From positions 1 to 58,339 of the IMG/VR virus record IMGVR_UViG_3300017700_000657: 58,339 bases of DNA; one strand, 5' to 3'. A model generated the notes under the pieces. It was not told the DNA's origin and made no database searches. It saw only the letters and a program-made list of their open reading frames with translations. The position numbers were made by a program, and so were the translations under genes. The stretch comes from a virus (lineage: Duplodnaviria > Caudoviricetes). This document shows, piece by piece, positions 1-58,339 of the stretch. How positions within the stretch are numbered: position 1 is the stretch's first letter; each line of letters opens with the position of its first letter.

Positions 1-123
1 GCGAGCTTAAACGCTCCATCGAAGCCGCCGTTGGCTCCGATAACGACATGCAGGCCGATACCGGCCTCGCGCCCTACAAGACCCGTGGTCTTGGTTCGTG
101 GATTAAGGCCACCGCTCAGACCA
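1..123. repeat. Terminal direct repeat, copy 1 (circular assembly overlap)
   Basis: 1-123 is identical to 58217-58339 and lies inside the capsid ORF. Confidence 0.97.
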
Positions 124-659
124 CCAACCCGGTCCCGAGCCTGTTCCTCACGCCCTCTGGCAACATCGACACCACCGCCACCGCATCGCTCACTGAGCCG
201 CTGTTCAACGGCGTGTTCCGGTCGATCTTCACCCAGAACGGCGGTCGCCGCAGCTACTCGCTGTTCGCCGGCCCGAACCTGATCACCGCGATCAACACGT
301 TCCAACGCGTTGAAGGTGCTTCCGGCACGACCAAGACCTACCAGGTCACGCAGGACGCGTCCTCGAACCGCATCGACCTCGATGTTTCGGTCTACAAGGG
401 CTCGTTCCATACGGTCACGATCATTCCTGATATGTTCAACGGTCTTCTCGATGGCTCCGCCGTCACGACTACGACCAATCAGCAGATGGCCCGTGGCTAC
501 GTCATCGACCCTGCCCTTGTCGGCATCGGCACGATGCTCGGCGTTGACAGCATGGAGTTGGAGAATCAGGGCGGTGGCCGTCGCGGTCTCGTCCAGACTG
601 CACTCCTCCTCATGGTCAAGAATCCTCGCGGTCTCGGCAAGTTCGCCGGTTCCAGCTAA
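1..659 (+). CDS. Major capsid protein, 3' part (continues from 57868 across the junction; 335 aa in total)
   Basis: Reading frame is continuous through the overlap; RELKRSIEAA and TRGLGSWI resemble DUF5309/SU10-type capsids; follows the scaffold gene. Confidence 0.88.
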   Translation, partial: ELKRSIEAAVGSDNDMQADTGLAPYKTRGLGSWIKATAQTTNPVPSLFLTPSGNIDTTATASLTEPLFNGVFRSIFTQNGGRRSYSLFAGPNLITAINTFQRVEGASGTTKTYQVTQDASSNRIDLDVSVYKGSFHTVTIIPDMFNGLLDGSAVTTTTNQQMARGYVIDPALVGIGTMLGVDSMELENQGGGRRGLVQTALLLMVKNPRGLGKFAGSS

Positions 660-697
660 CCTCACAGCCAACAATTAACCAATAGGAGCACACTACC

Positions 698-1165
698 ATG
701 GCTGATACAGCAATCACGATCAATCCGGCCCGCGTCTCGCCGCTTTCCGAACAGGAACGCGCCTCGTCGGGCTACAACTACAAAGCCACCATCCTTAGCA
801 CCGACATTGCCTACGGCACTGGCGCATCCGATACCGTCACCGTGACGCTCGGCGCGACTCCTGCCGCTTGGTATATCGACAAGGCTGGCGTCAACATCTA
901 CACAGCGTTCGCCGGCATCACCGCCGCGACCGTCATCGTAGGCACCACGACCACCACGAACGCCCTCATTGCGAGCACCAGCATCCTCACGGCTGCATGG
1001 CTCCCGCAGGCGAGCGGCGTGGCGGTCTCGACCAACCTGACGTTCACTGCCGCGAAGAACCTCGTAGCGACGTTCACTGCCGCAGGCACGGGCGGTCCCG
1101 CCGCGCTCACTTCGGGCGCGCTGGACATCTACCTGCGCATTCAGAATACGGCCGACTTGCCGTAA
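698..1165 (+). CDS. Virion protein, probable capsid decoration/cement protein
   Basis: Directly after the capsid gene; Thr/Ala-rich with beta-strand character; AGGAG upstream. Confidence 0.6.
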   Translation: MADTAITINPARVSPLSEQERASSGYNYKATILSTDIAYGTGASDTVTVTLGATPAAWYIDKAGVNIYTAFAGITAATVIVGTTTTTNALIASTSILTAAWLPQASGVAVSTNLTFTAAKNLVATFTAAGTGGPAALTSGALDIYLRIQNTADLP

Positions 1166-1174
1166 TTGTCACTC

Positions 1175-1203
1175 AGCGGGGCGCGCTCATCACGCGCTCC
1201 GCT
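1175..1203 (+). terminator. GC-rich hairpin after the capsid operon (possible terminator or processing site)
   Basis: AGCGGGGCGCG pairs with CGCGCTCCGCT; U-tract is weak. Confidence 0.35.
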
Positions 1204-1286
1204 CACTTTGCGCTATGGCCGCGGCGACGTAGCCCCTTTGAAGGGCCGGCCACCATTTCAACAGCAACAGTTAGGCGCCTTTACCT

Positions 1287-1652
1287 ATGTCCATGGTCGC
1301 ACTTGGAGACGGCGAGCTTATCACGGGCTTGCCCCAGCAGTTCCTCGATGAATTTGAGGCGGAGATTCGCGGGCGGGTGCCAGCCGAGAAGGTTGCGGCC
1401 CAGTTGCGGCAGGAGAAGCTGGCGCGCATCTCGCGGCAGGCTGGTTCCACGACCATTGACACGCTCGGCCAAAAGGTAGCTAGCATTGATCCGCGTCTCT
1501 ACTTCCGTATGCTTCACCAGAACGGTGGCCACGAGGGATGGCTTGATGATTTTTTGGCCGACAACCCGGAGCTTTGCTGCCCCGGCTACCGCCCGAAGCG
1601 CAAGGGTGACTTGCGGCACGGCAAAACATTTGTGAACGGAAAACCTGTTTAA
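1287..1652 (+). CDS. Hypothetical protein, head module
   Basis: 121 aa ORF in a tightly packed operon. Confidence 0.7.
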   Translation: MSMVALGDGELITGLPQQFLDEFEAEIRGRVPAEKVAAQLRQEKLARISRQAGSTTIDTLGQKVASIDPRLYFRMLHQNGGHEGWLDDFLADNPELCCPGYRPKRKGDLRHGKTFVNGKPV

Positions 1653-1656
1653 TTTT

Positions 1657-1953
1657 ATGCCACTCGAAACCAAAACATTTAAGGAGTCCGTCAACAGTGC
1701 CCTAGATAGCATCGGAGAAGGTCCGATGAATGACGACGAAACCGTTGAGTTTAAGCGCAGGAAACTAAAGGAGTATTTGGAGAAAAGAGCCCAAGCCGCC
1801 AAGGCCGACGACGAGAAATCCTACGAGAGTCACAATGCGCGTGTGAAGTATTGGTCTGATGAGCTTCTTGAGCGCGAAAAACAAGGTCCAGCCCACGTTA
1901 AAACCGGCAACATCCTCAACCAAGCCCAGTCCCGCCCACTCGGGATGCGCTAA
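1657..1953 (+). CDS. Hypothetical protein
   Basis: 98 aa ORF packed in the operon. Confidence 0.65.
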   Translation: MPLETKTFKESVNSALDSIGEGPMNDDETVEFKRRKLKEYLEKRAQAAKADDEKSYESHNARVKYWSDELLEREKQGPAHVKTGNILNQAQSRPLGMR

Positions 1954-1958
1954 ACACC

Positions 1959-2126
1959 ATGCAAAACAAGCCCTCCGCCTCTACTGCTCCCGGCGACATC
2001 AAAGCCCCGGCTCCGACCGTCAACACGTCCAAGGGCATGTCGTCCAAGTGCGACTGCGCCCGTCCCGAGCACAAGTCGCCAGAGGCGATGTTGAGCAGCC
2101 TTCGCAAGACCTGCAACGGGCGATAA
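1959..2126 (+). CDS. Small hypothetical protein (55 aa, MQNKPSASTAP...), not in the ORF track
   Basis: Fills the gap between neighbours exactly; ACACCATG start context. Confidence 0.55.
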   Translation: MQNKPSASTAPGDIKAPAPTVNTSKGMSSKCDCARPEHKSPEAMLSSLRKTCNGR

Positions 2127-2127
2127 T

Positions 2128-3456
2128 ATGGCAAGGCTAGCCAGTCACTACTCCACGTTTCTGACCCAGTGGGCCGCACTGGTCGGCATCCCTGCTGACC
2201 GGATCACGACCGAGATTGCTGCCGTCGCAAATTCGACGTTCAACACCGCGATCCAGAAGATGTGGGACGACGCCCCGTGGATTGAGATTAGCCCCTACGG
2301 CGAGGCGCGTTTCCTTGGCAATCGGCTCAGTTATCCGAACAACCAGGCTCAGACCGCCTACTGGACCGCAACTGCGGCCACGTTGACCGCAAACAGCATC
2401 CCCAACCCCGCTGACGGCTTCACCACGGCGACGAAGATGATGGAGACCGGCGCAAGTTCGGCGCACAGCGTTTCCCAAAGCGTCACCACGTTCTATCCGA
2501 GCACCAGCTACACCGTCTCGTTCTACGCCCGGCCCAACGGTCGCATCTGGCAATACCTGTCCGTGACCGATGGCGTCACGACTTACACGGCGTTCTTCAA
2601 CACGTCGGCGGGCACCGTAGGAACCGCAACCAACTTCACGTCCACGACCATCGCGCAACAGCCGAACGGCTTCTGGCTCTGCCAAGCGACGTTCACGGCC
2701 AACGCCGCGGCCACCACGTCGGGGAGCTACACGCTTCAGCTTTCGACCGATGGCTCTACGCTCTCCTACGCGGGCGACACAACCAAGGGCTGCTATCTGT
2801 GGGGCGCCCTTGTCCAGCAGACGCAATATACGCCAGTGCAGGACTTGGTGCTGTCATGGGACCAGTTGGGCGAAAACGAAATCGACGCGATCTACAACAT
2901 CTGGCCGTGCAGCCCGTTCGCCAGTAACTACCCGTCGCAGTTCGGATACAACATCACTCCGCAGGGGATACAGGTTATTAACGGCACGCCATACCAGTAT
3001 GTCGTTTATCAGAACGGAGTAGCGCAAAACAACCTCTACGGAGCACCGCCAAATAACCCAATTTTCATCTACTACCGCCAGACGTGCCCGCAATACACGG
3101 GCGACGTTTACGACGCGGCGGAGACCTACGCGGTGGATGAGCAGATTTACTTCACGGCGTCGGACGGCTACGGGGATTTCTACAAGTGTATCGTGGCGAC
3201 CAGCGCGGGGCAATCGCCGACCACGACACCCAATAGCTGGGTGAGGATTACGCTTTACGATACATTCATCCAGTTCTGTATCTACCAGTCGTTCGGCGAT
3301 TGGCTGATCAGCGACGGCCAGTTCGACAAGGCGCAGGCCGTCTATGCCATCGCCGAGGACAAGATGGGGGATCAACTCGATAAGAACGAACGCCAGATGA
3401 ACGTGATGTCGCCAATGAAGGTCGCAACTCACCTTACCTCCCGCCCAGCCTACTAA
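2128..3456 (+). CDS. Tail adaptor/head-tail connector-like protein with inserted carbohydrate-binding-like domains
   Basis: Position; helical termini around a Thr-rich beta domain (YTVSFYAR, GFWLCQ) and a YxxxExY...W module. Confidence 0.5.
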   Translation: MARLASHYSTFLTQWAALVGIPADRITTEIAAVANSTFNTAIQKMWDDAPWIEISPYGEARFLGNRLSYPNNQAQTAYWTATAATLTANSIPNPADGFTTATKMMETGASSAHSVSQSVTTFYPSTSYTVSFYARPNGRIWQYLSVTDGVTTYTAFFNTSAGTVGTATNFTSTTIAQQPNGFWLCQATFTANAAATTSGSYTLQLSTDGSTLSYAGDTTKGCYLWGALVQQTQYTPVQDLVLSWDQLGENEIDAIYNIWPCSPFASNYPSQFGYNITPQGIQVINGTPYQYVVYQNGVAQNNLYGAPPNNPIFIYYRQTCPQYTGDVYDAAETYAVDEQIYFTASDGYGDFYKCIVATSAGQSPTTTPNSWVRITLYDTFIQFCIYQSFGDWLISDGQFDKAQAVYAIAEDKMGDQLDKNERQMNVMSPMKVATHLTSRPAY

Positions 3457-3484
3457 GCGCTCACTACTTTAACCACCTACCACC

Positions 3485-3826
3485 ATGGCCTACTCATCCC
3501 AGAACGTCTCCTACCCGAAGCGCGCCATGCTGGGCGCATCGCCGGTCGCCAGCCAATCGCTTACGGTAAGCACCGCCGCAGTCTCGCCGGCCGGCTACAC
3601 GGGCTCGTCCGCTGTGGGCGCCAACTCGGTCGTCAGTTTTGACGTGCAGGCATATAACGTGCGCGTCCGCTGGGACGGCACGGACCCGACTAGCACGGTC
3701 GGCCATCTGCTCTACGTGGGCTCGGCCTATACGTGGAACGTGGATCAGTTTAACGCGGCCCGCTTCATTCGCGACACTGCGGCGGCGGGCGACGCCACGA
3801 TCTTCTCTTCGGCGTTCCAAATTTAA
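3485..3826 (+). CDS. Virion structural protein
   Basis: VRVRWDGTDPTSTVG-type small beta protein in the tail module. Confidence 0.6.
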   Translation: MAYSSQNVSYPKRAMLGASPVASQSLTVSTAAVSPAGYTGSSAVGANSVVSFDVQAYNVRVRWDGTDPTSTVGHLLYVGSAYTWNVDQFNAARFIRDTAAAGDATIFSSAFQI

Positions 3827-3847
3827 TCCCTGCGGGGGCAACACACC

Positions 3848-5629
3848 ATGCTTAGCAATCATCCTAGCGTTTTGGGTAGCGGTGCCGCTGGCGTCACTAC
3901 GCCCGCAGCCGCCTCCTCGGCCCTCGACCTCATCAGCACCACGCAGGGCGCGGTTCTTTACAGGAACGCCTCGGCATGGACGGCGCTTACGCCGGGCACC
4001 TCGGGGCAACTCCTCTCGACGCAAGGCGCGGCGGCAAACCCGATTTGGGTCACGGCCACGGGCGGGGCGGGTGATTTCAATGGGCCGGCGTCGAGCACGG
4101 ATAACGCGATGGTGCGGTTCGATGGGACAGGCGGGAAGACGGCACAAAACTCCGCGGTGACCGTATCGGATGTTGCCACGAATAATGTAACCGTCGCTGC
4201 CACGACCGGAAATAGCCTCACGTCTCAAGGAGGCGACAGCGGCGCGTCGCTGGCGCTAGGGAGCGGGGCGAACGGTGCCGCTACATTCAACCGCAATTTG
4301 TTGATTGGAACGTCATCCGATTTCCACGTTGGCGATGGTGGCGACCCCTCGCTCCTCAATTGCTTTATTGGTGGGCACGGTTCCGGCTATCCCGGCGCGG
4401 ACAACACGACAGGCCATTCGATTGTCGCCGTGGGCACGGAGGCCGCGCGCTCCAACTCGACAGGTTACGACATCACCGCAGTTGGCAAATCTGCCGCACG
4501 GATCGGCGTGAGTGCGATTCGCACCACGGCAGGAGGCCGCGCATCGCTCTACTCAAACACGGGCGACGATAACGCTGCATGGGGAGCGTATGCACTCACC
4601 AATGCGGGCGCCATCACGGGCATGACCGCCCTCGGCAACTACGCCGGATTCACACCGACCGGCGGAAGTAATTCGATTTTCATCGGATTCAACGCGGGCA
4701 ACCACGCATCCCAAAAAGTGGCGCCCGTGAATCAAATTGTCATCGGCTCCAACCAATACTCCACCGCCGACAATCAGACGGTGATTGGCAACTCTGGCAC
4801 CACTTCAACGGTGATTTACGGAGCCATCACGGGAGGCTCGATTCAGAACATGCCCATCGGTGACACTACGCGAAATAGCGGCGCGTTCACGACATTGGCG
4901 GCCAACGGAGCGACAACGCTCACCGCTGGCCTCACCGTCTCGGGTGCCCTGACGACGCTCACGCGCACCGGCGCGGCGGCGGCAATCTCGACCGCGCCTG
5001 TGGCGAAACTTCTGAACGCGCAAGGCGATGGCAATTGGGTGACGATGCACTTCGGCGGTGCGGTGTCGGATGGATACGTGGGATTTCTAGATTCAGCGAC
5101 CGCGGCCACGCGCGTCCTTGCCTTTGCAAATCAGGGCACCGTGCGCCAAGAAATCAACGGCAGCGGCGCGGTGCGCTTCAACGCCTACGGCGCGGGCACG
5201 CTCACGACAGATTCAAGTGGTAACATCACCGCCACCTCCGACGCTCGCGCAAAAAACATCACCGGAGACTTTACCACCGGGCTTTCTGCAATCCGCAAAC
5301 TCTCGCCTAAGTTTTACACTTGGAAGAAGGAAACCGGACTGAACACGTCCGATATAAACGTCTCGCTGATTGCGCAAGACCTCATCGCGGCCGGTTTGTC
5401 CGAGGCCGTGAACACGCAGCGCACCGTTGAGGAAATGGACAGCGTGACAACGACCGAGCCAAACGGTCGCCGCCGCACCATCGAATCCACCAAGCGCGAC
5501 GGCAACGGACGCGCAATGACGCGCAAAGTTGAAACAACCTACACCGTGAATGACCGCGCAATCCTCGCCGCGCTGGTGAACGCGATCAAAGAGATGGACG
5601 CCCGCATTGAGAAAATCGAAAGCAAGTGA
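3848..5629 (+). CDS. Tail fibre/spike with C-terminal peptidase S74 intramolecular chaperone
   Basis: Gly-rich autotransporter-like repeats, then SDARAK, YTWK, LIAQD and a terminal coiled coil (LVNAIKEM). Confidence 0.85.
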   Translation: MLSNHPSVLGSGAAGVTTPAAASSALDLISTTQGAVLYRNASAWTALTPGTSGQLLSTQGAAANPIWVTATGGAGDFNGPASSTDNAMVRFDGTGGKTAQNSAVTVSDVATNNVTVAATTGNSLTSQGGDSGASLALGSGANGAATFNRNLLIGTSSDFHVGDGGDPSLLNCFIGGHGSGYPGADNTTGHSIVAVGTEAARSNSTGYDITAVGKSAARIGVSAIRTTAGGRASLYSNTGDDNAAWGAYALTNAGAITGMTALGNYAGFTPTGGSNSIFIGFNAGNHASQKVAPVNQIVIGSNQYSTADNQTVIGNSGTTSTVIYGAITGGSIQNMPIGDTTRNSGAFTTLAANGATTLTAGLTVSGALTTLTRTGAAAAISTAPVAKLLNAQGDGNWVTMHFGGAVSDGYVGFLDSATAATRVLAFANQGTVRQEINGSGAVRFNAYGAGTLTTDSSGNITATSDARAKNITGDFTTGLSAIRKLSPKFYTWKKETGLNTSDINVSLIAQDLIAAGLSEAVNTQRTVEEMDSVTTTEPNGRRRTIESTKRDGNGRAMTRKVETTYTVNDRAILAALVNAIKEMDARIEKIESK

Positions 5630-5693
5630 CGCGCAACGAACTCACGCTCTCGCTCATCCGCGCCGAGCGCCTAACCATGCCAATCCAAATCCT

Positions 5694-5876
5694 ATGACCA
5701 TCGCAGAAACCAAAGCATCCATCGCCGCTCAATTGAACCAGCAGGCTGTCGCCACGCTCGTTGACCAACTGGCTAATCTTGCCGTTCAGCATGAGGCGCT
5801 AAAGAAAGAGCACGACGAACTAAAGGCCAAGCACGCCGAGATTGCCAAGAAGCCGGACGGCCCGTTGCCGGTCTAA
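5694..5876 (+). CDS. Small coiled-coil protein (possible fibre chaperone)
   Basis: MTIAETKAS..., 60 aa, directly after the fibre. Confidence 0.55.
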   Translation: MTIAETKASIAAQLNQQAVATLVDQLANLAVQHEALKKEHDELKAKHAEIAKKPDGPLPV

Positions 5877-5891
5877 GCCAGCACCAAGCCA

Positions 5892-8423
5892 GTGAATCGT
5901 TACAACGCATATGGACCGCAGGATGCCCCGCCGATGGAAGAGGGCGACACCGCGTTCATTGGCGTGGACGATTTCACGAACCCGGAGAATTTGCCGCAAG
6001 GCATCGCGCAGGCAGCTACCAACAAGGATTTCACCAACTCCTCTGCGGCAACGCGCGGTGGCTTCGTATGCCTTCCCGAATTAGGCGCCGCTCCGTTCCT
6101 GAGCGAATGGACCGCGCAGACCACTGCGGCCAATAACGAGTGGGAGTCGATCACCTACGGGAACGGAGTGTTTGTGGCTGTTTCCAACAACGGTGCGAGT
6201 CGCGTGATGACATCTCCCGACGGAATCACATGGACGGCGCGGACCGCGGCGGCTGCGAACTCGTGGAATGAAGTCTGTTTCGGTGCTGGCCTGTTCGTAG
6301 CCGTATCGCTTACCGGCGTAGGCAATCGCGTGATGACCTCGCCCGATGGCATAACGTGGACGAGTCGGACGAGCGCTGCGGATAGCAATTGGCGCTCCGT
6401 CGCCTATGGTGCAGGAAAGTTTGTTGCGGTCGCGTCAAGCGGACCCACCTATGCGATGACATCTACGGATGGCATCACATGGGGCGGAAATACCGGGATC
6501 GCGCAGAACTCGCAGTGCATAACCTACGGAAACGGGACGTTTGTTGCGGTCGGAACATCTGGAGCTGTAGCAACCTCACCCGATGGCGTTACGTGGACTG
6601 CGCGCACCAGCCCGGAGAGCAACGCATGGCAGTCTGTCGCCTACGGGAATGGTCTTTTTGTAGCCGTTTCAAGTTTAGGAACATCACGGGTGATGACTTC
6701 GCCGGACGGGGTTACTTGGACCGCAAGAACTGCCGCAGCGGCGAACGTGTGGGTGTCGGTCGCGTTCGGATACAACCGATTCGTAGCCGTATCGTCTACC
6801 GGCACAAATAATCGGGTGATGATTTCGTATGACGGCATAACATGGTCATCCAGATACAACTCACTTGATGAGTCGTGGACCTGCGTGACCTACGGGGCTG
6901 GAATCTTTGTGGCGGTCGGAATAACCGGAACAGACATGCGGGCCATGACGGCCTACGGAGTCACTGTCTGGGCCAGCGGCACCTACTCCGACCCAAATGC
7001 GCCAGACAGCGATTGGAAGGTGCTCGCTGGGCCTACTTCGGCCGGATTCTACTCGTTCGGGAAGAATAGCGTCAACATCGCCTACCCGTCAGGCTACGTC
7101 GTAAGCCAGCAATCCACGATTGTGCAGGCCAATAACCTGCTGTTCATCTTCGCGGGCGAAGGCCAGACGCCGATCTACTGGGACGGAAATTGGAACGGCG
7201 CGTTTATTGAGGTGCCGGACTACACGGGCGGCGTCCCCGGCTTCGCCAGCATCCCGCAGAGCAACCAAGCGACCTATTGCCAGAACCGCATGTGGGTCGT
7301 AAACGGCAAGGATAACTTGGCTGCTTCCGACGTGCTGGATTTCACGGCCTACGACGACATTGCCAACAGCTTCAATCTGAACACAGGCAGCAGCGACTAC
7401 ATTGTTACCAGTTACCCGTTCGGCGACAACGGTCTGGTGGTGTTCAAATACAAGTCGTCAATCATGCTTCAGAACGTGCAGGGATCGCTGAACGACGTGA
7501 CAGCGACCGAGGTCACGCGTCAGCTCGGAATCATCGGCATCAATGCCGTGACTGCGGTTGGTCCCGATCTGGTCTACATGACCGACCGCGACATCACGAC
7601 AATTCAGCTCAACCTCCAGAACAATCTTCAGGCCGCGACGGAGCCTCTTTCGCGCAACATCAAGTCGATCATCAACCGCGTAAATTGGCCGCAGGCGTAT
7701 CGCGTCAGCATGGCCTACTGGGATAACAAGCTTTACGTCGCGCTTCCGCTGGATAACTCGCCAACGATCAATGCGATTTTGGTCTACAACTTTATCACGA
7801 AACAATGGTGGGGTGAGTGGGGATTTGATTCGTCGCTTGGCATGGACATCCAAGGCTTCGTGACCGGCAATTACAACGGCACCGTAAGGCTGCACGTCGT
7901 CACGTCGGATGGGCGCATTTTCGTCACCGGCCAGTCTAACGTAGACATCAGCGGCACCATCGTGGCGGAGATTGCGGACAGCCTGACGACCCGCGCTTAC
8001 CGCTTGGACAATAACAGCCACATCCCGCGCCGGATGTATATGGACGTGTCCACAAACCGGCCTGAATTTTCGGTTGAGGCGTTTGCGGATGGGGCAAGTG
8101 AGTCGTCGTTTATTCTGACGAACCAGACCTACCTGCGGTCACAAAGCTGGCTGTTCAACGATGCGGCTTACAGCATGGACAACGCGAACGACGACTACAA
8201 CCGGGCGTTCCGAAAGGATTACGCGTCGGGGCCGGACAGCGTGCAGTGCGGAACGGGGTTTCAGCCCGAGATGAGGCAGTCGTATCGCTTCCCGATCATT
8301 TCGCGCCGCAAAGGTCGGCTCAGTTGGTATCGAGTCACAAATGCGACCGGAGTTTGCAACATCGAGGGCGTCGGCATTGAGGCTCGCGCGGGCGATAGAA
8401 ACAGTCTAGTTCAGGTGGGGTAA
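5892..8423 (+). CDS. Tail tube/nozzle (stabilisation) protein with inserted beta-propeller repeats
   Basis: About 7 repeats of WxSVAYGNGxFVAV...TSPDGxTWT at ~6100-6960; nozzle-like C-terminal half (LVYNFITKQWW). Confidence 0.7.
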   Translation: MNRYNAYGPQDAPPMEEGDTAFIGVDDFTNPENLPQGIAQAATNKDFTNSSAATRGGFVCLPELGAAPFLSEWTAQTTAANNEWESITYGNGVFVAVSNNGASRVMTSPDGITWTARTAAAANSWNEVCFGAGLFVAVSLTGVGNRVMTSPDGITWTSRTSAADSNWRSVAYGAGKFVAVASSGPTYAMTSTDGITWGGNTGIAQNSQCITYGNGTFVAVGTSGAVATSPDGVTWTARTSPESNAWQSVAYGNGLFVAVSSLGTSRVMTSPDGVTWTARTAAAANVWVSVAFGYNRFVAVSSTGTNNRVMISYDGITWSSRYNSLDESWTCVTYGAGIFVAVGITGTDMRAMTAYGVTVWASGTYSDPNAPDSDWKVLAGPTSAGFYSFGKNSVNIAYPSGYVVSQQSTIVQANNLLFIFAGEGQTPIYWDGNWNGAFIEVPDYTGGVPGFASIPQSNQATYCQNRMWVVNGKDNLAASDVLDFTAYDDIANSFNLNTGSSDYIVTSYPFGDNGLVVFKYKSSIMLQNVQGSLNDVTATEVTRQLGIIGINAVTAVGPDLVYMTDRDITTIQLNLQNNLQAATEPLSRNIKSIINRVNWPQAYRVSMAYWDNKLYVALPLDNSPTINAILVYNFITKQWWGEWGFDSSLGMDIQGFVTGNYNGTVRLHVVTSDGRIFVTGQSNVDISGTIVAEIADSLTTRAYRLDNNSHIPRRMYMDVSTNRPEFSVEAFADGASESSFILTNQTYLRSQSWLFNDAAYSMDNANDDYNRAFRKDYASGPDSVQCGTGFQPEMRQSYRFPIISRRKGRLSWYRVTNATGVCNIEGVGIEARAGDRNSLVQVG

Positions 8424-8439
8424 CGGAAAAACAAATACC

Positions 8440-9330
8440 ATGGCTAACACAACTCCAGGATACGTTTTCACTTCTGCAACTGATCCGATCACGTATTCCA
8501 AGCTTAATCTCCTCGGGAGCCCGACCGTCACGGTCGGAACAAATGAGATCATCACCGCAATGATCGCGAACAACTCAGTTACGACCGCAAAACTTGCTCA
8601 GGCCACTGGCGGCGGATTTATTGGGCGCACTACCGCAACTCTTGGCGACGTATCGTTCGTCACGCTCAACGACGGAAGTGTAGGGTGGAACAACAACGGG
8701 GACACGCTGGCCATCGGGAAGTCAACCGGGCAACTGTTTTTTAAGCTAGGAAACAGCGATAACGCAAAGCTCATGTTTCAGTATGGATCATCGGCAACTC
8801 CGCCTAATGAGATTTTTGTCGGAAGCAGCACAACCACGGTGGAACAATTTTCAAACGGCGCTACTCGCTGGACCGGCGGAACGCTTGAGTATTATATTGG
8901 AAACGGGTCGTCTAGCCGCTCGCTTGCGTTGTCCGTTTCAACCGCCGGCATTGCCGGCTCCGGCTTCTTGGCGAGCAGCGCCACTATTGGGTCGGGCTAC
9001 GCAACCGGCGCAGGCGGAACCGTCACACAGGCCACCAACCGCACAACCTCCGTCACGCTCAACACCGTATGCGGAGCGATCACGACCAATAACACGTCGC
9101 TGGCGGCGCTGGCTTCCGCTACGTTTTCAGTCCTAAACTCCACGGTTGTTGCCACCGACACCGTGGTGGTAAGTATCAAGAGCGGCGCCGTGAACGAGAA
9201 GACCATCGTCAAGGTCAGCAATGTGAACGCAGGCAACTTCACAATCACGGTCTACAATGCCGATGCTGTCACTGCCGAAACCGGCGCCATCGTGATTAAC
9301 TTTGCAGTTATTAAGGCGGTCGCTAGCTAA
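8440..9330 (+). CDS. Tail fibre-like structural protein
   Basis: Thr/Gly-rich; VTQATNRTTSVTLN...INFAVIK C-terminal domain. Confidence 0.6.
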   Translation: MANTTPGYVFTSATDPITYSKLNLLGSPTVTVGTNEIITAMIANNSVTTAKLAQATGGGFIGRTTATLGDVSFVTLNDGSVGWNNNGDTLAIGKSTGQLFFKLGNSDNAKLMFQYGSSATPPNEIFVGSSTTTVEQFSNGATRWTGGTLEYYIGNGSSSRSLALSVSTAGIAGSGFLASSATIGSGYATGAGGTVTQATNRTTSVTLNTVCGAITTNNTSLAALASATFSVLNSTVVATDTVVVSIKSGAVNEKTIVKVSNVNAGNFTITVYNADAVTAETGAIVINFAVIKAVAS

Positions 9331-9336
9331 CCATCC

Positions 9337-9831
9337 ATGCTCCCAGTAGCCGAACTTCCGCAGAGCGTAGTGGCTGTCGCCGAGGATGCGCGCGCGATGG
9401 TTGAGCGGATGCTGGACGCGCCGGAGTGGCGCGAGATGGACGCGATTGATGACGCGGTGATGGCGCAGCCCCAGATTGAGATGCCATTGAAGCATGTCTT
9501 TACGCCCGGCCTCTACGCGCGCCAAATTCTTATTCCGGCCGGCACAATTGCCACCACGCGCATTCACCTCACGGAACATCCGTTCATTATTTCCATGGGT
9601 CGCGCGTCTGTCTGGTCGGCCGATACGGGGTGGGTCCATGTGCAGGCTCCTCACCTTGGCGTGACTAAACCCGGCACCCGTCGCGCGATCTTCGCTCGCG
9701 AAGACACGATTTGGACCACCTTTCACGTTACCGATAAAACTGACCCGGACGAAATCGCTCGCGAGGTTACATACACTGGCGGGAAATTCTCTGAACTTGG
9801 CATTGCTGCCGCAAAGAAGGAACTCACATGA
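9337..9831 (+). CDS. Cupin-fold protein
   Basis: HVFTPGLYARQILIPAG...HLTEHPFIISMG motif; precedes the ejection proteins. Confidence 0.6.
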   Translation: MLPVAELPQSVVAVAEDARAMVERMLDAPEWREMDAIDDAVMAQPQIEMPLKHVFTPGLYARQILIPAGTIATTRIHLTEHPFIISMGRASVWSADTGWVHVQAPHLGVTKPGTRRAIFAREDTIWTTFHVTDKTDPDEIAREVTYTGGKFSELGIAAAKKELT

Positions 9832-11891
9832 TCCACCTCAATCGCAAAAATCGCAGTTACAGCGACAACGGTGGCGAACGCGCCGACCGGAACACGGACC
9901 ACGATCATCCGGCGTTTAGCCGTGCCACGTTCGGGCTTGGCGCTGCTGGTTTTATCACCGCAGCTACCGGAGCCATCGGTGCCGGCACAGCTCTCTACGG
10001 CGCCACGCGCTCCGGCACGGGCACCGCTCCTCCTGCGCGCAACCTCGGCAACGAACTTGGCACCATCGCCAATCAGGTGCCTACGTTCGCGCAGCTTGGC
10101 TACAACAATCAGGCCCAATACAACGGCCAGCTCACGCAGCTCAACCAGAACAATTTCAACAACGCGATGCGCGGCAACTTTGACGTTGCTGCCTACGAAG
10201 CTGCCAACCCCGGCTTTATGGCGCAGTATCAGGCGGCGCAAGCGTCGGGCGAGAATCAGGGCTGGACGCCGGAGCAGTTTGCGCTCGCCAACTCAGGCAA
10301 CAACCAAAGCTCGCTCACTTACGGTCCCGGCTTTGGGCAGCAGCTTCGCAGTGCCTACGACTCGGCCAATCCGGCACTGGCATCCTACACACAAGGTCTT
10401 GGCTCCACGATGGCCGGACTCAACGCCAACGCGCCCGGCCCGGTAAGCGCCAGCGGATATTTTGCCAGCGGCTCAGGCAACACCAACGGCGCAGGGCAGG
10501 CCGCGCAGGCTGAGATTGGGCCGTTCGGCCCGACGAACTACGGAGCCAACGTGCAGCGACCAGCGGACATCGCCGGTCCGCAGAATGCCCGTGACGTGAA
10601 CGCCATGATGGTCAATGCCGACACCGGCTACGACCGCGTGAACGGCAATCTTGGCTTTGACCGCGTGCAAGCCAACACAGGTTTTGACCGCGTGCGGGCA
10701 CAACAGGGCGACATCGGGCTTAGCTCCGCCACACAACGGATGCTCACTGGTGGTCCGTCCGACATTCAGCGGTCGCTTGAAGATCAGGCGCGCACGGACC
10801 TCGCGCTTGGCGGTGCGCTGTCGCAAGAAGCCATCCGTAATTCACAGCAGGCGGCGCGTGAGGCCGGTGCGGCTCGCGGACTCATCAACAGCAACAGCAC
10901 CGTGGCGGCGGAAATCCTGAATCGCGATGCGGCCTCCAATGCGCGACTCAACGAGCGCCGTGGATTTGCCGCTGCCGTGGACCAGAAGGGTTTTGGTGAG
11001 CGCCAGCAGGGGTTCACCAATGCGCTCGGCGTGTCCAACGCGTTCCAGAACTACGGGGCGCAGGGATTGAGCGCGCAGCAGAGCAACCTGGGGGCGCAGC
11101 TTCAGGGTAACGCCCAGAACTTGGCCGCACAGCAGTCCAATCAGGGCGCGCGACAGGCGTCCAATGCACTGAATCTGCAAGGCCAACTCGGCAATCAGGA
11201 TGCGCGGGCGCGGGCGAACGCGCTCGGACTGCAAGGCCAGATGGCAAACGCCAGCAACAGCCTCACAGCGCAACAGGCCAACCAAGGCCGCGATCTGACG
11301 ATGAACAATCAGCGGTTTCAGGTGGCGAATTCCAACCAGAACGCCGCCACGCAGTATAACCAGCTTGGCCTCGGCTACGCCGGTCTCAACAACGACGCGT
11401 TCCAAGCGGGTGCCAATCGCCAACAGCAGGGCAGTCAGTTCAACACGACCGCGACGAACACGCAGAACCAGTTTAACGCCAATCTGGCGCAGCAGAACAA
11501 TCAATTCAACGCCAGTCAGACCAACGCCGCGGCGCAGTTCAACGCGGGCGCGTCGAACGACATCAATCGCTACAACGCCAGCTTGCAGGCGCAGAACAAT
11601 ACCGATGCGTGGAACCGGGCCATGGGCCTCGGCAACTTCATGGGTCAGCAGGCGATCAATCCGATGCAGTATTACGGGCTGATTCAGGGGCAGACGCCGG
11701 ACTACACATCGGCGCTGCTCGGCTATGGGTCGGACCTCAACAACACCAACTACAACGCGCAGGCGGGCGCCAATATCGCGCAGGGCAATAGCAATGCGGC
11801 GTTGACGGGCGCAGGGCTGGGGCTGATTGGTAATGCGGCGAGCATTTACGGCAACTACGCGGGGCAGGCAGCTAAAAAGCCCGGAACCTAA
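9828..11891 (+). CDS. DNA ejection/pilot-like internal virion protein
   Basis: Asn/Gln/Ala/Gly-rich with NQFNA repeats and Gly/Ala hydrophobic ends. Confidence 0.65.
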   Translation: MIHLNRKNRSYSDNGGERADRNTDHDHPAFSRATFGLGAAGFITAATGAIGAGTALYGATRSGTGTAPPARNLGNELGTIANQVPTFAQLGYNNQAQYNGQLTQLNQNNFNNAMRGNFDVAAYEAANPGFMAQYQAAQASGENQGWTPEQFALANSGNNQSSLTYGPGFGQQLRSAYDSANPALASYTQGLGSTMAGLNANAPGPVSASGYFASGSGNTNGAGQAAQAEIGPFGPTNYGANVQRPADIAGPQNARDVNAMMVNADTGYDRVNGNLGFDRVQANTGFDRVRAQQGDIGLSSATQRMLTGGPSDIQRSLEDQARTDLALGGALSQEAIRNSQQAAREAGAARGLINSNSTVAAEILNRDAASNARLNERRGFAAAVDQKGFGERQQGFTNALGVSNAFQNYGAQGLSAQQSNLGAQLQGNAQNLAAQQSNQGARQASNALNLQGQLGNQDARARANALGLQGQMANASNSLTAQQANQGRDLTMNNQRFQVANSNQNAATQYNQLGLGYAGLNNDAFQAGANRQQQGSQFNTTATNTQNQFNANLAQQNNQFNASQTNAAAQFNAGASNDINRYNASLQAQNNTDAWNRAMGLGNFMGQQAINPMQYYGLIQGQTPDYTSALLGYGSDLNNTNYNAQAGANIAQGNSNAALTGAGLGLIGNAASIYGNYAGQAAKKPGT

Positions 11892-11897
11892 ACTACC

Positions 11898-13325
11898 ATG
11901 GCCTACTCACCTGGAATCCAAGACCGCAGCGGCGAATACATCGCTCAAGGCATCAGCAACCTCGGAAACTCCATCCAGCAGGGGATGCAAAGCTATGCCC
12001 AGAACAAGACGATGGCCGCACAGGCTCTCGGCAAGTTCGAGGGCGCACTGAAGGCCAACCCTGATCTGCTGCAATTCCTCAACCCCGAGGAGCCGTCTCC
12101 CAATGCCCCGTCCGACGCGGTGAAGGCGTTTATGAAGCTCCAGAAGGACGGCACCGTGGGCGTGCGGGACGCGGCACTTTTGAGCACGTTTGCGGACACC
12201 TACACGAAGGCGAAGGAGGATAAGCAGATGGCGGAGATGCGGGCGATGCAGATGCAGCAGGCGCAGTTCCAATTGGCGCAGGCACAGCGTCAGCAGGCAG
12301 AGGAGGACGCTACAAATACCAAGATGCGGCAGATGGCGGCGCTTGGTCAGCAGCTTAATGCTGGCACACCGATGCAGCCTGCGGCCATGGGCGGTCCATC
12401 CGCGCTGTTTGGCCGCGCGCCAGATGGTCCGATGGCTCTTGGTGGGGCGGACTCGCTGGCAGGGCGCAGCGGCAATCTTAACGGTGGCGGCGTGGTGCGG
12501 CCGGAAGTGTCCGATGCTGCGCGCAGGTTCTTGGAGACTGGCGCCGGTCAATTGGCCTCGCAAGGCGTGCGCATGACGCCCGCTCAGATGGTTGCACTTC
12601 AACAGGCCGACAGCACGCGAGCTGGCGCGGCTGAACGTGCAGCGCTTGCGGCGCAGTCGCGGCTTGAGGTGCAGGGCTTGCGCAACGAGATGGGTCAGCA
12701 GGTTGGGACAGCCAAAGCCGAGGCCGCAGCAGCCAAAGCCGAAGCCGATGCGCTCAAGACCGGCAAGAAGGACTCGGCGCAGGTCTTTGACGAGACCAAG
12801 AAGCTGCGCGACGAGTTTGGCGCCAAGGATTCGGCCAAGAACTTCGCCATCGTCACCACCGCCTACAATCTGGCCAGAGACCTCGCAGCTCGCGGCACAC
12901 CGGCCGACGACATGGCGTTCGTCTACTCGGTAATGAAGGCTTACGATCCACGCTCCACGGTGCGTGAGGGCGAACGTGCGGACGCCAAGAACACGGGTTC
13001 GATTCCTGAGCGCATCTGGCAGCAATATAATCAGGCCGCGTCAGGTGAAACCCTTTCGCCAAAAATGCGCGCCGACTTCTTAAAAACGCTGGATGACGCA
13101 AGCAAGCGCCATCACGAAAATATGATGCGCGACGCGAAGCAGTATAAGGCCATCGCGGATAAGCGCGGGCTGGACCCGGATGAGGTGATCCCGCCTGAAT
13201 ATGTCAGTTGGACTCCGAATGCTTCGGCGGCGCCCGCGGTGGCACCAAAGGCTGCGCCGGCCACGCCGTCACTGGACGCAATCCTGAATAAGTATCCTCC
13301 ACGCCAAGGCTCCGGTCCGCGCTAA
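11898..13325 (+). CDS. Internal virion (ejection) protein
   Basis: Helical, Gln/Ala-rich; YDPRSTVREGE motif; position. Confidence 0.6.
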   Translation: MAYSPGIQDRSGEYIAQGISNLGNSIQQGMQSYAQNKTMAAQALGKFEGALKANPDLLQFLNPEEPSPNAPSDAVKAFMKLQKDGTVGVRDAALLSTFADTYTKAKEDKQMAEMRAMQMQQAQFQLAQAQRQQAEEDATNTKMRQMAALGQQLNAGTPMQPAAMGGPSALFGRAPDGPMALGGADSLAGRSGNLNGGGVVRPEVSDAARRFLETGAGQLASQGVRMTPAQMVALQQADSTRAGAAERAALAAQSRLEVQGLRNEMGQQVGTAKAEAAAAKAEADALKTGKKDSAQVFDETKKLRDEFGAKDSAKNFAIVTTAYNLARDLAARGTPADDMAFVYSVMKAYDPRSTVREGERADAKNTGSIPERIWQQYNQAASGETLSPKMRADFLKTLDDASKRHHENMMRDAKQYKAIADKRGLDPDEVIPPEYVSWTPNASAAPAVAPKAAPATPSLDAILNKYPPRQGSGPR

Positions 13326-13343
13326 TCGCGCCAATCACGCACC

Positions 13344-16300
13344 ATGCCCACCATCGCACAACTGGAAGACTCACTTGCGCAGGCTGACGCCGCGGGCGAC
13401 ACGGCATCAGCGCAGGCATTGGCTGACGCCATTCGCGCGATGCGGGCGCAGACCACGGCGGCTCCCGCGCACGACCCTTCCGCATCACTTGCCAGTGTTC
13501 AGCGCTCAGATGCACCGCCCGCCTTCAAAAGCCCGTTTGGGACGCCCGATGAGATGGCTAATCGCCTCGACAAGCAAATGGTCACAATGGGGCGCGTCGG
13601 CATGGCCGCGTCACCGATGGCCGTCCCCGGCTTTGGAGCAATCCCGATGGCAACCCGCGCGATGGTCGGCGGCGGCGCGTATCTTTTGGATGCGGTGAAC
13701 AACGGCGAGACACCGAAGTTGTCGAAGCTCGCGCAGACGATGTTCTTTTCGGGCGCACCGAATCCGCTTCCGGGCGCATCGGCGGTCGGCAACATCGCCA
13801 AGGGCGCGGGCGCGGCCGGTGCCACCGTTGCGGTCGGCAACGCACTGGAGCGGTCTATCGAGGAGCAGTCACTTACGCCCAACTGGGACGAATACAAAAC
13901 CTCGCTCAAGGACGCCATCGTGCCGGCGATCATCGGTTCCGCCGCGCTCAGCGTGGGCGGCAAGCTGCAATCCATGCAGAAGGTCCAGGCCGAGGCCGAC
14001 GCGGGCCGCGCTGCTGCCGCAGAGCTTGGCATGGCTGACCCGATGCTGGGCGACGTGCTGCCGAAGCGTTACGGAGCCATGCAGCAAAAGGTGGTCAGTA
14101 TCGACCCGACCATGCGCGCCAAACAGGACGCGGCTCGTGCGCCGATGGCCAAAGCTATTTTCGCGACGGCGACCGATGCTCCGCAGAACGAGCAGATTGC
14201 GGCGCAGTTGCAGCCGATTCTTGGCAAGGTGGATGAACTTGATGCTGCCTATAAAATGGCGGCACAGCGCATGGAGGAAGCGCAGGCGATGGTGACCAAA
14301 GCCAAGGCGGCGACCAATCTCGACCCTAAGACGCGCGCCGATGTTATTGCCGGCGCGCAGGCCGAGACCATGCGAGCCATTTCCGACCAAGCCAAGGCAA
14401 GCATCGCACTGACCGTTGGCGCCGACACCATCGGCACGCAGACTGGGCACGCGGAGGCCGTGCAGGACATTACCAAAAAGCTGTTCGGCGCGCGGTCGCA
14501 GGCGGCAGGCGAATTGCTGGCTGCTACGGGCATTCCTGACAATGCCGCTATTATCGGTCAGGACGCGCTCTACAGCGCCGCAAAGGCCGCGCTAGGCTCG
14601 GACGCGGAGCTTGTTGCGGGCAAGTCCATCCTTGAGACGATCAAGAATTGGGGAAGCAAGACTGCGCAGGATGCGGCAGTAACGAAGCAGCTCTCGATGG
14701 AACAGTTGGCTCGCAAGGCGCAGTTGGAGGGCCGCGATCCGGCGGAGGCGATACGTGCTGCGTTCCCGCCTAAATTTACCGTCAAGAATCCCGACACACA
14801 GAGAGTTGACCTTGCCGGCAACCCTGTGGCTGCTGCCGCATCCCCGCTTCCGGTCCAGTCCGCCGCTGCTGTCACGGCACCAGCGGAAAAGTTCCTGACC
14901 CTTGACGACTTCCGCCGTCTGCGCGACGCCATCAGTGACGGATTCCAAGGCAAGATCGACACGAACAACATGAACAACGCGGAGCGTCTTGCAGCCAAGA
15001 CGTATCACGCGATGTCCGACACGCACGTTGAAGAAATCGGGCGCCTGTTCCCCGACGCGGTGGAGCCGTATCAGAAGTTCCGCCAGTTCTGGCGAGACAC
15101 GTCCAAGCTGCGCGATTCCGACTTTGGTCGGGCACTGCTGCGCGGCGAAGTGGCCGACTCCACCGTTGCAGGTATGGCTGACAAGCTGGCGTCCGGCAAT
15201 GTGGACGAAATCAAAAACTTCAAAGCCTTCGTTGACCAGATCAAGCCGATGAACCCGGACGTGGCGAATGCCGCCATGGCCACCATGGGCAGCGCCGTCC
15301 GCAATTCGTTTCTCGAAAAGGCGACCGATGCTTACGGCGTGGATTACCGCAAGCTAGGGGAACTGCTCTGGCGTTACGCCGCGAAGAAAGACAGCCCGTT
15401 CCCGGTTGAGTTGTTCCGCATGGGTGACGCGCCCACGATCAAAGGCTGGGTGACTGCGCTGCGCGAGTTTAAGCCACACGATCTGACACCTGCTGCTATT
15501 CAGTCCGTGATGGAGTCTCCGCAGATTCAGCAAGTGCTCAACGTGGGCGGCAAAGACGCCACTGCGCAGGTCGCAAAAGCGATGGCCACTGTCGCATTCA
15601 CGAAACGCGTCAATGACGCCGTGGCGCTGCGCGAGGCCGGGTTGATGCAAAAGGCTCGCGAGGCGTTCGTGGAGGCCAACAGGCTCGCCAAGCGCGCAGG
15701 CGTTGACGCTCAGGCTGCGCAAGTCGCTATGCAGGCAGCGGAGCAGAACCCGCTCACGGGCGTATTCAAAGGCAAGGGAGGCTACCGACTGTCCAACGAG
15801 GCCGAAAAGATCGACGGCGCCGGAACAGTCACAGACCTCGTAGCCAACATGCGCCGCTCCGAGGCCAAGTCATTCATGGACGCGCTGCGTGACCAGAAGC
15901 CAGACTTGGCCGAGATGGTCGAGCGCCGGTTGGTCGCGAACGTGCTTCAGGGCATGATTCGCACGGAGCGCAATGTGCCGGGCCAAATCGTAAATCTGGA
16001 TACGCCAAAGGTGAGGTCGTTTTTTGAGTCGCTTCCGGGCGCTGATACGGACACCCGATTCAGCCAACTCTCCGCCGCTATCGGCCCGGAAAAGGCTGAA
16101 AGGTTGCGCAAGTTTGCGATGGGCGTGGCTAAAATGGACGACGCCAGCCGCGAGGCCATGATTTCGGCCAAGATGACACCCGAGGTTGTCAACGCTGCCG
16201 AGTTCGTGCGCACCGGGCAATCTGGAAGCATCCAGTCCGGCCGCTCCCTCGGTAGCTTGATGCGCCAAGGCATCAATATGATCCGCACCAAACGCTTCAA

Positions 16301-16460
16301 CCTAGCTTCCGCCGCGCTGCTGGATGACGGCTACCTGAACGCGCTTAACCGTAACGGTGACGACATTGCGGCAGGGTTGGCCGAACTTCCCCCGCAGCGC
16401 GCCTACCTGCTCTTGCAAGACGCGCGAATAATGAATGAACTCGGCCGCGACAAGAAATGA
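13344..16460 (+). CDS. Large internal virion (ejection) protein
   Basis: 1038 aa, Ala-rich and helical; last large late gene. Confidence 0.6.
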   Translation: MPTIAQLEDSLAQADAAGDTASAQALADAIRAMRAQTTAAPAHDPSASLASVQRSDAPPAFKSPFGTPDEMANRLDKQMVTMGRVGMAASPMAVPGFGAIPMATRAMVGGGAYLLDAVNNGETPKLSKLAQTMFFSGAPNPLPGASAVGNIAKGAGAAGATVAVGNALERSIEEQSLTPNWDEYKTSLKDAIVPAIIGSAALSVGGKLQSMQKVQAEADAGRAAAAELGMADPMLGDVLPKRYGAMQQKVVSIDPTMRAKQDAARAPMAKAIFATATDAPQNEQIAAQLQPILGKVDELDAAYKMAAQRMEEAQAMVTKAKAATNLDPKTRADVIAGAQAETMRAISDQAKASIALTVGADTIGTQTGHAEAVQDITKKLFGARSQAAGELLAATGIPDNAAIIGQDALYSAAKAALGSDAELVAGKSILETIKNWGSKTAQDAAVTKQLSMEQLARKAQLEGRDPAEAIRAAFPPKFTVKNPDTQRVDLAGNPVAAAASPLPVQSAAAVTAPAEKFLTLDDFRRLRDAISDGFQGKIDTNNMNNAERLAAKTYHAMSDTHVEEIGRLFPDAVEPYQKFRQFWRDTSKLRDSDFGRALLRGEVADSTVAGMADKLASGNVDEIKNFKAFVDQIKPMNPDVANAAMATMGSAVRNSFLEKATDAYGVDYRKLGELLWRYAAKKDSPFPVELFRMGDAPTIKGWVTALREFKPHDLTPAAIQSVMESPQIQQVLNVGGKDATAQVAKAMATVAFTKRVNDAVALREAGLMQKAREAFVEANRLAKRAGVDAQAAQVAMQAAEQNPLTGVFKGKGGYRLSNEAEKIDGAGTVTDLVANMRRSEAKSFMDALRDQKPDLAEMVERRLVANVLQGMIRTERNVPGQIVNLDTPKVRSFFESLPGADTDTRFSQLSAAIGPEKAERLRKFAMGVAKMDDASREAMISAKMTPEVVNAAEFVRTGQSGSIQSGRSLGSLMRQGINMIRTKRFNLASAALLDDGYLNALNRNGDDIAAGLAELPPQRAYLLLQDARIMNELGRDKK

Positions 16461-16888
16461 CCCGCTTCCTCCTTATCGCTCTCTGCCTCGCCCTCGCCGG
16501 ATGCGCACCCAAGCGCCTTGACCCACCAACGCTGACCTACGACACGCCGATCCTGACCGAGCTTTCGGCCAGGGCGCACGCCTCCACGATCAACGGAAAA
16601 CTCTACCTCGTGGCCGACACGCACAGCATGGAGCCGACGCTGTGGGGTGGCGACTTTGTTGTGGTCAGCGCCGCGCCCTACGACGAACTGAAGCTGGGCC
16701 AAATTATCACCTACCAAGCGGACTGGCAACCGGCTGGCGCACCGCCTGTCACGCACCGGCTGGCGCAGAAGGACCGCTTTGGCTGGATAATGAGCGGAGA
16801 CAATAACGCTCGCTACGAACCGCAGTGGCGCGTCACCGCAGCCAACTACATCGGCCTCGTGGTCGGAATATACCGCGTCAAAAAATGA
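16457..16888 (+). CDS. Lipoprotein with S26 signal-peptidase-like domain
   Basis: Lipobox LALAGC; SMEPTL (Ser), VTHRL (His) and GDNN motifs. Confidence 0.75.
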   Translation: MTRFLLIALCLALAGCAPKRLDPPTLTYDTPILTELSARAHASTINGKLYLVADTHSMEPTLWGGDFVVVSAAPYDELKLGQIITYQADWQPAGAPPVTHRLAQKDRFGWIMSGDNNARYEPQWRVTAANYIGLVVGIYRVKK

Positions 16889-17613
16889 AACCCACTCACT
16901 ATGCCAGGGGAGATGCCAACCAACGCGCCGAAGCCATCACCGTCGTCATTATCGCCCTTGCCTTAATCGGCGGTGGCCTGTTCGTGCTGAAGCCAAAGTT
17001 TTTGGACGGCGCGAGCAAGCGGGCCGAAACATCGAAAACCGCGACTGCCGCACTGGACGCAGCAACGACGGCGCAGGGCGCATCGGCAGCGGCGTCGGTC
17101 GCCAAGATTGGGGAGGCGAACACGATGGCGCCCGCCTCTCCGTCCAAGGATTTCATTGCCCGCGAGGTGCCGACCGCGCTTGCCAAGTTGCCGACGCCGG
17201 ACCCGCTGGCGCTACTGGAAGCCGAGAAGCGGCGTGTGGCCGTCATGGAGGGTCGGCTGACGGAGGCGGCACGGCTTTACGAAACGGAGGCCAAGCGCGC
17301 ATCGCAATTGCAGACCGAACGTGATGCAGCGCTGGCGGCGCGCAGGGCGGCTGATGTGGCTATTTCCGAGGCCGCGGCGGCGCAGTTGGCATCAGAGCGC
17401 CAGAGCACTATCCTTATCGGCGTATGCGTGCTGCTTGGCGGTCTATGGCTATACGCCAGATTCTTTTCAATTACGCCTGCGTCGCTCGGTGCTGCCATGG
17501 CATCGGTCAGGGCCGGCGAGAATCCGATTGCGGCGATTGATCGCGTCACGGCACCATGGTTGCACTCGCGGATTCGCGCTGCTGCAAAAATGGCGACGGA
17601 CATCGACAAGTGA
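16885..17613 (+). CDS. Membrane-anchored coiled-coil protein (spanin/lysis-like)
   Basis: Two hydrophobic segments flanking a coiled coil; ATGA overlap with the upstream gene. Confidence 0.5.
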   Translation: MKPTHYARGDANQRAEAITVVIIALALIGGGLFVLKPKFLDGASKRAETSKTATAALDAATTAQGASAAASVAKIGEANTMAPASPSKDFIAREVPTALAKLPTPDPLALLEAEKRRVAVMEGRLTEAARLYETEAKRASQLQTERDAALAARRAADVAISEAAAAQLASERQSTILIGVCVLLGGLWLYARFFSITPASLGAAMASVRAGENPIAAIDRVTAPWLHSRIRAAAKMATDIDK

Positions 17614-17769
17614 CCTTGGCTATGGTTAAAACACCACGCTTGAACACTGCCGCGCTAATGTTTAATAGGTATCGCCATACCGGAACAATGGGTAAAATGC
17701 CTATTCGCCAATGACGATAAATACCTAAGTATATGCGGCATGGAGGCCGCACATAGCTACCTACTTAAT

Positions 17770-18102
17770 ATGCCACCAGAAGAATTGGACAAGTTGGCCA
17801 AGAACATTGACCGCCTGCATTCGTTGCTCGGTCTTGCGCGCCTACTCGTGGGCGGATTCTGGGCGTGTCTCGTGGCGTTCGGTGGCGTAGCTGTCTGGGT
17901 CAATAGCACGACGGTGGCGCTGGCCACGACGCAGAAGGAGATTTCGTCCATCAAACAAGACAGGTCGGACGTGTTGCGCGATTACGCAACATGGCGCTCG
18001 AAGAAGGATGAGATTGATACCCGGCTCATGCAGATGATTGAGAATCAGCAGGAGCTGATTCGCCGGCAACAGGTGATTTTGGATCGGGTGACGTTGAAGT
18101 GA
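17770..18102 (+). CDS. Single-TM coiled-coil protein (holin-like)
   Basis: One TM segment then a coiled coil; end of the late operon. Confidence 0.45.
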   Translation: MPPEELDKLAKNIDRLHSLLGLARLLVGGFWACLVAFGGVAVWVNSTTVALATTQKEISSIKQDRSDVLRDYATWRSKKDEIDTRLMQMIENQQELIRRQQVILDRVTLK

Positions 18103-19848
18103 CTACGCCACGGCCGGCGTCAGCCCACCTCGTTCCCGCTTACTCTGCAAGATGCGGTCGATGGTGGCGGTAGCTTCAGCTTGGGTAAGCGTGGCGCAGG
18201 TTTGTTCGTCTAGGCCGAGTTGGTGCATCAAATGCAATTGCTTAGGAGTGGCTAGGTGCATCGAGGCGCGGGCATTGAGTCGGGCAATGATGCGGCTCGC
18301 GATGCCCTTGGTCTTGACACCTTCGACATTGAAGCCAAATCGCTTGATCAGCTCCAACTGCCCGACGCTCGCAGGGTGCGATTCCCAGTCATCCTTTGGC
18401 GTATAAGACGAAATGGCCGAGTCCCCGAGTGAGACTGCCCACGCAAGCGGATCGACGGTCCTGGCTTTCTTGGCGGCGTGCTTCTTGGCCTCCTTCTCTA
18501 GTGACTTGATGAAATCCCGCTCCGCCTTCTCGGCCGACCCCTCCTCTAGCGGGCCTTCGGACTTCATGCGCTCCTTGATTTCGGGCCGGTCGGTCACAAG
18601 GTCGTAGGCGTCGCACAGTTCAATCTCGTCGCATTTGCAGAACGGGTCATAGATCAGGAAATTGGGCTTCGCGGACGCAGCGATGGCGGCGCGGCGCTCC
18701 TCGGCGGTGAAAAGCCCGTCAACGGTGCCCTTGAGTGGGCGCGTGGCACGACCAATCTTTTGCCGGTAGTAGGAGCGCGACTTGGTGATGCCGGCAAAAA
18801 CAAAGTCCACATCGGGCACGTCAAAGCCTTCGGTGTAGAGTGCCGCGGTGCAGAGCATGATGCCGGTCCCTGATGTGGTGTCGTGCTCCACAAACACCTC
18901 GGTTTTCTCGTCGCGGTCAAGGCACTCGCCGGAAACGAAGATGGCGCGCAGTCCGTTTCGGTTCAGCGCCTCGGCCAGCATTTCAGCGGTCTTGACCGAT
19001 GGCATAAACGCCATGCCCTTGCGACCGGAGCCATGGAACGCCATGCGCGAGGCCAGCGCCTCGATAACAGGGATCATGCGCTCCGCGACCTCGGTCGGGT
19101 TGTAGTCGCTGCCGTGGCTGGTCCGCGTAGCACGCAAGCCTTTGAAGTTAATTGCCAGCGGTTCCATGATGGCTCGCGGCATTACGAGCCAGCCGTCTTT
19201 GACTGCGTTAAGCAACTGGTAGCGGTAGGCGATGGTCTGGTAGAACTCGCCGAGGTTGCGGTTACTAGATAGCTCTGGCGTCGCCGTTACACCTAGCACG
19301 TCACACTTTGGCTGATACGAACCGTCGATTGGCGGCTTCCATCCTTCGGCCAATGAATCGGCGCCGTAGTGAAAATAATTGAAGACCTTGGCCCAGCTCT
19401 TGGCGATGGAGTGATGTGCTTCATCACCAATTACTTGCGAAAAGTGATTGTCGGCAAATCCAGTCAAGCGTGCCGTGCGGCAAAGCGTCTGCACGGATGC
19501 GACTACGATAGGCACGAACGGCGACGCGTGCTCGCCAGCCATTTCAATGTCCACCTCAAGGCCAGTTTCCGAGCTAAGGCGTTTCGCTGTCTGCCTTACA
19601 AGAGCATCGCGGTTTTCAAGCACCAGCGTGCGTCCTCCGTCGCGCAGCCAGCGGTCACGGGCCATGATAGAGCAGATGGAGGTCTTGCCCGTTCCGGTCG
19701 CCATGTCGAGCAACTGGCGGCTGAACGCGCCCCAGTTTGCTTGAATTGCGGCGCGTGCGGCTTGCTGGTAGTCGCGCAGGTTGATGCGCAGTTCGGCAGC
19801 GGGCGCGGCTTCCACCTCGTCCCAGTCAATGTCGAGGAGGGCGCTCAC
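18103..19848 (-). CDS. Superfamily 2 DEAD/H helicase
   Basis: ATGTGKT, DEAHH, TATP, TEGFDVP and QKIGRATR motifs. Confidence 0.93.
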   Translation of the reverse strand: MSALLDIDWDEVEAAPAAELRINLRDYQQAARAAIQANWGAFSRQLLDMATGTGKTSICSIMARDRWLRDGGRTLVLENRDALVRQTAKRLSSETGLEVDIEMAGEHASPFVPIVVASVQTLCRTARLTGFADNHFSQVIGDEAHHSIAKSWAKVFNYFHYGADSLAEGWKPPIDGSYQPKCDVLGVTATPELSSNRNLGEFYQTIAYRYQLLNAVKDGWLVMPRAIMEPLAINFKGLRATRTSHGSDYNPTEVAERMIPVIEALASRMAFHGSGRKGMAFMPSVKTAEMLAEALNRNGLRAIFVSGECLDRDEKTEVFVEHDTTSGTGIMLCTAALYTEGFDVPDVDFVFAGITKSRSYYRQKIGRATRPLKGTVDGLFTAEERRAAIAASAKPNFLIYDPFCKCDEIELCDAYDLVTDRPEIKERMKSEGPLEEGSAEKAERDFIKSLEKEAKKHAAKKARTVDPLAWAVSLGDSAISSYTPKDDWESHPASVGQLELIKRFGFNVEGVKTKGIASRIIARLNARASMHLATPKQLHLMHQLGLDEQTCATLTQAEATATIDRILQSKRERGGLTPAVA

Positions 19849-20087
19849 TTAGCAGACGAAAATATATTCAGCCCCATAATCGCCCCCAGCACCAAGTCGC
19901 GATCCGCCTCGGTGGTGAACGCAATGCCGCCACCGGGCAGTTGCAGGGCCATCCAGCCCCGCGTTTCGGACAACGCCTCGATGGTGTTGCCAGCGCCAGC
20001 GCGCAGCTTGACGGCGGGCGTGGCAGAGCGCACGGCTTCGGGCCATGCGGGGTCGAGTTCGGCGGCGGTGATGGGTGGTTTGGTCAT
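19845..20087 (-). CDS. Hypothetical protein
   Basis: 80 aa; overlaps the helicase start. Confidence 0.6.
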   Translation of the reverse strand: MTKPPITAAELDPAWPEAVRSATPAVKLRAGAGNTIEALSETRGWMALQLPGGGIAFTTEADRDLVLGAIMGLNIFSSAK

Positions 20088-20096
20088 AATAATCAG

Positions 20097-20195
20097 TTAC
20101 CAGAATTTAAGGATGAAGTGGACGGCGACGTAGCCGACGGCGCACCAGAATATCAGGTGCGTGATGATTTGGAAGAATAGGAGGAAGCTTCTCAT
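20097..20195 (-). CDS. Small membrane peptide (32 aa)
   Basis: MRSFLLFFQIITHLIFWCAVGYVAVHFILKFW fills the gap. Confidence 0.45.
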   Translation of the reverse strand: MRSFLLFFQIITHLIFWCAVGYVAVHFILKFW

Positions 20196-20204
20196 GGGTA
20201 ATGT

Positions 20205-20522
20205 TTAGCCTAGGACCAACCACCGCAACGACCACCGTTTGCGCAGTTCACGAAACAGCAGATCAAAACCGCAGGAGCGCGATTTGACGAACGATTGGCC
20301 GAACAGGCGCGGCTCAATGCCGTTGCGGCGATTGCCTTGGTGGATCGTTATGGCGTAGCTGATATTTTTTACGTGGTCTGTGACGCGGATCGTTTTGAGC
20401 AAAGTTCCGGCATCTGGAGCGCGGAGCGGTGGGCCGAGGAAGGCGCGGCGACATTGGCGGGATGCCTTTCGGCCGGCGCCTAGATTGGCAATGGCTCGAT
20501 CACTGTTGCCGTAAATTCTCAT
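20205..20522 (-). CDS. Hypothetical basic protein
   Basis: 105 aa ORF flanking the cassette array. Confidence 0.6.
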   Translation of the reverse strand: MRIYGNSDRAIANLGAGRKASRQCRRAFLGPPLRAPDAGTLLKTIRVTDHVKNISYAITIHQGNRRNGIEPRLFGQSFVKSRSCGFDLLFRELRKRWSLRWLVLG

Positions 20523-20526
20523 GGGA

Positions 20527-20880
20527 TTATGATATTATATTGTTCGGCGAAGAACGGAAGGGCGATCCGTCGAGGCGGTTTCGCGTGAGGTAGTCCGCCG
20601 CGTGATAGGCCATTGCGTTCGTGCGGTCCTGCTTGCGGAGCGCGATAATCATTCGCTTCACCAGCGCGATCAGGTCATCGGCTTGGGTTGCAGCGTCGCG
20701 CAGGCCGAGAATGAATCGCTTCGTCTCGCGTTCACCCTCGTCATCGAGTGCGCCGAGAGCGTCGAGCATTTCTTCTGCGTGGTCAGCTTCGGCGCGGAGC
20801 CAAGCCGCCGAACCAAGCGCTACAGCACAACGCGGCGATCCGTCCTCGCTCGCGGGTTTTGTGGTGGATTCGTTACTCAT
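20527..20880 (-). CDS. Cassette gene, hypothetical protein
   Basis: Starts inside attC 20807-20918; ends SPNNIIS across the entry site. Confidence 0.7.
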   Translation of the reverse strand: MSNESTTKPASEDGSPRCAVALGSAAWLRAEADHAEEMLDALGALDDEGERETKRFILGLRDAATQADDLIALVKRMIIALRKQDRTNAMAYHAADYLTRNRLDGSPFRSSPNNIIS

Positions 20881-20918
20881 TGGAAGTTTGCGCCGCGTGG
20901 CTGACCTTGGTGTTCTCT
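20807..20918 (+). other. attC-like recombination site
   Basis: GCCGAAC-CAAGCGC-TACAGCACAACGCGGCG...CGCCGCGTGGCTGA-CCTTGGT-GTTCTCT. Confidence 0.8.
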
Positions 20919-21256
20919 TCCGGCTGGCGCGATTTCGACTGTGCTATCAGTCGGCCAAGCTGTGCTGCGCATTGCGATTGCACGTCGCCAGCCTGCGAGC
21001 ATACAGCGGCGAGCGCGTGCCTTTCTTTGAGGCGAGCGGATTCGGCCCTCTCGCGCCACCACTCGGCCTTGCGGCTCCATTCACGTTCCAGCGCCTCGGC
21101 TTCCACGACAGGAAGAGAACCAGTCGCTACAGCAGCAACGACCTTGGCTCGGCCTGCGGGTTCGGGCGGGGCGAGTTCGCGCGTGGCTTCCTCACGTCCT
21201 GCCTTTCGACCGCGTTTGTATGCTTCTTCAATGAGTATCTCGGCGTTGGTTTTCAT
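20873..21256 (-). CDS. Cassette gene, hypothetical protein (MKTNAEILIEE...)
   Basis: ATG inside attC 21114-21301; ATGA overlap with the upstream ORF. Confidence 0.65.
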   Translation of the reverse strand: MKTNAEILIEEAYKRGRKAGREEATRELAPPEPAGRAKVVAAVATGSLPVVEAEALEREWSRKAEWWRERAESARLKERHALAAVCSQAGDVQSQCAAQLGRLIAQSKSRQPEENTKVSHAAQTSNE

Positions 21257-21301
21257 GCGTCTTTTCTCCGTTCTCGGTCGTGGCTGATCTCCGCGTTCGA
21301 C
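21114..21301 (+). other. attC-like recombination site
   Basis: AGAGAAC-CAGTCGC-TACAGCAGCAACGACC...GGTCGTGGCTGA-TCTCCGC-GTTCGAC. Confidence 0.72.
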
Positions 21302-22446
21302 GGCGCGGCGAAAAACGCTCGGGCAAATTCCATCCTTTTGTGCAGCGCAGCCGAGGGGTTTCCCGCAGCAAATTGCCAAGCTCGCGCCGTATCTACCTCG
21401 CCAAGCAATCGCACCGTGTCTTCGGCTTTTTCTGCACGCTTTGAGCACTCCACAAGACTGTCCTTGATCTGCTCGATCTCTCGGGCGCGCACTTCGAGCT
21501 TGTATTCCATGCGCCCAATAGTCGCGCGATACGCCTCGATTTCGTCCGAGTGTTTTGAGATTTCGATGCAGGCATCGCGGTATTTTGCCGCCCAATCGCT
21601 TTCGTCGAGCCGCTTGTCGGCTTCGCAGGCGTAGTCCTTGAGCGCGGCGCAGATTGCTTCGTGCTGCTGATGCGTCGGGGTTTCTTGCAGCTTGGCCCAT
21701 AGGGTGGAGGCTGCGTCTCTAGCGTCTTTGTCGTATTTGGTTTTCATTCGGAAGAATAGTTTTCGGGTATCAGTGGCGCGCCTTTCGAACGAAGAGAATT
21801 GCGCACAGCACTGTTCCGCGAATTCGACCGAGAACCAGTCATCCGCGCGGAGTTTCCCTTCCATGTCCACCCACCATCCGGGGCGGGCGATTCGGCTGAT
21901 CGTTTGCAGTTCAGCGGCGAGATTATCCGGGCCGAGTCCGCCAGCGAATCCGACCACTTTCGCGGTGTTGGGATGCTGCCACGATTCGGGAGAGATTCCC
22001 CGGCCTCCGCTGCCGTCCACCAGCAGGACATGGTTTTCCGCATCGACCGCCATCAGGTAGCGATTCTGCGGCATGTGCTGGGTGATGATCGTGTGGCTCG
22101 GATAGAGGCGGCAGAGATGCCGCACGTCGGGGATTTCGAGCAGGCCGTTGACCTGGATGCGCTGGAATCCACTGACAGGCAGGCTGCCTTCCATCAGCTT
22201 CGCCCGCGCTCCGCGTCCGCAGACATGCAGTGATGCGCGGCGGAGTTCGAGCGACGTTTCCCGAATCCATTCCCATCGCGGGTATCGGTTCCGGCCTTCT
22301 GGCGTTTCCGTGTAGAGCAGCCCGATTTCGGCATCCAGTTTCGCCAGTGCTGATACGTCCGTCCGCTCATCCGCGCCTGTCACAGTCAAGAACGGTGAAC
22401 AAGTGCCTGATCCCAACGGGGACCGCTCTGTTGTCGAAGTTTTCAT
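21253..22446 (-). CDS. PRAI (TrpF)-like TIM-barrel protein fused in frame to a coiled-coil protein (second start at 21747)
   Basis: VTGAD, LVDGSGGRG, VGFAGGLGPDN and WVDMEGKLR motifs; the distal 164 aa look unrelated. Confidence 0.7.
   Translation of the reverse strand: MKTSTTERSPLGSGTCSPFLTVTGADERTDVSALAKLDAEIGLLYTETPEGRNRYPRWEWIRETSLELRRASLHVCGRGARAKLMEGSLPVSGFQRIQVNGLLEIPDVRHLCRLYPSHTIITQHMPQNRYLMAVDAENHVLLVDGSGGRGISPESWQHPNTAKVVGFAGGLGPDNLAAELQTISRIARPGWWVDMEGKLRADDWFSVEFAEQCCAQFSSFERRATDTRKLFFRMKTKYDKDARDAASTLWAKLQETPTHQQHEAICAALKDYACEADKRLDESDWAAKYRDACIEISKHSDEIEAYRATIGRMEYKLEVRAREIEQIKDSLVECSKRAEKAEDTVRLLGEVDTARAWQFAAGNPSAALHKRMEFARAFFAAPSNAEISHDRERRKDA
21784..21819 (+). other. Collapsed attC remnant
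   Basis: TTCGAAC...GTTCCGC only 36 bp long; CGCGCCTTTCGAAC is near-complementary to cassette start GTTCGACGGCGCG at 21295. Confidence 0.45.
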
Positions 22447-22513
22447 TTTGATAGGTAGCTGTGTGAGTATTCAACGCTCGCTCTCGTCCCCGTGGGATAG
22501 GCTGGCGTTAGAG
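22394..22513 (+). other. attC-like recombination site
   Basis: GGTGAAC-AAGT-GCCT(G)ATCCCA(A)CGGGGAC...GTCCCCGTGGGATAGGC-TGGC-GTTAGAG; two extrahelical bases on the left arm. Confidence 0.85.
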
Positions 22514-22915
22514 TGCCCTGATTTTGCCATGCAGTCGCGCCCGCACAGACCCGCAGGCGAGCATCATTTCCGGGTAGTCGAGCTTGTAGATTGGCGCGAT
22601 TTTGTAGAGCGCCCACGCTGCCGGGTTGCGGACGTTCCCAGCTTCGAGTTGCTCGATGTAGCGCGCTTCGACGCCGCTTTTGTTTGCCACTTCGGCCGGC
22701 GTGAGTCCGGTGAGTTCACGCGCAACGCGCATCACGGTTGCAAACGTGAGCCCCGAGTCTTCGAGGGGCACCCTAACCCCGGCATCACAGCCAACGCGCC
22801 TGACTGAGCCTGCGAATGCGGACAGGGCGCGTCCGCTCGCTGCCTTTTCGGCGTCGGTTTGGTCTTGGAGTGCGGAGTCCAATTTGCGGAGGTCGCTGAG
22901 GATTTGATGTCTCAT
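22508..22915 (-). CDS. Cassette gene, XRE-family HTH regulator
   Basis: ARELTGLTPAEVANKSGVEARYIEQLEAG...NP; stop is the TAA of TAAC. Confidence 0.8.
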   Translation of the reverse strand: MRHQILSDLRKLDSALQDQTDAEKAASGRALSAFAGSVRRVGCDAGVRVPLEDSGLTFATVMRVARELTGLTPAEVANKSGVEARYIEQLEAGNVRNPAAWALYKIAPIYKLDYPEMMLACGSVRARLHGKIRAL

Positions 22916-22963
22916 GGGTTTGCTTCTGCGCTCTGGGCGCGTTGCTGACTGCCAATGTTCGCC
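22771..22963 (+). other. attC-like recombination site
   Basis: CCCTAAC-CCCGGCA-TCACAGCCAACGCGCC...GGCGCGTTGCTGA-CTGCCAAT-GTTCGCC. Confidence 0.75.
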
Positions 22964-23241
22964 CAATCAAGTGAGCGCGTCTCAGTTCCACACCAAGGGC
23001 AGAAATTCACGGCGGGAAGTTCGCACCCAAAACGGATCGAACTTGGATCATCTCCGTATGCGCTGGCGAGCTTTCCGTAAGCCTCATTGTCTGTTCCCGA
23101 TGTGAAGGCGAGCGCCATATCAGAACAGCACACTTGTCTAGGTTCGTATTTGCCGCGCACCCAAACTCGGGCGAACAATGGCGTTGCAGGGTCAACCGCC
23201 TGGGCGGTCTGGTCTTCGATGGTTTCTGGCTTCGGTTTCAT
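22912..23241 (-). CDS. Cassette gene, small Cys-rich (zinc-ribbon-like) protein
   Basis: CC...FCPWCG motif; starts inside attC 23170-23302. Confidence 0.7.
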   Translation of the reverse strand: MKPKPETIEDQTAQAVDPATPLFARVWVRGKYEPRQVCCSDMALAFTSGTDNEAYGKLASAYGDDPSSIRFGCELPAVNFCPWCGTETRSLDWANIGSQQRAQSAEANP

Positions 23242-23302
23242 CTTTTGGTTTTCAGAGTTGATTGGTTTCTAGTCGGCGGTGCCCTGAACTTTGGCGTTGG
23301 GC
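23170..23302 (+). other. attC-like recombination site
   Basis: GGCGAAC-AATGGCG-TT(G)CAGGGTCAACCGCC...GGCGGTGCCCTGAA-CTTTGGC-GTTGGGC; R' fits GTTRRRY. Confidence 0.85.
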
Positions 23303-23767
23303 CGAATGTAGTTGGCTTGGATTAGTTAGATACCGTTCAATGACGGCTTTCGCGTCCTCGGTGCTGCGGCACACCATTGCGGCATAACCCTGCTCTGATG
23401 CGTAGGAAATGAAAGCGTTCTGCTCATCCCTGACGCGCCCCGTCGCTGTCTTCATTTCGACGTAAAGACCATGCCAGTGCCCGCGCGGGACGCTCAGAAA
23501 CAAATCAGGAACTCCGGGCCTTAATCCCTCGCGCTTCAAAAATACCATCGCCAGTGGGTCGCGCCGACCGCCGTTCGGAATTGAAAACAGCAGGCGCTCG
23601 GGAATGCCGTAGGATTTGCACGCAACAGCCCACCACTTAATGAGTGCGCACTGCATGGCGCTTTCCTCGTTGCCGTGCTTTTTCTTGGGAGGCGGGACCG
23701 GCACGTTCTCGCCGGTCATGGCGTTGGATGCGATGATAAGCTCGCGGACTGTGACGTAGCGGGGCAT
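23252..23767 (-). CDS. VRR-NUC domain nuclease
   Basis: IPNGGRR, GVPDL, LYVEMKT...GR...Q motifs. Confidence 0.9.
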   Translation of the reverse strand: MPRYVTVRELIIASNAMTGENVPVPPPKKKHGNEESAMQCALIKWWAVACKSYGIPERLLFSIPNGGRRDPLAMVFLKREGLRPGVPDLFLSVPRGHWHGLYVEMKTATGRVRDEQNAFISYASEQGYAAMVCRSTEDAKAVIERYLTNPSQLHSAQRQSSGHRRLETNQL

Positions 23768-23772
23768 GGCGG

Positions 23773-24996
23773 TTATTGGCTGAACTGGACCAGATTACGG
23801 ACGCCCTGCGTGGCCAGCGGCGCAAACGTGCTGTCGAAAATACTGGCCGCGCTGACGCCAGCCTTGCTCGTTTTCGGCACGCCCATACTGCGGGCAATCT
23901 CATCCTTCAGTGCCGTCATACTCGGTTTCGTGACGCGGGCAATCTGCTCGTCCGCTGGCAGCAGTTCGCGCATGGCACGGAAGAACGCCTGCGGGTCGTT
24001 TACGCTCCATGCGCCCCGTTGCGTCACCCGTGTAATCACGGTGCCGTCTGCGGCCACCAGTTGCGGGCTGCGGTCAAGCCGGTCGTTTAGCATGGCCTTG
24101 GCGTCCTCGGTGGGCTTGGCCAGTTCCTTGGCGCCAATGATGAACTCCGCCAGCGTGGCGTCGTCGGGCTGGGCTTTAAGCGAGGCCAGCGATTCCTCTG
24201 TCATGGTCAGTCTCATAAGTTTTTGTTTGGCGCGGATCGCGGGGCATGAGCAGCCCACGCAGAAGCGACAGCCTTTGATGGTGGTGTTGAGTTCAAGCGG
24301 CCGACTGATGGCGTCGGTGATTTTACCTGCCAGCGTGGCAACCGCGGCATCGAGGTCAGTGATCGTGACGCACGATACGCGAGGATGGCCCTCGTTTACG
24401 CTGTCGCCGTCCTCGTCGTTACGCGGCTGCACGATATAAAAAGTCACGCTTTGCAGGCTGGGGTAAGCCCGCTTCAGAAGCACGCAGTATCCCAGAATCT
24501 GCCAGTTACTATCTGCGCAGTCCACTGGGTCGTAGCCGGTCTTCAAGTCCCATCCGATGGCGTGCGTGGCGTCTGGCGACAGGGCGAGGCAGTCGATGTG
24601 GCCGGATAGCGTGAAGCCGTTGTAGGGCTTGGTGCCAACCATTGGCCTGCCATTGAACCACTCAACGGTTTCAATTTTGCAAGGCGTGTCGGCGGTGAAC
24701 TCGTAGGCTAGCGCGGCTTCGCACTCCAATGAGTAGGATGCGGGCGTGCTCTCCATGACATGGCGCACGTAATAGTCACTGATCCATGTGCTGTGAGGAA
24801 ACGGGCCGCGAGGCTGCGGACCAATGTCACCGACCGCGCCCATCTCGGTCTTGATGCGCTGGGCGCTGATCCAGTGGCACCACGTCCCTTCGTCCCCATC
24901 ATCGCCATAGCGGGGTGCCACGATAGCGTTGACGGTGAGCGAGCCGGGGCAGGAGAGCACACGGTCGAGGCTGGAGCAGCGAATGGTCGGGATCAT
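23773..24996 (-). CDS. PD-(D/E)XK exonuclease (Cas4/RecB-like; likely RecT partner)
   Basis: SSLDRVLSCPGS, GTxxH, GHID, DLKTG, QxxxY, CRFCxxxxCP. Confidence 0.85.
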   Translation of the reverse strand: MIPTIRCSSLDRVLSCPGSLTVNAIVAPRYGDDGDEGTWCHWISAQRIKTEMGAVGDIGPQPRGPFPHSTWISDYYVRHVMESTPASYSLECEAALAYEFTADTPCKIETVEWFNGRPMVGTKPYNGFTLSGHIDCLALSPDATHAIGWDLKTGYDPVDCADSNWQILGYCVLLKRAYPSLQSVTFYIVQPRNDEDGDSVNEGHPRVSCVTITDLDAAVATLAGKITDAISRPLELNTTIKGCRFCVGCSCPAIRAKQKLMRLTMTEESLASLKAQPDDATLAEFIIGAKELAKPTEDAKAMLNDRLDRSPQLVAADGTVITRVTQRGAWSVNDPQAFFRAMRELLPADEQIARVTKPSMTALKDEIARSMGVPKTSKAGVSAASIFDSTFAPLATQGVRNLVQFSQ

Positions 24997-24997
24997 G

Positions 24998-25636
24998 TTA
25001 ATTATCAAACCAAAACACGAAACGAACATCCTCTGGTGCGGCCTTATGCAGCGCCATGCATATGGCTTTCCAGAACGACCCAGCGCACTGGTGATAGTAA
25101 CGCACCCACTCAACTTCGCAGTGCATTCCCTTGGTGTCGGAGCCAGCCGCAATCGCAGCCTCCATCTCGGAATGTGTGACTTTTCTCACTGCGCTTCCGA
25201 ATACTGCACCGCACCAAGACTCAGGTGCGCCACGGCGTTTCCAGTTATCAAAATTACGCGCGTCCACCAATCCGCTCAGTGTTGTCTTCTGATTCCAGTC
25301 GTAGTCCAGAACTTCGCGCAGCGTGAGCCACGAATGCGAGTGACCATCGCGTTGCCAATACTTGGCTTCGGCGCGCACTTGCTCGGAAATGTCATCTGGC
25401 AAGCCCTTCGGTTGCGCGATAGGGTTGAATCCGGCGCCGGTATTTACTCCGGCAAAACCGCGTCCGTTGCGCACGTCCGCAAGGATCGCGAACAAGTTGT
25501 AGTTGCGGTCATAGTAAGCCATGTCGTCGTAGGCGACCGAGGCGCGGCCTTCCTTGTATTTGTCGGACCAGACATCAGCGGACTTCCACTGACCGTCGAT
25601 TTTTTGCTCTTGGTATAGGTGAATGTCGCAGCCCAT
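24998..25636 (-). CDS. Hypothetical phage protein (MGCDIH...RFVFWFDN type)
   Basis: RNYNLFAILADVRN and HSHSWLT motifs of a recurrent phage family. Confidence 0.8.
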   Translation of the reverse strand: MGCDIHLYQEQKIDGQWKSADVWSDKYKEGRASVAYDDMAYYDRNYNLFAILADVRNGRGFAGVNTGAGFNPIAQPKGLPDDISEQVRAEAKYWQRDGHSHSWLTLREVLDYDWNQKTTLSGLVDARNFDNWKRRGAPESWCGAVFGSAVRKVTHSEMEAAIAAGSDTKGMHCEVEWVRYYHQCAGSFWKAICMALHKAAPEDVRFVFWFDN

Positions 25637-26490
25637 TAGAAAGTCCTCCCCGTGCTAACCGCAGTTTCCTCAACCTCAAACGCACAGCCCGGCACCTCGG
25701 GAATCGGCATTCCTTTCTTCCAGCCCGTGCAGTAAGTGGCGTTAATGGCCTTCTCGTTCGCCGTTCTGACAACAAACACGTCGGGCACCTTCGCCACGTC
25801 CACAACGCGCAGCACCAGCCTCGTCCTCATCGTTATGCCAATTGGCTTAGCCACAGGCGCAGGCGCCGCATACCGCACCGCCTCAATTTTCAGCTCCGTC
25901 TCCGTCTTCTGTGGCGCCGGCACATCATCAGGGCAGTCATCTTCCACGTCCAGCATCTCCACCGGAGGCGGCAAGTTGGCGATGCGCGCCGCTTCCGCAG
26001 TCCGGTCGCGCTCTGCCTGCGCCAACGCCGCCTGTCTGGCCAGCGCTGCGGCCTTTTCTTGTGCGGCACGCTCCTCGGCAAGCCTTAGCTGTTCTAAGCG
26101 GCGCAATTCGGCTTGGCGGGCCGCTTCCGCGACCGCTGCAAGGCGTGCCTGCTCAACCGCAAAGTCGGTCAGTGCCTTTTTGATTACGGCCTTGGCGGTG
26201 TCGATGCGCAGCGTCACGGGACGCGCCGCAGCGTCGATGTCGCGGCACTTGTCCAGAAACGGCTGTTTGATTTTGATGCGCTCCTTTTCCAACGCGCCGC
26301 CTGCGGAGGTCAGCCGAATTTGCAGATCGGCGGCTACTTGCTGTGTGGCAGCGTCGGTTATTTTAAGCGCGGCGACTTGGCCTTCTACGGTGGCGAGCGT
26401 GGACAGGAATGCGCGGTCGGCCAGGACCAGCGGGAGCGCGGGTGTGATAGCCGGCAGGACCAGCTCTAAGTGCGTGGGTTCGGTGCTCAT
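25636..26490 (-). CDS. Coiled-coil protein of the recombination module (Gp157/Gam-like)
   Basis: Long coiled coil; C-terminal VPDVFV...IPEVPG. Confidence 0.65.
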   Translation of the reverse strand: MSTEPTHLELVLPAITPALPLVLADRAFLSTLATVEGQVAALKITDAATQQVAADLQIRLTSAGGALEKERIKIKQPFLDKCRDIDAAARPVTLRIDTAKAVIKKALTDFAVEQARLAAVAEAARQAELRRLEQLRLAEERAAQEKAAALARQAALAQAERDRTAEAARIANLPPPVEMLDVEDDCPDDVPAPQKTETELKIEAVRYAAPAPVAKPIGITMRTRLVLRVVDVAKVPDVFVVRTANEKAINATYCTGWKKGMPIPEVPGCAFEVEETAVSTGRTF

Positions 26491-27116
26491 GCTAGTGACT
26501 TTGGAACTTCATCCTTTTCGATGGTTTTCTTGAATCCGATGCCTGCGGCTATGTGGAAGCAGACGATGCCTTCAGGCTTCATAAAGCCTGGAGATGCGAG
26601 ACTTCCGCCCGCAGCGAGCGATGCCAGTGCAAGCTCACACTGAGCGGTCTCAAACAACCCGCGATACAATACCGGCACTAATCCGCAGCACGCCGGAAGG
26701 CACTCTTGAAATTTCTCCACGCCCTGCGGCGATTTGGAAATCAGGCGCGGGGCTTCATTGTGCAGACGCCAGCGAATCACATTGAACAGGCTGAATCGCT
26801 TCTCGGTCACGCCGTAGCGACGCTGAATGCCCGCACCCCACCATTCGCCGAAATGACGACCGGGGCCGAGCTTCAGCAGTTCGTCGCGATGGTCGTTAGC
26901 CCAGCGAGCAAACCCGAAGTTGTCGTCTTTCGGCGTGATCCACCGGGATCGAGAGCCGGTCAAGAACGTGCCGTCGTCGCCGATGTAGATGCAGGCGTTG
27001 CTGCCGTCGATTTTTTCGGTTATAACGCACTCGCGGGACAAGCGCGCCATCTTAGGAAATTCCTCAAAAGTATGGACCGAGGTCGTGGCAATTGGTTCTG
27101 GTGTAGGTTCAGGCAT
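26487..27116 (-). CDS. RNA ligase (Rnl2-like nucleotidyltransferase)
   Basis: TEKIDGSN (motif I), GEWWGxGIQ, LFN and PEGIV motifs. Confidence 0.85.
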   Translation of the reverse strand: MPEPTPEPIATTSVHTFEEFPKMARLSRECVITEKIDGSNACIYIGDDGTFLTGSRSRWITPKDDNFGFARWANDHRDELLKLGPGRHFGEWWGAGIQRRYGVTEKRFSLFNVIRWRLHNEAPRLISKSPQGVEKFQECLPACCGLVPVLYRGLFETAQCELALASLAAGGSLASPGFMKPEGIVCFHIAAGIGFKKTIEKDEVPKSLA

Positions 27117-27339
27117 GGCGGGGTGTTGGTGCAGACATCAGCGCCGCGTTAATCTTCTCCGCCACCACGCTCGCGTATTCGGTGACATCGTAGGTGTCGC
27201 CGCCGCGAAGCGTGATGCAGGAGCGGTTTTCAGTGCTGCGTTCGCCAGTGATGTCATTGATGGACATGACATCACTCGGGTTTACGTAGAGGTCCACGTA
27301 GCCGTGATGAGGGCGGCGGTCTTGGATTAGGCGGATCAT
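27109..27339 (-). CDS. Hypothetical protein
   Basis: 76 aa ORF in the operon. Confidence 0.65.
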   Translation of the reverse strand: MIRLIQDRRPHHGYVDLYVNPSDVMSINDITGERSTENRSCITLRGGDTYDVTEYASVVAEKINAALMSAPTPRHA

Positions 27340-27354
27340 GGTGTTAATTGTGGC

Positions 27355-28533
27355 TTAATCCACAACCTCCAAGTCAGCCGCCGCGGCCTCAATGCTGATC
27401 ACGTCCGACTTAATGCTTTGCTTCGTCGGGTCAGGCTTGCCGTCCGCGCCCTTCGGGATAACCAGCCGTCCGCGCAGTTTAATGACCACGTTGGCGCCGA
27501 CCTTCCACACGTCAGGAATGGTGATCGTGGGCTGTGCCGCCGTGATGTCCGGCGAGTCAGCGCCACCGAAGTGCCAGATTTGGCCGTTGAAGTCACCTTT
27601 GACGGTCGCAGCGACACTGGCTTTTTGCACGCCACCGCGCAGCATCCGGCAGGGCTCGAACTTTACGATGGTGCAGTTGGCCGTCAGTTCTTCGTCAGCC
27701 TTGAGGAAGACGCGGGGCGTGGCGGCAGCAGCGGCAGGCGCAGGGGCGGCGGCGGGCTCTGGCGCTACCACGGGAGCGGTCTTGACCGGCTCTGGAGCCG
27801 GTTGCTTCACGGGCTCAGGCGCAGGCTCCGGCACCACGGTCGCCGGCACCTCGATTGCGGGCGCTTTGTTTTCAACCACGGCAGCGGCGCCCTTCTTGGC
27901 GCGCGGCGGCGGAGCCTGGCGTTGCGGCACAGGATCGGCAACGGGCGCAGCGGCCGGTGCGTCACCCGTGCCGGTCACGTTTACGATCTCGGCGTCCTCG
28001 GGGATTTCATCCGCGCTCGTGACGCCCAGCATCAGTTCAGGCATGTGCCGGCGAGCCCAGATGCGGGCGCCGATGTAGCACATTTGCTGATCGGGATTTT
28101 TCTGCATCTGGCCATTTTTGTTGATGGCGCAGGCTTGTGAATAGCTGAGGTCAATGGTCAGCGGCTCAGTCTTGCCGCGAAGGGTGCCGGACACCACTAA
28201 GGAGCGTTGTGCGCCGGTTCCGCTGAACGTGTAGCTAAGGCGTTTCGACAGGTTGGCGCGGGTATTGATGACGGCGGCGACCAGTTGGCCCTCATACATC
28301 AGCTTGCCGCTGATGACGCTCGTCTTGTCGGCGACGGCGAAGGGGTCCATGCCCCACTTTGCGGCCTGCATGACAACGCGCAGGCAGTCGGACGGCGAGC
28401 CTTGGAGGTGGGCCGGGATGAGCTTGGCTTTGCTCATTTGGAGGCTGAAATCGTTCGCTTCGATGAGCGTGGCGATGTTGAACAGGGAAGGCTGTTGGGC
28501 CTGATGGATGGCGAGTTGGTTATTTTCGGACAT
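27355..28533 (-). CDS. RecT-like single-strand annealing protein
   Basis: IPAHLQGSPSDC, WGMDPFAVA, YEGQL, PDQQM..., WARRHMPE; Pro/Ala linker. Confidence 0.85.
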   Translation of the reverse strand: MSENNQLAIHQAQQPSLFNIATLIEANDFSLQMSKAKLIPAHLQGSPSDCLRVVMQAAKWGMDPFAVADKTSVISGKLMYEGQLVAAVINTRANLSKRLSYTFSGTGAQRSLVVSGTLRGKTEPLTIDLSYSQACAINKNGQMQKNPDQQMCYIGARIWARRHMPELMLGVTSADEIPEDAEIVNVTGTGDAPAAAPVADPVPQRQAPPPRAKKGAAAVVENKAPAIEVPATVVPEPAPEPVKQPAPEPVKTAPVVAPEPAAAPAPAAAAATPRVFLKADEELTANCTIVKFEPCRMLRGGVQKASVAATVKGDFNGQIWHFGGADSPDITAAQPTITIPDVWKVGANVVIKLRGRLVIPKGADGKPDPTKQSIKSDVISIEAAAADLEVVD

Positions 28534-28555
28534 GGTGATATTAGTTGGCTGGCAA

Positions 28556-29212
28556 TTATTCTTCTACGTCTAACATTGTGCCCTGCGCTGCATCAGGGCT
28601 GGAAGTTGGCAGCGGGTTCATGGCAAAGTAAACAGCCGCACACCCCTTGGTGTCGGCGCTGGCGTCGTGGGCGTCTTGCAATTCAAGGCCGGTAAAGTGC
28701 CGATACGCTTCGGACAGCTTCGGCCACTTAAACTCGCCCGCGCGATACGGGCTAGGGATGCGCAGCACGTTGGTGCTGGCCTCCATCGTGCAATGCCGCT
28801 CGCAGTTCATAAACAGGAACAGGAAGTCGGCGTTTTTGAGGCGGTAGAGTTCCGAGTGGATTACGAGGCAGTCAAACGCGGCGTGGTGTGCCACTAGCAG
28901 CTTGGCGCGCTTTACGAACTGGCATAGCACGCCCAGCGCCGTGCCGATCTTGAGACCGTAGGTGTCGGCCTGCTCGGTGCTGATGCCGTGGATTGCGGTG
29001 GCGTCAGCCGGGATCGTCCAGCCCTCCGGCTTAATCAAGCAGTTGAACTCGGCGATCACTTTACGCTGCGTGTCGTAAAGGATCGCGACCAGTTGCACGA
29101 TGCGCGGCTGGTCGGGATGGTCTGGCGGGGCCTTGTGGAGCGCCTTGCCCGTGGTCTCGGTGTCCACGAACAGCCATGGGCCGGCGTGGGCAGATGATGG
29201 GGCCATGATCAT
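28556..29212 (-). CDS. DEDDh 3'-5' exonuclease (DnaQ-like)
   Basis: DTETTG, AHxxxFD and HDAxxD motifs. Confidence 0.92.
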   Translation of the reverse strand: MIMAPSSAHAGPWLFVDTETTGKALHKAPPDHPDQPRIVQLVAILYDTQRKVIAEFNCLIKPEGWTIPADATAIHGISTEQADTYGLKIGTALGVLCQFVKRAKLLVAHHAAFDCLVIHSELYRLKNADFLFLFMNCERHCTMEASTNVLRIPSPYRAGEFKWPKLSEAYRHFTGLELQDAHDASADTKGCAAVYFAMNPLPTSSPDAAQGTMLDVEE

Positions 29213-29397
29213 GCGATTGGCCGCTTGTAGGTGCCATGCACCGCAGCGTCCACGACGTGACCCTGAGACTGGGCGCCGGACTTGACGGCGGATTTGATGA
29301 GCTTAAGCGTTTTGATTCCGACGTAGCAGAAAAAGGCCACACGGCCTTTTGGATTGGCGTGCTTCTTGGCCGAAGCTGGCTTTGATTTGGCTGGCAT
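29209..29397 (-). CDS. Small basic DNA-binding-like protein
   Basis: 62 aa, Lys-rich; first gene after the motif at 29426. Confidence 0.5.
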   Translation of the reverse strand: MPAKSKPASAKKHANPKGRVAFFCYVGIKTLKLIKSAVKSGAQSQGHVVDAAVHGTYKRPIA

Positions 29398-29425
29398 GTT
29401 GCAATAGTTGAGTGATTGCGTTGTT

Positions 29426-29438
29426 CTCGTCAAGCGAG
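29426..29438 (-). promoter_or_regulatory. CTCGCTTGACGAG operator/-35 element
   Basis: One of four exact intergenic copies. Confidence 0.7.
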
Positions 29439-29556
29439 GATTTGCAATAATCTCAAAATAGTTGGCTTAAACGGTTGGTTTACTTTGGTCCGCACCGCGA
29501 GCAGGCGGCGCTGAGGGCGAGGTAAAGGATGGCGATGGAGATGGAGAGGAGGAGGA

Positions 29557-29982
29557 TCATGGTTGTTTTGTGGTTGATGGTTGTTGTTTGTCGGAGCTAG
29601 GTGTGACCGCGTTATATAAGTTCCAAACCCGCTCCCCATACTCAATGGCACCGCCACCGCTGCGGGCGCGCTGCGTAAACCCGACGAAGCCGAAGCGCCA
29701 GCATACAGCCAACGTGTAGGCGTTCACGGGATAGCCGTGGGCGCGCATGGTGCGCGATAGCCAAGCAATGTGCCTGTCGGCCACGTCGCGGGCGTAGATC
29801 GGGATACTGGCAAGGGCGTAGGTGCGCTTACTGTGGTCGCGCCATGTGCCGGGTTGGATGGCGTAGGCTCCGCCTGGGTCGGACCACTTGTGGCCCTCGA
29901 CCTGCATGATTGCTTGCAAAAAGCGGTCGTTGTCGAACGCGTCGAGCGGGGCGTGGGCGGCGGCGATTAGGGTGGTGATCAT
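29557..29982 (-). CDS. Lysozyme-fold/lytic transglycosylase-like protein
   Basis: AIMQVE (candidate catalytic Glu), GAYAI..TW, AVCWxxG, YGERVW. Confidence 0.6.
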   Translation of the reverse strand: MITTLIAAAHAPLDAFDNDRFLQAIMQVEGHKWSDPGGAYAIQPGTWRDHSKRTYALASIPIYARDVADRHIAWLSRTMRAHGYPVNAYTLAVCWRFGFVGFTQRARSGGGAIEYGERVWNLYNAVTPSSDKQQPSTTKQP

Positions 29983-30413
29983 GATTCAACCTCCATGATT
30001 CGCGGGTGAAAAATAACGAGCGCGCTCGGGAATGGCGCTGAATTGTGATGCCCGCCGAATTTAAGGCGCCCGCGAATGAAGCGAACTTCACCCTTAGCTG
30101 CGTAGTCGTGCCACCACGATGTATCTGTCCGCGACGGAACGAGACAGACCACGAGTGCGCCTGCCTGTGCCGACTCGTAAGCTTTGCGCATCCATGTCGC
30201 AATCGTGCGGCCATATGGCGGATTCATCCAGACGCGCCCGCGCCAGTCTTGCGCAAGGCCGTCGTGCTCTTTGGTGAAAAAGCGCGGCGCCTTGTGGTTG
30301 TCGGCAGTAGCGCACGCGTCCAGTTCAAACGGGCCAAACTCTTCGGCGCACTTGGCGAAAAAGTCAGGCGGCGTTGCCCACTCGTCGGAGGCGGAGGAAA
30401 AATGGACATTCAT
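29979..30413 (-). CDS. Phage DNA N6-adenine methyltransferase (Dam family)
   Basis: EWATP, LDACA, DGL, WMNPPYG, RTDTxWW and RGRLKF motifs. Confidence 0.93.
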   Translation of the reverse strand: MNVHFSSASDEWATPPDFFAKCAEEFGPFELDACATADNHKAPRFFTKEHDGLAQDWRGRVWMNPPYGRTIATWMRKAYESAQAGALVVCLVPSRTDTSWWHDYAAKGEVRFIRGRLKFGGHHNSAPFPSALVIFHPRIMEVES

Positions 30414-30595
30414 GTTGCCGCCTCCTCGATGCGCATAATCTTAGTCTGCAACACCACAGCCTCGCCAAGCGCCTGCTCCAGCACGAGCCAAGCGAATTGG
30501 TCATTGGCTTTGTTGGCGTCGTTAAGCGCGGCCCGTAGTTCGGTGACGGCAAAGCTGATGCTGTGCGCCGCCTTGGTGATGTTTTCGGTTTTCAT
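30410..30595 (-). CDS. Hypothetical protein
   Basis: 61 aa; coupled overlaps at both ends. Confidence 0.6.
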   Translation of the reverse strand: MKTENITKAAHSISFAVTELRAALNDANKANDQFAWLVLEQALGEAVVLQTKIMRIEEAAT

Positions 30596-30861
30596 GTGGT
30601 GGGCTTTTGTTCCGAGTCGTGAATATATTCCTCCAGCGTTTCGATGCGGGCTTTAGCCGTGGCCAGCGCCAGTTCGGCAGCGGCACGCTTCGCCTCGGCC
30701 TGCGCAAGCTGTGCCTCCAGCTCACTCGTGTCCGTCTCAAAAAAGACAGCCCCGCCCGCGGTGTGCTGGATATTGGTGATATTGGTTGATGACAGCGGGT
30801 GCGCGTAGATGCGCAGCAGGTCGGAATGAAGCTGTGACAGGGTGATGGTGGGTGTGCTCAT
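30592..30861 (-). CDS. Hypothetical coiled-coil protein
   Basis: 89 aa; coupled overlaps at both ends. Confidence 0.6.
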   Translation of the reverse strand: MSTPTITLSQLHSDLLRIYAHPLSSTNITNIQHTAGGAVFFETDTSELEAQLAQAEAKRAAAELALATAKARIETLEEYIHDSEQKPTT

Positions 30862-31352
30862 TTTGACACGAATGGATTTTTAACGACGCGGCGAAATTCT
30901 GCGGCTTGGGCTGACCGTGCGGCTGACCATGCGGCTGACCGTGCGGCTGACTCTGCGGCTGACTCTGCGGCTGACCATGCGGCTGACCGTGCGGCTGACT
31001 CTGCGGCTGACCATGCGGCTTCCAGTTCTTTGCGTGTTGCATCACCGTTCGCAAATCGCTCCGCCATGTCGCAAGCTGCAACGCTGCGTGGATCGGTGAG
31101 CAGTGCGCCCGTTGTGCGCCCATCGGCAAGCGGCGTATTACGTGCACACCAGACCATGTAAAGGCGAACGGCCTTCTCGTCGGCTTCCGCGTCAATGGCA
31201 TTTAGAATCCAGCACAGCCAATCGACGCGCGGACAGGCACGCCAGACGGCAGACATGGTTTTGTGTTTGGTGGCAAATTCGCGGCCTTCAGCGCACGCGT
31301 TGGTGACGTCGCAGAATCGGGCCGGTGATAGTTTCAGGAGGGCGGTTTTCAT
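30858..31352 (-). CDS. Hypothetical protein with AAWS/AAES/AARS repeats
   Basis: ACxEG, DWLCW, DPRS...AERFANG, then tetrapeptide repeats. Confidence 0.8.
   Translation of the reverse strand: MKTALLKLSPARFCDVTNACAEGREFATKHKTMSAVWRACPRVDWLCWILNAIDAEADEKAVRLYMVWCARNTPLADGRTTGALLTDPRSVAACDMAERFANGDATRKELEAAWSAAESAARSAAWSAAESAAESAARSAAWSAARSAQAAEFRRVVKNPFVSK
30909..31016. repeat. Coding tandem repeat, 9 x 12 bp GGCTGAC(CG/CA/TC)TGC
   Basis: Directly visible in the sequence. Confidence 0.95.
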
Positions 31353-31377
31353 GTGTTATGTTTTGCGTTATCTTGTA

Positions 31378-31647
31378 TTATTTTACTGCCGTTGCTGCTG
31401 CCGGCGTCCGCAAATGCTCCGCATAACGGAGCACGTTGGCCGGCGTCGTGTTGAGTGCGACGGCGAGCCGGTTAATGGTGTCGATTGTGGGGTTGCTGTC
31501 GCCGCGCTCGATTAGGCTGATGCAGCTCATGGCGACGCCACTGGCGGCAGAGAGGCGGTCGATTGAGATGGGGTGTGCTTTGCGGGTCGCCTTAAGGGCT
31601 AGACCGAGGGAGCGGCAGAGCGTGGGGCATGGGTGGGCGGTTTTCAT
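31378..31647 (-). CDS. XRE-family HTH regulator
   Basis: LSAASGV...ISLIERGDSNPTIDTINRLAVAL. Confidence 0.88.
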   Translation of the reverse strand: MKTAHPCPTLCRSLGLALKATRKAHPISIDRLSAASGVAMSCISLIERGDSNPTIDTINRLAVALNTTPANVLRYAEHLRTPAAATAVK

Positions 31648-31883
31648 GCGGAGGCGGTAGCTTTGGCGATGGCGGCGCGGGCAAGCAGGGTCGCGGATTC
31701 AATCTCTGTGCGCTCCGATGCGGTTGGAAGTGTGCCGATGCCGTGGCAACTGTTGCACGTTACTAGGCAGCGGTGCGCGGCCTCTAGGGCGGCGAGCAGG
31801 TCGGGCGCGGCATCAGCTAGGCGCATTGCGGCGCGTTCGGCGGCTGTTGGGCCGTAGTAGGGTGTAGAGGGCGGGTTTTTCAT
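31644..31883 (-). CDS. Hypothetical protein (AAPDLLAAL type)
   Basis: Common phage motif; ends ARAAIAKA. Confidence 0.7.
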   Translation of the reverse strand: MKNPPSTPYYGPTAAERAAMRLADAAPDLLAALEAAHRCLVTCNSCHGIGTLPTASERTEIESATLLARAAIAKATASA

Positions 31884-32062
31884 TGGTCTAAGTTTTGCCA
31901 CCAATAGGCGGCGGGTTGTTTCTGTGTGTTATTTACAGGCAATTTAGCGGGTTTGCGTGCCTTTCGGCGCCGCTTGGCTAGAATGGAACAGGCAGCGCCG
32001 TGCGTGATGCCTTGGCGCAGGGCTAGGGCGCGGGCTTTGTCGTGGAGTTGGTGCGGGGTCAT
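31880..32062 (-). CDS. Hypothetical basic protein
   Basis: 60 aa; coupled to neighbours. Confidence 0.55.
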   Translation of the reverse strand: MTPHQLHDKARALALRQGITHGAACSILAKRRRKARKPAKLPVNNTQKQPAAYWWQNLDQ

Positions 32063-32265
32063 AGCGTGGCGCGGTCCGCAAGCTCGGGGCTAATGTCGCC
32101 GTCTTTAGACAGCGCATCCAACCAATCACACCACGCGCAACGCGTGTCCGTAACGTGCATTTTCCCGCTGCCGGAATAGTTGGTGATTTTGCGGCGCGTG
32201 AGGTGCGGGAAGGTCTGCCAAAATTCGCGGCGAAGTTGGCGCTGTGTGGTAATGCGGTAGTTCAT
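32059..32265 (-). CDS. Hypothetical early protein (MNYRITTQRQLR...)
   Basis: 68 aa; DTRCAWCDWLD motif. Confidence 0.65.
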   Translation of the reverse strand: MNYRITTQRQLRREFWQTFPHLTRRKITNYSGSGKMHVTDTRCAWCDWLDALSKDGDISPELADRATL

Positions 32266-32269
32266 GGGA

Positions 32270-32779
32270 TTAAGCGCAAACGGCCAGGCCGCGGGTGTAT
32301 ACGCCGCTGATTTCATCCGTGCCGAGCTGCTCACGCGTGAGCAGGTAGAGAGCACAGCCGCGTGGGTCCGTTTGGTGATACGGGACAATTTCTTGCCCCT
32401 TTGTGGCCGGATTACTCTGGATGACCGCACCGTGAGGATCGCGCGGAACATGAACAGGAGGCGACACGCGAAAATTGCGGACCTGCACAATTGCGGCCAG
32501 CCTCCGCAACGCGCCCGCCTCACGGTCTGCAATGGGGCGCCGTGTCGTGCAGTTCTTGCCGCGCCCGTGCGTGTAGTGGTGGTGAACCATGTAGGGCTTG
32601 CCGCTGGCTTCGTCGCGCTCAATGGCCCACGATCCGTAGTCGTTTCCGTTGCCACACTCGGCCTCGGCCCAACGCTGAAGGGTCATTTCAATGCGGCGCA
32701 GTGCGGCCGATTCGTCGTAGGTGAAGCCGAGGCGTGCGAGCCTGGCGAATAGTTCAAACTTGGCTTTTTGTGTGCTCAT
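32270..32779 (-). CDS. Hypothetical early protein
   Basis: LQRWAEAECG and QTDPRGCALY motifs. Confidence 0.75.
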   Translation of the reverse strand: MSTQKAKFELFARLARLGFTYDESAALRRIEMTLQRWAEAECGNGNDYGSWAIERDEASGKPYMVHHHYTHGRGKNCTTRRPIADREAGALRRLAAIVQVRNFRVSPPVHVPRDPHGAVIQSNPATKGQEIVPYHQTDPRGCALYLLTREQLGTDEISGVYTRGLAVCA

Positions 32780-32936
32780 ATGTGTTTATCGTTTTAAGCC
32801 TGATCCGGCTGTGTTTTTGGTTGGCTAACAGGGTGCGCCCCGTGGCGCGGTTACATGGCGAGGACTAAAAGTGCGAGAACGGCCAGCATGGCCAGGAATG
32901 CGAGGGAGCCGAGGAGATCGGCGCGGGTTTGTGGGG

Positions 32937-33176
32937 TCATGTGCGAATGGTGCCGGCAAAGTCTGGCGCTGATCCATCGTCAACGGATTCGCGAAAGTGC
33001 GCGAACCCATCGGCCGCGGCGAGTTTGCGAACCTCCGCAAAGCGGGCCGGGTTTGTGCAAAGGATGTCCTCGGCCCATTCGGGCGCGTCTGTTTTTCGGC
33101 CCCATAGTATGCGCATAGCGGGAAGGGCGCGGCCAATTGGCTTATTAGGTGCGGGCTGTGCTTGTGGCGTGGTCAT
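32937..33176 (-). CDS. Hypothetical early protein
   Basis: 79 aa ORF in the cluster. Confidence 0.6.
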   Translation of the reverse strand: MTTPQAQPAPNKPIGRALPAMRILWGRKTDAPEWAEDILCTNPARFAEVRKLAAADGFAHFRESVDDGSAPDFAGTIRT

Positions 33177-33187
33177 GGGTGGAGGTG

Positions 33188-33739
33188 TTATGCGGTCACA
33201 GTGTCACGCGCTTCCCAGTAAGCGCGCTCAACGGTTTCGGCGCCGTGCTGTGCAATTAGTTCGTTGAGCATGTCGGCCGCGCACTCGCGCCAGTAGTCGC
33301 CTTTGCTTTCGACTCCACCTAAGCAATCCGTGGCAATCTCCTCGCCGTCAACGTCGTGCAGTGTGACGGATACGACGGCGTAAAACCACTCGTCATCACA
33401 CCACGATTTCAGGAATTGAAAATCCGATTCGACGGCGCGCGCCGCCTGCTCTCCCTTTGTGCCTGTCTTGTAGGGCGGAGCGTCCCAGCCGTCGCGCTTG
33501 GCAATTTCCACAGCCGCGGCAAAATCGTAAAAGCGTTTCACGTGTCGATCCGCGGAAAGGACGCGTTCTCCCGGTCGTTTGTCGCGCGCAGTCCATTCCG
33601 ACACGGGTCCGTGTCCGTCGTTTTCTTCCCATGGCGCGCCGTGGTCATCGTCGCGCTCAACGGTTACGCGCGCGGATAGGGTAGGCGAAAGGGAGAAACG
33701 TCCCTCGCGAATGTCTTGTGCTGTGAATTTGGTTTTCAT
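33188..33739 (-). CDS. Hypothetical acidic early protein
   Basis: PWEENDGHGPVS, RFYDF, WCDDEW motifs. Confidence 0.75.
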   Translation of the reverse strand: MKTKFTAQDIREGRFSLSPTLSARVTVERDDDHGAPWEENDGHGPVSEWTARDKRPGERVLSADRHVKRFYDFAAAVEIAKRDGWDAPPYKTGTKGEQAARAVESDFQFLKSWCDDEWFYAVVSVTLHDVDGEEIATDCLGGVESKGDYWRECAADMLNELIAQHGAETVERAYWEARDTVTA

Positions 33740-33746
33740 GGGTAAA

Positions 33747-33977
33747 TTATTTCTTGCCGAAAGCTGTGTTATAGTCTGCCAATATCTCCTCTTTTAGAGT
33801 GCCAAGCGTGGCGCCAGACGCTGATGCAATAAAAGCGTCGTCATAGGTGGCGATACCTTTGGCGCGAAGGATGCGCGCGATTTGAAACGCGCTTGCGCGT
33901 GAGCTGGCATCAGCGCACATCGCGCGCTGGCCGGCTGGAGTGGCGTTAAATGTGCGTTGCGAGAGTGAGGGTTTCAT
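33747..33977 (-). CDS. Hypothetical early protein
   Basis: 76 aa ORF in the cluster. Confidence 0.6.
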   Translation of the reverse strand: MKPSLSQRTFNATPAGQRAMCADASSRASAFQIARILRAKGIATYDDAFIASASGATLGTLKEEILADYNTAFGKK

Positions 33978-34028
33978 GCGTGGAAAGGGCTGTGCTGTGT
34001 TTATTGTGGCGGGTGAATTGTGCTGTGC

Positions 34029-34250
34029 TTACTCGTGCGGATCGTGCGCGCATTCGCTTAGGCAATTGTCAGACCAACACGAAGCGCGCTGTTGTGCATC
34101 GTAGGCGGCATCTAATCTGACGGCGCCGGCCGGACCGTCGCGACGGCGCTCCTCTGCTGTGATAGCGTCAACGCGCGCCCAGTTGCTTGACTCGATTGCG
34201 CGGTTATAGGCGCGCTCCAATTGGCGCCAAGTTGCGGTTGTAAGGTTCAT
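34029..34250 (-). CDS. Hypothetical early protein
   Basis: 73 aa; coupled to the upstream gene. Confidence 0.55.
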   Translation of the reverse strand: MNLTTATWRQLERAYNRAIESSNWARVDAITAEERRRDGPAGAVRLDAAYDAQQRASCWSDNCLSECAHDPHE

Positions 34251-34639
34251 TGCGGAAGGATTGCGGCGAGCGTTGCACGATATTGGCCGGCGTTGTCATA
34301 GGCGCCGCGCACCATTGGCGCGGGTTTGTGATATGCGGCCAGAATTGCCCGATAGGATTCAGAACCTATGACGTGTGCCAGCTCCTTTCCCTTGTGGTGC
34401 ACCGTCAGGTTGAGGGTGTCGAAAACGGGCCGGCGCAGAAAGTCAAAACAGACGACAGTAGAGGCGAAGTTAGTGCGATAAAAGCCGCCGTCTTTCAGTG
34501 AAGCTGTGAGAATGCCGCACGTTTCGCTGTGTTCAGTGTGAAAGGTGAAGCTGGACACTTCGCGCCAGTGGCGAAGCAACCAGCCGAGGTTTTTGACTTC
34601 GCGCGCGATGCCCGCGGAATTTTGAACGATTGTTTTCAT
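34247..34639 (-). CDS. Hypothetical early protein (MKTIVQNS...)
   Basis: VKNLGWLLRH motif; follows the CACAG-repeat leader. Confidence 0.7.
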   Translation of the reverse strand: MKTIVQNSAGIAREVKNLGWLLRHWREVSSFTFHTEHSETCGILTASLKDGGFYRTNFASTVVCFDFLRRPVFDTLNLTVHHKGKELAHVIGSESYRAILAAYHKPAPMVRGAYDNAGQYRATLAAILPQ

Positions 34640-34682
34640 GGCTGTAAATTGTGCTGTGCGTTGGCTGTGCTGTGAACTGTGC

Positions 34683-35069
34683 TTAACTGCCATAAATTTG
34701 CCCGTCATCGCCCACGTATAGGTTGAAATCGCCCCACACTTCGCTTGCCGCACTTAGGCGCATAAATACAGTCCGCAATTCGTGACTGCCTGACACTTCA
34801 TCCCAGAAGCCCGATCCGTGTCCGTTGCGGTTGAGCCAAAAGAGGAAACCCGCGCGGCTTGCCTCAATATCGGCCGAGGCTAGGTCTTCCGCGTTGTCAG
34901 CCTGAAACGCTGCGCAGTCCTCCGCCATGCGTTGCAAGGTTTCGGGTGCAATATCGGATTCGCTATAATTAGAATCAAGCGGATCACCGCCCTGTTCGTT
35001 TGAGTTGTCAGTGGAAGACCAGAGAGCTGCGCCGATGTAAGAGCGCGTAAAGGTGTCGAGTGTTTTCAT
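34683..35069 (-). CDS. Hypothetical acidic early protein
   Basis: YIGAALWSS...FWLNRNGHGSGFWD motif. Confidence 0.75.
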   Translation of the reverse strand: MKTLDTFTRSYIGAALWSSTDNSNEQGGDPLDSNYSESDIAPETLQRMAEDCAAFQADNAEDLASADIEASRAGFLFWLNRNGHGSGFWDEVSGSHELRTVFMRLSAASEVWGDFNLYVGDDGQIYGS

Positions 35070-35248
35070 GCGTTGGCCTCCGTTGCGATGTTTTCAACGC
35101 AAACGAGATTGCACGATAGGGCGCCCGCGCGCAGTTCGTCGTCGTCATTATCCCATTTGATTTTGACGAACGAGTTTTTCGAGTGCGCCATGGGTGACGC
35201 GTCGCCTAGGTTTGCGATAAATTGCCAGATCGGTTGATTCGTTTTCAT
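35066..35248 (-). CDS. Hypothetical early protein
   Basis: 60 aa; first gene of the leftward cluster. Confidence 0.5.
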   Translation of the reverse strand: MKTNQPIWQFIANLGDASPMAHSKNSFVKIKWDNDDDELRAGALSCNLVCVENIATEANA

Positions 35249-35522
35249 GTTTGGATTATGGGAAGCTGATTTCGGTTAGTTGAGTGGAGGGAAAAGTTGA
35301 GCCGATATGCGGACAATAGTTTTGCGCTCTCGTTTGGCGAGCAAAAGTTTTCGTTTTACCACTAATGACGCGCAAGCCATTGCGAACTAGCTGCTTGCAG
35401 CGCACTATTTTTTGGGCCTTTGGGTAATAGTGGGAAAATGGATACGGTTTTAGCGGGCTGGCAATTGGCTAGGAGCGGCATTGCAAGCTTGCGAGCCGAG
35501 GCGAGTTGGGCCAATGGCAGGC

Positions 35523-36062
35523 ATGAGTAACTTACTTGATATAGATGAGGAAACGGCCGCGCCGGAAAGGGACGGCAGGGCGAGAACGAGCGCGGCGAAC
35601 GGCGCCAAGGGCGGAATGCCAGCGGGCGCATACATGAAACCTCACGCCGATAAGAAAACCTACGACGCGGACCAATTGGCGAAGCAATTTGCGGATCGGC
35701 TTTTGAACGGCGGACCGTTGCCAGTGAGCCGGGCGCAAAAGCCAAACGAGGCGGACCGCGCTCACGTTGCCAGAATTACAGGGGTTACAGTGGAAGACTT
35801 TCAAGCCAAGTTTTTGCAACGGCTTATGACCATCGCGGACAAGGCAGCGAACCACATAGAAGAAAGGTTAGACGAAGGTGGGCAGCGTTTGAGCGATTTG
35901 AACATGACGCTGGCAATCTCCGTTGATAAGATGGCCGCAATCTCGGGCCGGACGGCGCAAGCTGGCAACGTATCGGTGACGGTTAACAATTACGGGGCGA
36001 TGAGTCGGGAACAGATTTTGGCCTCCTTGCACAAAGAGGAACGAAACGTCACGCCTAGTTGA
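35523..36062 (+). CDS. Putative terminase small subunit
   Basis: Helical core with a TerS-like tail (VSVTVNN...REQILASL); next to repeat-rich non-coding DNA. Confidence 0.45.
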   Translation: MSNLLDIDEETAAPERDGRARTSAANGAKGGMPAGAYMKPHADKKTYDADQLAKQFADRLLNGGPLPVSRAQKPNEADRAHVARITGVTVEDFQAKFLQRLMTIADKAANHIEERLDEGGQRLSDLNMTLAISVDKMAAISGRTAQAGNVSVTVNNYGAMSREQILASLHKEERNVTPS

Positions 36063-36183
36063 GAACTAGTCTCAACTAGGAAATGAGAACGAGTCTCAAC
36101 TAAGAAGCATAGGCTCAAACTATGGTTTGGCGCAAAGCATAGGAGCGAACTATTCGAGTTAGTTGAGAACGGGTCGCAATAAG
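36054..36183. repeat. Three TGAGAACNNGTCNCA boxes (first inside an 11-bp perfect inverted repeat) and two AAGCATAGG...AACTAT repeats
   Basis: Boxes at 36060, 36084 and 36164; repeats at 36105 and 36135. Confidence 0.8.
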
Positions 36184-36573
36184 TCTTTTCTGTGTGTAAG
36201 CTTTTTTCATGCTCCGCGCGCAACGTGCTGTGCGTTACGCGCGCCGTCCTATGCCCTTTTTAGGCGATTTGACGGCCCGCAGGTAGTGGAGTGCCCGTTT
36301 TGCGCGGAAAGGGCAGAATGGGCAGGAATTTCCTAGGGGTTTTCCGCAATTGGCGTTATCTATCGCTAACGGTCGTTAGTGAACGGCGCAAACAGGCTAG
36401 TTTTGCGACGATCCTCGCGTTTTGGGCCGAACCGGCAGAGGGCGGGGGCGGGGGCCTGGGTTTCGAGCAAAGACAGAAACGCCAATACATCCGCCCCCAT
36501 AATAAAAATTTTGCAGTAAGCCTTCCGTCCGCAAAACTCAGCCCCGTTTTTTAAAAAATAAAAAACAGTTTCA

Positions 36574-36733
36574 ATTCATTCACGAAACTACCGTGAACTC
36601 ACGATTCATTTTTGGCCTCCTCGTTTTTGTTCACGCAACCTCGATTTCCGTTGACACGGAAAATCGAGGGTTTCGTGAATAAAATCTCACGCATCCACGA
36701 ATGTGAACGAAAAACATGGATTCGTGAATGAAT
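36574..36733. repeat. Nested inverted repeats with TCACG units (res-site or origin candidate)
   Basis: ATTCATTCACGAA (36574) pairs with TTCGTGAATGAAT (36721); internal hairpin at ~36630-36679. Confidence 0.75.
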
Positions 36734-36787
36734 GAGTAAATTATTTCTTGACGTTACTTACATACGCCGTTTACTGATGCGTAAATT

Positions 36788-37417
36788 ATGAAACTAGCTA
36801 TTTACACGAGGGTATCTACGGAAGGTCAAAGCCTTGAACCCCAGCTCATGGAACTCCGCGCAGCCGCCAAACAGCGCGGCCTGACAGTTCTCCATGAGAT
36901 CACCGATGTCATCAGCGGCTCCAAAGACAGCCGCACCGGACTTGACCGCCTGCTTGCCATGGTTGAAGCCCGCCAGATTGACGCCATCATGGCCGTTAAA
37001 ATTGACCGCATCGCGCGCAGTCTCAGCAACTTCGTCCGCATCTGCGCCCTGCTCACTGCTAACCGCGTGGCGCTCATCATCCCCGGTCAGGGTATCGACA
37101 CCTCAAACGCCAATCCGTGCGGTGAACTTCAGCTTTCTATTTTGGCTGCAATCGCCCAGTTTGAGAGGTCGCTGATTCAGGAGCGCACGCGCGCTGGCTT
37201 GGCGGTGGCCCGCAGCAATGGCAAGGTGCTTGGCAGGCCGTCCAAAACCATGGTGCCGGAGACGGATCGCACGGCCATCATTCAGGCTTGGCGCCGTAGC
37301 GGCGATGGCTACGCAAAACTGGCTCAACTGCTGGGCAATGTCAGCACGGCGACGGCGTGGAAATTGGACAAAAAAATGCCGGACAGCAGCGCGGACGTGA
37401 TGGAGGTGGAGGATTAG
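36788..37417 (+). CDS. Small serine recombinase (resolvase/invertase family)
   Basis: YTRVST, DRIARS, AQFERSLIQERTRAGL and LGRP motifs; C-terminal HTH. Confidence 0.95.
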   Translation: MKLAIYTRVSTEGQSLEPQLMELRAAAKQRGLTVLHEITDVISGSKDSRTGLDRLLAMVEARQIDAIMAVKIDRIARSLSNFVRICALLTANRVALIIPGQGIDTSNANPCGELQLSILAAIAQFERSLIQERTRAGLAVARSNGKVLGRPSKTMVPETDRTAIIQAWRRSGDGYAKLAQLLGNVSTATAWKLDKKMPDSSADVMEVED

Positions 37418-39042
37418 ACCGCCAGCCGGTAGAGCCGACGACCGTTCACGTCGCTAATTTCAATGCACCCTTCTTCGCCGAATCGCTGGAGCACGTTGAA
37501 AAAGCTGTTTTGACTCATGGGGATGTTCCCGTTGCTGATGCGATAAAGCTCGGCCAGCGGCTTGCCCGGCTGTTCGCGGGTTGGGAAGATGGTCTTGAAG
37601 GCGCTGAACGGGTATTTCGTCTGGCGCCCGCCCTTTTTCTTTTCGGCTGGCTCGTCCTCGCCCGGACGGGCCACGCTGCGATGCATCTGATACTCCTCGC
37701 TCCACTGGAACGCCGGGGATTTGTCTGGCGGGATCGGGCGACCACGTTGCCTCCCCTCCGCAACCAGCACCGTCACGTCCCCCTCCTTCTTCAGCGTCAA
37801 ATTCGACTCGCTCTTGCGCTCTAGTTGGCTTCCTAGATGCCCGCGACCCTTGTCGGTCTTGTCCTTGGAGGCCGGATTCAGGTGCAAAATGTTCACGATG
37901 GCACAGTCATGCTCGATGGCGGCGCCGTGCAGGCGGGCCACCAGCGCGTTGCTGTCATCCTCGTTGTTGGGGCTGGAAACAAGGTCGGCCACACCGTCAA
38001 CAAACACGCTGTGCACGGCACCGCACTGCTTTTGGGCATGGCGCAGGGCGGCGTGAACAAAGCGCTCGGCTTTTGCGGCCTCCATGCCGGCCAGGCTAAA
38101 GCTCAGGAACCACTTGGGTGGCGCTTGCAGACCGGCCCGACGCAGGATGGACAGCACCAATGCCTGCCAGTCGTAGGTGCTCTGCTCAGTGTCAAAGTGC
38201 AGGACGGCGGCGTGGCCATAGTTCGGGCCTTTAACGCCCAGCGTGTCAGCGCTACTGGTGCCGGGCAGCATCGTTGCCGCGATCATGGCGGCGATAAAGC
38301 TGCTTTTGCCCGCCTTGGACTGGGCGTAGATCGTGGTCAGGTTGCCGCGCGTGCAGATGCCGATGTCGGCGATGGTGTAGATTGCCGGCGGTCTTGGCAG
38401 CAGCTTCTTGGGGTCAAACACCCGCTCCATCAGGTCGGACGGGGATGAGGCGCTGTCGGTGATATGCTTCAGGCGTGCCTGCTGTCCTTCCAGCATCCGC
38501 TCGGCGTCGTCGGCCTGGCATTTGAACACCTCTTCCATCGCCTGTAACGCGGCCCCGTGCGCCCGGCGCAGCAATTCGGCTCCCCGGATGGACCGGACCA
38601 GCATTTTTACGTGCGCCGTCGTGGCGGATTGCTTCTCAAGCGCCAGTATCTCCGGCATGATCGGCAGGCCATCAAACGCCTCGTGGCCCTTTAGCCGATG
38701 GATCAGGCTGATGGTGCTGACCGGCTCGCGTTCATCGTTAAGCTCGCAGGCGGCGCTAAAAACAGCCGCCAGCCTTGGGGACGTGAAGCTGGATGTGGTC
38801 AGGCCAGCGTCGGCGCACTTTGACAGCACTTCCGCGCTGTCCACAAATAGTGCGGCAATCAGGTTTTCCTCCGCGTCGGCGTCGGATGGCAGTTCACGGG
38901 ACAGCACCGTTTCACCGATGCGGGCCGGGCGGGCGGACTCGAATGAGTTGGGCGGCGGCGTGAAGCGGTTGGGCTGCGTGCCGTTGCGCTCGGCGTCGGC
39001 ACTGGCTACGCCGTCATCATCGAGGTCCAGCAGGCGGTTCAT
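37414..39042 (-). CDS. Replicative helicase-like protein (DnaB N-terminal domain plus AAA_25/RecA-type ATPase)
   Basis: LPSDADAEENLI; Walker A AQSKAGKS; FDTEQ, VDGVAD, ILHLN, RGHLGS. Confidence 0.85.
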   Translation of the reverse strand: MNRLLDLDDDGVASADAERNGTQPNRFTPPPNSFESARPARIGETVLSRELPSDADAEENLIAALFVDSAEVLSKCADAGLTTSSFTSPRLAAVFSAACELNDEREPVSTISLIHRLKGHEAFDGLPIMPEILALEKQSATTAHVKMLVRSIRGAELLRRAHGAALQAMEEVFKCQADDAERMLEGQQARLKHITDSASSPSDLMERVFDPKKLLPRPPAIYTIADIGICTRGNLTTIYAQSKAGKSSFIAAMIAATMLPGTSSADTLGVKGPNYGHAAVLHFDTEQSTYDWQALVLSILRRAGLQAPPKWFLSFSLAGMEAAKAERFVHAALRHAQKQCGAVHSVFVDGVADLVSSPNNEDDSNALVARLHGAAIEHDCAIVNILHLNPASKDKTDKGRGHLGSQLERKSESNLTLKKEGDVTVLVAEGRQRGRPIPPDKSPAFQWSEEYQMHRSVARPGEDEPAEKKKGGRQTKYPFSAFKTIFPTREQPGKPLAELYRISNGNIPMSQNSFFNVLQRFGEEGCIEISDVNGRRLYRLAV

Positions 39043-39240
39043 GGTTGGCCTTTCTCGGCACCAAAAATTATCGCCCCCGCTCCACAAAAGGAAACGCCCG
39101 GCATAGCCGGCAATTTATGGACGCGGAGGCGGGTGCCTTGCGGCACCAAAGGGATAGAGGTAGTCATGTCGTGTTTCGGCGACTTAGGTTTGTTGCCAGG
39201 GGGCAAAGGCAAGTTGGGTCAAGTTATATGGTCGGCGCGT

Positions 39241-39714
39241 TCATGTCGCCAGCCTCGTGATCGCATTCCGCGCCTGCTCCGCCATCAGCTCACCAGCGCG
39301 CGAATTGTCGGCGCAGGCTTCGGACTGCGTTTGCCAAATATGGGCGATTGTATGCAGCGCAGCCTTGGCCACGCCCAGCCGGTCCTCGGCCCGATCCCGC
39401 TGCGCAATGACCGGCACGCGCTGGACGATGTTAAGCATGGCGCGGTCGCACAACTGCCGGATTTCGCTGTTGCTTACGGGGCAAGATTTAATGCGCTGGA
39501 ACTCGTCGCGCATCAGGTCGATGCAATCGGTGGCGGCGCTTAGTTCGCGCTCCATGGTCCCGAAGTAATCCAGCATGGCCTCAGCATGGTAGTCCTCGAT
39601 TCCGTATTTTTTTGCCGTGGTAATAAACCCGTCGGTGCGGGGCGTTGCCGTTTCCTTGAGAGCGTTCCACTCGGCTTGCGTGGCGTCGTCAATGGTGCGT
39701 TTTGGTGTATCCAT
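39241..39714 (-). CDS. Hypothetical protein (TPRTD type)
   Basis: TPRTD...MEREL motif. Confidence 0.7.
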   Translation of the reverse strand: MDTPKRTIDDATQAEWNALKETATPRTDGFITTAKKYGIEDYHAEAMLDYFGTMERELSAATDCIDLMRDEFQRIKSCPVSNSEIRQLCDRAMLNIVQRVPVIAQRDRAEDRLGVAKAALHTIAHIWQTQSEACADNSRAGELMAEQARNAITRLAT

Positions 39715-39718
39715 AAAG

Positions 39719-40801
39719 TTAATCTTCGATGTCTGTGATTGGCGTCAGTCCTCCAAGTCCAAGATCGAGGTAGCTTCCGATGAACTGCGCGGCGAGTTCA
39801 GGGACGATGGCGTTTCCGTAGGCATGAAGTCGGGTGATGCGATTAAGTCGCGCAGCTTTGATTGCACCGCCTCCCAGTCCGCGAAGTGCGGTGAGCAGCG
39901 GTCCCACTCGACTGGGTATCCCATCAACCAGCGGGAATGCGCTGGGTTCAACACGCCGCGTTTTCCCGTCGGCGCATGAGACGAATGAAGGACTTGGCGA
40001 CCAAGCAGACCATTGTCCGGCGTCACCGACAGATCGCAGTCCCCGTCCTTGTAGTCCCTGGTCGTGGGGGCGGCCCAGCCGGCCAGCACCGCGACCGCCG
40101 CAAGGTCCGGGCTTTTGCCCCGCTCCACTTCCGTCAGTGCACCCTCCGTTGAGCGCACACCCTTGCTGGCAAGTTGGCTCGTTGGCGTCGGCCACCCCAC
40201 TAGCTTCGCCGCGCCGGGCAATTTCAAGCAGATCGCCCGCGAACCGTCCGGTTGCTTCGCTCCGTAGCAGTGGGTTGACCCGAGCGCATCGTTCGTGATC
40301 GGGGTTGGCCATCCAGTGGAGTCGCTGTCTGATATGCGGAGCGCCGACGCTCGCAGCCGGCAGATCGAACGCTGCGACATCGTAACCGAGTTCTTCCAGA
40401 TCAAGCGATATTCCGTCGCACCACTCAATGCCAAGCGGGCTCGCAACCTGCTCTCCAAAAGTTTCGCAAGGCTCAAGCTGCCGCTTGATACGATGGTATT
40501 CCGGCCACGGGTGCCGGATGTCGAGTTCCCCTTGTTGGGCGCCGGCGCACGAAAGCGGTTGGCAGGGGCAACTGACGGTTTCAATGGGTCTACTGTCTGG
40601 CCATCCGGCGAGGCGGCATCCAAGCGCCCATCCGCCGACTCCGGCGAAGAAGTGTTTTTGAGTGAATCCATGTAAGTCTTCGGGCATCACGTCCACGATG
40701 CTGCGGTCATCGACCACGCCATCTGGAATCAGTTTTTGTTCAATCAGTTCACGCAACCACGCCACGCAGTCAGGGTCGTTTTCGTTGTAGTAGGCGGTCA
40801 T
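39719..40801 (-). CDS. DNA cytosine-C5 methyltransferase, alpha chain
   Basis: FFAGVGG (I), SCPCQP (IV), EQV (VI), PHIRQRL (VIII), AYGNAIV (X); motif IX absent from this frame. Confidence 0.9.
   Translation of the reverse strand: MTAYYNENDPDCVAWLRELIEQKLIPDGVVDDRSIVDVMPEDLHGFTQKHFFAGVGGWALGCRLAGWPDSRPIETVSCPCQPLSCAGAQQGELDIRHPWPEYHRIKRQLEPCETFGEQVASPLGIEWCDGISLDLEELGYDVAAFDLPAASVGAPHIRQRLHWMANPDHERCARVNPLLRSEATGRFAGDLLEIARRGEASGVADANEPTCQQGCALNGGCTDGSGAGQKPGPCGGRGAGRLGRPHDQGLQGRGLRSVGDAGQWSAWSPSPSFVSCADGKTRRVEPSAFPLVDGIPSRVGPLLTALRGLGGGAIKAARLNRITRLHAYGNAIVPELAAQFIGSYLDLGLGGLTPITDIED
39745..40671 (-). CDS. C5-MTase beta chain in an overlapping alternative frame (true start uncertain)
   Basis: Three GWPTP-type repeats and motif IX-like LNPAHSRWLMGYPVEW. 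Confidence 0.75.
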   Translation of the reverse strand: MDSLKNTSSPESADGRLDAASPDGQTVDPLKPSVAPANRFRAPAPNKGNSTSGTRGRNTIVSSGSLSLAKLLESRLRARLALSGATEYRLIWKNSVTMSQRSICRLRASALRISDSDSTGWPTPITNDALGSTHCYGAKQPDGSRAICLKLPGAAKLVGWPTPTSQLASKGVRSTEGALTEVERGKSPDLAAVAVLAGWAAPTTRDYKDGDCDLSVTPDNGLLGRQVLHSSHAPTGKRGVLNPAHSRWLMGYPVEWDRCSPHFADWEAVQSKLRDLIASPDFMPTETPSSLNSPRSSSEATSILDLED

Positions 40802-41112
40802 TTCGCAATCCCCTCTGCCACCCGCAAAAACTCCTCACGATACTTACCCGCGTAGCCGCGCCCGTCCACAAGGCGCTCCAAGGCACGCAGCACGTTTTTT
40901 CTCTTGATCCGCGTATCCGGCTTCCCACGCCGCACACCGCGGCTGCTCGGATAATCCCGGCACAGGGCTCGATACCAGCGCGGAGGCACGTCGGCGCAGA
41001 CTCTTTTGCAGCCACCCTCGTTGTAATTGCGAAGCCGGGGATTGAGCGGCACCAGCACCACCTCAAGGCGATGGGCCTCCAGTTCCGCAAGCATGATCTG
41101 TAATCCAGCCAT
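40798..41112 (-). CDS. Hypothetical basic protein
   Basis: Coupled to the MTase start. Confidence 0.6.
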   Translation of the reverse strand: MAGLQIMLAELEAHRLEVVLVPLNPRLRNYNEGGCKRVCADVPPRWYRALCRDYPSSRGVRRGKPDTRIKRKNVLRALERLVDGRGYAGKYREEFLRVAEGIAK

Positions 41113-41114
41113 GT

Positions 41115-41318
41115 TCACGTCCGCACCACGCGATTCTCTAGAAACGCCATCGCGGCCTGCTGCACTTCCATACATCTGCGGCGCGTGACGCGACTGCGGT
41201 TGCTGTTGCTAAGCGGCTCTCTGGTCATCATGCCGCCGGGTGTCATGCCGGGGCGGATGTTGCGGCCGATGATGGCGTTGGCGCTTAGTTTGCAGGTTTT
41301 TATTGTTGGGGTGGGCAT
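41115..41318 (-). CDS. Hypothetical protein
   Basis: 67 aa; ACACCATG start context. Confidence 0.5.
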   Translation of the reverse strand: MPTPTIKTCKLSANAIIGRNIRPGMTPGGMMTREPLSNSNRSRVTRRRCMEVQQAAMAFLENRVVRT

Positions 41319-41332
41319 GGTGTTGGGTTGGC

Positions 41333-41545
41333 TTAAAAGGCTGGCTGATTAAACGTAGCTGGCGTCGGAAGATGTTGCGCGGCGTCACGCCACGCAGAGA
41401 TGCGGGTTGAGCCGCTACCGGAGGTTAGCTGCGCTTTGGCAGTCCTACGCACGACATAGTAGCGCTCGCCGCCGTGCGTTTTGTGGCTCTCGATGATCGC
41501 TTGCGGGTAGGCAGTGCGGAACGCTTTTTCGTGGTTTGATTTCAT
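41333..41545 (-). CDS. Hypothetical protein
   Basis: MKSNHEKAF...AWRDAA. Confidence 0.55.
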   Translation of the reverse strand: MKSNHEKAFRTAYPQAIIESHKTHGGERYYVVRRTAKAQLTSGSGSTRISAWRDAAQHLPTPATFNQPAF

Positions 41546-41573
41546 GGCTGGATGACAATAAGTAAATGGCGCG

Positions 41574-41864
41574 TTAAGCTTGAAACAGCGGACAATCCTC
41601 AATCCCACCCAGCCCGTTCCCCGCATAGACCGGCTCCTTGTAAGCCGCCTTGCGCCGCTTAGGCAGGTCCGTAAAGTAGGCGTTGATCTTGATGACATCG
41701 GACGCGGCGCTTTCCTCCGTGGCGTGCCTTGTGCGCACCACGGGATGCGGCGGCGCTCTAAAGATTCGCGGCCCGAACGGCTCGGTGCGCTGGAAGCTGT
41801 GGCACATGATAACGTGCTCGTCGGCGTCGGCGTCGTAGATTGAAAAAATTGCAGGCGTAGTCAT
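41574..41864 (-). CDS. Hypothetical protein
   Basis: Coupled ORF. Confidence 0.55.
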   Translation of the reverse strand: MTTPAIFSIYDADADEHVIMCHSFQRTEPFGPRIFRAPPHPVVRTRHATEESAASDVIKINAYFTDLPKRRKAAYKEPVYAGNGLGGIEDCPLFQA

Positions 41865-42067
41865 GGCTGGTTGTAGTGCGCAAGGCCGCTTTTGACGCAA
41901 AATGCCACAATAGCCGCCTCCTCATCCTCGCCCCTTGCAAAGTTCTCATCATCCAGCGCGCACTGATAGCGCCCGCTCTCCAGCTTGGTAACAACCAGTC
42001 CGTGCCGCTCCAACCACGCGAGGCGCGGGGAGAGCGATGGTTGAAGGTCTGGAAAGAGGTCGGACAC
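41861..42067 (-). CDS. Hypothetical protein
   Basis: MSDLFP...SPRLAW. Confidence 0.6.
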   Translation of the reverse strand: MSDLFPDLQPSLSPRLAWLERHGLVVTKLESGRYQCALDDENFARGEDEEAAIVAFCVKSGLAHYNQP

Positions 42068-42068
42068 G

Positions 42069-42284
42069 TTAAAATTCTACGTCTCCGCTTCGGTCCGCCG
42101 CAATACGCTCCATGCGAAGCTGCGTGATGCGGTTCAAGCCGATCACGTCCGACAGTGCCCCGTGCCAGTCCGTGTTAATGCGGTCCCCTCCGTCAGCTAC
42201 ACGCGTCGTAATCACGAATGCGTCGAAGTGCGGCGATAATGCAGCCTTGGCTTCGTTCAGGGCAATTTCTTCTGCTGGAGTCAT
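42069..42284 (-). CDS. Hypothetical protein
   Basis: First gene of the leftward unit. Confidence 0.55.
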   Translation of the reverse strand: MTPAEEIALNEAKAALSPHFDAFVITTRVADGGDRINTDWHGALSDVIGLNRITQLRMERIAADRSGDVEF

Positions 42285-42333
42285 GACGATGAGGCAATCC
42301 ATCCTCCGATTATTTCTCTGCCGCAAGCAAAAT

Positions 42334-42346
42334 CTCGCTTGACGAG
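42334..42346 (+). promoter_or_regulatory. CTCGCTTGACGAG operator/-35 element
   Basis: Exact copy between divergent genes. Confidence 0.7.
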
Positions 42347-42373
42347 AAAAATAGTTGCCGGACGGTGGCGCTC

Positions 42374-42670
42374 ATGCCGAAGCCAATTAAAATGATGGGC
42401 CACACCCGCAAGTGGATCAAGGGTGTATCCAAGAATCCGATTCTCCTGCCTGACGATCTGCGCGTGCTGGGTGAAAACATCCAGCGCCGCCGCCTCGCGC
42501 TTGAAATCACGCAAGCCTCGCTGGCGCAGTCCGCAGGCGTCTCGTTCCGCACGATTGTGAACATCGAAAGCTGCGCGATGAACGGCTGGCCGTCCACGCC
42601 TGTGTTTCTCAAGATTTCGCGGACACTTGGGTTGCCTGATCCCGAGCTGTTTAAGCCACATACGCCATGA
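42374..42670 (+). CDS. XRE-family HTH regulator
   Basis: RRRLALEITQASLAQSAGVSFRTIVNIE. Confidence 0.85.
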   Translation: MPKPIKMMGHTRKWIKGVSKNPILLPDDLRVLGENIQRRRLALEITQASLAQSAGVSFRTIVNIESCAMNGWPSTPVFLKISRTLGLPDPELFKPHTP

Positions 42671-42948
42671 CCCCGCAACAAGCTGTCATCACCTTCTCCG
42701 GCCGCACTTACGCTGACGAGACCGCCGCAATGGCTGATCTGCTGAGGCTGTTTGAACTCGTTGCCGCAACCGCCCGTGACTCCGCCGCCACGCCATGAGC
42801 GCCTCCCGCGAAGCCTACGACTTATTCCACGCCGCCTGCCGCCGCAATTTCATGCGCCGCATCAGGCGCGGCCACTGGCGCAGCCTGCGCTTTTTGCGTC
42901 TTGTAATTTCCGATACGATCAACCGCGTTTGCACGCCGAAATAATTTT

Positions 42949-43326
42949 ATGCCACCATCAAAAAATAGCAACCAGCCACACGGGGGCCAAACCGGGATGC
43001 AGCACTCCAGCTACTCCGCCGATACGTCATACCAAAACCAAGGGATCAGCATCTCGGGCGCAAATGCCAATGTAACCCGCCGCACCCAAGTCGAAGAACA
43101 GTGCGAAAATCTTTCGTGCGCCATCGACCGCCTGCAAAAGGCGGCTGATGGACTTGATGCGAGACTGGCCGGAATCGTAGCTTGGCAGGACAACGAACTC
43201 TCCTGCAAGCCCGAGTGCCCCGACGCCTCGCTGGTCCCGCACGCCGATCTGCTGCGAACCAACGCGCGCCGCGTTCATCTCACCGCCGACCGTCTTGAAC
43301 GGCTACTCTCCAGCATCGAACTTTAA
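42949..43326 (+). CDS. Hypothetical coiled-coil protein
   Basis: 125 aa ORF. Confidence 0.6.
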   Translation: MPPSKNSNQPHGGQTGMQHSSYSADTSYQNQGISISGANANVTRRTQVEEQCENLSCAIDRLQKAADGLDARLAGIVAWQDNELSCKPECPDASLVPHADLLRTNARRVHLTADRLERLLSSIEL

Positions 43327-43330
43327 TCCC

Positions 43331-43753
43331 ATGCCCGACATCCAACAAGAAATCCTGACCGAGCTTCGCGCCATCAAGGCATTGCTCGCCCTCGAGGCTA
43401 ACGCCGCCGCACCGGCTGCATCCACCGCTACACAAACGCCGACGCCAGAGGGTCCGCCTCCGCAGCCTGACGTGGTGGTGGAAAATCCCGGCGAGCAAAG
43501 AGTTCACTTCGGGAAGAACAGCGGCACAGCCCTGAGTAATCTCACCGAACGCCAGCTCGGTTTTTATGCCTCGGTTAAGACGCCCCGCCTCGACAACACC
43601 GGCAAGCCGTTCCCGCCGCGCCCCGCTGACGTGGCGCTGGAGCAAGCGGCCCGCACGCTTTGGCACCAACAAAAGGGGACGCTTACGACCGGCACGTCGC
43701 CGTTGCCGACAGCGGGATCGCCCGCGACCACCGAGGACGAAATCGCGTTTTAG
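43331..43753 (+). CDS. Protein with FGK motif and SSB-like acidic tail
   Basis: VHFGKNSG; ends TEDEIAF, resembling the SSB DDDIPF tail. Confidence 0.6.
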   Translation: MPDIQQEILTELRAIKALLALEANAAAPAASTATQTPTPEGPPPQPDVVVENPGEQRVHFGKNSGTALSNLTERQLGFYASVKTPRLDNTGKPFPPRPADVALEQAARTLWHQQKGTLTTGTSPLPTAGSPATTEDEIAF

Positions 43754-43760
43754 TGCAATT

Positions 43761-43773
43761 CTCGCTTGACGAG
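43761..43773 (+). promoter_or_regulatory. CTCGCTTGACGAG operator/-35 element
   Basis: Exact copy upstream of the structured non-coding region. Confidence 0.7.
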
Positions 43774-43799
43774 CACGCAAACGTGTGATTGCGTCGGGC

Positions 43800-44395
43800 C
43801 GTGAACCAAGCCTAGCTTGGCACCCATAGTTGAAGCTGGAATCCGCTGGTCGGTCTAAGGGGGCCGACCAGCGCGATCCGGCCAAAGTTCTTTCACATTT
43901 TGCGCCGCCCCCCCACAGGGCCAAGCAGGACATTGCCGAATGAGGCCGATGTGCGTGTTTGCGCTGGATTCAGAAGTGCCGCGAGGCTCTTGCCAGCAAA
44001 CGGATAAGCAGGCGTGTCGCGACACGTCAGAAGACTTCCCGGCAACTCCACGACGATAGTCCGCCAAAGTGCTTGATCGTGTTATGCGAGGCGCAATTAA
44101 CCTTTTCCCTCCACCGCCAGCCGCGTCCAGTCTCCCGCCAAGTTCCTCCAACAAGCGCGTTAGCGGGCGGCGGAGGGGATACAACTCACAGCCGTATTGG
44201 TGCGCATCCTCGTCACTGACTTAGGGTGCGCTTAAATGAACGTGCGCGCTGTGTTTACCTTCCCCGAGTTGACGCGGGTCATCATTACCGAGCGAACCGA
44301 GCTGGGTTCCGTCATCATGCTTTTAGCGCACTGGCCGATCCTCGCCGTGCGTCGGCGGTTATGACGCCCATAGGAAGCTCGGTGAGGAGGATTAT
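43800..44395 (+). ncRNA. Candidate structured non-coding RNA(s) or long leader
   Basis: About 600 bp with no convincing ORF and several long stems. Confidence 0.45.
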
Positions 44396-44417
44396 TTTCA
44401 GCTCAACCAAAACCATT

Positions 44418-44846
44418 ATGTCACGTATCATCACCGATCACAAAGTAAATGGCCTCAACGAAGCCATCACCATCACCGTCACCGATGAACCAGGACCCGG
44501 CGGCGCAAATCATAAATACAACGTCATCGGCACCGCTGAAATCATCCCCGGCATCGGCCCTCGCTCTTTCGGCGCGAACCTCCGCTTCCAAAACGGACCC
44601 ATCACGAAACCCGAAGACATGAACGGCATCACCAACGAAGCATTGATCGCCGTGGTGATCGACCGGATGCGCGGTTTTCAGTTTCAGCGCAAGGACGATG
44701 GCGCGTTTGACGAGTCCAAGCGCGGACAATACGCCTGCAAGGAGAACGCCTGTGCTCTCACCCACCTAGAGGAAGCTCTTATGTGGCTCCAAAAGCGCAC
44801 GCTAGACCGCATGAAGCGCGGCGTCGAGGGCACGCATAAGGCATAA
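44418..44846 (+). CDS. tad1: Tad1-like anti-defence nucleotide sponge
   Basis: GPGGANHKY, FQNGP, DRMRGFQ, ENACALTHLEEALMW...R..R.VEGT match my recollection of Tad1. Confidence 0.85.
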   Translation: MSRIITDHKVNGLNEAITITVTDEPGPGGANHKYNVIGTAEIIPGIGPRSFGANLRFQNGPITKPEDMNGITNEALIAVVIDRMRGFQFQRKDDGAFDESKRGQYACKENACALTHLEEALMWLQKRTLDRMKRGVEGTHKA

Positions 44847-44919
44847 CTTTCCCGCTGCGGTTCGGCCAATGGCCAAAGGACACCGCCTCGCAGGCCGCAT
44901 AGGACTGGCGGTAAACAAC

Positions 44920-44953
44920 AACGCCCCGATTTACGTCGGGGCGTTTTGCTTTT
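44920..44953. terminator. Intrinsic terminator between convergent genes
   Basis: AACGCCCCGA-TTTACG-TCGGGGCGTT followed by TTGCTTTT. Confidence 0.85.
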
Positions 44954-44961
44954 GTAGCTGT

Positions 44962-45477
44962 TCAGAACGCCGTCCGCGGTCGCATCACTTCCTCGTAGAT
45001 CGGGTCGCCCTCAGTCTTGACGATCCGCGCCTGCAGCTTGTCGAAGATGCGATACCGCATGTTCCGCGTGCGCCACAGAGACACGCGGCGTCGATCAGGC
45101 AGTTCGATGATGACCATACTCTTGTTGGGTGGTATTCCCCACACGACGGCATCGGTAAGCACGGGCCATCCGTTGATTGACTCGGGTGCGGCCGCTACCA
45201 GCGCCTCCGCCTCCACGGCTTCGTCGCCGATGTCCATGACCGGAGCTGGCGCAGTGTCTACCGCAGCCGGCTTAGCCCGCGCCAATTCCAGCGCAATAAA
45301 GGCCGGTTCGGCAGCGTTTTGATACTCCGGTGCCAGGCGGGCCGCGAACACGTCGAAACCGCGCTCCGCGGCGTAGGCTTCGGCCTCAGCGACCTTGCCC
45401 GCGATCAGTAGCGTGCGGACCCTGGCCTTGTCATTGGCGGCTTTTTGCTTGGCTACTTTTTCTTCTTTGGTGGGCAT
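44962..45477 (-). CDS. Hypothetical protein
   Basis: 171 aa; ACTACCATG start context. Confidence 0.7.
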   Translation of the reverse strand: MPTKEEKVAKQKAANDKARVRTLLIAGKVAEAEAYAAERGFDVFAARLAPEYQNAAEPAFIALELARAKPAAVDTAPAPVMDIGDEAVEAEALVAAAPESINGWPVLTDAVVWGIPPNKSMVIIELPDRRRVSLWRTRNMRYRIFDKLQARIVKTEGDPIYEEVMRPRTAF

Positions 45478-45516
45478 GGTAGTTGGTGGGCGTTGGCTGA
45501 TAGCGCGGGCGGCGTT

Positions 45517-46347
45517 TTAGTAGGCATCTAGGTTTAGGTTGCTCTCCGGCAGCGGCGTCACAGTCGAAATCTGCTCCTCCAAAATCGGATACGGAGCCGG
45601 CCCGATGTGCCGGATCAGCAGCCGAGAGTCGCACCAGATTTTGAAGCCTGCTTTGCGAGCGAGGTGCGAAAAGAAGAAGTCTTCGCCGAGGAAGCGGGAT
45701 TCGCCATCATGCACGGTGTTTAGAATTGCCTCAATGTCGTCTAGGCAGTCAGACGCATCGCCTATGCAGCTTTCAATCGTTTTGCGTATGCGTGCTAGCC
45801 TACCATCCGGCGTATTCGGCCCCACGAGCCCAATCGGAAACAGCTCTGTCATGGTCCGGGTCGTGATGCCACCATGCGCGTTGTCGTCTTCGTAGGTGAA
45901 TCGACGCTCAGGGAAAGCGTCGCACATCGTTCGCAGCGCCGGGACGCTAACCAAGAACATGCCGGTTCCAAAAAAATCCATGTCGCACAGCCCGCGCTCG
46001 TCAGGGAACGCGCCCTTCTTGCGCACCACTAGCCAGCGAATCGGACCCGACTGCTTCTTGACGTAGGGCGCACACACGATGGGCTCGTTGTGTGCCAGCA
46101 TCTGAAGCAACCCTTCTGGCGTCCACTTCATGTCCGTGTCGATTTGCACCATGATGTCCGCCTCGGTGCGAATGGCATGATCGGCCATGATGTTTCGGCT
46201 GATGTTGATGGCGGAGTTGCCGGCCTCAACGGACAGTTCAAACGCGTAGTCGGGATGGTTCAGCGCCAGCAGCTTCGCGTAGGCGTCGAACCACCAGAAC
46301 GGCAAGCCGCCCTTGGCGGAGGTGCAGATGAGGACGCGTTTTTTCAC
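45517..46347 (-). CDS. GT-A fold glycosyltransferase
   Basis: ISRN, IDTDM (DxD), GEDFFF and HIG motifs. Confidence 0.8.
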   Translation of the reverse strand: MKKRVLICTSAKGGLPFWWFDAYAKLLALNHPDYAFELSVEAGNSAINISRNIMADHAIRTEADIMVQIDTDMKWTPEGLLQMLAHNEPIVCAPYVKKQSGPIRWLVVRKKGAFPDERGLCDMDFFGTGMFLVSVPALRTMCDAFPERRFTYEDDNAHGGITTRTMTELFPIGLVGPNTPDGRLARIRKTIESCIGDASDCLDDIEAILNTVHDGESRFLGEDFFFSHLARKAGFKIWCDSRLLIRHIGPAPYPILEEQISTVTPLPESNLNLDAY

Positions 46348-46688
46348 TTCGCAGCCTCCGCCAGCACTGGCTTAGCCTTGGCCGAAATCACCACCGGAAC
46401 CGGCGCTGGCATATTTACGGCCATGATCACGACCGGCCGCTCCGCAAACACATGCACATATCCCGAGTTGTCCTTGAACGTGCCGACGTAGCCGCCGCCA
46501 AGCACCTCGTCGCCGAGCTTGGCCATGGTGAAGGTCAGCTCCTCCTCTGGTGCGTTATCGTCCTGAAACGTCCAAAGCAGGCACTTGTTGAAGCGGTGAT
46601 CGACGTTGACAGTCAGTAGCTTCGCGCCCGTGGGCAGGCTCAGCTTTTGCGTGGGCAGGATGTCGAGGGAGTGGGCGGTGATTTTCAT
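46344..46688 (-). CDS. Hypothetical phage protein
   Basis: LPTGAKLLTV...YVGTF...HVF motif. Confidence 0.7.
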   Translation of the reverse strand: MKITAHSLDILPTQKLSLPTGAKLLTVNVDHRFNKCLLWTFQDDNAPEEELTFTMAKLGDEVLGGGYVGTFKDNSGYVHVFAERPVVIMAVNMPAPVPVVISAKAKPVLAEAAK

Positions 46689-47389
46689 GGCGTAGAATTA
46701 GAGGGCTTAAAATCAGCAGGCAGCAGATCGGTGCGCACAAACTTGAGTTCGCTGCGGTTCAAATGCGGGCGAGCCTCGCCGGTCAGCGTAAAGCCAGCCT
46801 TGGCCATGTTCGCCTTGATTGGGGCGATCCACTCGTCGTTGTGAGTTTCAAGCATCACTGCACTGAACTCGCCCATGCGCCCAGCCAGCGTCAGCGAGGC
46901 AAGCACCGCGATTTCGGCCCCTTCTACATCCAGCTTGAGCACATCAGCCCGTGGCAAATCAGTAGCCGCAATCACGTCCACCTCCACCTTTTCGCGCCCC
47001 TCGACAGGCGGCATCATCAGCGACCACTCGCCGCAGTTGAACTCGCCCGCCTGCAACGTGGCGCGGCAGGCGTGACCGGCGACGGCCTGCTGGTGCGTCG
47101 TTACGCGACCGGCTCCGATCAGCATTTTGGATACAGTTTCCGACAGCAGCACAAAGTTACTGGGACACGGCTCAAACGCATGAATCGTGCATCCCGGCCA
47201 GCGTTGGCCCGCCCAGCGCGTGAACGCGCCCACGTTGGCCCCGAGGTCGAGCACCACGGGAGGCGTCGTCGGGTTATACGGAATGTCGTAGGAGCCGCGA
47301 AGCACGTCTTCGCAGTGATTCGGATGCAGCCCGTAGGATTTGGGCCACGCGGCTTGGTTGGGGTGCAGGATGGAGAATGGCTTGGTCAT
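46685..47389 (-). CDS. FkbM-family SAM methyltransferase
   Basis: VLDLGANVG, AFEP and LKLDVEGAE motifs. Confidence 0.92.
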   Translation of the reverse strand: MTKPFSILHPNQAAWPKSYGLHPNHCEDVLRGSYDIPYNPTTPPVVLDLGANVGAFTRWAGQRWPGCTIHAFEPCPSNFVLLSETVSKMLIGAGRVTTHQQAVAGHACRATLQAGEFNCGEWSLMMPPVEGREKVEVDVIAATDLPRADVLKLDVEGAEIAVLASLTLAGRMGEFSAVMLETHNDEWIAPIKANMAKAGFTLTGEARPHLNRSELKFVRTDLLPADFKPSNSTP

Positions 47390-47390
47390 A

Positions 47391-47633
47391 TTAAAATCTC
47401 CTTAACGCATCCGCTCCCGCCGCGACGGGCGGCACGTCCCATTTGGATGAGTAATGGTCGCGCAAAACACTGTTGACCTCGCCCTGCACGGTGCGGCCAT
47501 TGCGTTTGCTCTCAATGGCCACGTCCTTTGCCACGTCGGGCTCAATACGGACGAGGCTGGCCTTTTTTTGCTTGGGGAGGCTAGTGGCCTTTTGCTTGGG
47601 GCGTTTGCTGAATTTTTGCGCAGCGCGTTTCAT
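47391..47633 (-). CDS. Arc/ribbon-helix-helix-like regulator
   Basis: LVRIEPDV...SKRNGRTVQGEVNSVL. Confidence 0.65.
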   Translation of the reverse strand: MKRAAQKFSKRPKQKATSLPKQKKASLVRIEPDVAKDVAIESKRNGRTVQGEVNSVLRDHYSSKWDVPPVAAGADALRRF

Positions 47634-47677
47634 TGGGCTTGACGTGTATGCAAAGTAATACGTGTGTAAAGGACGAA

Positions 47678-47953
47678 ATGAACCCGCCCCGCAAAAATCC
47701 AGCCAAGGCGCAGCAGCAACTTGCTGCGCCGATGCGTGAAGCCGAATGCTCTGGCACGACATGGCACGAAAAGAAGGCGTCACCCGCATCAGATCGCGAA
47801 TCATGCCGCAACTACGTCCAGACCTTCATCGCGCCCGAACGCTACTACGGCGCCAACCTTTGGCCATGGTATCTGCGCGGCCCGTTCTGCGCGTGGCTGC
47901 GGAACTGGTATGCGCGGAGGCATCCTGAGATTTTTGGGGAGGATTACCAATGA
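47678..47953 (+). CDS. Hypothetical protein
   Basis: Follows a TTGACG -35-like element in the divergent gap. Confidence 0.5.
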   Translation: MNPPRKNPAKAQQQLAAPMREAECSGTTWHEKKASPASDRESCRNYVQTFIAPERYYGANLWPWYLRGPFCAWLRNWYARRHPEIFGEDYQ

Positions 47954-48285
47954 ACACCAACGGCCACAAAACAGAAGTATTCTGCCAGCGCGATCCGCTC
48001 TGGCACGGCGTCAAGTTCTGGGTTAAGAAGCGCACGAGTGACGGAACGCGCTCGGCATTTGCGCAGCCCCTAGAGTTTAAGGTGCTGACAGCCGAAGAGG
48101 AGGGCACCGAGTTGCCGCCCGCGTTCGCCATGCAGGATGAACAGGCACAGCAGTTCATGGATGAACTTTGGAGGGCGGGCTTCCGCCCGTCCGAAGGTTC
48201 TGGCAGCGCCGGCTCGCTGGCCGCGACGGAGCGGCATTTGGCGGATATGCGGGCGTTGGTATTCAAAACTCAACCACCGAAATAA
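47950..48285 (+). CDS. Hypothetical phage protein
   Basis: AQQFMDELWRAGFRP...HLADMR motif. Confidence 0.75.
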   Translation: MNTNGHKTEVFCQRDPLWHGVKFWVKKRTSDGTRSAFAQPLEFKVLTAEEEGTELPPAFAMQDEQAQQFMDELWRAGFRPSEGSGSAGSLAATERHLADMRALVFKTQPPK

Positions 48286-48286
48286 C

Positions 48287-48847
48287 ATGGGCAAACTATC
48301 CAAACGCCAACGCACCGTAAACCGCAAGCTCCGCGAGGAGCTGGCTCAAGCCAAGGCCCACATCGGGTCCGTGGCCGCATTCAAGGATCGCGAGATAGGG
48401 GCGTGGAAGGAGCGCGCCGAATTTGCCGAGGCCAAGCTGCGGCGCTGGCATGATGACGTGGCGCGGTTTTGCAGCAGTAGCACGTTGCTTCCGGTAAAGG
48501 ACAAGTTGAAATACATGAATCCGCACATGCGGGTGATGCCACCACCTGACCGGAGTGACCTGATGCGCGCATGGGAGAGTGATTTGGGCGAGTCGTTAAG
48601 GTCGGTGCCCACCGAGGAACTGATGATGATTTTGCAGAGCGAGCCTGCACTGCGCGAGGACATGACTCGCCGAATGCACTTCCGCATTACCAACGTGCCT
48701 GGCCAGCGTGGCGACTTTGCGTTTGCCTACGGCGTGACGCACACGGCGATGAAGTCATGCCGATACCCACGTGAGTTTGTCGCGATGATCGCAGAGAAAT
48801 TGGCTGTAGGGATTTGGGGTGAGATTTATGGGGAGGAGAAGAAATGA
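48287..48847 (+). CDS. Hypothetical protein
   Basis: 186 aa; coupled to neighbours. Confidence 0.65.
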   Translation: MGKLSKRQRTVNRKLREELAQAKAHIGSVAAFKDREIGAWKERAEFAEAKLRRWHDDVARFCSSSTLLPVKDKLKYMNPHMRVMPPPDRSDLMRAWESDLGESLRSVPTEELMMILQSEPALREDMTRRMHFRITNVPGQRGDFAFAYGVTHTAMKSCRYPREFVAMIAEKLAVGIWGEIYGEEKK

Positions 48848-49410
48848 AATACAGCTACGACGCAACATCGCTGCCGGGTGAGGAATGGCGCCCCGTTGTT
48901 GGATACGAGGGATACTACGAAGTGAGCAGCATGGGTCGCGTGAAATCCATGGCGCGAACCATTGACGCATCTGATGGGTCGCAACGCCGCTATCGCACGA
49001 AAATAATGACGCCGAAGAGCCGCGGAGAATACCTGTTCACAATCTTGAGCAAGGGACTGAGATACGAGAAGATTTCCGTTGCGCGCGAAGTCGCGAAGGC
49101 GTTTCACGGCCCGCCAAAGCCGCGTGAAGAAGTGAACCACAAAGACGGAAATAAGCACAACAACTCATCGCAAAACCTTGAGTGGATGACCAAGAGCGAG
49201 AACGCCACGCACAGCCATCGCGTCCTGCTGAAAAACGTGCGCGAGCAGAAATACAACCACAAGCTGACCGACGAAAATGTCTTACTTGGCCGAAGGCTAT
49301 TTGCGGCCGGTCAGGCCACCTACTCATCGCTTGGCCGCATGTTCGGAACAAGCCACGTAGCCATTCGCAATGCAATTGTTGGTAAGTCGTGGAAGACGCT
49401 CAATGGCTAA
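48844..49410 (+). CDS. NUMOD4-HNH homing endonuclease
   Basis: EEWRPVVGYEGYYEVSSMGRVKS; VNHKDGNKHNN...NLEW. Confidence 0.92.
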   Translation: MKYSYDATSLPGEEWRPVVGYEGYYEVSSMGRVKSMARTIDASDGSQRRYRTKIMTPKSRGEYLFTILSKGLRYEKISVAREVAKAFHGPPKPREEVNHKDGNKHNNSSQNLEWMTKSENATHSHRVLLKNVREQKYNHKLTDENVLLGRRLFAAGQATYSSLGRMFGTSHVAIRNAIVGKSWKTLNG

Positions 49411-51103
49411 AAAAATCCACTTCAGCGACGAATACCAGCCCCGTTTCGGTGTTCCTCATCGCGCTCCGCTAACTCCCGAAGAACTCGCCGGGTTAAGCGA
49501 GGAGAGACTGCGGGAATACATGCACAGTCGGCAGCTCATTGAGACCGAGAGCGCCAAAAACCCCGTGGGCTGGGGATGGACGCTTCCATCATGGGAGCAG
49601 GTTTTTGACCAATGGAAAAATTATAACGTCCACATTGTCCTAGGCGGGAACCAAAGCTCGAAGACGACGCTCGGCGCTCGCATGTCCGTCTGGGCTGCGT
49701 GCGAGATTCCAGAGGCAGAGGTCTACAACTTCCACATCAGCGACAAGCGCTCAATTGACGACCAACAGCGGTTTATCTACGAGAACTTGCCGGATTGGCT
49801 GAAGAACATGCCCACAAAAAAGGGCATCGCCCACAGCCTGCAATACACGCAGAAGAACGGATTCACTGACGGTATCGCCATCATGCCTCCCGTGAAAGGC
49901 TACCGCCGAGGAGGCTCAATTAAGTTTTATAATTATGCGCAGTTTTCCCAGAACGACCAAATAATTGAGGGCATTAAGGCGAATTTCGTTTGGGCTGATG
50001 AGAAAATCCCCGTGGATTTATTTGAGACACTGCGCATGGGCCGTCTAGGCACCTACCACGGACGTATGCTAATCACTTATACGGTCGTTGACGGATGGAA
50101 CGATGTCGTGGAACGCATTTTGTCGCGCACGCGAACACTCAAGACCCGTTACTGCAATCACCCTAAAATTATGGCAAACCTGCCTATCATGCAGGAAAGC
50201 CTATCCGTTGGATCGTGCTGTATTCACTACGCATGGACAGAGGACAATCCATTCGCGGACTTCAAGGAGTTTATGAAGCTGTATGGCAACGAGTCCAGAG
50301 AGGTGATCTTGGCTCGCGCATATGGGATACCAACCAAGTCAGTTACCTCCGCCTTCCCCCTCTTCAGCAAAGAATACGTCAAAGACGGCGGCAACGTGGT
50401 CAAACACGAAGACCTCCCATGGCTCAAAACCCGCAAAAACGCCAAGGGCCAAGACGTGCCGTATCCAGTCACGTTCTACATGGCCCTCGACCCCGCTGGC
50501 TCCAAAGCGTGGTTCATGGTATGGGTCGCCATTGACGCCGCCAATACGTGGTGGGTCTACCGCGAGTCACCCGAGAACGAGGAATGGGCCTTGCCCGGCA
50601 ACAAGCCCGGCCCGGCGACGACGCCGCGCATCCACGGCATCAAAGCCTACGTCGAGCACATCACGACCGCCGAGAGCGGCCCGGACGGCGACCGCAACAT
50701 CTACGAGCGCATCATCGACCCGCGCATGGGTGCCGCGGAGCGCCAGTCGCAGGACGGGGCTACGACGATCATCAGCGAACTGGACGATGCCGGGCTCACG
50801 TTCATCCCGGCTCCGGCCGCATCGTCCGAGGCTAACAAGGGCGAGATCGAGGACGGTATCCAGCTTATCAATAACCTGCTGGCCTACAAAACGGACCAGC
50901 CGATTGATGCGCTTAACCGGCCACGGATTTACGTCAGCGACAGGTGCCAGAACCTGATCTACGCTTTGCAGGAATACACGGGCAAATTGGGGGCGACGGA
51001 GGCTACGAAAGACCCGATTGATTGCTGTCGCTACCTCCGCAAAGCCAATTGCGAGTTCGTGCCTTTCGTGAAAGATAACGGCAGTCGGACGGGGGTATAT
51101 TAA
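49403..51103 (+). CDS. terL: Terminase large subunit
   Basis: GGNQSSKT (Walker A), VWADE (Walker B), ALDP, IIDP and KDPIDCCRY (nuclease domain). Confidence 0.9.
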   Translation: MAKKIHFSDEYQPRFGVPHRAPLTPEELAGLSEERLREYMHSRQLIETESAKNPVGWGWTLPSWEQVFDQWKNYNVHIVLGGNQSSKTTLGARMSVWAACEIPEAEVYNFHISDKRSIDDQQRFIYENLPDWLKNMPTKKGIAHSLQYTQKNGFTDGIAIMPPVKGYRRGGSIKFYNYAQFSQNDQIIEGIKANFVWADEKIPVDLFETLRMGRLGTYHGRMLITYTVVDGWNDVVERILSRTRTLKTRYCNHPKIMANLPIMQESLSVGSCCIHYAWTEDNPFADFKEFMKLYGNESREVILARAYGIPTKSVTSAFPLFSKEYVKDGGNVVKHEDLPWLKTRKNAKGQDVPYPVTFYMALDPAGSKAWFMVWVAIDAANTWWVYRESPENEEWALPGNKPGPATTPRIHGIKAYVEHITTAESGPDGDRNIYERIIDPRMGAAERQSQDGATTIISELDDAGLTFIPAPAASSEANKGEIEDGIQLINNLLAYKTDQPIDALNRPRIYVSDRCQNLIYALQEYTGKLGATEATKDPIDCCRYLRKANCEFVPFVKDNGSRTGVY

Positions 51104-51115
51104 AATATCCATTTA

Positions 51116-51128
51116 CTCGCTTGACGAG
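51116..51128 (+). promoter_or_regulatory. CTCGCTTGACGAG operator/-35 element
   Basis: Exact copy after terL. Confidence 0.7.
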
Positions 51129-51170
51129 AAAGCGCCGATGTGCGTGGGTTGGGGCGTGAAAAAATCCAGC

Positions 51171-51461
51171 ATGAAAAAATCCAGACTCAAGGGACGCCGT
51201 ATGTGGGCGACGCAAAGAACCTACAAGGACGACGGATTTTCCTGTCACACAACGAAAGCCGACGCCCTTTATTACTCATACAAAGAAGACCCCAAGCCCA
51301 TCCTCGTCGCCGTCATCCCGCTCGATGACGCAGACCGCATGATCTCGAAAGCGAGAGCTGCATACACGCACAACGGCAGCGAGTTCACCCACGAGAACAT
51401 GCGCGCCGCCCTCGTCGCCATCGGCGTGCTGCCCAAGCAGCGCAAGAAAGGCCGCAAATGA
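51171..51461 (+). CDS. Hypothetical protein
   Basis: 96 aa ORF. Confidence 0.6.
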   Translation: MKKSRLKGRRMWATQRTYKDDGFSCHTTKADALYYSYKEDPKPILVAVIPLDDADRMISKARAAYTHNGSEFTHENMRAALVAIGVLPKQRKKGRK

Positions 51462-51613
51462 GCGCCCCATCCATCGCTATCTGCGCGCTCGTCGCGCTTA
51501 TCGTCGGCCTGTTTACCGGTGCAGAGAACCCGGACGACGCTCGCATCATCGGCGCCATAGTGACGGCCGCAGTTCTCGTTCTGGTCGGCGTCTTGATCGG
51601 AGGTGCCCTGTGA
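51458..51613 (+). CDS. Small two-TM membrane protein (51 aa), not in the ORF track
   Basis: MSAPSIAICALVALIVG...; 4-bp overlaps on both sides. Confidence 0.6.
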   Translation: MSAPSIAICALVALIVGLFTGAENPDDARIIGAIVTAAVLVLVGVLIGGAL

Positions 51614-52323
51614 GCGCCCCCGCACAAGTCACCGAGGCGCACCGGAAGCTCGCTAAAAGTATCGGATGCGACCCAGCAAGCGAATACTGCCCGCAGGACG
51701 TGGATGCCGACGCCCAACTCATCGCCGACAGCGAGGCGAAGGCGGTCGAGCACGCAACGAATCGTATGCACGAAGAGGAATTGAAACCGTGCATGGACGC
51801 TTGCGACCAGCTCCGCGCCGAGGTGGAGCGGTTGAAAGCGGCACAGCCACAATCCGCATACTCGCTTAACCCCGATGACCCGGCAGTGGGCGACGTTTGC
51901 TCAATGGCGCAAAGCAACGCGCGGTTGCTAGAATCCGCCCGCGACGAACTCGTGAACTGCGCCAAACGCGCCGAGACAGCCGAGCGCGAGGTGGGGCGGC
52001 TGAAGGCATCGGTATTTGAGAACGCCAATCGAGCGGACGAAGAAAAATGCGCACGACTCGCGGCTGAAAATGAATCCAAGCGCCTGCGTAAAGCCGGGAC
52101 CGATACGTGGGGCGAACTTAGGACAGAAATACACGCGCTGTCGGCCCGCGCCGAACGCGCCGAGGCTAAACTCGCCAAGGAGCGGGCGCGGTTCAAGGCG
52201 CTACGCAAAGCCGTCGATCCTTTTGTCGCCGTCGTGTTTGTAAATCCCGAGGACAAGAAATTCCGTGAGGCGGCGGCAAAGATCGAAGCCATCGACGCCG
52301 CCATAAAGGAGGACAAATTATGA
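51610..52323 (+). CDS. Coiled-coil hypothetical protein
   Basis: 237 aa; LRAEVERLK and RAERAEA segments. Confidence 0.7.
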   Translation: MSAPAQVTEAHRKLAKSIGCDPASEYCPQDVDADAQLIADSEAKAVEHATNRMHEEELKPCMDACDQLRAEVERLKAAQPQSAYSLNPDDPAVGDVCSMAQSNARLLESARDELVNCAKRAETAEREVGRLKASVFENANRADEEKCARLAAENESKRLRKAGTDTWGELRTEIHALSARAERAEAKLAKERARFKALRKAVDPFVAVVFVNPEDKKFREAAAKIEAIDAAIKEDKL

Positions 52324-52592
52324 AAGACCGCACCGCCTACTGGCGCGAATACGCCCGCAAGAACGCCGAGAAACGCAAAGCCATCAAAGCCGCGTGGCGG
52401 CTGCGCAACAAAGCCAAGATCGCCGCTTACGCCCGCGAATACCGCGCCGAGCATGGCAGCGTGACGCGTGGCCCGCGACCGGCGCGCGTTGCGAGGCCGG
52501 CTAAGCCTGCGCCAGCCAAGGCTGAGGCATTGGAGTCGCTCAAGGAGCGGTTTGCGGCGTTTAGGGCGGCGAGGCAGGGAACTCATTTATGA
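52320..52592 (+). CDS. Basic hypothetical protein
   Basis: 90 aa, Arg/Lys/Ala-rich; coupled. Confidence 0.6.
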   Translation: MKDRTAYWREYARKNAEKRKAIKAAWRLRNKAKIAAYAREYRAEHGSVTRGPRPARVARPAKPAPAKAEALESLKERFAAFRAARQGTHL

Positions 52593-52780
52593 GCAACGAA
52601 AATACATGCCTTGCGGCTGCCATCGCATTTTTTGCAGCCGCGATTTTAGACTGCGCGCTTTACGCGAAAACGCCATCCTGGTTCAGGAGGTGGAAAATAC
52701 CGAGCCAAAACATGAGGCATTGCATTCCGTTTTCTGGCATTTATTTATGGGTTAAATACAGGCTTTCTATCGGGAAATGA
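52589..52780 (+). CDS. Small hypothetical protein
   Basis: 63 aa; coupled. Confidence 0.45.
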   Translation: MSNENTCLAAAIAFFAAAILDCALYAKTPSWFRRWKIPSQNMRHCIPFSGIYLWVKYRLSIGK

Positions 52781-53155
52781 AAGCATGGCCATGTCCGGCA
52801 TATCTACCTGCGCATTTGACACGATCCCCGCGATAAAGCGCACATTCGGCAACCGCCGAAACTGGCATCGTTTCTTGGCCATAGCCGATGCCATGGCGGC
52901 GGAGCTTGCTCTGCGTAGGTGGAGCACAACGGGCACTAATTTATGAAATACCTATTCCTGATCATCCGTCACATATTTCCGCGCAAGAGATGGGTCACGA
53001 TAGAGGCATACAGCCTCACTTTTGAAGGCAAAATTTACGGAAGGCGATTCATCCAGCGCGACCAATTCGGAAACCTTCGCCACTTTAACTCGAAGGTTTA
53101 GCCCTCCACTTGCATCTTGCCAACGCCCCGCGCTGCATTACGCGTGACTGTCAAG

Positions 53156-55273
53156 ATGTCATCCTTCGCGGGCACAACCCAAGTCAACGGCCAAAACTCC
53201 GACGCCGGCCTGCAACTGGCGCCCGAGGGCAACGACGGTCCAGATCACGCCCTCCTTTCGCGCACGTTCAACACCACGATTGCGAATCTCCAAGGCTTTA
53301 CGGACCAGTGCCAGGAGAACTACAACACGCGTTACGCCCTCTGGTCAGGCCAGAGCGCTGACGGCAAGAAGCACGCCCGCGAGGGACAGAAGATTGACCC
53401 GACGCCATGGGACGGTGCGAGCGATCTTCAGGTTTTCCTCACCGACGAGGCCATTATTTCCAAGGTGGCGATGCTCTGGATCGCGTTCCTGCGGGCCGGT
53501 ATCACCGCGACGCCAGTCGAGGGCAACGACATTAAGCGAGCCAAGACCGTATCCAACTTCATGCGCTGGCTCGTCCAGACGCAAATCCCCGAGGTAAACC
53601 GCGAGGTGGAGCTGCTCGCCAACTACATCCAAGAAATGGGTGTCGGCGCGATGGGCGTATTTTGGGAAGAGACGCAGGAAAAGATTTTGCAGAACGTCAC
53701 GCTGGAGATGCTTCAAGAACAGTTCCCGACACTAGACATGCAGGCGCTCCTTTACAGCGACGACCTGATGGACGATGCCGTGGCCATCTTCACCGAGATT
53801 TACGGCTGCACCGCGAGCAAGGCCCGCAAGATGGTGAAGGAGCTGCGCGTGAAGCAGGAAACGACCGTTCCGACGTTGGGCCGCAAGAAAAGCTACCCGG
53901 TCCTGCGCGCGTTCAACCTGAATCAGAACCTTTTCATCCCGAACTACACGACCGACGCCGAAACCGCATCGGACATGTTCCGGGTTGAGTATTACACCGC
54001 AGAGCAGCTCCGCGCCTTCGTGAATACGGCAGGCTGGGACAAGGCGTGGGTTGAGGCCGCGATCAAGACCTGCAAGGGCAAGCAGATCACGCAGACACAG
54101 AACGAATACAACCAGCCGATTTCACGCTCGTTCATGTATCAGCAGGAGAACTTCACCGACCTGATCGGCGTAGTCTATGCCTACCAGCGCCTGTCCGACG
54201 AGGATGGATACACCGGCCTTTACCTCACGATCTTCAATCCTGGCCTGCCCCCTGACGGCGAGCAGGACGGTTATGCCAAGTTTGGCTTGCTCGGCTACGC
54301 GGACGGAGCCTACCCGTTCGTCATCTTCCGCCGCGAGCACCTATCCCGCAAGCTGCACGACACGCGCGGCATTCCTGAGCCGGGCAAGCCGCTCCAGCAG
54401 CAGATCAAGGTCCACAAGGACAGCCTGATCGACGCCGCATCGCTGGCCATTTGCCCGCCCATGATGTATCCGCAGGGCCGTCCTCCGCTGCGGTGGGGCG
54501 CTGGCGCCAGGGTGCCGGAGCGTCGGCCGGGCGAGTATCACTTTGCTGACCGCCCCGCCTACGACCCCAGCACGGAAAAGAGCGAGGCTGCGCTGAAGGC
54601 CGACTTCAACCAATACCTCGGCTTCGTTTCAGCCGAGACCGATCCGACGTTCGCCGGTTACAAGAACCAGAAGGAGGCCGAGAGCTTCATGGCTGGATTC
54701 AGCAAGGTTTTCGCCAAGGTCTGGAGCCGCTACAAGCAATACGGCAGCGAAGCCGTTTACTTCCGCGTCGTTGGTTTGAAGCAGGCCGATCCGGTTGAGT
54801 TCAACAAGGGACAGGACGACGAGGAGTTTGATTTCCGTCTCACGTTTGACATCCAGAGCATGAACCCCGAGGTGCAGCAGCAAAAGCTGAAGGCGCTCGC
54901 TGAGGTCGCCGGCATGTTCGACAAGTATGGACAAATCGACTACGGCGAGGTCATCCAGCTTGCGGTGCAGACCATCGACCCGAACTGGGCTGAACTCGTG
55001 GTGCTACCGAAGGAGACCGGATCACAGAAGACCGTGAACGAGACGCACACGATGCTGGCGCAGGTATTCTCAGGCGTAGACCGCGACATCGACTTGAACG
55101 CGCCGCCTGACCTCGTGATGGCCACGATTCAGAATTACGGTCAGCAGCCGGACGTGCAGCAGCGGTATGCACAGGATGAGGCGTTCCGTGGCCGACTGGA
55201 CAAGATTGTTAAGCAGACCCAGATGCAAATTTCGCAGAACGAAAATAAGCGCATCGGAGTCTACGGTGCCTAG
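53156..55273 (+). CDS. Portal protein
   Basis: 705 aa between terL and scaffold; PWDGASD and TRGIPE motifs. Confidence 0.85.
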   Translation: MSSFAGTTQVNGQNSDAGLQLAPEGNDGPDHALLSRTFNTTIANLQGFTDQCQENYNTRYALWSGQSADGKKHAREGQKIDPTPWDGASDLQVFLTDEAIISKVAMLWIAFLRAGITATPVEGNDIKRAKTVSNFMRWLVQTQIPEVNREVELLANYIQEMGVGAMGVFWEETQEKILQNVTLEMLQEQFPTLDMQALLYSDDLMDDAVAIFTEIYGCTASKARKMVKELRVKQETTVPTLGRKKSYPVLRAFNLNQNLFIPNYTTDAETASDMFRVEYYTAEQLRAFVNTAGWDKAWVEAAIKTCKGKQITQTQNEYNQPISRSFMYQQENFTDLIGVVYAYQRLSDEDGYTGLYLTIFNPGLPPDGEQDGYAKFGLLGYADGAYPFVIFRREHLSRKLHDTRGIPEPGKPLQQQIKVHKDSLIDAASLAICPPMMYPQGRPPLRWGAGARVPERRPGEYHFADRPAYDPSTEKSEAALKADFNQYLGFVSAETDPTFAGYKNQKEAESFMAGFSKVFAKVWSRYKQYGSEAVYFRVVGLKQADPVEFNKGQDDEEFDFRLTFDIQSMNPEVQQQKLKALAEVAGMFDKYGQIDYGEVIQLAVQTIDPNWAELVVLPKETGSQKTVNETHTMLAQVFSGVDRDIDLNAPPDLVMATIQNYGQQPDVQQRYAQDEAFRGRLDKIVKQTQMQISQNENKRIGVYGA

Positions 55274-55313
55274 TCTTGCTTGACACCCCGCTTGGCGAGT
55301 GCCCACATAGGGC

Positions 55314-55583
55314 ATGACCCTAGCCGATCAACAACTCGCGCGCCAAAAGCGCATTCAAGCCTCGCTCATCGGCCTCGCTGCCGATACCCGTTTCCGCGAC
55401 TTCATGGAAACCGTGCGCGAGTGCCGTGAAGGCGCGCTGCTCAACCTTGTGGACGGTGCCGTGATCCAGAACGAGCGCGCCTCACTGGCCTGCACGGGCG
55501 AAATCGCCGCCTATATGGCGCTCATTCGCACGTATGACGAGGCGGTGGCGCAGGCGGCGCTGGCGAGGGAGGAGAAGGCGTAA
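55314..55583 (+). CDS. Small protein after portal
   Basis: 89 aa helical protein in a typical post-portal position. Confidence 0.7.
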   Translation: MTLADQQLARQKRIQASLIGLAADTRFRDFMETVRECREGALLNLVDGAVIQNERASLACTGEIAAYMALIRTYDEAVAQAALAREEKA

Positions 55584-55668
55584 CACTAAAGCTCAGACAC
55601 GAGCGTAGGACCAACCATGAAAACCAAAAAGAGCGCAGCCCGCTCGTTGTCTGTGGCGATTGTTCGGC
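55578..55668 (-). other. attC-like recombination site
   Basis: Plus strand: GCGTAAC-ACTAAAG-CTCAGACACGAGCG...CGCTCG(T)TGTCTG(T)GGCGATT-GTTCGGC. Confidence 0.78.
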
Positions 55669-55946
55669 GCTTCCGATTTCTGCGCGTCGGCGAATACCCA
55701 CGCAAGGGCGACCAATTCCTATACTGCGGAGATTCACCCGGAGAAAAACGCGGCTGGAAGAACGCAGAAGCAAACCTTGTGGCTAAGTGGCGCGGCCCTG
55801 TGCCGTCGTGGTATAAGGGCCGATACCGCCGCCGCGTCGAAAAGAAGGAATCCGCTGAAATGAAAATGGTCCGCGCTCGGCTCGCCGCAACATATCGAGC
55901 CGGATTCGTGGAGCAATTCCGCGTCTTGCCGAACATTAAGGTCTGA
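55617..55946 (+). CDS. Cassette gene, basic hypothetical protein
   Basis: ATG in the attC loop with AGGA upstream; ends LPNIKV in the next attC. Confidence 0.7.
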   Translation: MKTKKSAARSLSVAIVRRFRFLRVGEYPRKGDQFLYCGDSPGEKRGWKNAEANLVAKWRGPVPSWYKGRYRRRVEKKESAEMKMVRARLAATYRAGFVEQFRVLPNIKV

Positions 55947-56021
55947 CATGACGCGCTCTCCCTCACGATCCGAACACCCCGCGGTCGAGTGCGCGGCATT
56001 GTCAGAAGCGTCTGGTTCCAC
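55928..56021 (-). other. attC-like recombination site
   Basis: Plus strand: GCCGAAC-ATTAAGG-TCTGACATGACGCGC...GCGCGGCAT(T)GTCAGA-AGCGTCTG-GTTCCAC. Confidence 0.78.
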
Positions 56022-56038
56022 CTAAACTTTTACCCACT

Positions 56039-56440
56039 ATGGAAACACAAAAACCAACCCCCGATCAAAAACCTACTGCGAGGACAAATCTGAGCCCCGA
56101 GGAGCGCTTTCGCTCCGGGCTATCTCTCGGCTTCATTGCGGGCGTGCTCGCGACCGCAATCGTGCTGCTCTGTTCAGCGTTGCTGGCTTTATTCATAGTT
56201 GAGACCCGCAACGTAAAGACAGAAGCGACTGCCGCAAATACCTCAGCCAAGCCCGTGTTTATCGGAGCTGGCCAGCCAACCCCATTCCACCACTGCATTG
56301 TGCTGGGCGCTGGAGCGGAGCCACAAAAAGATTACGGACTGGTCACCGGTTCACTGACGGGACCGAATTGCGGCAGGATCTGCCACGGGGCAAGACGGTC
56401 GATCTTTTGCCGTCGTGGCCGAAATGAGTGGAACAACTGA
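56039..56440 (+). CDS. Cassette gene, single-TM membrane protein
   Basis: Hydrophobic segment LGFIAGVLATAIVLLCSALLALFIV; ends EWNN across the entry site. Confidence 0.6.
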   Translation: METQKPTPDQKPTARTNLSPEERFRSGLSLGFIAGVLATAIVLLCSALLALFIVETRNVKTEATAANTSAKPVFIGAGQPTPFHHCIVLGAGAEPQKDYGLVTGSLTGPNCGRICHGARRSIFCRRGRNEWNN

Positions 56441-56669
56441 TTCCGCGAACCACTTCGCATATCCAGCCGCGCCCACCCAGCGCGGCTTTTCCATGCCCCA
56501 AAATCGTGCAAAATGCACGATCTACCTCTGATCGCGCGCTATAGCCACGACCATGCAATTTGCACGACTCCGCCATTGACATTGCAAATTGCACGATTAG
56601 TTCAATTGGCCACACGGCAATCCTGCCGCGCGCTAGGATTTAGAAACAGCCCCTTGACGGCTCTAACTC

Positions 56670-57863
56670 ATGCCAACTGAAAATATCGAGGCCACTTCGC
56701 CGGCCGCAAAAACAGGTGATGCGACAGTAAAAGGGTCGGGCAATATCGCGACGGGTCAGGCAGCGGTGCTCCTCATGGCTTCGGCCGAGAAAGCATCGAA
56801 ACAGCCGCCCCGCCAAGCTGCGGAAGATACTGCCCCCGAGGTAATCGCCCCGGACCTTACCCTTGACGAAACTCCGACAGCAGAAGCTCCAGCAGCTTCC
56901 GAAGAGACCGCCCCCGCCGAAGAAGCCACGCCCACCGCCGAGACGACAGAGGCCGAGGACAAGGCAACCGAGGAAGAGGCCGATTCTGTTCCTTCTCAGA
57001 CAATTTCATTCACTCCCGAGCAACAAAAGCTGCTCAACAAGCGCATCGGCAAGGAAGTGGCGAAAACCAAGGCAATTGAGGCCAAGATGGCGGAACAAGC
57101 CGCCAAACTGGCCGAACTTGAGGCCAAGATCGCCGCTCCCGTCACCCCGCAAGCTCCCGTAGTCGTAGCCCCCACGCCCAACATGCCGTTGGGCGACGTA
57201 ATGGACATCGCCAAGCTGGGCGAAATCCAGAACACCGCCAAGGAGGCCGCTCGCTACATTGAGGACGTGCTGGACGACGCCGGTCAGTGGCAGACGATGA
57301 CCGATCCCAAGGACGAGGATAAGCAAATCCGCGTTCACAAGATCGGCGAGGCGTTGTTCACTGAACTGGACCTGAAGCGCAAGTTACGCGAGGCCCGGCG
57401 CACACTGGAGGATCACATCCCCCAACGCGCGCAGTTCATCGCCGCCAAGCAGCAGATCACCAAGCAGGCTCACGAACGCTTCCCGTTCCTGACCGACAAG
57501 CAGAGTGCCGAGTATCAGATGGCCGAACAGGGCCGTCGCAATCCGCAGTATGCCGCCCTTATGGCGATGCCAAATGCGGAATGGATACTGGGCGTGCTGG
57601 TCAAAGGCGCGAAGGCGGTCGAAGCAGAGGACGCGGCCAAGGCCGCTCCCGCCAAGAAGCCAGCCCCGGTTGTCAAGCCAAAGCCAGCAGCGGATCAAAC
57701 CGCCGTCTCGGCCAGTGGCGCAGCGGCACGGGCGCCTATCGGTTCAGCCGAGCGGCAGCAGATTGCGGCGGAGTCAGCGAAATTGTCGGCGAAGGGCGGG
57801 ATTACTTCGGATGATGCGGTTGGGCTTCTTCTCAAAAGCTCACAGTTACGCAAATCTCGATAA
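56670..57863 (+). CDS. Capsid scaffolding protein
   Basis: Acidic disordered N-terminus, KRIGK coiled coil, Pro/Ala tail; directly before the capsid gene. Confidence 0.8.
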   Translation: MPTENIEATSPAAKTGDATVKGSGNIATGQAAVLLMASAEKASKQPPRQAAEDTAPEVIAPDLTLDETPTAEAPAASEETAPAEEATPTAETTEAEDKATEEEADSVPSQTISFTPEQQKLLNKRIGKEVAKTKAIEAKMAEQAAKLAELEAKIAAPVTPQAPVVVAPTPNMPLGDVMDIAKLGEIQNTAKEAARYIEDVLDDAGQWQTMTDPKDEDKQIRVHKIGEALFTELDLKRKLREARRTLEDHIPQRAQFIAAKQQITKQAHERFPFLTDKQSAEYQMAEQGRRNPQYAALMAMPNAEWILGVLVKGAKAVEAEDAAKAAPAKKPAPVVKPKPAADQTAVSASGAAARAPIGSAERQQIAAESAKLSAKGGITSDDAVGLLLKSSQLRKSR

Positions 57864-57867
57864 TTCC

Positions 57868-58339
57868 ATGGCCCTAGCCACCTCCTACAACGTCTCCGGT
57901 GACCGCGAAGCGCTCACCAATTTCCTCACCATCCTCGAACCCGAGGACACCCCGAAGACCTCTACGTTTGCAAAAACGACCAAGGTCACGAACACCTACC
58001 AAACCTGGCAGGCCGATACCCTCGCAAATGTTGACTTCGCTGGCGTCCTTGAAGGCGCTGACGTGGCCGCATTCAACAACGAAGCCGCCAACCGCGCCCG
58101 CTTCGGCAACTACATCCAGAAGTTCTGGCGCCCGTGGATGGTCTCGGACCTCCAAGAAGCGTCCGATCCGGCCGGCACTGACGGTGAAGTTGCAAACAGC
58201 AAGGTCAAGGCCATGCGCGAGCTTAAACGCTCCATCGAAGCCGCCGTTGGCTCCGATAACGACATGCAGGCCGATACCGGCCTCGCGCCCTACAAGACCC
58301 GTGGTCTTGGTTCGTGGATTAAGGCCACCGCTCAGACCA
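57868..58339 (+). CDS. Major capsid protein, 5' part (MALATSYNVSGDREALTNFL...)
   Basis: REALTN...PEDTP...WQADTL...EGAD...NYIQKF motifs; open to the window end and continues at the window start. Confidence 0.88.
   Translation, partial: MALATSYNVSGDREALTNFLTILEPEDTPKTSTFAKTTKVTNTYQTWQADTLANVDFAGVLEGADVAAFNNEAANRARFGNYIQKFWRPWMVSDLQEASDPAGTDGEVANSKVKAMRELKRSIEAAVGSDNDMQADTGLAPYKTRGLGSWIKATAQT
58217..58339. repeat. Terminal direct repeat, copy 2
   Basis: Identical to 1-123. Confidence 0.97.

What the first reader, a model, noticed from the sequence alone, without database searches (positions are those of the whole stretch)
20542..23302. Phage-borne integron-like cassette array with every gene antisense to attC and no integrase
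Seen: five imperfect hairpins (20807-20918, 21114-21301, 22394-22513, 22771-22963, 23170-23302) separate small accessory genes. Read on the plus strand, each has the attC layout: AAC, short unpaired spacer, left arm with extra bases, variable loop, right arm, GTT. Each R'' box matches the start of its own cassette better than the R' of its own hairpin, which is the mark of cassettes that once circularised. The pairs are GTTCGGCG (20542) with CGCCGAAC (20806), 8/8; GTTCTCTTCC (20912) with GGAAGAGAAC (21111), 10/10; GTTAGAGTGCCC (22507) with GGGCACCCTAAC (22766), 11/12; and GTTCGCCC (22957) with GGGCGAAC (23169), 8/8. Established: IntI recombines folded single-stranded attC at G|TT, and cassette ORFs normally point towards their attC. 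Here all ORFs point away from it, and I found no tyrosine recombinase in this complete genome. Inference: the phage uses a host integron integrase in trans to gain and shuffle phage-adapted cassettes.
Basis: partly seen in the sequence, partly recalled or inferred. Interest (0 to 1): 0.93.

Follow-up and report, generated by a model that had tools for sequence, protein, structure and literature searches.

The report
Backwards integron cassettes in a phage
A complete freshwater phage genome without any integrase carries two arrays of small genes bounded by integron-type folded recombination sites, with every gene on the opposite strand to textbook cassettes, and single cassettes recur in unrelated phages, which suggests that phages trade accessory genes through the integron mechanism.

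Summary
All five hairpins and all four box pairs are at the stated coordinates. They belong to a family of 21 sites that I collected in four phage records. Each has invariant AAC and GTT ends, an unpaired spacer, extra bases mostly on one arm and a variable loop.

The GTT box after one site pairs with the AAC box across the next gene in 15 of 17 cases. No permutation out of 20000 matched this. Real integron arrays beside intI show the same rule.

The closest relative has entirely different genes at this locus. An unrelated phage shares only two cassettes with the window. Contigs from four other studies break at the G|TT points, and one holds cassette 22507-22959 at 100% identity in foreign surroundings.

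The genes lie on the attC bottom strand, the reverse of 38 of 43 control cassettes. No tyrosine recombinase was found in six phage records.

Weak points: a bacterial attC covariance model gives only site 22394-22513 about 21 bits, fold z-scores are ordinary, and 7 of 21 sites are overlong.

That a host IntI acts in trans is inference. Phage CALINs are published (Qi 2023), so this is a new variant. Unchecked AI notes of this scan describe similar arrays on other DNA.

The parts
20519..20549 (+). Entry end of array 1. It is a G|TT without a hairpin (G at 20542), followed by R' box GTTCGGCG and preceded by AT-rich DNA.
   Evidence: Sequence. The box pairs 8/8 with 20806-20813. Homology to G001 ends at 20554. 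Contigs of other runs diverge at 20544, 20548 and 20554.
20804..20921 (+). attC-like site W1, top strand. R'' is 20806-20813 and GTT is 20912-20914. The loop holds the stop of g2 and the ATG of g1.
   Evidence: Arm alignment gives score 11.5 with 5 extra bases on the left arm and 0 on the right. CM R2 gives 6.4 bits at 20807-20918. Contig breaks lie at 20911 and 20912.
21111..21304 (+). attC-like site W2. R'' is 21111-21120 and GTT is 21295-21297. The loop holds the stop of g3 and the ATG of g2.
   Evidence: Arm score 7.2 with extras 2/0. The R'' and left arm 21111-21144 recur in several contigs of run X11. Contig breaks lie at 21294-21301. CM R2 does not hit it.
22391..22516 (+). attC-like site W3. 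R'' is 22394-22400 and GTT is 22507-22509. The loop holds the ATG of g3, and the stop of g4 lies in R'.
   Evidence: Arm score 14.0 with extra bases at about positions 16 and 22. CM R2 gives 21.3 bits. The fold z-score is -1.65 on the + strand and -2.39 on the - strand. The same arms flank the PRAI-like gene in L019 and L020.
22766..22966 (+). attC-like site W4. R'' is 22766-22777 and GTT is 22957-22959. The loop holds the stop of g5 and the ATG of g4.
   Evidence: Arm score 11.0. An X11 contig matches 22507-22959 at 100% and diverges on both sides.
23167..23305 (+). attC-like site W5. R'' is 23169-23176 and GTT is 23296-23298. The loop holds the stop of VRR-NUC and the ATG of g5.
   Evidence: Arm score 10.5 with extras 3/0. 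CM R2 gives 10.8 bits at 23170-23302. Homology to G001 starts at 23296. Contig breaks lie at 23172 and 23298.
20527..20880 (-). g1, a cassette gene of 117 aa with unknown function.
   Evidence: ORF. No Pfam family was found. A 44% homologue sits next to the PRAI-like cassette in L019.
20873..21256 (-). g2, a cassette gene of 127 aa with unknown function.
   Evidence: ORF with ATGA/TAA overlaps to its neighbours. No family passed the cut-off.
21253..22446 (-). g3, 397 aa. It has an N-terminal PRAI-like domain, then about 170 further residues with no stop and no hairpin between them. It looks like two units fused.
   Evidence: The 120 best homologues, of 559 with E<=0.001, are 218-337 aa long and cover 47-57% of g3. 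The conserved body runs from the GTT box (CSPF) to the AAC box (SSVN) of the homologues.
22508..22915 (-). g4, a cassette gene of 135 aa, an XRE-type helix-turn-helix protein.
   Evidence: Pfam HTH_31 at E 6.4e-06, just under its cut-off, and phrog_7241.
22912..23241 (-). g5, a cassette gene of 109 aa with unknown function.
   Evidence: ORF. No family was found.
55575..55671 (-). Array 2, attC-like site X1, with the top strand on the minus strand. The loop holds the ATG of gene 55617-55946.
   Evidence: Arm score 10.3 with the extra base on the arm that is 5' on the minus strand. Homology to G001 ends at 55579.
55925..56024 (-). Array 2, attC-like site X2, with the top strand on the minus strand.
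   Evidence: Arm score 13.1. The cognate boxes are GTTCGGC 55662 with GCCGAAC 55934, and GTTCCAC 56015 with GTGGAAC 56434.
55617..56440 (+). The two cassette genes of array 2, 55617-55946 (109 aa) and 56039-56440 (133 aa), and the end box at 56428-56434.
   Evidence: ORFs. No PHROG family was found. G001 has a different 174-bp gene without a hairpin at this place.

Best explanation
Region 20542-23298 and a second stretch, 55582-56434, are arrays of integron-type gene cassettes without an integrase, that is, CALINs, in a complete virulent-type phage genome.

Each cassette carries its own attC-type site. The site has an R box with AAC/GTT, an unpaired spacer, an L box with extra bases on the R''-L'' arm, a conserved extrahelical T on the bottom strand, and a long variable loop.

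Cassettes are inserted and excised as units by single-strand recombination at G|TT. That is why the R'' box of each site is complementary to the first bases of its own cassette.

Unlike classical cassettes, the gene lies on the attC bottom strand. In six of the seven sites the ribosome site and start codon of the cassette gene sit in the loop. In five of the seven the upstream gene stops in the loop, and in the other two it stops at the R box. So an inserted cassette is at once joined to the phage operon.

Shown here: the site architecture, the box signature, cassette-wise replacement between phages, the orientation, and the lack of an integrase.

Inferred: the enzyme is most likely a host integron integrase acting in trans during infection. 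The arrays were probably seeded by insertion at a plain GTT secondary site at the 3' end of a phage gene.
For: 1. Architecture.
- AAC, the AA of CAACG, and GTT are invariant in 21 of 21 aligned sites from four phage records.
- Extra bases number 49 on the top-strand 5' arm against 16 on the other arm. The 5' arm has more in 16 of 21 sites.
- The conserved extra A (bottom-strand T) sits 14-19 nt after AAC in the six window sites that I counted by hand from the arm sequences. That is about positions 21-26. Nivina 2016 (PMC5027507, passages) give a conserved T at 23/24 and a spacer of 5-6 nt.
- Each site's own arms pair better than arms of other sites, 11.3 against 4.7.

2. Crossover signature.
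- Cognate boxes match over 7 nt or more in 15 of 17 pairs. None of 20000 permutations reached this.
- The same rule is visible in arrays beside intI, for example GTTCGGG followed by CCCGAAC.

3. Mobility.
- G001 is syntenic at 65-98% identity but has no homologue of g1-g5.
- G005 shares only the PRAI-like and g1-like cassettes with the window, and these carry W3-like arms.
- Of the 23 loose ends listed, 18 lie inside the array. Eleven of those 18 lie within -2 to +8 nt of a predicted G|TT. That window is 66 of 2757 nt, so about 0.4 would be expected by chance.
- An X11 contig equals 22507-22959 at 100% identity with unlike DNA on both sides.

4. Bacterial attC model. The model recovers 11 of 11 held-out sites. 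It gives W3 21.3 bits, L019 20.5 and L020 18.8, all on the predicted strand.

5. R boxes. GCCGAAC and GTTCGGC boxes occur in arrays upstream of IntI genes.

6. Orientation. The longest ORF is on the top strand in 38 of 43 control cassettes. It is on the bottom strand in 12 of 13 phage cassettes.

7. Lineage. More distant relatives have exo, VRR-NUC and helicase genes with no array between them.
Against: - The bacterial attC model leaves W2, W4, X1 and X2 unhit. W5, W1 and the G001 sites score 11 bits or less, at the level of noise, which reached 11.5 bits.
- Fold energies are not unusual for four of the five sites.
- The bottom strand is not consistently the more stable strand.
- Seven of 21 sites exceed the published 57-141 bp range.
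- The fourth R-box base is C, not a purine.
- The sites lie almost wholly in coding DNA, and every gene runs across a cassette border.
- In the A3 alignment the leader varies more than the body. A strict gene-plus-attC unit does not predict this.
- At array 2 the homology borders with G001 lie 3-4 nt and 32 nt from the predicted points.
- No IntI-linked array of this sequence family was found in the 80 IMG/VR IntI loci searched by sequence, nor noticed among the sites listed for 16 bacterial arrays.
- The evidence from other runs comes from contigs, not reads. No circle or excision junction was seen.
Confidence: 0.72

Rival explanations
1. The sites are attC-like in shape but are substrates of another recombinase, not IntI. 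This would be a phage or host enzyme not recognised here, for example a Xer-like or otherwise unrelated single-strand recombinase. It would cut at the same AAC/GTT core.
For: - A generic bacterial attC model misses most of the sites.
- This sequence family was not found beside IntI in the 80 IMG/VR loci, nor noticed among the sites listed for 16 bacterial arrays.
- Earlier unchecked scan notes tie similar phage arrays in Bacteroidota to Xer-like enzymes.
Against: - No PF00589 tyrosine recombinase is present in G000, G001, G005, G006, G007 or G008.
- G005 shares no protein with the window apart from the two cassettes.
- The extra-base layout, the conserved bottom-strand T and the box rule are those of IntI substrates.
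- The same R boxes occur in IntI-linked arrays.
Confidence: 0.13
2. The conserved junction sequences are linkers for relaxed homologous recombination by the phage's own RecT and exonuclease module. In this they would resemble the PeSL elements of T4-type phages. The hairpin shape would be secondary.
For: - The phage encodes a RecT-like protein (27355-28533), a DUF2800 exonuclease and a VRR-NUC.
- The 30-34 nt R''-L'' arm 21111-21144 recurs almost unchanged in several contigs with different flanks.
- Arms are similar between the window and G001 although the genes differ.
- Leader and body are mosaic in A3.
Against: - Homologous exchange does not explain why each gene body is bracketed by its own complementary GTT/AAC boxes.
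- It does not explain why identity starts exactly at GTT while the adjacent arm differs. The X11 and X8 loose ends at 22507 and 22959 show this.
- Array-bearing G005 shares no RecT or other protein with the window.
Confidence: 0.1
3. The hairpins are mRNA structures on the coding strand that set translation coupling or RNA processing. The cassette-like pattern would be a by-product of ordinary gene-boundary mosaicism.
For: - The folding strand equals the mRNA.
- Start and stop codons sit in the loops.
- All four transition mismatches in the arms are G.U-compatible on the coding strand, and none on the other strand.
Against: - No Rfam family was hit.
- An RNA role does not predict body-flanking complementary boxes, invariant AAC/GTT ends, or transfer of single units between unrelated phages at those points.
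- The arms lie in coding sequence in three different reading frames (read from the sequence).
Confidence: 0.04
4. The whole pattern arose by chance in GC-rich coding DNA.
For: Single measures are weak: the fold z-scores, the 8-mer pair clusters found in 50 of 500 shuffles, and the 45 seven-nt pairs across the window.
Against: - None of 20000 permutations reached the cognate-box score.
- The same design recurs in G001, G005 and G006.
- Contig breakpoints fall on the predicted sites.
Confidence: 0.01

Closest known systems
CALINs (clusters of attC sites lacking an integron integrase) in phage genomes: Qi, Rajabal, Ghaly, Tetu and Gillings 2023, Front Microbiol (PMC9892861; I read the abstract, section 3.4 and method passages)
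   Same: Both are attC-type sites delimiting small accessory genes in phages that have no integrase. In that paper 5 of 6 tested phage sites were recombined by IntI1, so trans action by a host integrase is plausible.
   Different: Their sites were found with IntegronFinder and HattCI at 20 bits or more, and the arrays shown have the usual gene direction. Here most sites fall below a generic model. Genes sit on the bottom strand in 12 of the 13 cassettes measured. In six of the seven window sites the start codon lies in the site loop. The same cassettes recur in unrelated phages.
Classical integron attC sites and sedentary chromosomal integron arrays: Nivina et al. 2016 NAR (PMC5027507, passages), and control arrays beside intI in 16 bacterial genomes
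   Same: Shared features:
- AAC/GTT core and R box pairing.
- Spacer of 4-6 nt.
- Extra bases on the R''-L'' arm.
- Conserved bottom-strand T near position 23.
- Similar sites within one array.
- Long loops, as in chromosomal arrays.
- The R'' box complementary to the start of its own cassette.
   Different: - There is no intI, no attI and no Pc promoter.
- The R box is mostly GCCGAAC/GTTCGGC, not TAAC/GTTA.
- A 5-bp stem, not a 6-bp stem, lies between the extra bases in W3.
- Seven of 21 sites are longer than 141 bp.
- Genes are reversed and run through the sites.
attG secondary-site insertion of cassettes by IntI: Loot et al., bioRxiv 10.1101/2022.09.11.507474 (passages)
   Same: Both arrays in the window, and the array in L019, end at a plain GTT with no hairpin and no attI features. 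This fits cassette insertion at a genomic 5'-GWT-3' site.
   Different: That work was done in E. coli with IntI1, IntI2 and IntI3. No such event has been observed for these phages.
PeSL mobile regulatory cassettes of T4-type phages: Arbiol et al. 2010 (PMC2839356) and the 2014 follow-up (PMC4122927). I saw only the search listing and the starts of the abstracts.
   Same: Both have repeated stem-loop motifs at the borders of accessory genes in hyperplastic phage regions, linked to modular gene shuffling without a dedicated recombinase in the phage.
   Different: From recall and the titles, PeSLs are intergenic promoter-terminator motifs exchanged by homologous recombination. The sites here are attC-shaped, lie in coding DNA and show the G|TT box signature.

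Membership tests
Integron attC site / cassette array (CALIN) | Conserved 5'-AAC...GTT-3' triplets at the two ends of the site (top strand) | tested here: met
   AAC and GTT are invariant in 21 of 21 aligned sites and in 17 of 17 in the first alignment.
Integron attC site / cassette array (CALIN) | R boxes fit RYYYAAC / GTTRRRY | tested here: inconclusive
   The consensus is GCCGAAC / GTTCGGC, which fits 6 of 7 positions; the fourth base is C or G. GAAC-type R'' boxes make up 33 of 193 sites in IMG/VR loci that encode IntI, and GCCGAAC/GTTCGGC occur there.
Integron attC site / cassette array (CALIN) | Imperfect hairpin with an unpaired central spacer and extrahelical bases on the R''-L'' arm | tested here: met
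   The spacer is 0-8 nt in the scanner's alignments, and 4-6 nt in several. Extra bases number 49 on the R''-L'' arm against 16 on the other arm. That arm has more in 16 of 21 sites, with 3 ties and 2 reversed. Control arrays beside intI show the same layout.
Integron attC site / cassette array (CALIN) | Conserved extrahelical T on the bottom strand near position 23/24, about 6 bp beyond the first extra base | tested here: met
   The AA of CAACG is invariant. The partner arm reads C-ACG in most sites. I counted positions about 21-26 by hand from the arm sequences. In W3 the stem between the extra bases is 5 bp, not 6. The reference values are from PMC5027507.
Integron attC site / cassette array (CALIN) | Length 57-141 bp | tested here: not met
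   AAC-to-GTT lengths are 79-187 nt. With full R boxes, 7 of 21 sites exceed 141 bp.
Integron attC site / cassette array (CALIN) | R'' of a cassette is complementary to the first bases of the same cassette, implying crossover at G|TT | tested here: met
   15 of 17 cognate pairs match over 7 nt or more, and none of 20000 permutations reached this. The same rule is seen in arrays beside intI.
Integron attC site / cassette array (CALIN) | Recognised by an attC covariance model | tested here: inconclusive
   Model R2 was built from 41 bacterial sites and recovered 11 of 11 held-out sites at 32-45 bits. Among the phage sites, W3 scores 21.3, L019 20.5, L020 18.8 and 13.8, W5 10.8, Gb 9.2 and W1 6.4. 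W2, W4, X1 and X2 get no hit. Noise reaches 11.5 bits. IntegronFinder and HattCI were not available.
Integron attC site / cassette array (CALIN) | Cassettes behave as separate mobile units bounded at G|TT | tested here: met
   An X11 contig equals 22507-22959 at 100% identity with unlike flanks. Eleven of the 18 loose ends inside the array lie at a G|TT. Two cassettes are the only DNA shared with G005.
Integron attC site / cassette array (CALIN) | The cassette ORF lies on the top strand and points towards its attC | tested here: not met
   The longest ORF is on the bottom strand in 12 of 13 phage cassettes, and on the top strand in 38 of 43 control cassettes.
Integron attC site / cassette array (CALIN) | IntI-dependent recombination of the folded bottom strand | not testable with these tools
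   This needs an attC x attI or attC x attC assay.
Complete integron | intI gene with attI and Pc promoter next to the array | tested here: not met
   No PF00589 match was found in the complete record or in G001, G005, G006, G007 and G008.
T4-type PeSL cassettes | Intergenic early promoter plus stem-loop terminator motif | not tested
   The sites here lie in coding DNA with gene overlaps of 4-8 nt. I ran no promoter scan. The definition of a PeSL is from recall.

The most novel reading that the evidence does not exclude
Phages of unrelated lineages in fresh and waste water share a pool of phage-adapted integron cassettes built back to front. The attC bottom strand is the coding strand, and the site loop carries the ribosome site, the start codon and the first codons. 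Any insertion at a GTT inside a phage operon therefore yields an expressed, translationally coupled gene. The phages carry no recombinase and borrow the integron integrase of whichever host they infect. That would make host integrons a general gene-exchange service for virulent phages.
Probability: 0.4. Interest if true: 0.85.

Novelty: new variant of a known kind. Interest (0 to 1): 0.72.

Why it matters
Integrons are treated as bacterial devices, and phage CALINs as rare passengers: Qi et al. found 17 in 10,705 genomes.

Here the cassettes are built for phage use, and related phages carry entirely different sets. Single units recur at 100% identity in other habitats and in unrelated phages.

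If an integron integrase drives this, it would explain how small orphan genes spread between virulent phages. It would also give a rule for delimiting such genes in metagenomes. And it would mean that standard attC models miss a large class of sites.

The reversed design, with translation signals inside the recombination site, bears on how attC strand choice and expression are linked.

Tried and rejected
- **Chance.** I rejected it only after combining the tests. Single measures were weak.
- **Rfam.** No family was hit in 19800-24000.
- **GenBank phage collection.** blastn found no match for 19800-24000.
- **tRNA scan.** None was found.
- **Bacterial PRAI-like homologues.** Four genomes carry one, but none is flanked by these sites.
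- **Empty site for the L019 array.** Only relatives at 35-38% identity were found, and they share no upstream gene.
- **blastn-short against IntI loci.** I searched the 21 sites against 80 IMG/VR loci that encode IntI. There was one 16-nt hit and no shared family.
- **Model R1.** RNAalifold found no base pair, so I replaced it with R2, using pairs counted.
- **A model of the phage family.** I did not build one. MAFFT could not align the right arms consistently.
- **The 11-nt pair 21270/21835.** It lies in the conserved DWFS codons of the PRAI-like body. I treat it as chance and not as a remnant site.
- **Read laying.** The four runs did not cover 20570-20837, 20972-21105, 21374-21641 and 21910-22445. 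With contigs this shows nothing.
- **Earlier scan note about phage-borne IntI next to such arrays.** I tested it only by sequence similarity and found no link for this family.
- **Not used.** Structure prediction, complex prediction and the protein atlas.

Full report
**What the window is**

The window is a complete virus record of 58339 bp with a 123-bp terminal repeat. It encodes these proteins:
- a large terminase
- a RecT-like protein
- a DnaB-like helicase
- DNA methylases
- a DUF2800 exonuclease (23773-25152)
- a VRR-NUC nuclease (23252-23767)
- an SF2 helicase (18103-19848)

No PF00589 tyrosine recombinase is present.

Between VRR-NUC and the helicase side lie five minus-strand genes. 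Their starts and stops overlap or nearly touch:
- g1, 20527-20880
- g2, 20873-21256
- g3, 21253-22446
- g4, 22508-22915
- g5, 22912-23241

**Checking the observation**

The five hairpins and the four box pairs are in the sequence as described.

Each measure alone is weak:
- DNA fold z-scores are -0.25, +0.37, -1.65, -1.19 and -0.46.
- Three or more 8-nt GTT/AAC pairs within 2.8 kb occur in 50 of 500 shuffles.
- A hairpin scan anchored on AAC and GTT gives 10 hits scoring 10 or more, against 4.8 in 40 shuffles.

The strength is in the design:
- Six of those 10 hits lie in two arrays.
- All six have their extra bases on the arm that is 3' on the local coding strand.
- Sites of the same build stand at the gene junctions examined in the closest relative, G001. 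They also flank a shared gene in two unrelated phage contigs.
- In an alignment of 21 sites, AAC, the AA of a CAACG motif and GTT are invariant, while the stems differ.
- Each site's own arms pair far better than arms taken from other sites: 11.3 against 4.7, with the own arm the best partner in 16 of 21.
- The motif falls in different reading frames in g1, g4 and g5. I read this from the sequence. It means the conservation is at the nucleic-acid level.

**The crossover signature**

I compared the GTT box that follows each site with the AAC box that precedes the next site, across the gene body.
- These 17 cognate pairs match over a mean of 7.5 nt, and 15 of them match over 7 nt or more.
- The 272 non-cognate pairs average 4.3 nt.
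- A site's own two boxes match over only 3-5 nt in most cases.
- None of 20000 permutations reached the observed sum.

The failing pair spans g3.

Real arrays beside intI genes show the same rule, for example GTTAGAA followed by TTCTAAC, and GTTCGGG followed by CCCGAAC. I know of no process other than recombination at G|TT in a circular cassette that produces this pattern.

**Comparison with canonical attC sites**

Nivina et al. 2016 (passages) give these features:
- a spacer of 5-6 nt
- an extra base at position 16
- a conserved bottom-strand T at 23/24
- a length of 57-141 bp
- long loops and similar sites within chromosomal arrays

The phage sites compare as follows:
- Spacers are mostly 4-6 nt.
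- W3 has extra bases at positions 16 and 22.
- The conserved extra A (bottom-strand T) sits at about positions 21-26, counted by hand.
- Seven of 21 sites are too long.
- The R box is GCCGAAC/GTTCGGC. Such boxes do occur in arrays upstream of IntI genes in IMG/VR contigs.

As a control, my scanner found regular arrays beside intI in 15 of the 16 bacterial loci that I scanned (L086 gave none). Scores fell in the same range as the phage sites, and the extra bases lay on the same arm.

I then built a covariance model from 41 of those bacterial sites.
- It recovered all 11 held-out Piscinibacter sites at 32-45 bits.
- It gave W3 21.3 bits, the L019 site 20.5 and two L020 sites 18.8 and 13.8.
- W5 scored 10.8, Gb 9.2 and W1 6.4. 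W2, W4, X1 and X2 were not hit. Noise reached 11.5 bits.

So membership by model is only partly shown.

**Mobility**

- G001 (58530 bp) is syntenic with the window at 65-98% identity.
  - It has no homologue of g1-g5. About a dozen other small genes lie between the same flanks.
  - Homology stops at 20554 and resumes at 23296.
- More distant relatives have exo, VRR-NUC and helicase genes with no array between them.
- The second array, 55579-56466, replaces a 174-bp gene of G001.
- The N-terminal half of g3 belongs to a widespread PRAI-like family.
  - In phage contig G005 this gene has W3-like arms and is followed by a g1 homologue.
  - Nothing else in that 45.9-kb record resembles the window.
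- Contigs of four runs from four studies were laid on 19900-23900.
  - Of the 23 loose ends listed, 18 lie inside the array. Eleven of those fall within -2 to +8 nt of a predicted G|TT. That window is 66 of 2757 nt, so about 0.4 would be expected by chance.
  - Four more fall at the outer edge of an R'' box.
  - One contig equals 22507-22959 without a single difference and diverges on both sides.
  - Three runs join 21140 to 22504 with 150 other letters between, so the g3 cassette is absent there.
  - These are contigs, so no circles or rare variants can be seen.

**Orientation**

The strand that carries the extra bases in its 5' arm is the attC top strand.
- In control arrays the longest ORF lies on that strand in 38 of 43 cassettes.
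- In the phage arrays it lies on the other strand in 12 of 13.
- The start codon of the cassette gene lies in the site loop in six of the seven window sites.

**The enzyme**

- No PF00589 protein is found in six phage records.
- The array-bearing phages share no other protein.
- IntI passes its cut-off in 3 of the 4 bacterial genomes that hold PRAI-like homologues. It does so in 112 of 301 sampled genomes of their class. That tally includes three unpublished genomes.
- 430 IMG/VR stretches encode IntI relatives. None of the best 80 loci holds this site family.

Host IntI acting in trans is therefore the most economical reading, but it is inference.

**Literature**

- Phage CALINs and their recombination by IntI1 are published (Qi 2023).
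- Insertion at plain GWT sites is published as a preprint.
- Two searches found no paper on reversed phage cassettes with start codons in the site.
- AI notes of this scan report similar arrays in other phages: 158 notes in at least 134 genomes. Most are unchecked, and I treat them as leads only.

Noticed in passing
window 21253-22446: g3 looks like two units fused. All 120 listed homologues are 218-337 aa long, cover only the first 47-57% of g3 and end just after an SSVN (AAC box). The window reads on for about 170 residues with no stop and no hairpin. An internal ATG lies at 21745-21747. This is the one cassette whose flanking boxes fail to match (4 nt).
   Followed up: partly
window 35300-36600: This is a low-GC stretch (about 55%) with repeated 8-mers: GTTGCCAG twice and GTTTTGCG twice, each with an inverted partner. 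It also holds a strong AAC/GTT-anchored hairpin at 36391-36548 (score 13) that lacks the CAACG motif. The region is poorly conserved in G001. It may be an origin or a regulatory region and is not part of the cassette family.
   Followed up: no
window 20088-20526: The coding here is ambiguous. There is a minus-strand ORF at 20205-20522 and a plus-strand ORF at 20295-20483, in DNA that is 90% identical to G001. Joining the two ends of array 1 at AA|C would let VRR-NUC end in a TGA that overlaps the ATG of 20205-20522. The same holds for the L019 array and its downstream gene.
   Followed up: partly
L019 5194-5209 and 5951-5966: A 16-nt direct repeat, AACAGATCAGATGAGG, stands on both sides of the PRAI-like cassette. 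It gives the upstream backbone gene and the cassette gene the same NRSDE tail. It may be the 5' arm of the next site kept at both junctions.
   Followed up: no
L019 5200-6400: The two cassettes have 56-61% GC, against 45-56% in the 2.4 kb upstream and 53% in the next 400 bp (the following 800 bp reach 57-60%), as expected for imported DNA.
   Followed up: no
L091-L170 (IMG/VR): 430 stretches of IMG/VR contigs encode relatives of integron integrases. The best 80 are 47-64% identical over the full length and have ordinary attC arrays upstream. Some may be proviruses or bacterial DNA.
   Followed up: partly
L032 1154-1517 and L033 1180-1842 (G006): Further AAC/GTT hairpins scoring 11-14 lie elsewhere in the 27.8-kb contig G006, on both strands. 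This suggests several arrays in that phage.
   Followed up: no
window 29979-30413: This small minus-strand gene has a 34% homologue directly downstream of the PRAI-like cassette in L020. In the window it lies in another block of small genes, where the scanner found no hairpin scoring 10 or more.
   Followed up: no

Follow-up and report, generated by a model that had tools for sequence, protein, structure and literature searches.

How can a gene carry a recombination site within its own coding sequence and still be exchanged with its translation intact? The question is raised by two clusters of genes in a complete phage genome of 58.2 kb with terminal repeats (the window, by which we mean the whole stretch of 58,339 nucleotides that was analysed). 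A preliminary description of this DNA had claimed that attC sites double here as translation modules, the start codon lying in the loop of the cassette's own site and the stop codon coming from the neighbour. Integron cassettes are usually described as genes that lack a promoter, have a recombination site behind them and are all expressed in a single orientation. The 7-bp attC consensus is RYYYAAC / GTTRRRY, and the bottom strand of attC is the strand that folds and is cut between AA and C. In the window, array A consists of five cassettes on the minus strand (23302-20542; five attC sites and a terminal R box) and array B of two cassettes on the plus strand (55578-56434; two attC sites and a terminal R box).

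The sites were sought with a covariance model, R2, built on 28 attC sites that all come from other, related phage contigs and none from the window. With filters off, R2 found exactly seven sites in the window (E 1.8e-18 to 1.4e-3, the next match having E 0.28), and the coordinates of the matches agree with those of all seven sites described previously. The sites and the terminal R boxes are as follows.

23170..23302, minus strand: attC W1, VRR-NUC / 109-aa cassette junction (R2 E 0.0014); boxes GCCCAAC (R box, 23302-23296) and GTTCGCC (23176-23170); arms CAGGGCACCGCC / GGCGGTtGaCCCTG, with ATG 23241 in the loop, between the arms
22771..22963, minus strand: attC W2, 109-aa / HTH cassette junction (R2 E 3.6e-4); boxes GGCGAAC (22963-22957) and GTTAGGG (22777-22771); in the loop, the stop TGA shares the ATGA with start ATG 22915
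22394..22513, minus strand: attC W3, HTH / 397-aa cassette junction (R2 E 8.7e-4); HTH stop codon TAA within CTCTAAC; ATG 22446 in the loop
21114..21301, minus strand: attC W4, 397-aa / 127-aa cassette junction (R2 E 6.2e-5); boxes GTCGAAC and GTTCTCT; ATGA 21253-21256 in the loop; aligned with its counterparts in G004 and G003
20807..20918, minus strand: attC W5, 127-aa / 117-aa cassette junction (R2 E 1.8e-18); boxes AGAGAAC and GTTCGGC; ATGAGTAA at 20873-20880 in the loop
20542..20548, minus strand: terminal R box GCCGAAC, end of array A, 117-aa cassette (SPN), with no hairpin after it
55578..55668, plus strand: attC B1, GCGTAAC ... GTTCGGC (3' box) (R2 E 7.4e-6); ATG 55617 in the loop; GCGTAAC contains the TAA stop of ORF 55314-55583
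55928..56021, plus strand: attC B2, GCCGAAC (LPN) and GTTCCAC (R2 E 1.4e-6); the downstream ORF begins past the site, at 56039
56428..56434, plus strand: terminal R box GTGGAAC, end of array B, 133-aa cassette (EWN)

All seven sites have the inverted core triplets 5'-AAC ... GTT-3' (R''/R'). The attC plan of an inner stem (L''/L') bearing extrahelical bases, a spacer left unpaired in the centre and a variable loop at the tip is likewise present; we name these features as in PMC6393395. The loops measure 0-122 nt, an extra T or G lies on the 3' arm in W1, W2, W3 and W5, and a constrained fold gives W3 a 16-bp stem with two extra bases on that arm; W1, W2 and W3 score low, at 22-24.5 bits. Among the 28 sites from outside the window stem covariation is 0.304, a score that none of 500 shuffles reaches (0.096 when shuffled). 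Pair 18-190, for example, is GC in 17, CG in 10 and AU in one, and is never unpaired, while pairs 5-203, 6-202 and 7-201 are invariant, AAC and GTT being kept in 28/28. The boxes define the cassettes as units, each 5' GTTnnnn box being the reverse complement of the same cassette's 3' nnnnAAC box. Over the seven window cassettes 25 of the 28 informative positions agree, and in L005, a related locus, 9/11 boxes are perfect 7-mers. The terminal boxes follow suit: GCCGAAC (20548-20542) reverse-complements GTTCGGC (20813-20807), and GTGGAAC reverse-complements GTTCCAC (56015-56021). In the 127-aa cassette GGTTCTCTTCC / GGAAGAGAAC form a perfect 10-nt inverted repeat, encoding GSLP and PEEN.

Several simpler tests gave a different picture, and they are what would favour reading the locus as a phage operon of the ordinary kind, without recombination sites, where the eye had merely paired up AAC and GTT triplets. 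The hairpins are not stabler than the genome background (percentiles 0.10-0.87 for the junction windows and 0.40-0.81 for constrained folds), and sliding fold energy, a search for AAC..GTT within 150 nt and a strict RYYYAAC/GTTRRRY scan were all negative in the window. Among the window boxes only GCCCAAC (W1) is a strict RYYYAAC, the commonest box being GCCGAAC, and the minus strand from 20400 to 23500 holds just two RYYYAAC and one GTTRRRY, the latter being the consensus quoted in PMC9892861. Bacterial arrays of the same attC type have GCCCAAC, GCCGAAC, GGCTAAC and GCCTAAC as boxes. We attribute the negative energy, spacing and consensus scans to low power in a GC-rich genome, in which some sites are moreover 188-193 nt long. 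The ordinary operon is refuted by the independent model search and by the complementarity of the cassette boxes, and the stem covariation, together with the duplicate and integrase of L005, the Opitutaceae sites and the breakpoints at AAC in a site alignment and in contigs from other studies (all below), leaves it practically excluded.

No tyrosine recombinase was found: PF00589 had zero matches in the whole genome of the window, and G001-G004 likewise had none. The window thus lacks the intI gene that, with an adjoining attI, belongs to a complete integron. Judged by their sites, both arrays are integron cassette arrays without an integrase, that is, CALINs (at least two attC sites and no integrase nearby), inside a complete phage genome. 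Because the genome has no integrase, any cassette activity in this phage would depend on an enzyme supplied in trans. One possible kind of source is seen in L005 (contig G005), where positions 6698-7672 encode an integron integrase (TIGR02249, 282 bits, cut-off 265), 41 nt beyond the AAC of the last cassette in a similar array. This contig is phage-like, with genes for a tail-fibre protein and an amidase as well. In the collection of deposited phages nine records have an IntI-like gene, and the L005 integrase is in no case more than 40% identical to it. Searched with a 21-nt motif taken from the 3' half of attC, bacterial genomes gave 58 stretches, most of them from Opitutaceae/Opitutales, and in these R2 detects 274 sites at E <= 1e-3. 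By these matches the window sites are of the attC type of Opitutaceae (Verrucomicrobiota) chromosomal integrons.

The genes of the two arrays, and the one that precedes array A, are listed below with the agreement between the boxes of each cassette.

23252..23767, minus strand: VRR-NUC nuclease gene (PF08774, E 5e-11; phrog_824)
22912..23241, minus strand: 109-aa cassette ORF (array A), with a zinc-ribbon-like CPWC motif and homologues P0001-P0003; boxes GTTCGCC/GGCGAAC 7/7; codon log-odds +3.9
22508..22915, minus strand: HTH regulator cassette ORF, 135 aa (HTH_31, E 6e-6; phrog_7241); boxes GTTAGGG/CTCTAAC 6/7; codon log-odds +15.6
21253..22446, minus strand: 397-aa cassette ORF, with homologues of residues 9-285 in L001 and L002; boxes GTTCACC/GTCGAAC 5/7; codon log-odds +37.5
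20873..21256, minus strand: 127-aa cassette ORF, with homologue alignment
20527..20880, minus strand: 117-aa cassette ORF; boxes GTTCGGC/GCCGAAC 7/7; codon log-odds +19.1
55617..55946, plus strand: 109-aa cassette ORF (array B); boxes GTTCGGC/GCCGAAC 7/7
56039..56440, plus strand: 133-aa cassette ORF (array B); boxes GTTCCAC/GTGGAAC 7/7; codon log-odds only +2.3

The VRR-NUC gene is the last non-cassette gene before array A, and its final 15 codons enter W1 outside the AAC phase. The window does not show the canonical organisation, in which the ORF is on the top strand and attC comes after it: here the ORFs lie on the strand of the model, the bottom strand. At 13 bacterial loci, with 78 cassettes, the long open frame is opposite the model strand in 57, on the same strand in three and ambiguous in 18. 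It might be argued that the phage arrays are no exception, their true genes being on that opposite strand too, and that GC-rich DNA has merely produced the sense ORFs as shadow frames. Both strands are indeed open across the cassette body in 25/34 phage cassettes, so that open-frame length alone leaves the strand ambiguous. Codon log-odds, however, are positive for 8/8 sense ORFs in the window and negative for 8/8 antisense ORFs, the HTH domain is in the sense frame, and the 397-aa frame stays open over 1106 nt compared with 471 nt on the other strand. The sense translation also outscores the antisense in 6/6 homologue pairs, if narrowly for the 127 family (99.0 vs 89.7; 63.2 vs 60.1), and the phage genes on either side point the same way as the arrays. 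We consider genes on the opposite strand highly improbable. By codon usage and homology, the phage cassettes are encoded on the attC bottom strand, opposite to the Opitutaceae arrays of the same type.

The six ATGs that had been placed in attC loops (23241, 22915, 22446, 21256 and 20880 on the minus strand, 55617 on the plus strand) open the ORFs named for them. When the sites are aligned to R2, the ATG of the downstream ORF falls between the stem arms at 6/7 window sites, the exception being ORF 56039, which starts past the site. Stop and start overlap as had been described, as ATGA at 22912-22915 and 21253-21256 and as ATGAGTAA at 20873-20880. AAC is in frame as Asn at the C-termini WAN, PSN, EEN, SPN, LPN and EWN; SPN (20548-20542) and EWN (56428-56434), which had been counted with the others, keep the frame but lie at terminal R boxes, not full sites. 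The TAA of CTCTAAC (22510-22508) serves as stop codon of the HTH gene, and at 7/7 window sites the AAC phase runs into a stop 4-15 codons past AAC. A case beyond the preliminary description is an 89-aa ORF, 55314-55583, which likewise ends at the TAA of GCGTAAC.

A wider survey of frames took in 45 phage sites, which are non-independent, homologous cassettes and one duplicate being included. AAC is read as Asn in 34/38 read-through cases (30/33 outside the window), which bears out the common phase proposed for phage arrays, and at seven further sites the stop lies within the R box. The downstream ORF's ATG is in the loop at 23/45 sites (6/7 in the window) and in the 5' part at 8/45; an in-frame ATG inside the site is absent at 14/45. 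Overlaps of stop and start are of 4 nt in six cases and of 8 nt in six. The arrays could be real and these regularities nonetheless by-products of GC3 codon usage and tight phage gene packing, instead of a selected grammar. The frame bias is partly expected, since in the other genes of this phage 57-59% of all AAC occurrences are in frame, a share that rises to 67% within the RYY[YG]AAC context. ATGA is also the commonest same-strand junction genome-wide (17 junctions), canonical bacterial cassettes whose ORF enters its own attC have AAC in phase 0 in 25/32, 14/45 sites have no ATG inside, as noted, and relatedness by descent inflates the counts. Yet 34/38 lies above all the nulls that were tried (P from 1.4e-3, against the 67% baseline, down to 1e-15). 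A phase-0 stop follows within 24 codons at 44/45 sites, against 18/45 and 29/45 for the other two phases, and does so at 10/11 sites whose present upstream ORF makes no use of phase 0. The tails after Asn are uniformly short, at 1-17 codons with a median of 12. A by-product origin of the regularities seems to us rather unlikely, and a grammar in the AAC phase the better reading.

If cassettes are exchanged, protein similarity should end at the Asn, and in three families it does. In the 127-aa family RQPEEN is invariant (12/12) and the tails diverge after it, in the 117-aa family 8/14 proteins end in PN plus a variable tail, and in the 109-aa family WAN is kept in 3/4, the sequences then diverging. 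P0023, which is 97% identical to the window 117-aa protein, has the tail AEISHARERRTDESKP; this resembles the tail of the window 397-aa protein, that is, the region upstream of the 127-family cassette. The attC of the 127 family is preceded by four different cassettes, in the window, G004, G003 and P0023. Against its G004 counterpart, similarity of the window 397/127 site starts exactly at AAC, and a cassette duplicated within L005 starts directly past AAC and finishes at AAC. Three other studies yielded contigs that match the window identically for 457-897 nt and then diverge 3 nt past the AAC of the HTH cassette (at 22504, in W3); the 397-aa cassette is missing from these variants. Contigs have a loose end at 22960 (W2) in run X6 and at 20911/20912 (W5) in four runs, and in contigs of X2, X3 and X6 the match to the window ends at 20544/20545. 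In the duplicate, the site alignment, the other-study contigs and the protein tails, breakpoints lie 0-3 nt from AAC, the exact phosphodiester bond being beyond the resolution of sequence. The idea that the N-terminal, attC-encoded peptide travels with the gene was right for the attC at the 5' end of the ORF; the peptide itself is not always unchanged, because the loop that bears the ATG can differ between copies of one attC. Comparison of related genomes shows cassette-level exchange with breakpoints at AAC. The alternative that the sites are decayed relics of a captured bacterial array, with recombination lost and the gene overlap incidental, fits the missing integrase, the low scores of W1-W3 and the few boxes that match the strict consensus. 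It is improbable, given that the other-study contigs, identical over 457-897 nt, differ in cassette content from AAC onward, which points to recent exchange, that one attC stands behind four upstream cassettes, and that bottom-strand coding holds for all cassettes, in contrast to same-type bacterial arrays, an arrangement that would not be expected of a passively captured fragment.

Our preferred reading, which we regard as very likely, is of two integrase-less cassette arrays of the Opitutaceae attC type, whose bottom-strand genes are translated through attC under a grammar set by the AAC phase. At the genomic level this confirms what the preliminary description had observed and supports its interpretation, each comparative test that it proposed having given the predicted result. 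Sites, cassette boundaries, coding strand, frame regularities and cassette exchange are shown by the sequence analysis. Along the gene strand a cassette runs from C through the 5' spacer and arm, the loop, the 3' arm and spacer, GTTnnnn and the gene body to nnnnAA. The gene would usually start in its own attC loop and read out through the 3' arm and GTT box, and its 3' end would cross the crossover with AAC as an Asn codon. The stop would follow 1-17 codons on, within the 5' half of the attC that belongs to the next cassette, and would often overlap the start found there (ATGA, ATGnnTAA). Recombination would occur in trans, by the integrase of a host integron or of a co-infecting phage. Selection may keep the common AAC phase and a stop in it, so that any cassette order terminates properly, and a ribosome ending the upstream gene may open the 5' arm of the RNA hairpin and expose the loop's start codon, so that the two genes are translationally coupled. 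We speculate further, and tentatively, that Opitutaceae phages could run a cassette economy of their own, with genes on the recombinogenic strand, loop start codons opened by ribosomes and a shared AAC=Asn phase and stop that make any order a valid coupled operon, the integrase being phage-borne or borrowed from the host.

Phage genes that carry a recombination hairpin inside, with their own start and the neighbour's stop, are apparently swappable with translation unbroken. A single element of about 100-190 nt would carry both recombination and translation signals, the recombination site being used within genes and in reverse orientation compared with normal cassettes. Small phage accessory genes are a class that often holds host-takeover and counter-defence functions. 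The arrangement would explain how phages swap such small genes with the operon intact, would tie phage mosaicism to a defined site-specific mechanism and would amount to a rule, provided by nature, for designing modular gene exchange that is frame-safe. It also carries two warnings: invariant 'protein motifs' such as RQPEEN and VVAAVATGSLPV in these cassette families are DNA-level attC and R-box features, and such sites escape standard energy or consensus scans in GC-rich genomes.

The arrays share with bacterial integrons the AAC/GTT cores, the inner stem with extra bases, the unpaired spacer, the variable loop, the complementary cassette-specific R boxes and the breakpoints at AAC, as well as a TIGR02249 integrase adjoining an array in a related contig and an attC type found in Opitutaceae chromosomal arrays. 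They differ in that the phage attC is at the 5' end of the gene, within the coding sequence, and not after the gene; bacterial arrays of the same type have the usual arrangement in 57/78 cassettes. Phage sites also reach 188-193 nt, and few boxes fit strict RYYYAAC. Integrons in phages have already been published; the coding arrangement seen here, with genes apparently translated through attC, was not found in the literature searched. The passages of Qi et al. 2023 (PMC9892861) that concern us report 17 CALINs and integron parts in 21 phages, and recombination of five of six tested phage attCs by IntI1. The integrase-less attC clusters in phage genomes are shared with the window, whereas the cassettes are there oriented as in bacterial arrays, and these passages make no mention of genes starting inside attC or of a frame rule. 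The overlaps of stop and start are those of ATGA coupling in phage operons, with 17 other such junctions in the window genome, but in the arrays a recombination hairpin has the overlap in its loop, and the overlap moves together with the downstream cassette. Another parallel is ORF-11 / ORF-18 at attI1 of class 1 integrons, as outlined in part of PMC8876359: its frame crosses the crossover, takes an in-phase stop from the core site that belongs to the inserted cassette and, through coupling, favours translation of the gene that follows. A frame that crosses the crossover and a stop from the neighbour are likewise features of the window cassettes. ORF-11 / ORF-18 is one short leader peptide, at attI1 and on the top strand; in the window all the cassette proteins are involved, the junctions are attC x attC, the strand is the bottom one and the start is in the attC loop.

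The window genome (59% GC), from a virus contig whose record is rated 100% complete, has direct repeats at its termini, bases 1-123 recurring at 58217-58339. Its products include a large terminase, a DnaB-like helicase, a RecT-like protein, a DNA helicase and a DUF2800 exonuclease, and no tyrosine recombinase was found in it. Array A (about 20542-23302) belongs to a minus-strand operon with the following genes.

23773-25152, minus strand, exonuclease gene of the operon holding array A
23252-23767, minus strand, VRR-NUC gene of the same operon
22912-23241, minus strand, 109-aa ORF, array A operon
22508-22915, minus strand, HTH protein gene, array A operon
21253-22446, minus strand, 397-aa ORF, array A operon
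20873-21256, minus strand, 127-aa ORF, array A operon
20527-20880, minus strand, 117-aa ORF, array A operon

Homologues of the 397-aa protein cover only residues 9-285 in L001 (3920-4645) and only residues 9-217 in L002, two related contigs, and its C-terminal coiled-coil part (a weak HMMR_N match) is absent from both. In L001 this gene comes right after the exonuclease gene, whose tail (..RVNDEVSHDD) is attC-encoded. The idea that the N-terminal domain is TrpF-like was dropped, a PDB chain sequence search giving 0 matches and Pfam none. Array B (55578-56434, plus strand), near the terminase gene (49370-51103), has two cassettes, flanked on one side by a 718-aa ORF and the 89-aa ORF next to it and on the other by a 397-aa ORF at 56670, and past it, at about 56466-56495, there is a terminator-like GC-rich hairpin with a T run. 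Elsewhere in the genome, a 12-nt unit (GGCTGACCGTGC-like) repeated in tandem about ten times at 30885-31040 is in register with the coding frames of both strands, and a 66-nt direct repeat (6294-6359 and 6780-6845, 77% identical, spacing 486 nt) lies within an 843-aa ORF at 5892-8423. The phrog_2 terminase was not found in the related contigs G001, G004 or G005.

Strict RYYYAAC/GTTRRRY boxes are few in the array A region according to a consensus scan. The gene junctions are not outliers (percentiles 0.10-0.87) in a sliding 110-nt DNA fold of the whole window, a scan that was dropped as a test because the genome background is too structured. When folds were constrained to AAC..GTT pairs with a limit of 45-150 nt, four AAC boxes lacked a GTT at that distance, two belonging to full sites longer than 150 nt and two being terminal boxes, and the others were of average rank. 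Duplex-energy and bulge-tolerant stem scans recovered the true sites, but with many false positives, and only the cassette-box chain rule and covariance models separated the two. A MAFFT alignment of sites, which is not in structural register, served solely to seed the first covariance model, R1 (15 sites); this led to 28 sites gathered from non-window contigs and from these to the second model, R2. With filters off, R2 finds seven sites only in the whole window, with E-values of 1.8e-18, 1.4e-6, 7.4e-6, 6.2e-5, 3.6e-4, 8.7e-4 and 1.4e-3 (rough, from a shortened calibration), the next match having E 0.28. All seven coincide with the coordinates implied by the preliminary description, each on the gene-sense strand. 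Stem covariation over the 28 seed sites is 0.304 against 0.096, a value reached by 0 of 500 shuffles, and two-sided changes in stem pairs fill 64 cells where 24.7 are expected, both in a model-fitted alignment that favours structure. One or two extra bases on the 3' arm put many rows out of register in mid-stem. The 7-nt R boxes (nnnnAAC and GTTnnnn) match at 7/7 positions in the 109-aa, 127-aa and 117-aa cassettes, 6/7 in the HTH cassette, 5/7 in the 397-aa cassette and 7/7 in both array B cassettes (ORFs 55617 and 56039); over the window's seven cassettes, with the fixed triplets excluded, 25 of 28 positions agree.

The same type of site is found in L005, a related phage-like contig that carries an attC array with an integron integrase. 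Its eleven sites consist of nnnnAAC, 8-10 nt, a perfect stem of 11-15 bp with a loop of 33-71 nt, 8-14 nt and GTTnnnn, and in 9 of the 11 the GTTnnnn is the exact reverse complement of the nnnnAAC ending the next gene. A cassette with the ORF MSQPGG... recurs in the array (4318-4687 and 6287-6657) next to different neighbours; both copies start directly after AAC and finish at AAC, and their outer flanks differ. Because the neighbours differ, so do the two C-terminal tails, ..KPNTQLRNAGANQSTPDSHE and ..KPNNV. The integrase (324 aa; 282 bits against TIGR02249, curated cut-off 265) lies 41 nt past the last AAC, and the contig, which may be a free phage or a prophage, also codes for a tail-fibre protein and an amidase. 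A 21-nt motif of the 3' half of the site occurs in 58 bacterial genome stretches, nearly all from Opitutaceae/Opitutales (Verrucomicrobiota), in which R2 detects 274 sites (E <= 1e-3) in long one-stranded arrays, and the L005 integrase has counterparts of 35-42% identity encoded in Opitutaceae genomes. Because of the integron integrase by the L005 array, the motif and R2 sites, and these Opitutaceae proteins, we conclude that the window sites are, by their sequence, attC sites of the Opitutaceae integron type. The phage probably has an Opitutaceae host. Both clusters of the window are CALINs as Cury et al. 2016 use the term.

Among the bacteria, Horticoccus sp. has a very large chromosomal integron with an attC of about 143 nt every 400-800 nt on at least nine contigs (L035, L040, L045, L048, L053, L056, L059, L061, L067, L076 and L079), and many of its cassettes share one length, 309 nt. 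Among deposited phages, an IntI-like gene is present in only 9 records, none more than 40% identical to the L005 integrase. One of this kind, in Virus Rctr41k (L088, KX853513.1; 2317-5678), is 39% identical and follows seven tightly packed small same-strand ORFs, a layout like that of L005; R2 finds no site among these small ORFs and one weak match (E 0.011) in another part of the record. The 109-, 127- and 117-aa and HTH proteins, each searched singly against viral contigs, gave no match, and neither did a DNA search of deposited phages. A metagenome scan for the 117-aa family gave only 2 distant loci, on which R2 found no convincing site, and missed the contig of the near-identical homologue P0023. 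In the window, an AT-rich stretch (20205-20522, minus strand) with a doubtful 105-aa ORF inside lies directly past the last cassette box (GCCGAAC followed by AATATAAT...). It could be the remnant of an attI-like end; L005 has intI after the matching position.

Bacterial arrays with this attC type (13 loci, 91 sites, 78 cassettes) have the textbook order, a gene followed by its attC, 57 cassettes having the long frame opposite to the model and 3 having it on the model strand, with 18 ambiguous. For phage cassettes, open-frame length leaves the strand ambiguous in 25 of 34. Scored by codon log-odds (training set: long genes outside the operon), 8/8 sense ORFs of the window are positive and 8/8 antisense ORFs negative, the HTH domain is carried by the sense frame, and the sense translation beats the antisense one in all six homologue pairs, narrowly in the 127-aa family. 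The hairpin 5' of a gene moves with that gene, both in the duplicated L005 cassette and at the window site between the 397-aa and 127-aa genes, where likeness to the G004 counterpart starts at the AAC. Since the sense frame is the coding one and the upstream hairpin travels with the gene, with likeness from the AAC onwards, the gene strand is the attC bottom strand, which is, according to passages in PMC6393395 and PMC9892861, the strand that integron integrases fold and cut. In L005 the position of intI relative to the sites is canonical, and the cassette ORFs alone are reversed.

The sequence bears out the first description of the window starts, of the C-terminal Asn codons and of the ATGA and ATGAGTAA overlaps, and at six of the seven window sites the start codon is in the loop of the gene's own attC. 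For the frame rules we used 45 phage sites, 7 from the window and 38 from G001, G003, G004 and G005. AAC is read as Asn at 34 (one has ATC in a degenerate box), the stop falls inside the box at 7 (TAAC at five, TGAAC and TAGAAC at one each), and the upstream ORF crosses in another phase at 4, so that the proposed AAC phase holds in 34 of 38 read-through cases (30/33 without the window). Null rates of in-frame AAC, taken from other genes of this phage, lie between 0.27 and 0.67 depending on the sequence context, and the resulting P values run from 1e-15 to 1.4e-3; because the 45 sites are not independent, these are upper bounds on significance. A stop within 24 codons in the AAC phase is found at 44/45 sites, against 18/45 and 29/45 in the other two phases. 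It is also found at 10 of the 11 sites whose current upstream gene uses another phase, which removes a suspected circularity. The tails after Asn have 1-17 codons (median 12). Of the downstream in-frame ATGs, 23 fall within the loop and 8 within the 5' spacer or arm, the other 14 sites containing none, and stop and start overlap by 4 nt at six sites and by 8 nt at another six. One finding speaks against a special frame rule: among canonical bacterial cassettes with an ORF that runs into its own attC, the AAC is in phase 0 in 25/32, and 15 of 91 stop at TAAC. We consider it rather unlikely that the phage regularities are by-products of codon usage and tight gene packing, and favour a frame rule of the phage cassettes.

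The expectation that similarity should end at the Asn was borne out in three families. In the 127-aa family RQPEEN is invariant, after which length and sequence vary (12 sequences, 34-63% identity), VVAAVATGSLPV is nearly invariant, and a perfect inverted repeat of 10 nt, GGTTCTCTTCC/GGAAGAGAAC, codes for GSLP and PEEN. RQPEEN and VVAAVATGSLPV (window 20873-21256, family alignment A2) represent the R boxes and the attC 3' arm; as they are conserved as DNA, protein-family models of such cassettes would anchor on recombination sites. In the 117-aa family 8 of 14 sequences have PN and a tail that varies; in P0023 (97% identity to the window protein) the tail is AEISHARERRTDESKP, which is the type found after the Asn of the window 397-aa protein. 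WAN is present in three of four 109-aa family members, with different tails. The suggestion that an N-terminal attC-encoded peptide travels with the gene stood in part: the upstream hairpin does move along, but the N-termini are not fixed because the loop can vary between copies of one attC. An ordinary phage operon with motifs matched by eye was at first favoured by the rare strict boxes and average folds, by the baseline of in-frame AAC (57% of all coding AAC occurrences in the window genome; within the last 15 codons in 19/70 other genes) and by common ATGA overlaps (17 other junctions in the genome). We rejected it as being at odds with the homologue tails, the R2 sites and the box complementarity.

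Exchange of cassettes is suggested by sequencing runs of other studies (X2, X3, X6 and X7), which cover about one third of the 3-kb stretch and among which no RNA run is listed; only the contig-covered parts of 20400-23400 count as evidence, and rare forms and depths are uninformative because the runs are all assemblies. One contig each from X3, X6 and X7, three studies, has 0-1 differences from the window from 22504 to 23400, 22960 and 23284, respectively. Below 22504 these contigs have 150 letters unlike the window, make contact again only at 21111-21140 and, after 168 further unlike letters, at 20912-20930, and are unlike it past 20911/20912, where the AAC is 20914-20912. The two islands are the conserved 3' arm with the GTT box and the AAC box of a 127-family cassette; being short (19-30 nt) conserved site parts, they are read only as a 127-family cassette coming next. 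What is firm is that the long identical contigs part from the window 3 nt past the HTH cassette's AAC (22509-22507), and that the 397-aa cassette is missing at that place. Loose ends lie at 20544/20545 in X2, X3 and X6 (terminal AAC 20544-20542), at 22960 in X6 (AAC 22959-22957) and at 23298 in X7 (AAC 23298-23296). Four different genes precede the 127-family attC, one each in the window, G004, G003 and P0023. The compared assemblies show cassette-level differences between otherwise identical genomes, with limits at AAC.

The attC sites, the bottom-strand coding and the frame regularities are established on sequence evidence; the preliminary observations were base-accurate and go beyond chance, and their interpretation, that cassettes could be reordered freely and stay terminated and often coupled, is backed by the comparative and population evidence. 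We infer that an integron integrase acting in trans, from the host chromosome or another phage, is responsible for excising and inserting the cassettes, using the usual folded-strand pathway. With the cut placed at the gene's 3' end and the attC at its 5' end, a gene that moves would keep its start and N-terminus and would change only the 1-17 residues past the Asn, supplied by the attC of the next cassette. The common phase and the phase stop in each attC would lead to termination in every cassette order, and where the stop overlaps the loop ATG a terminating ribosome, having just melted the 5' arm, could restart there.

Phage integrons and CALINs have already been published, 17 CALINs, with parts in 21 phages, being described in sections of Qi et al. 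2023 (PMC9892861), where IntI1 recombined five of six tested phage attCs. The phage cassettes in those sections have the bacterial orientation, whereas here the ORFs are on the attC bottom strand. In ORF-11/ORF-18 of attI1 the frame spans the crossover, the stop comes from the inserted cassette and coupled translation is promoted, as stated in part of PMC8876359. Reverse-oriented IntIs appear in passages of a preprint on Spirochaetota (10.1101/2022.02.06.479319); in that case it is intI that is reversed, in the present one it is the cassette ORFs, intI being canonical. Passages of PMC5027507 and PMC6393395 treat the right orientation of a cassette with respect to Pc as essential. Full-text literature searches gave no account of cassette genes starting inside their own attC, of bottom-strand cassette arrays or of integrons of Verrucomicrobiota phages; supplementary tables might list a similar case. 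Relative to the phage integrons described in Qi et al. 2023, the bottom-strand position of the cassette genes and their predicted starts inside the attC would set the present case apart.

Follow-up and report, generated by a model that had tools for sequence, protein, structure and literature searches.

How did two small open reading frames (ORFs) come to lie between the portal and scaffold genes of a freshwater phage, and are they cassettes of an integron-like array, as a preliminary description of this locus proposed? To answer this, we analyzed the whole 58,339-bp stretch of DNA (hereafter, the window), which represents a complete phage genome with direct terminal repeats and an estimated completeness of 100%. 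Judging from the comparisons given below, the segment 55580-56465 is very probably what currently fills an accessory-gene slot, that is, a mosaic module of the moron type.

Gene order around the variable segment

Within the window, the large terminase gene (49370-51103, plus strand) is recognizable by its match to PHROG 2 (E 2.4e-15). The portal gene (53117-55273, plus strand; 718 aa as listed, with an uncertain TTG start) forms the conserved left backbone of the locus; besides a weak match to PHROG 332, it has a tblastn match among GenBank phages, in a gene annotated as portal, and its identity across 15 IMG/VR loci amounts to 62-97% over the best segment. The adjacent post-portal gene (55314-55583, plus strand, 89 aa), which ends in a TAA stop codon at 55581-55583, is the conserved left flank of the slot. 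Family searches gave no family match for this gene, homologs are present in every relative that reaches this point, and its codon score is 0.66. The variable cargo segment itself comprises 886 bp (55580-56465) and is delimited by blastn breakpoints at 55579/55580 and 56465/56466. Both plus-strand ORFs that had been described between the post-portal and scaffold genes are indeed present, namely orf109 (55617-55946, 109 aa) and orf133 (56039-56440, 133 aa, stop codon at 56438-56440), with an imperfect inverted repeat of 65 nt (55942-56006) in the 92-nt spacer between them.

The conserved right edge of the slot is an intrinsic-terminator-like hairpin (56465-56491, plus strand), followed by three operator-like palindromes (56502-56598) in a conserved regulatory region ahead of the scaffold-position gene (56670-57863, plus strand, 397 aa). 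In total, 229 nt of non-coding DNA lie between orf133 and this gene, which constitutes the conserved right backbone and is followed by the capsid gene. Its product is a putative scaffold protein, a designation taken solely from gene order. In Phage C75C1, the closest GenBank phage with a portal just 33% identical, the annotated major head protein follows the gene at the scaffold position. At the DNA level, a blastn search of 53100-58339 against GenBank phages yielded no match.

The segment differs among close relatives

To gather related loci, we searched IMG/VR and JGI metagenomes with the portal and the scaffold. Using tblastn, we obtained no match to orf109 or orf133 in 15 out of 15 portal-related loci, nor in the loci added later, while the portal, post-portal, and scaffold genes were found throughout the loci without these two ORFs. 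The cargo is therefore most likely non-essential. When we narrowed down the comparison to the window's own clade (clade A, scaffold at least 80% identical, range 80-99%), ten contigs displayed eight cargo states with zero to three ORFs each: two ORFs in the window, one in L002, two in L003 and L008 (one state), none in L004, two in L005, none in L006 and L030 (one state), three in L007, and none in L016. The expectation that a portal-to-scaffold alignment would reveal a variable interval is thus confirmed. Within clade A, between 235 and 1,114 bp separate the post-portal gene from the scaffold gene. The cargo lies on the plus strand throughout, with stop and start codons that mostly overlap or nearly touch, and no hairpins were found between the ORFs at the relatives' cargo junctions.

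Empty sites were observed in L016, where the post-portal stop codon abuts the terminator stem, in L004, in L006/L030, and in clade B. The latter is a sister clade (portal about 65% identical, scaffold-position gene about 48-50% identical) with a constant gap of 120-155 bp, represented by L009-L012, L015, L031-L034, and L063-L071, several of which are re-fetches of one contig. In Phage C75C1, the scaffold-position gene starts 55 nt after the small post-portal gene. Taken as sequence comparisons, these data support the view that 55580-56465 contains foreign, variable cargo located directly after the post-portal stop codon, and that this cargo is not invariant in relatives. For ten cargo ORFs of relatives, Pfam and PHROGs searches returned a PHROG without assigned function as the sole match (E 0.008). 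By eye, the L012 insert resembled an HNH gene; this assignment was rejected, as Pfam gave no match.

Differential loss could in principle produce a similar picture if the window's clade once carried a larger gene set, of which the present states would be deletion remnants. Such a scenario is favored by L003 orf70 and L005 orf65, which are 68% identical and are both the last ORF ahead of the terminator, as well as by L004, which retains a gene-less remnant of the linker (see below) seen behind the cargo in L003 and L007. However, the remaining cargo ORFs, one or more per contig, are mutually unrelated, the summed cargo would demand a much larger ancestral block, and the outgroups (clade B and Phage C75C1) are empty; in addition, yet other sequences appear at the breakpoints of the segment in contigs from four further sequencing runs. 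As an account of the whole locus we regard differential loss as quite unlikely, even though the gene common to L003 and L005 indicates that part of the pattern could have arisen in this way.

Breakpoints coincide with the post-portal stop codon and the terminator stem

To delimit the segment, we compared the window with G001, the closest complete genome (58,530 bp). The blastn alignment ends at 55579 and picks up again at 56466, with flank identities of 91% over 53099-55579 and 96% over 56466-58339. At this site, the 886 bp of the window are replaced in G001 by 173 bp, which contain an ORF of 55 aa that is unrelated. The preliminary description had placed the insertion right at the upstream TAA and stated that the gene is left intact, which agrees with our data: the TAA at 55581-55583 is whole, and the break relative to G001 is located at 55579/55580.

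The metagenome check relied on contigs from four runs of four studies, in which the flanks are covered and the cargo is without cover, and its evidence consists of joints and loose ends. In contigs of runs X2 and X5, 27 letters connect 55570 with 56465, and in those of run X4, 55581 and 56477 are connected by 263 other letters. Several other sequences follow at loose ends, which lie at 55574-55585 and 56464-56465 in contigs of the four runs. Across all comparisons, the breakpoints therefore cluster tightly at 55570-55585 and 56464-56477. For the boundary between orf109 and orf133, no relative that we found holds either ORF.

These positions are at odds with the right-hand end of the proposed array. 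A hairpin-less entry site with a crossover at 56433/56434 had been postulated, but this position lies two codons before the orf133 stop codon and was never used as a breakpoint, neither in G001 nor in the contigs of the four runs. The real right edge at 56465/66 is located about 31 nt past 56434, and the interval thus varies at a boundary other than the predicted one on this side, an outcome that had been named in advance as evidence against the array. The proposed entry-site sequence, AACTGATTCC, matched 2 of 117 loci, namely the window itself and an unrelated place in L005. Likewise, the predicted empty site, GGCGTAAC joined to AACTGATT, was not seen; in the empty and near-empty sites that do exist, the stop codon is connected with the terminator stem.

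A conserved terminator and regulatory region follow the slot

The hairpin at 56465-56491 consists of AGCCGCGC, a 7-nt loop, and GCGCGGCT, followed by TTTTCC. Its fold is far more stable than expected (z -5.77; 0 of 200 shuffles as stable), and the same hairpin is found in 7 of 8 aligned clade-A sequences. At the terminator position of L006, we observed a different GC-rich hairpin with a T-run. The structure is thus kept without the sequence, as would be expected for a terminator.

Behind the terminator, the three palindromes are of the type TCGTGCA-N3-TGCACGA, with the third overlapping a TTGACA box. A scan of the window for this pattern gave five strand-matches at these three sites (1.04 expected) and no occurrence elsewhere in the window. 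The palindrome columns are invariant in the alignment of eight clade-A sequences, and the regulatory region is conserved in all eight. When we searched for the operator 19-mer, five more IMG/VR contigs were matched, all of them without a portal, post-portal, or scaffold homolog. Within the slot, one sigma-70-like site was found ahead of orf133 (55999-56028, 9 of 12 matches), with 1.6 such sites expected, which corresponds to chance level. The slot would therefore not represent a textbook moron composed of promoter, gene, and terminator.

Building upon these observations, we propose that the slot forms the final, 3'-terminal part of the portal transcription unit, with the post-portal stop codon and the foot of the conserved intrinsic terminator as its edges. 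The scaffold-capsid operon, with its regulated promoter region, would begin downstream of this backbone terminator. Small genes inserted in sense orientation would be co-transcribed with the portal gene and expressed by read-through of the portal transcript, and transcription of the cargo would end at the backbone terminator. The essential flanking genes would thereby remain undisturbed, which may be why insertions survive at this position. New DNA presumably enters via illegitimate or microhomology-level recombination and would then be filtered by selection, without involvement of a dedicated site-specific recombination site or enzyme; entry by illegitimate recombination followed by selection is also the standard account (extract of PMC3029335). 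In addition, co-infecting relatives may exchange whole fillings through homologous recombination within the flanks, whose identities (91% and 96%) should be sufficient for an exchange of this kind.

The slot within genome-wide mosaicism

In the comparison with G001, 71.5% of the window could be aligned, and 32 segments of 30 bp or longer remained without alignment. At the level of sequence alignment, the cargo slot is therefore one of 32 non-homologous segments, in line with pervasive mosaicism and with no special system. Consistent with this, 7-mers at the 64 mosaic boundaries showed no recurrence beyond chance (maximum observed 5, null mean 6.1).

One sequence does recur at the slots of relatives. 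The linker TAATTAAGSC was found at cargo junctions in 5 of 16 loci, exclusively in the slot and twice in two of these loci. L003 orf70 and L007 orf116, which are unrelated, both end in PPLN-stop encoded by this linker, and the near-empty contigs of X2 and X5 contain related letters (TTAAT...ATAATTA). Neither the window nor its closest relative, L002, carries the linker. Its recurrence hints at some sequence preference that is not common to the window.

Two further explanations would give such a linker an active role. In the bolder of them, the slot would be a purpose-built landing pad, where cargo is captured at one fixed point, with the stop codon on one side and the base of the terminator stem on the other, with the help of the AT-rich palindromic linker TTAATTAAGCC, which provides stops in several frames, and of an unrecognized recombination activity that acts on this linker; the varied small proteins of the slot, among them the basic orf109 family and orf133 as a membrane ORFan, would then be host-takeover or anti-defense factors. 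We consider this very unlikely. In the other, insertion would be a dedicated process unrelated to integrons, mediated by a recombinase or nuclease that recognizes the terminator stem or the linker TTAATTAAGCC, or by small genes that are mobile themselves. The tight breakpoints (55570-55585 and 56464-56477), the confinement of TAATTAAGSC to the slot in 5 of 16 loci, the related letters in the X2 and X5 contigs, and a small serine recombinase encoded in the window at 36788-37417 all speak in favor of such a process. However, the linker is missing from the window and L002, equal clustering of breakpoints would result from selection that spares the flanking gene and the terminator, and the mosaic boundaries share no common motif genome-wide. 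Furthermore, no nuclease or recombinase is encoded in or beside the slot, and the serine recombinase lies 19 kb away within a segment (36519-37741) that is itself absent from G001. Dedicated insertion is therefore highly improbable, and we retain illegitimate recombination followed by selection as the presumed origin of the fillings.

Search for attC sites and an integrase

The preliminary description had further read the segment as bounded by attC-like sites that are canonical on the minus strand, antisense to their genes. The AAC and GTT triplets are generally regarded as invariant in attC sites. Using the core consensus RYYYAAC/GTTRRRY as printed in an extract of PMC9892861, a strict scan of both strands detected neither RYYYAAC nor GTTRRRY on either strand of 55584-56700; the only core matches in 55400-56700 are located at 55439-55445, within the post-portal gene. 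Throughout the whole window, the scan gave two spaced pairs, none of which is complementary at 6 or more of 7 positions. The sensitivity of the strict scan is limited: it found the control aadA1 attC, and an attC for 4 of 10 different cassette genes.

As a strict consensus is thus too insensitive on real cassettes, we built a covariance model (R1). Sites were taken from plasmid R100 and from class-1 integron regions of resistance plasmids, and six attC sites (aadA1, aadA16, aac(6')-Ib4, aac(6')-29a, aac(6')-29b, and arr-3) were used for training. The pairing of the R and L boxes was derived with RNAalifold (15 pairs, 6 with compensatory changes), and the model was calibrated. In the control, R1 matched 13 of 13 cassette 3' ends in six plasmid loci. 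Although trained on mobile class-1 cassettes only, it generalized to unrelated cassettes, with the held-out attCs of VIM-2, dfrA5, dfrA27, and a DUF1010 cassette scoring 19.8-38.2 bits (E at most 0.02). When applied to the window with default filters, R1 gave 0 matches at E up to 10; with filters switched off, it gave seven matches of 9-12.4 bits (E 0.85-7.9), none of them in or beside 55578-56434. In 17 relatives' loci, with the closest genome G001 included whole, we likewise obtained 0 matches. The covariance search that had been suggested as a check therefore finds no match at the claimed sites, and as this negative result covers the whole window, it also extends to the other array, for which the same logic had been invoked elsewhere in the genome. 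Rfam returned no family at gathering score for the whole window, and three chance-level matches only at E up to 10 for 55000-57000. An extract of PMC9892861 requires two or more attC sites within some 3 kb for a CALIN; the window has zero attC calls. Searching the complete phage genome with PF00589 and TIGR02249 at E up to 1, we found no tyrosine recombinase or integron integrase; a CALIN, by definition, is without such an integrase.

We additionally examined how the two proposed sites fold. The inverted repeat at 55942-56006 has the arms TCTGACA/TGTCAGA and the ends GTCTGAC...GTCAGAA, with GAC/GTC in place of AAC/GTT. Folded as single-stranded DNA, its plus strand reaches -18.2 kcal/mol (z -2.76; 2 of 200 shuffles as good), and the minus strand, on which the canonical site had been placed, is less distinct (z -1.06; 28 of 200 shuffles as good). 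Equal or greater stability was found for 4.3% of 5,826 81-nt windows and in 120 of 583 100-bp bins in a genome-wide scan of the plus strand only, at a step of 10. No T-run follows the repeat on either strand. The left candidate (55578-55620) shows no significant fold (z -0.16/-0.12; 76 and 84 of 200 shuffles as good). Perfect 7-bp complementarity had been described for the ends of both cassettes. GTTCCAC (56015) and GTGGAAC (56428) form the one such pair that we found, which chance would give in 21% of equal-sized window pairs, and none was found for the cassette of 350 bp.

The reading as an integron-like array, a CALIN of two antisense, attC-bounded cassettes with an attI-like entry at 56434 and a host-supplied integrase, draws on the start of the cargo at the upstream stop codon, on the 65-nt hairpin between the ORFs with its 7-bp arms one base off RYYYAAC and GTTRRRY, and on the existence of phage CALINs with working attC sites (extract of PMC9892861), but it is largely refuted and extremely unlikely given that R1 is negative in the window and 17 relatives' loci (13/13 in controls), GAC/GTC replaces AAC/GTT in the hairpin arms, the left site is unfolded and the middle hairpin is ordinary for the genome, the breakpoints are 55579/80 and 56465/66 and never 56434 (inside orf133), no tyrosine recombinase is encoded, and the relatives' cargo junctions are without hairpins.

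Relation to known mosaic elements

Phage morons and mosaic gene swaps were reportedly described for HK97 and HK022 by Juhala et al. in 2000. According to an extract of PMC3029335, a moron is a segment that one genome carries and a related genome does not, and most mosaic boundaries lack conserved sequences, which favors illegitimate recombination; the same extract quotes the concept of short conserved boundary sequences ("linkers") between phage modules. Like morons, the slot places DNA between genes that are adjacent in related phages, contains small genes with different fillings per relative, and is situated on the border of a transcription unit, ahead of a terminator. Unlike in morons, there is no demonstrable promoter of its own within the slot, and the terminator belongs to the backbone, being present in empty sites too. 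Moreover, this phage has no integrase and may thus not be temperate, so that the idea of morons as beneficial to the lysogen may not hold here. The resemblance to module linkers is limited to TAATTAAGSC at cargo junctions in 5 of 16 loci; this sequence is missing from the window and L002, and the case for recombination there is circumstantial.

According to an extract of PMC9892861 (Qi et al. 2023), a screen of 10,705 genomes revealed integrons or their components in 21 phages, and 17 of these cases are CALINs. The slot shares with phage CALINs that accessory genes are located inside a phage genome, that a hairpin lies between two of them, and that no integrase is found nearby. It differs in that the defining attC sites are lacking, the breakpoints are off the proposed crossovers, and the integron reading reverses the orientation logic. 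Overall, the slot fits the concept of a moron or mosaic module in its presence-absence pattern and position, and it fails every testable feature of a CALIN. The main value of this analysis is hence a correction: an integron story assembled from a hairpin, short complementary words, and a shared TTGTT does not withstand either a covariance search with controls or the comparison with relatives. With regard to phage mosaicism, the slot brings no conceptual novelty, and phage CALINs have already been published, as the extract of PMC9892861 documents. What it does provide is a well-delimited accessory slot in the head-gene region of a freshwater phage group, with exact edges and at least eight fillings. 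Such slots are practical places to seek small phage proteins with host-directed functions.

The two small ORFs of the window

It is probable but not certain that orf133 is coding, and it may be no gene. Its codon score of 0.08 is akin to that of an antisense frame (0.10). Among 5.8 billion clustered proteins, orf133 matched itself only, and among 1.84 billion representatives it had one marginal match (E 2.6e-4). A search of the ESM Atlas gave no lead (best feature score 0.83, all TM scores by query <0.5). The earlier proposal that one cargo is a membrane protein is compatible with the translation, which has one strongly hydrophobic segment at residues about 24-59 (Kyte-Doolittle 19-residue maximum 2.92), one predicted transmembrane segment, and 5 Cys. 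The accompanying idea of superinfection exclusion is pure speculation, neither supported nor excluded by our data.

By contrast, we interpret orf109 from its homologs as a real gene and member of a gene family. Searches of orf109 against Pfam, PHROG, NCBIfam, and PADLOC gave no match, and no locus was found when the protein and its alignment were searched against viral contigs and genome contigs. An AF2 model based on a 7-sequence alignment was poor (mean pLDDT 60, pTM 0.40). The predicted protein is very basic (pI 11.0), and the codon score is 0.24. Metagenomic proteins include six homologs, which cover 53-89% of the query at 74-91% identity and share a core of roughly 70 conserved residues. 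Among the small proteins of the slot, the orf109 family is the most tractable candidate.

Terminator-like hairpin and operator-like palindromes ahead of the scaffold gene

At its right edge, the main slot is bounded by an intrinsic-terminator-like hairpin (window 56465-56491, plus strand). At the position of this conserved terminator, the related phage contigs L006 (2960-2995) and L030 carry another GC-rich hairpin followed by a T-run, which is a functional replacement, and the occurrence of a different hairpin and T-run in the same place supports the terminator reading. Upstream of the scaffold gene lie three operator-like palindromes of the form TCGTGCA-N3-TGCACGA (56502-56598), the third of which overlaps a TTGACA box. 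Within the window they occur only here, and they are invariant in all eight aligned sequences of clade A, the clade of the window itself; the exact 19-mer is also present in five IMG/VR contigs in which neither the portal nor the scaffold gene has a homolog. These palindromes probably represent a binding site for a regulator of the head genes.

Cargo junctions and cargo proteins

In half the clade, the cargo junctions carry an AT-rich palindromic linker, TTAATTAAGCC, which is absent from the window. It was located in the contigs L003 (4291-4300), L004 (2688-2714), L007 (6085-6111), L008 (2591-2600), and L016 (2114-2123), sometimes as two copies 17 nt apart. The post-portal gene of L016 takes its stop codon from the linker, as do two cargo ORFs, unrelated to each other, whose products share the C-terminal residues PPLN. 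Recombination could make use of the linker as a boundary sequence.

Of the window's own cargo, orf109 (55617-55946) shares with its six homologs a strongly conserved core of ~70 residues, LRVGEYPRKGDQF...GWK...RGPVPSWYKGRYRR, outside which the tails are variable. The family was found in metagenomic proteins only, and searches of Pfam, PHROG, NCBIfam, and PADLOC yielded no family assignment.

The interval that separates the portal gene from the post-portal gene is a second variable slot. It is 40 nt long and empty in the window (55274-55313), and among the relatives it holds a 68-aa ORF in L004 (2210-2416), L006 (2479-2685), and L030, an unrelated 70-aa ORF in L005 (8198-8410), and a 285-aa ORF in L012 (4365-5222) that appears HNH-like by eye, although it has no match in Pfam. 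Near this interval, contigs from two other metagenome runs, X4 and X5, contain 188 and 1,154 extra letters, respectively.

Mosaicism relative to the closest complete genome

Compared with the 58.5-kb sister genome G001, the window has 32 segments, 30-2,741 bp in length, that find no match there at the DNA level, the largest being 20555-23295, 3827-5692, 36519-37741, 51165-52322, and 34029-35182. Start or stop codons coincide with several of the segment boundaries. The segment 36519-37741 (1,223 bp), which lacks a counterpart in G001, encloses a small serine recombinase of 209 aa (36788-37417; Resolvase domain, E 1.8e-39). The recombinase thus counts as accessory cargo in its own right; it may be a resolvase or an invertase, or may represent a small mobile element. 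GC content reaches its genome minimum, 0.49, in the part where the recombinase sits.
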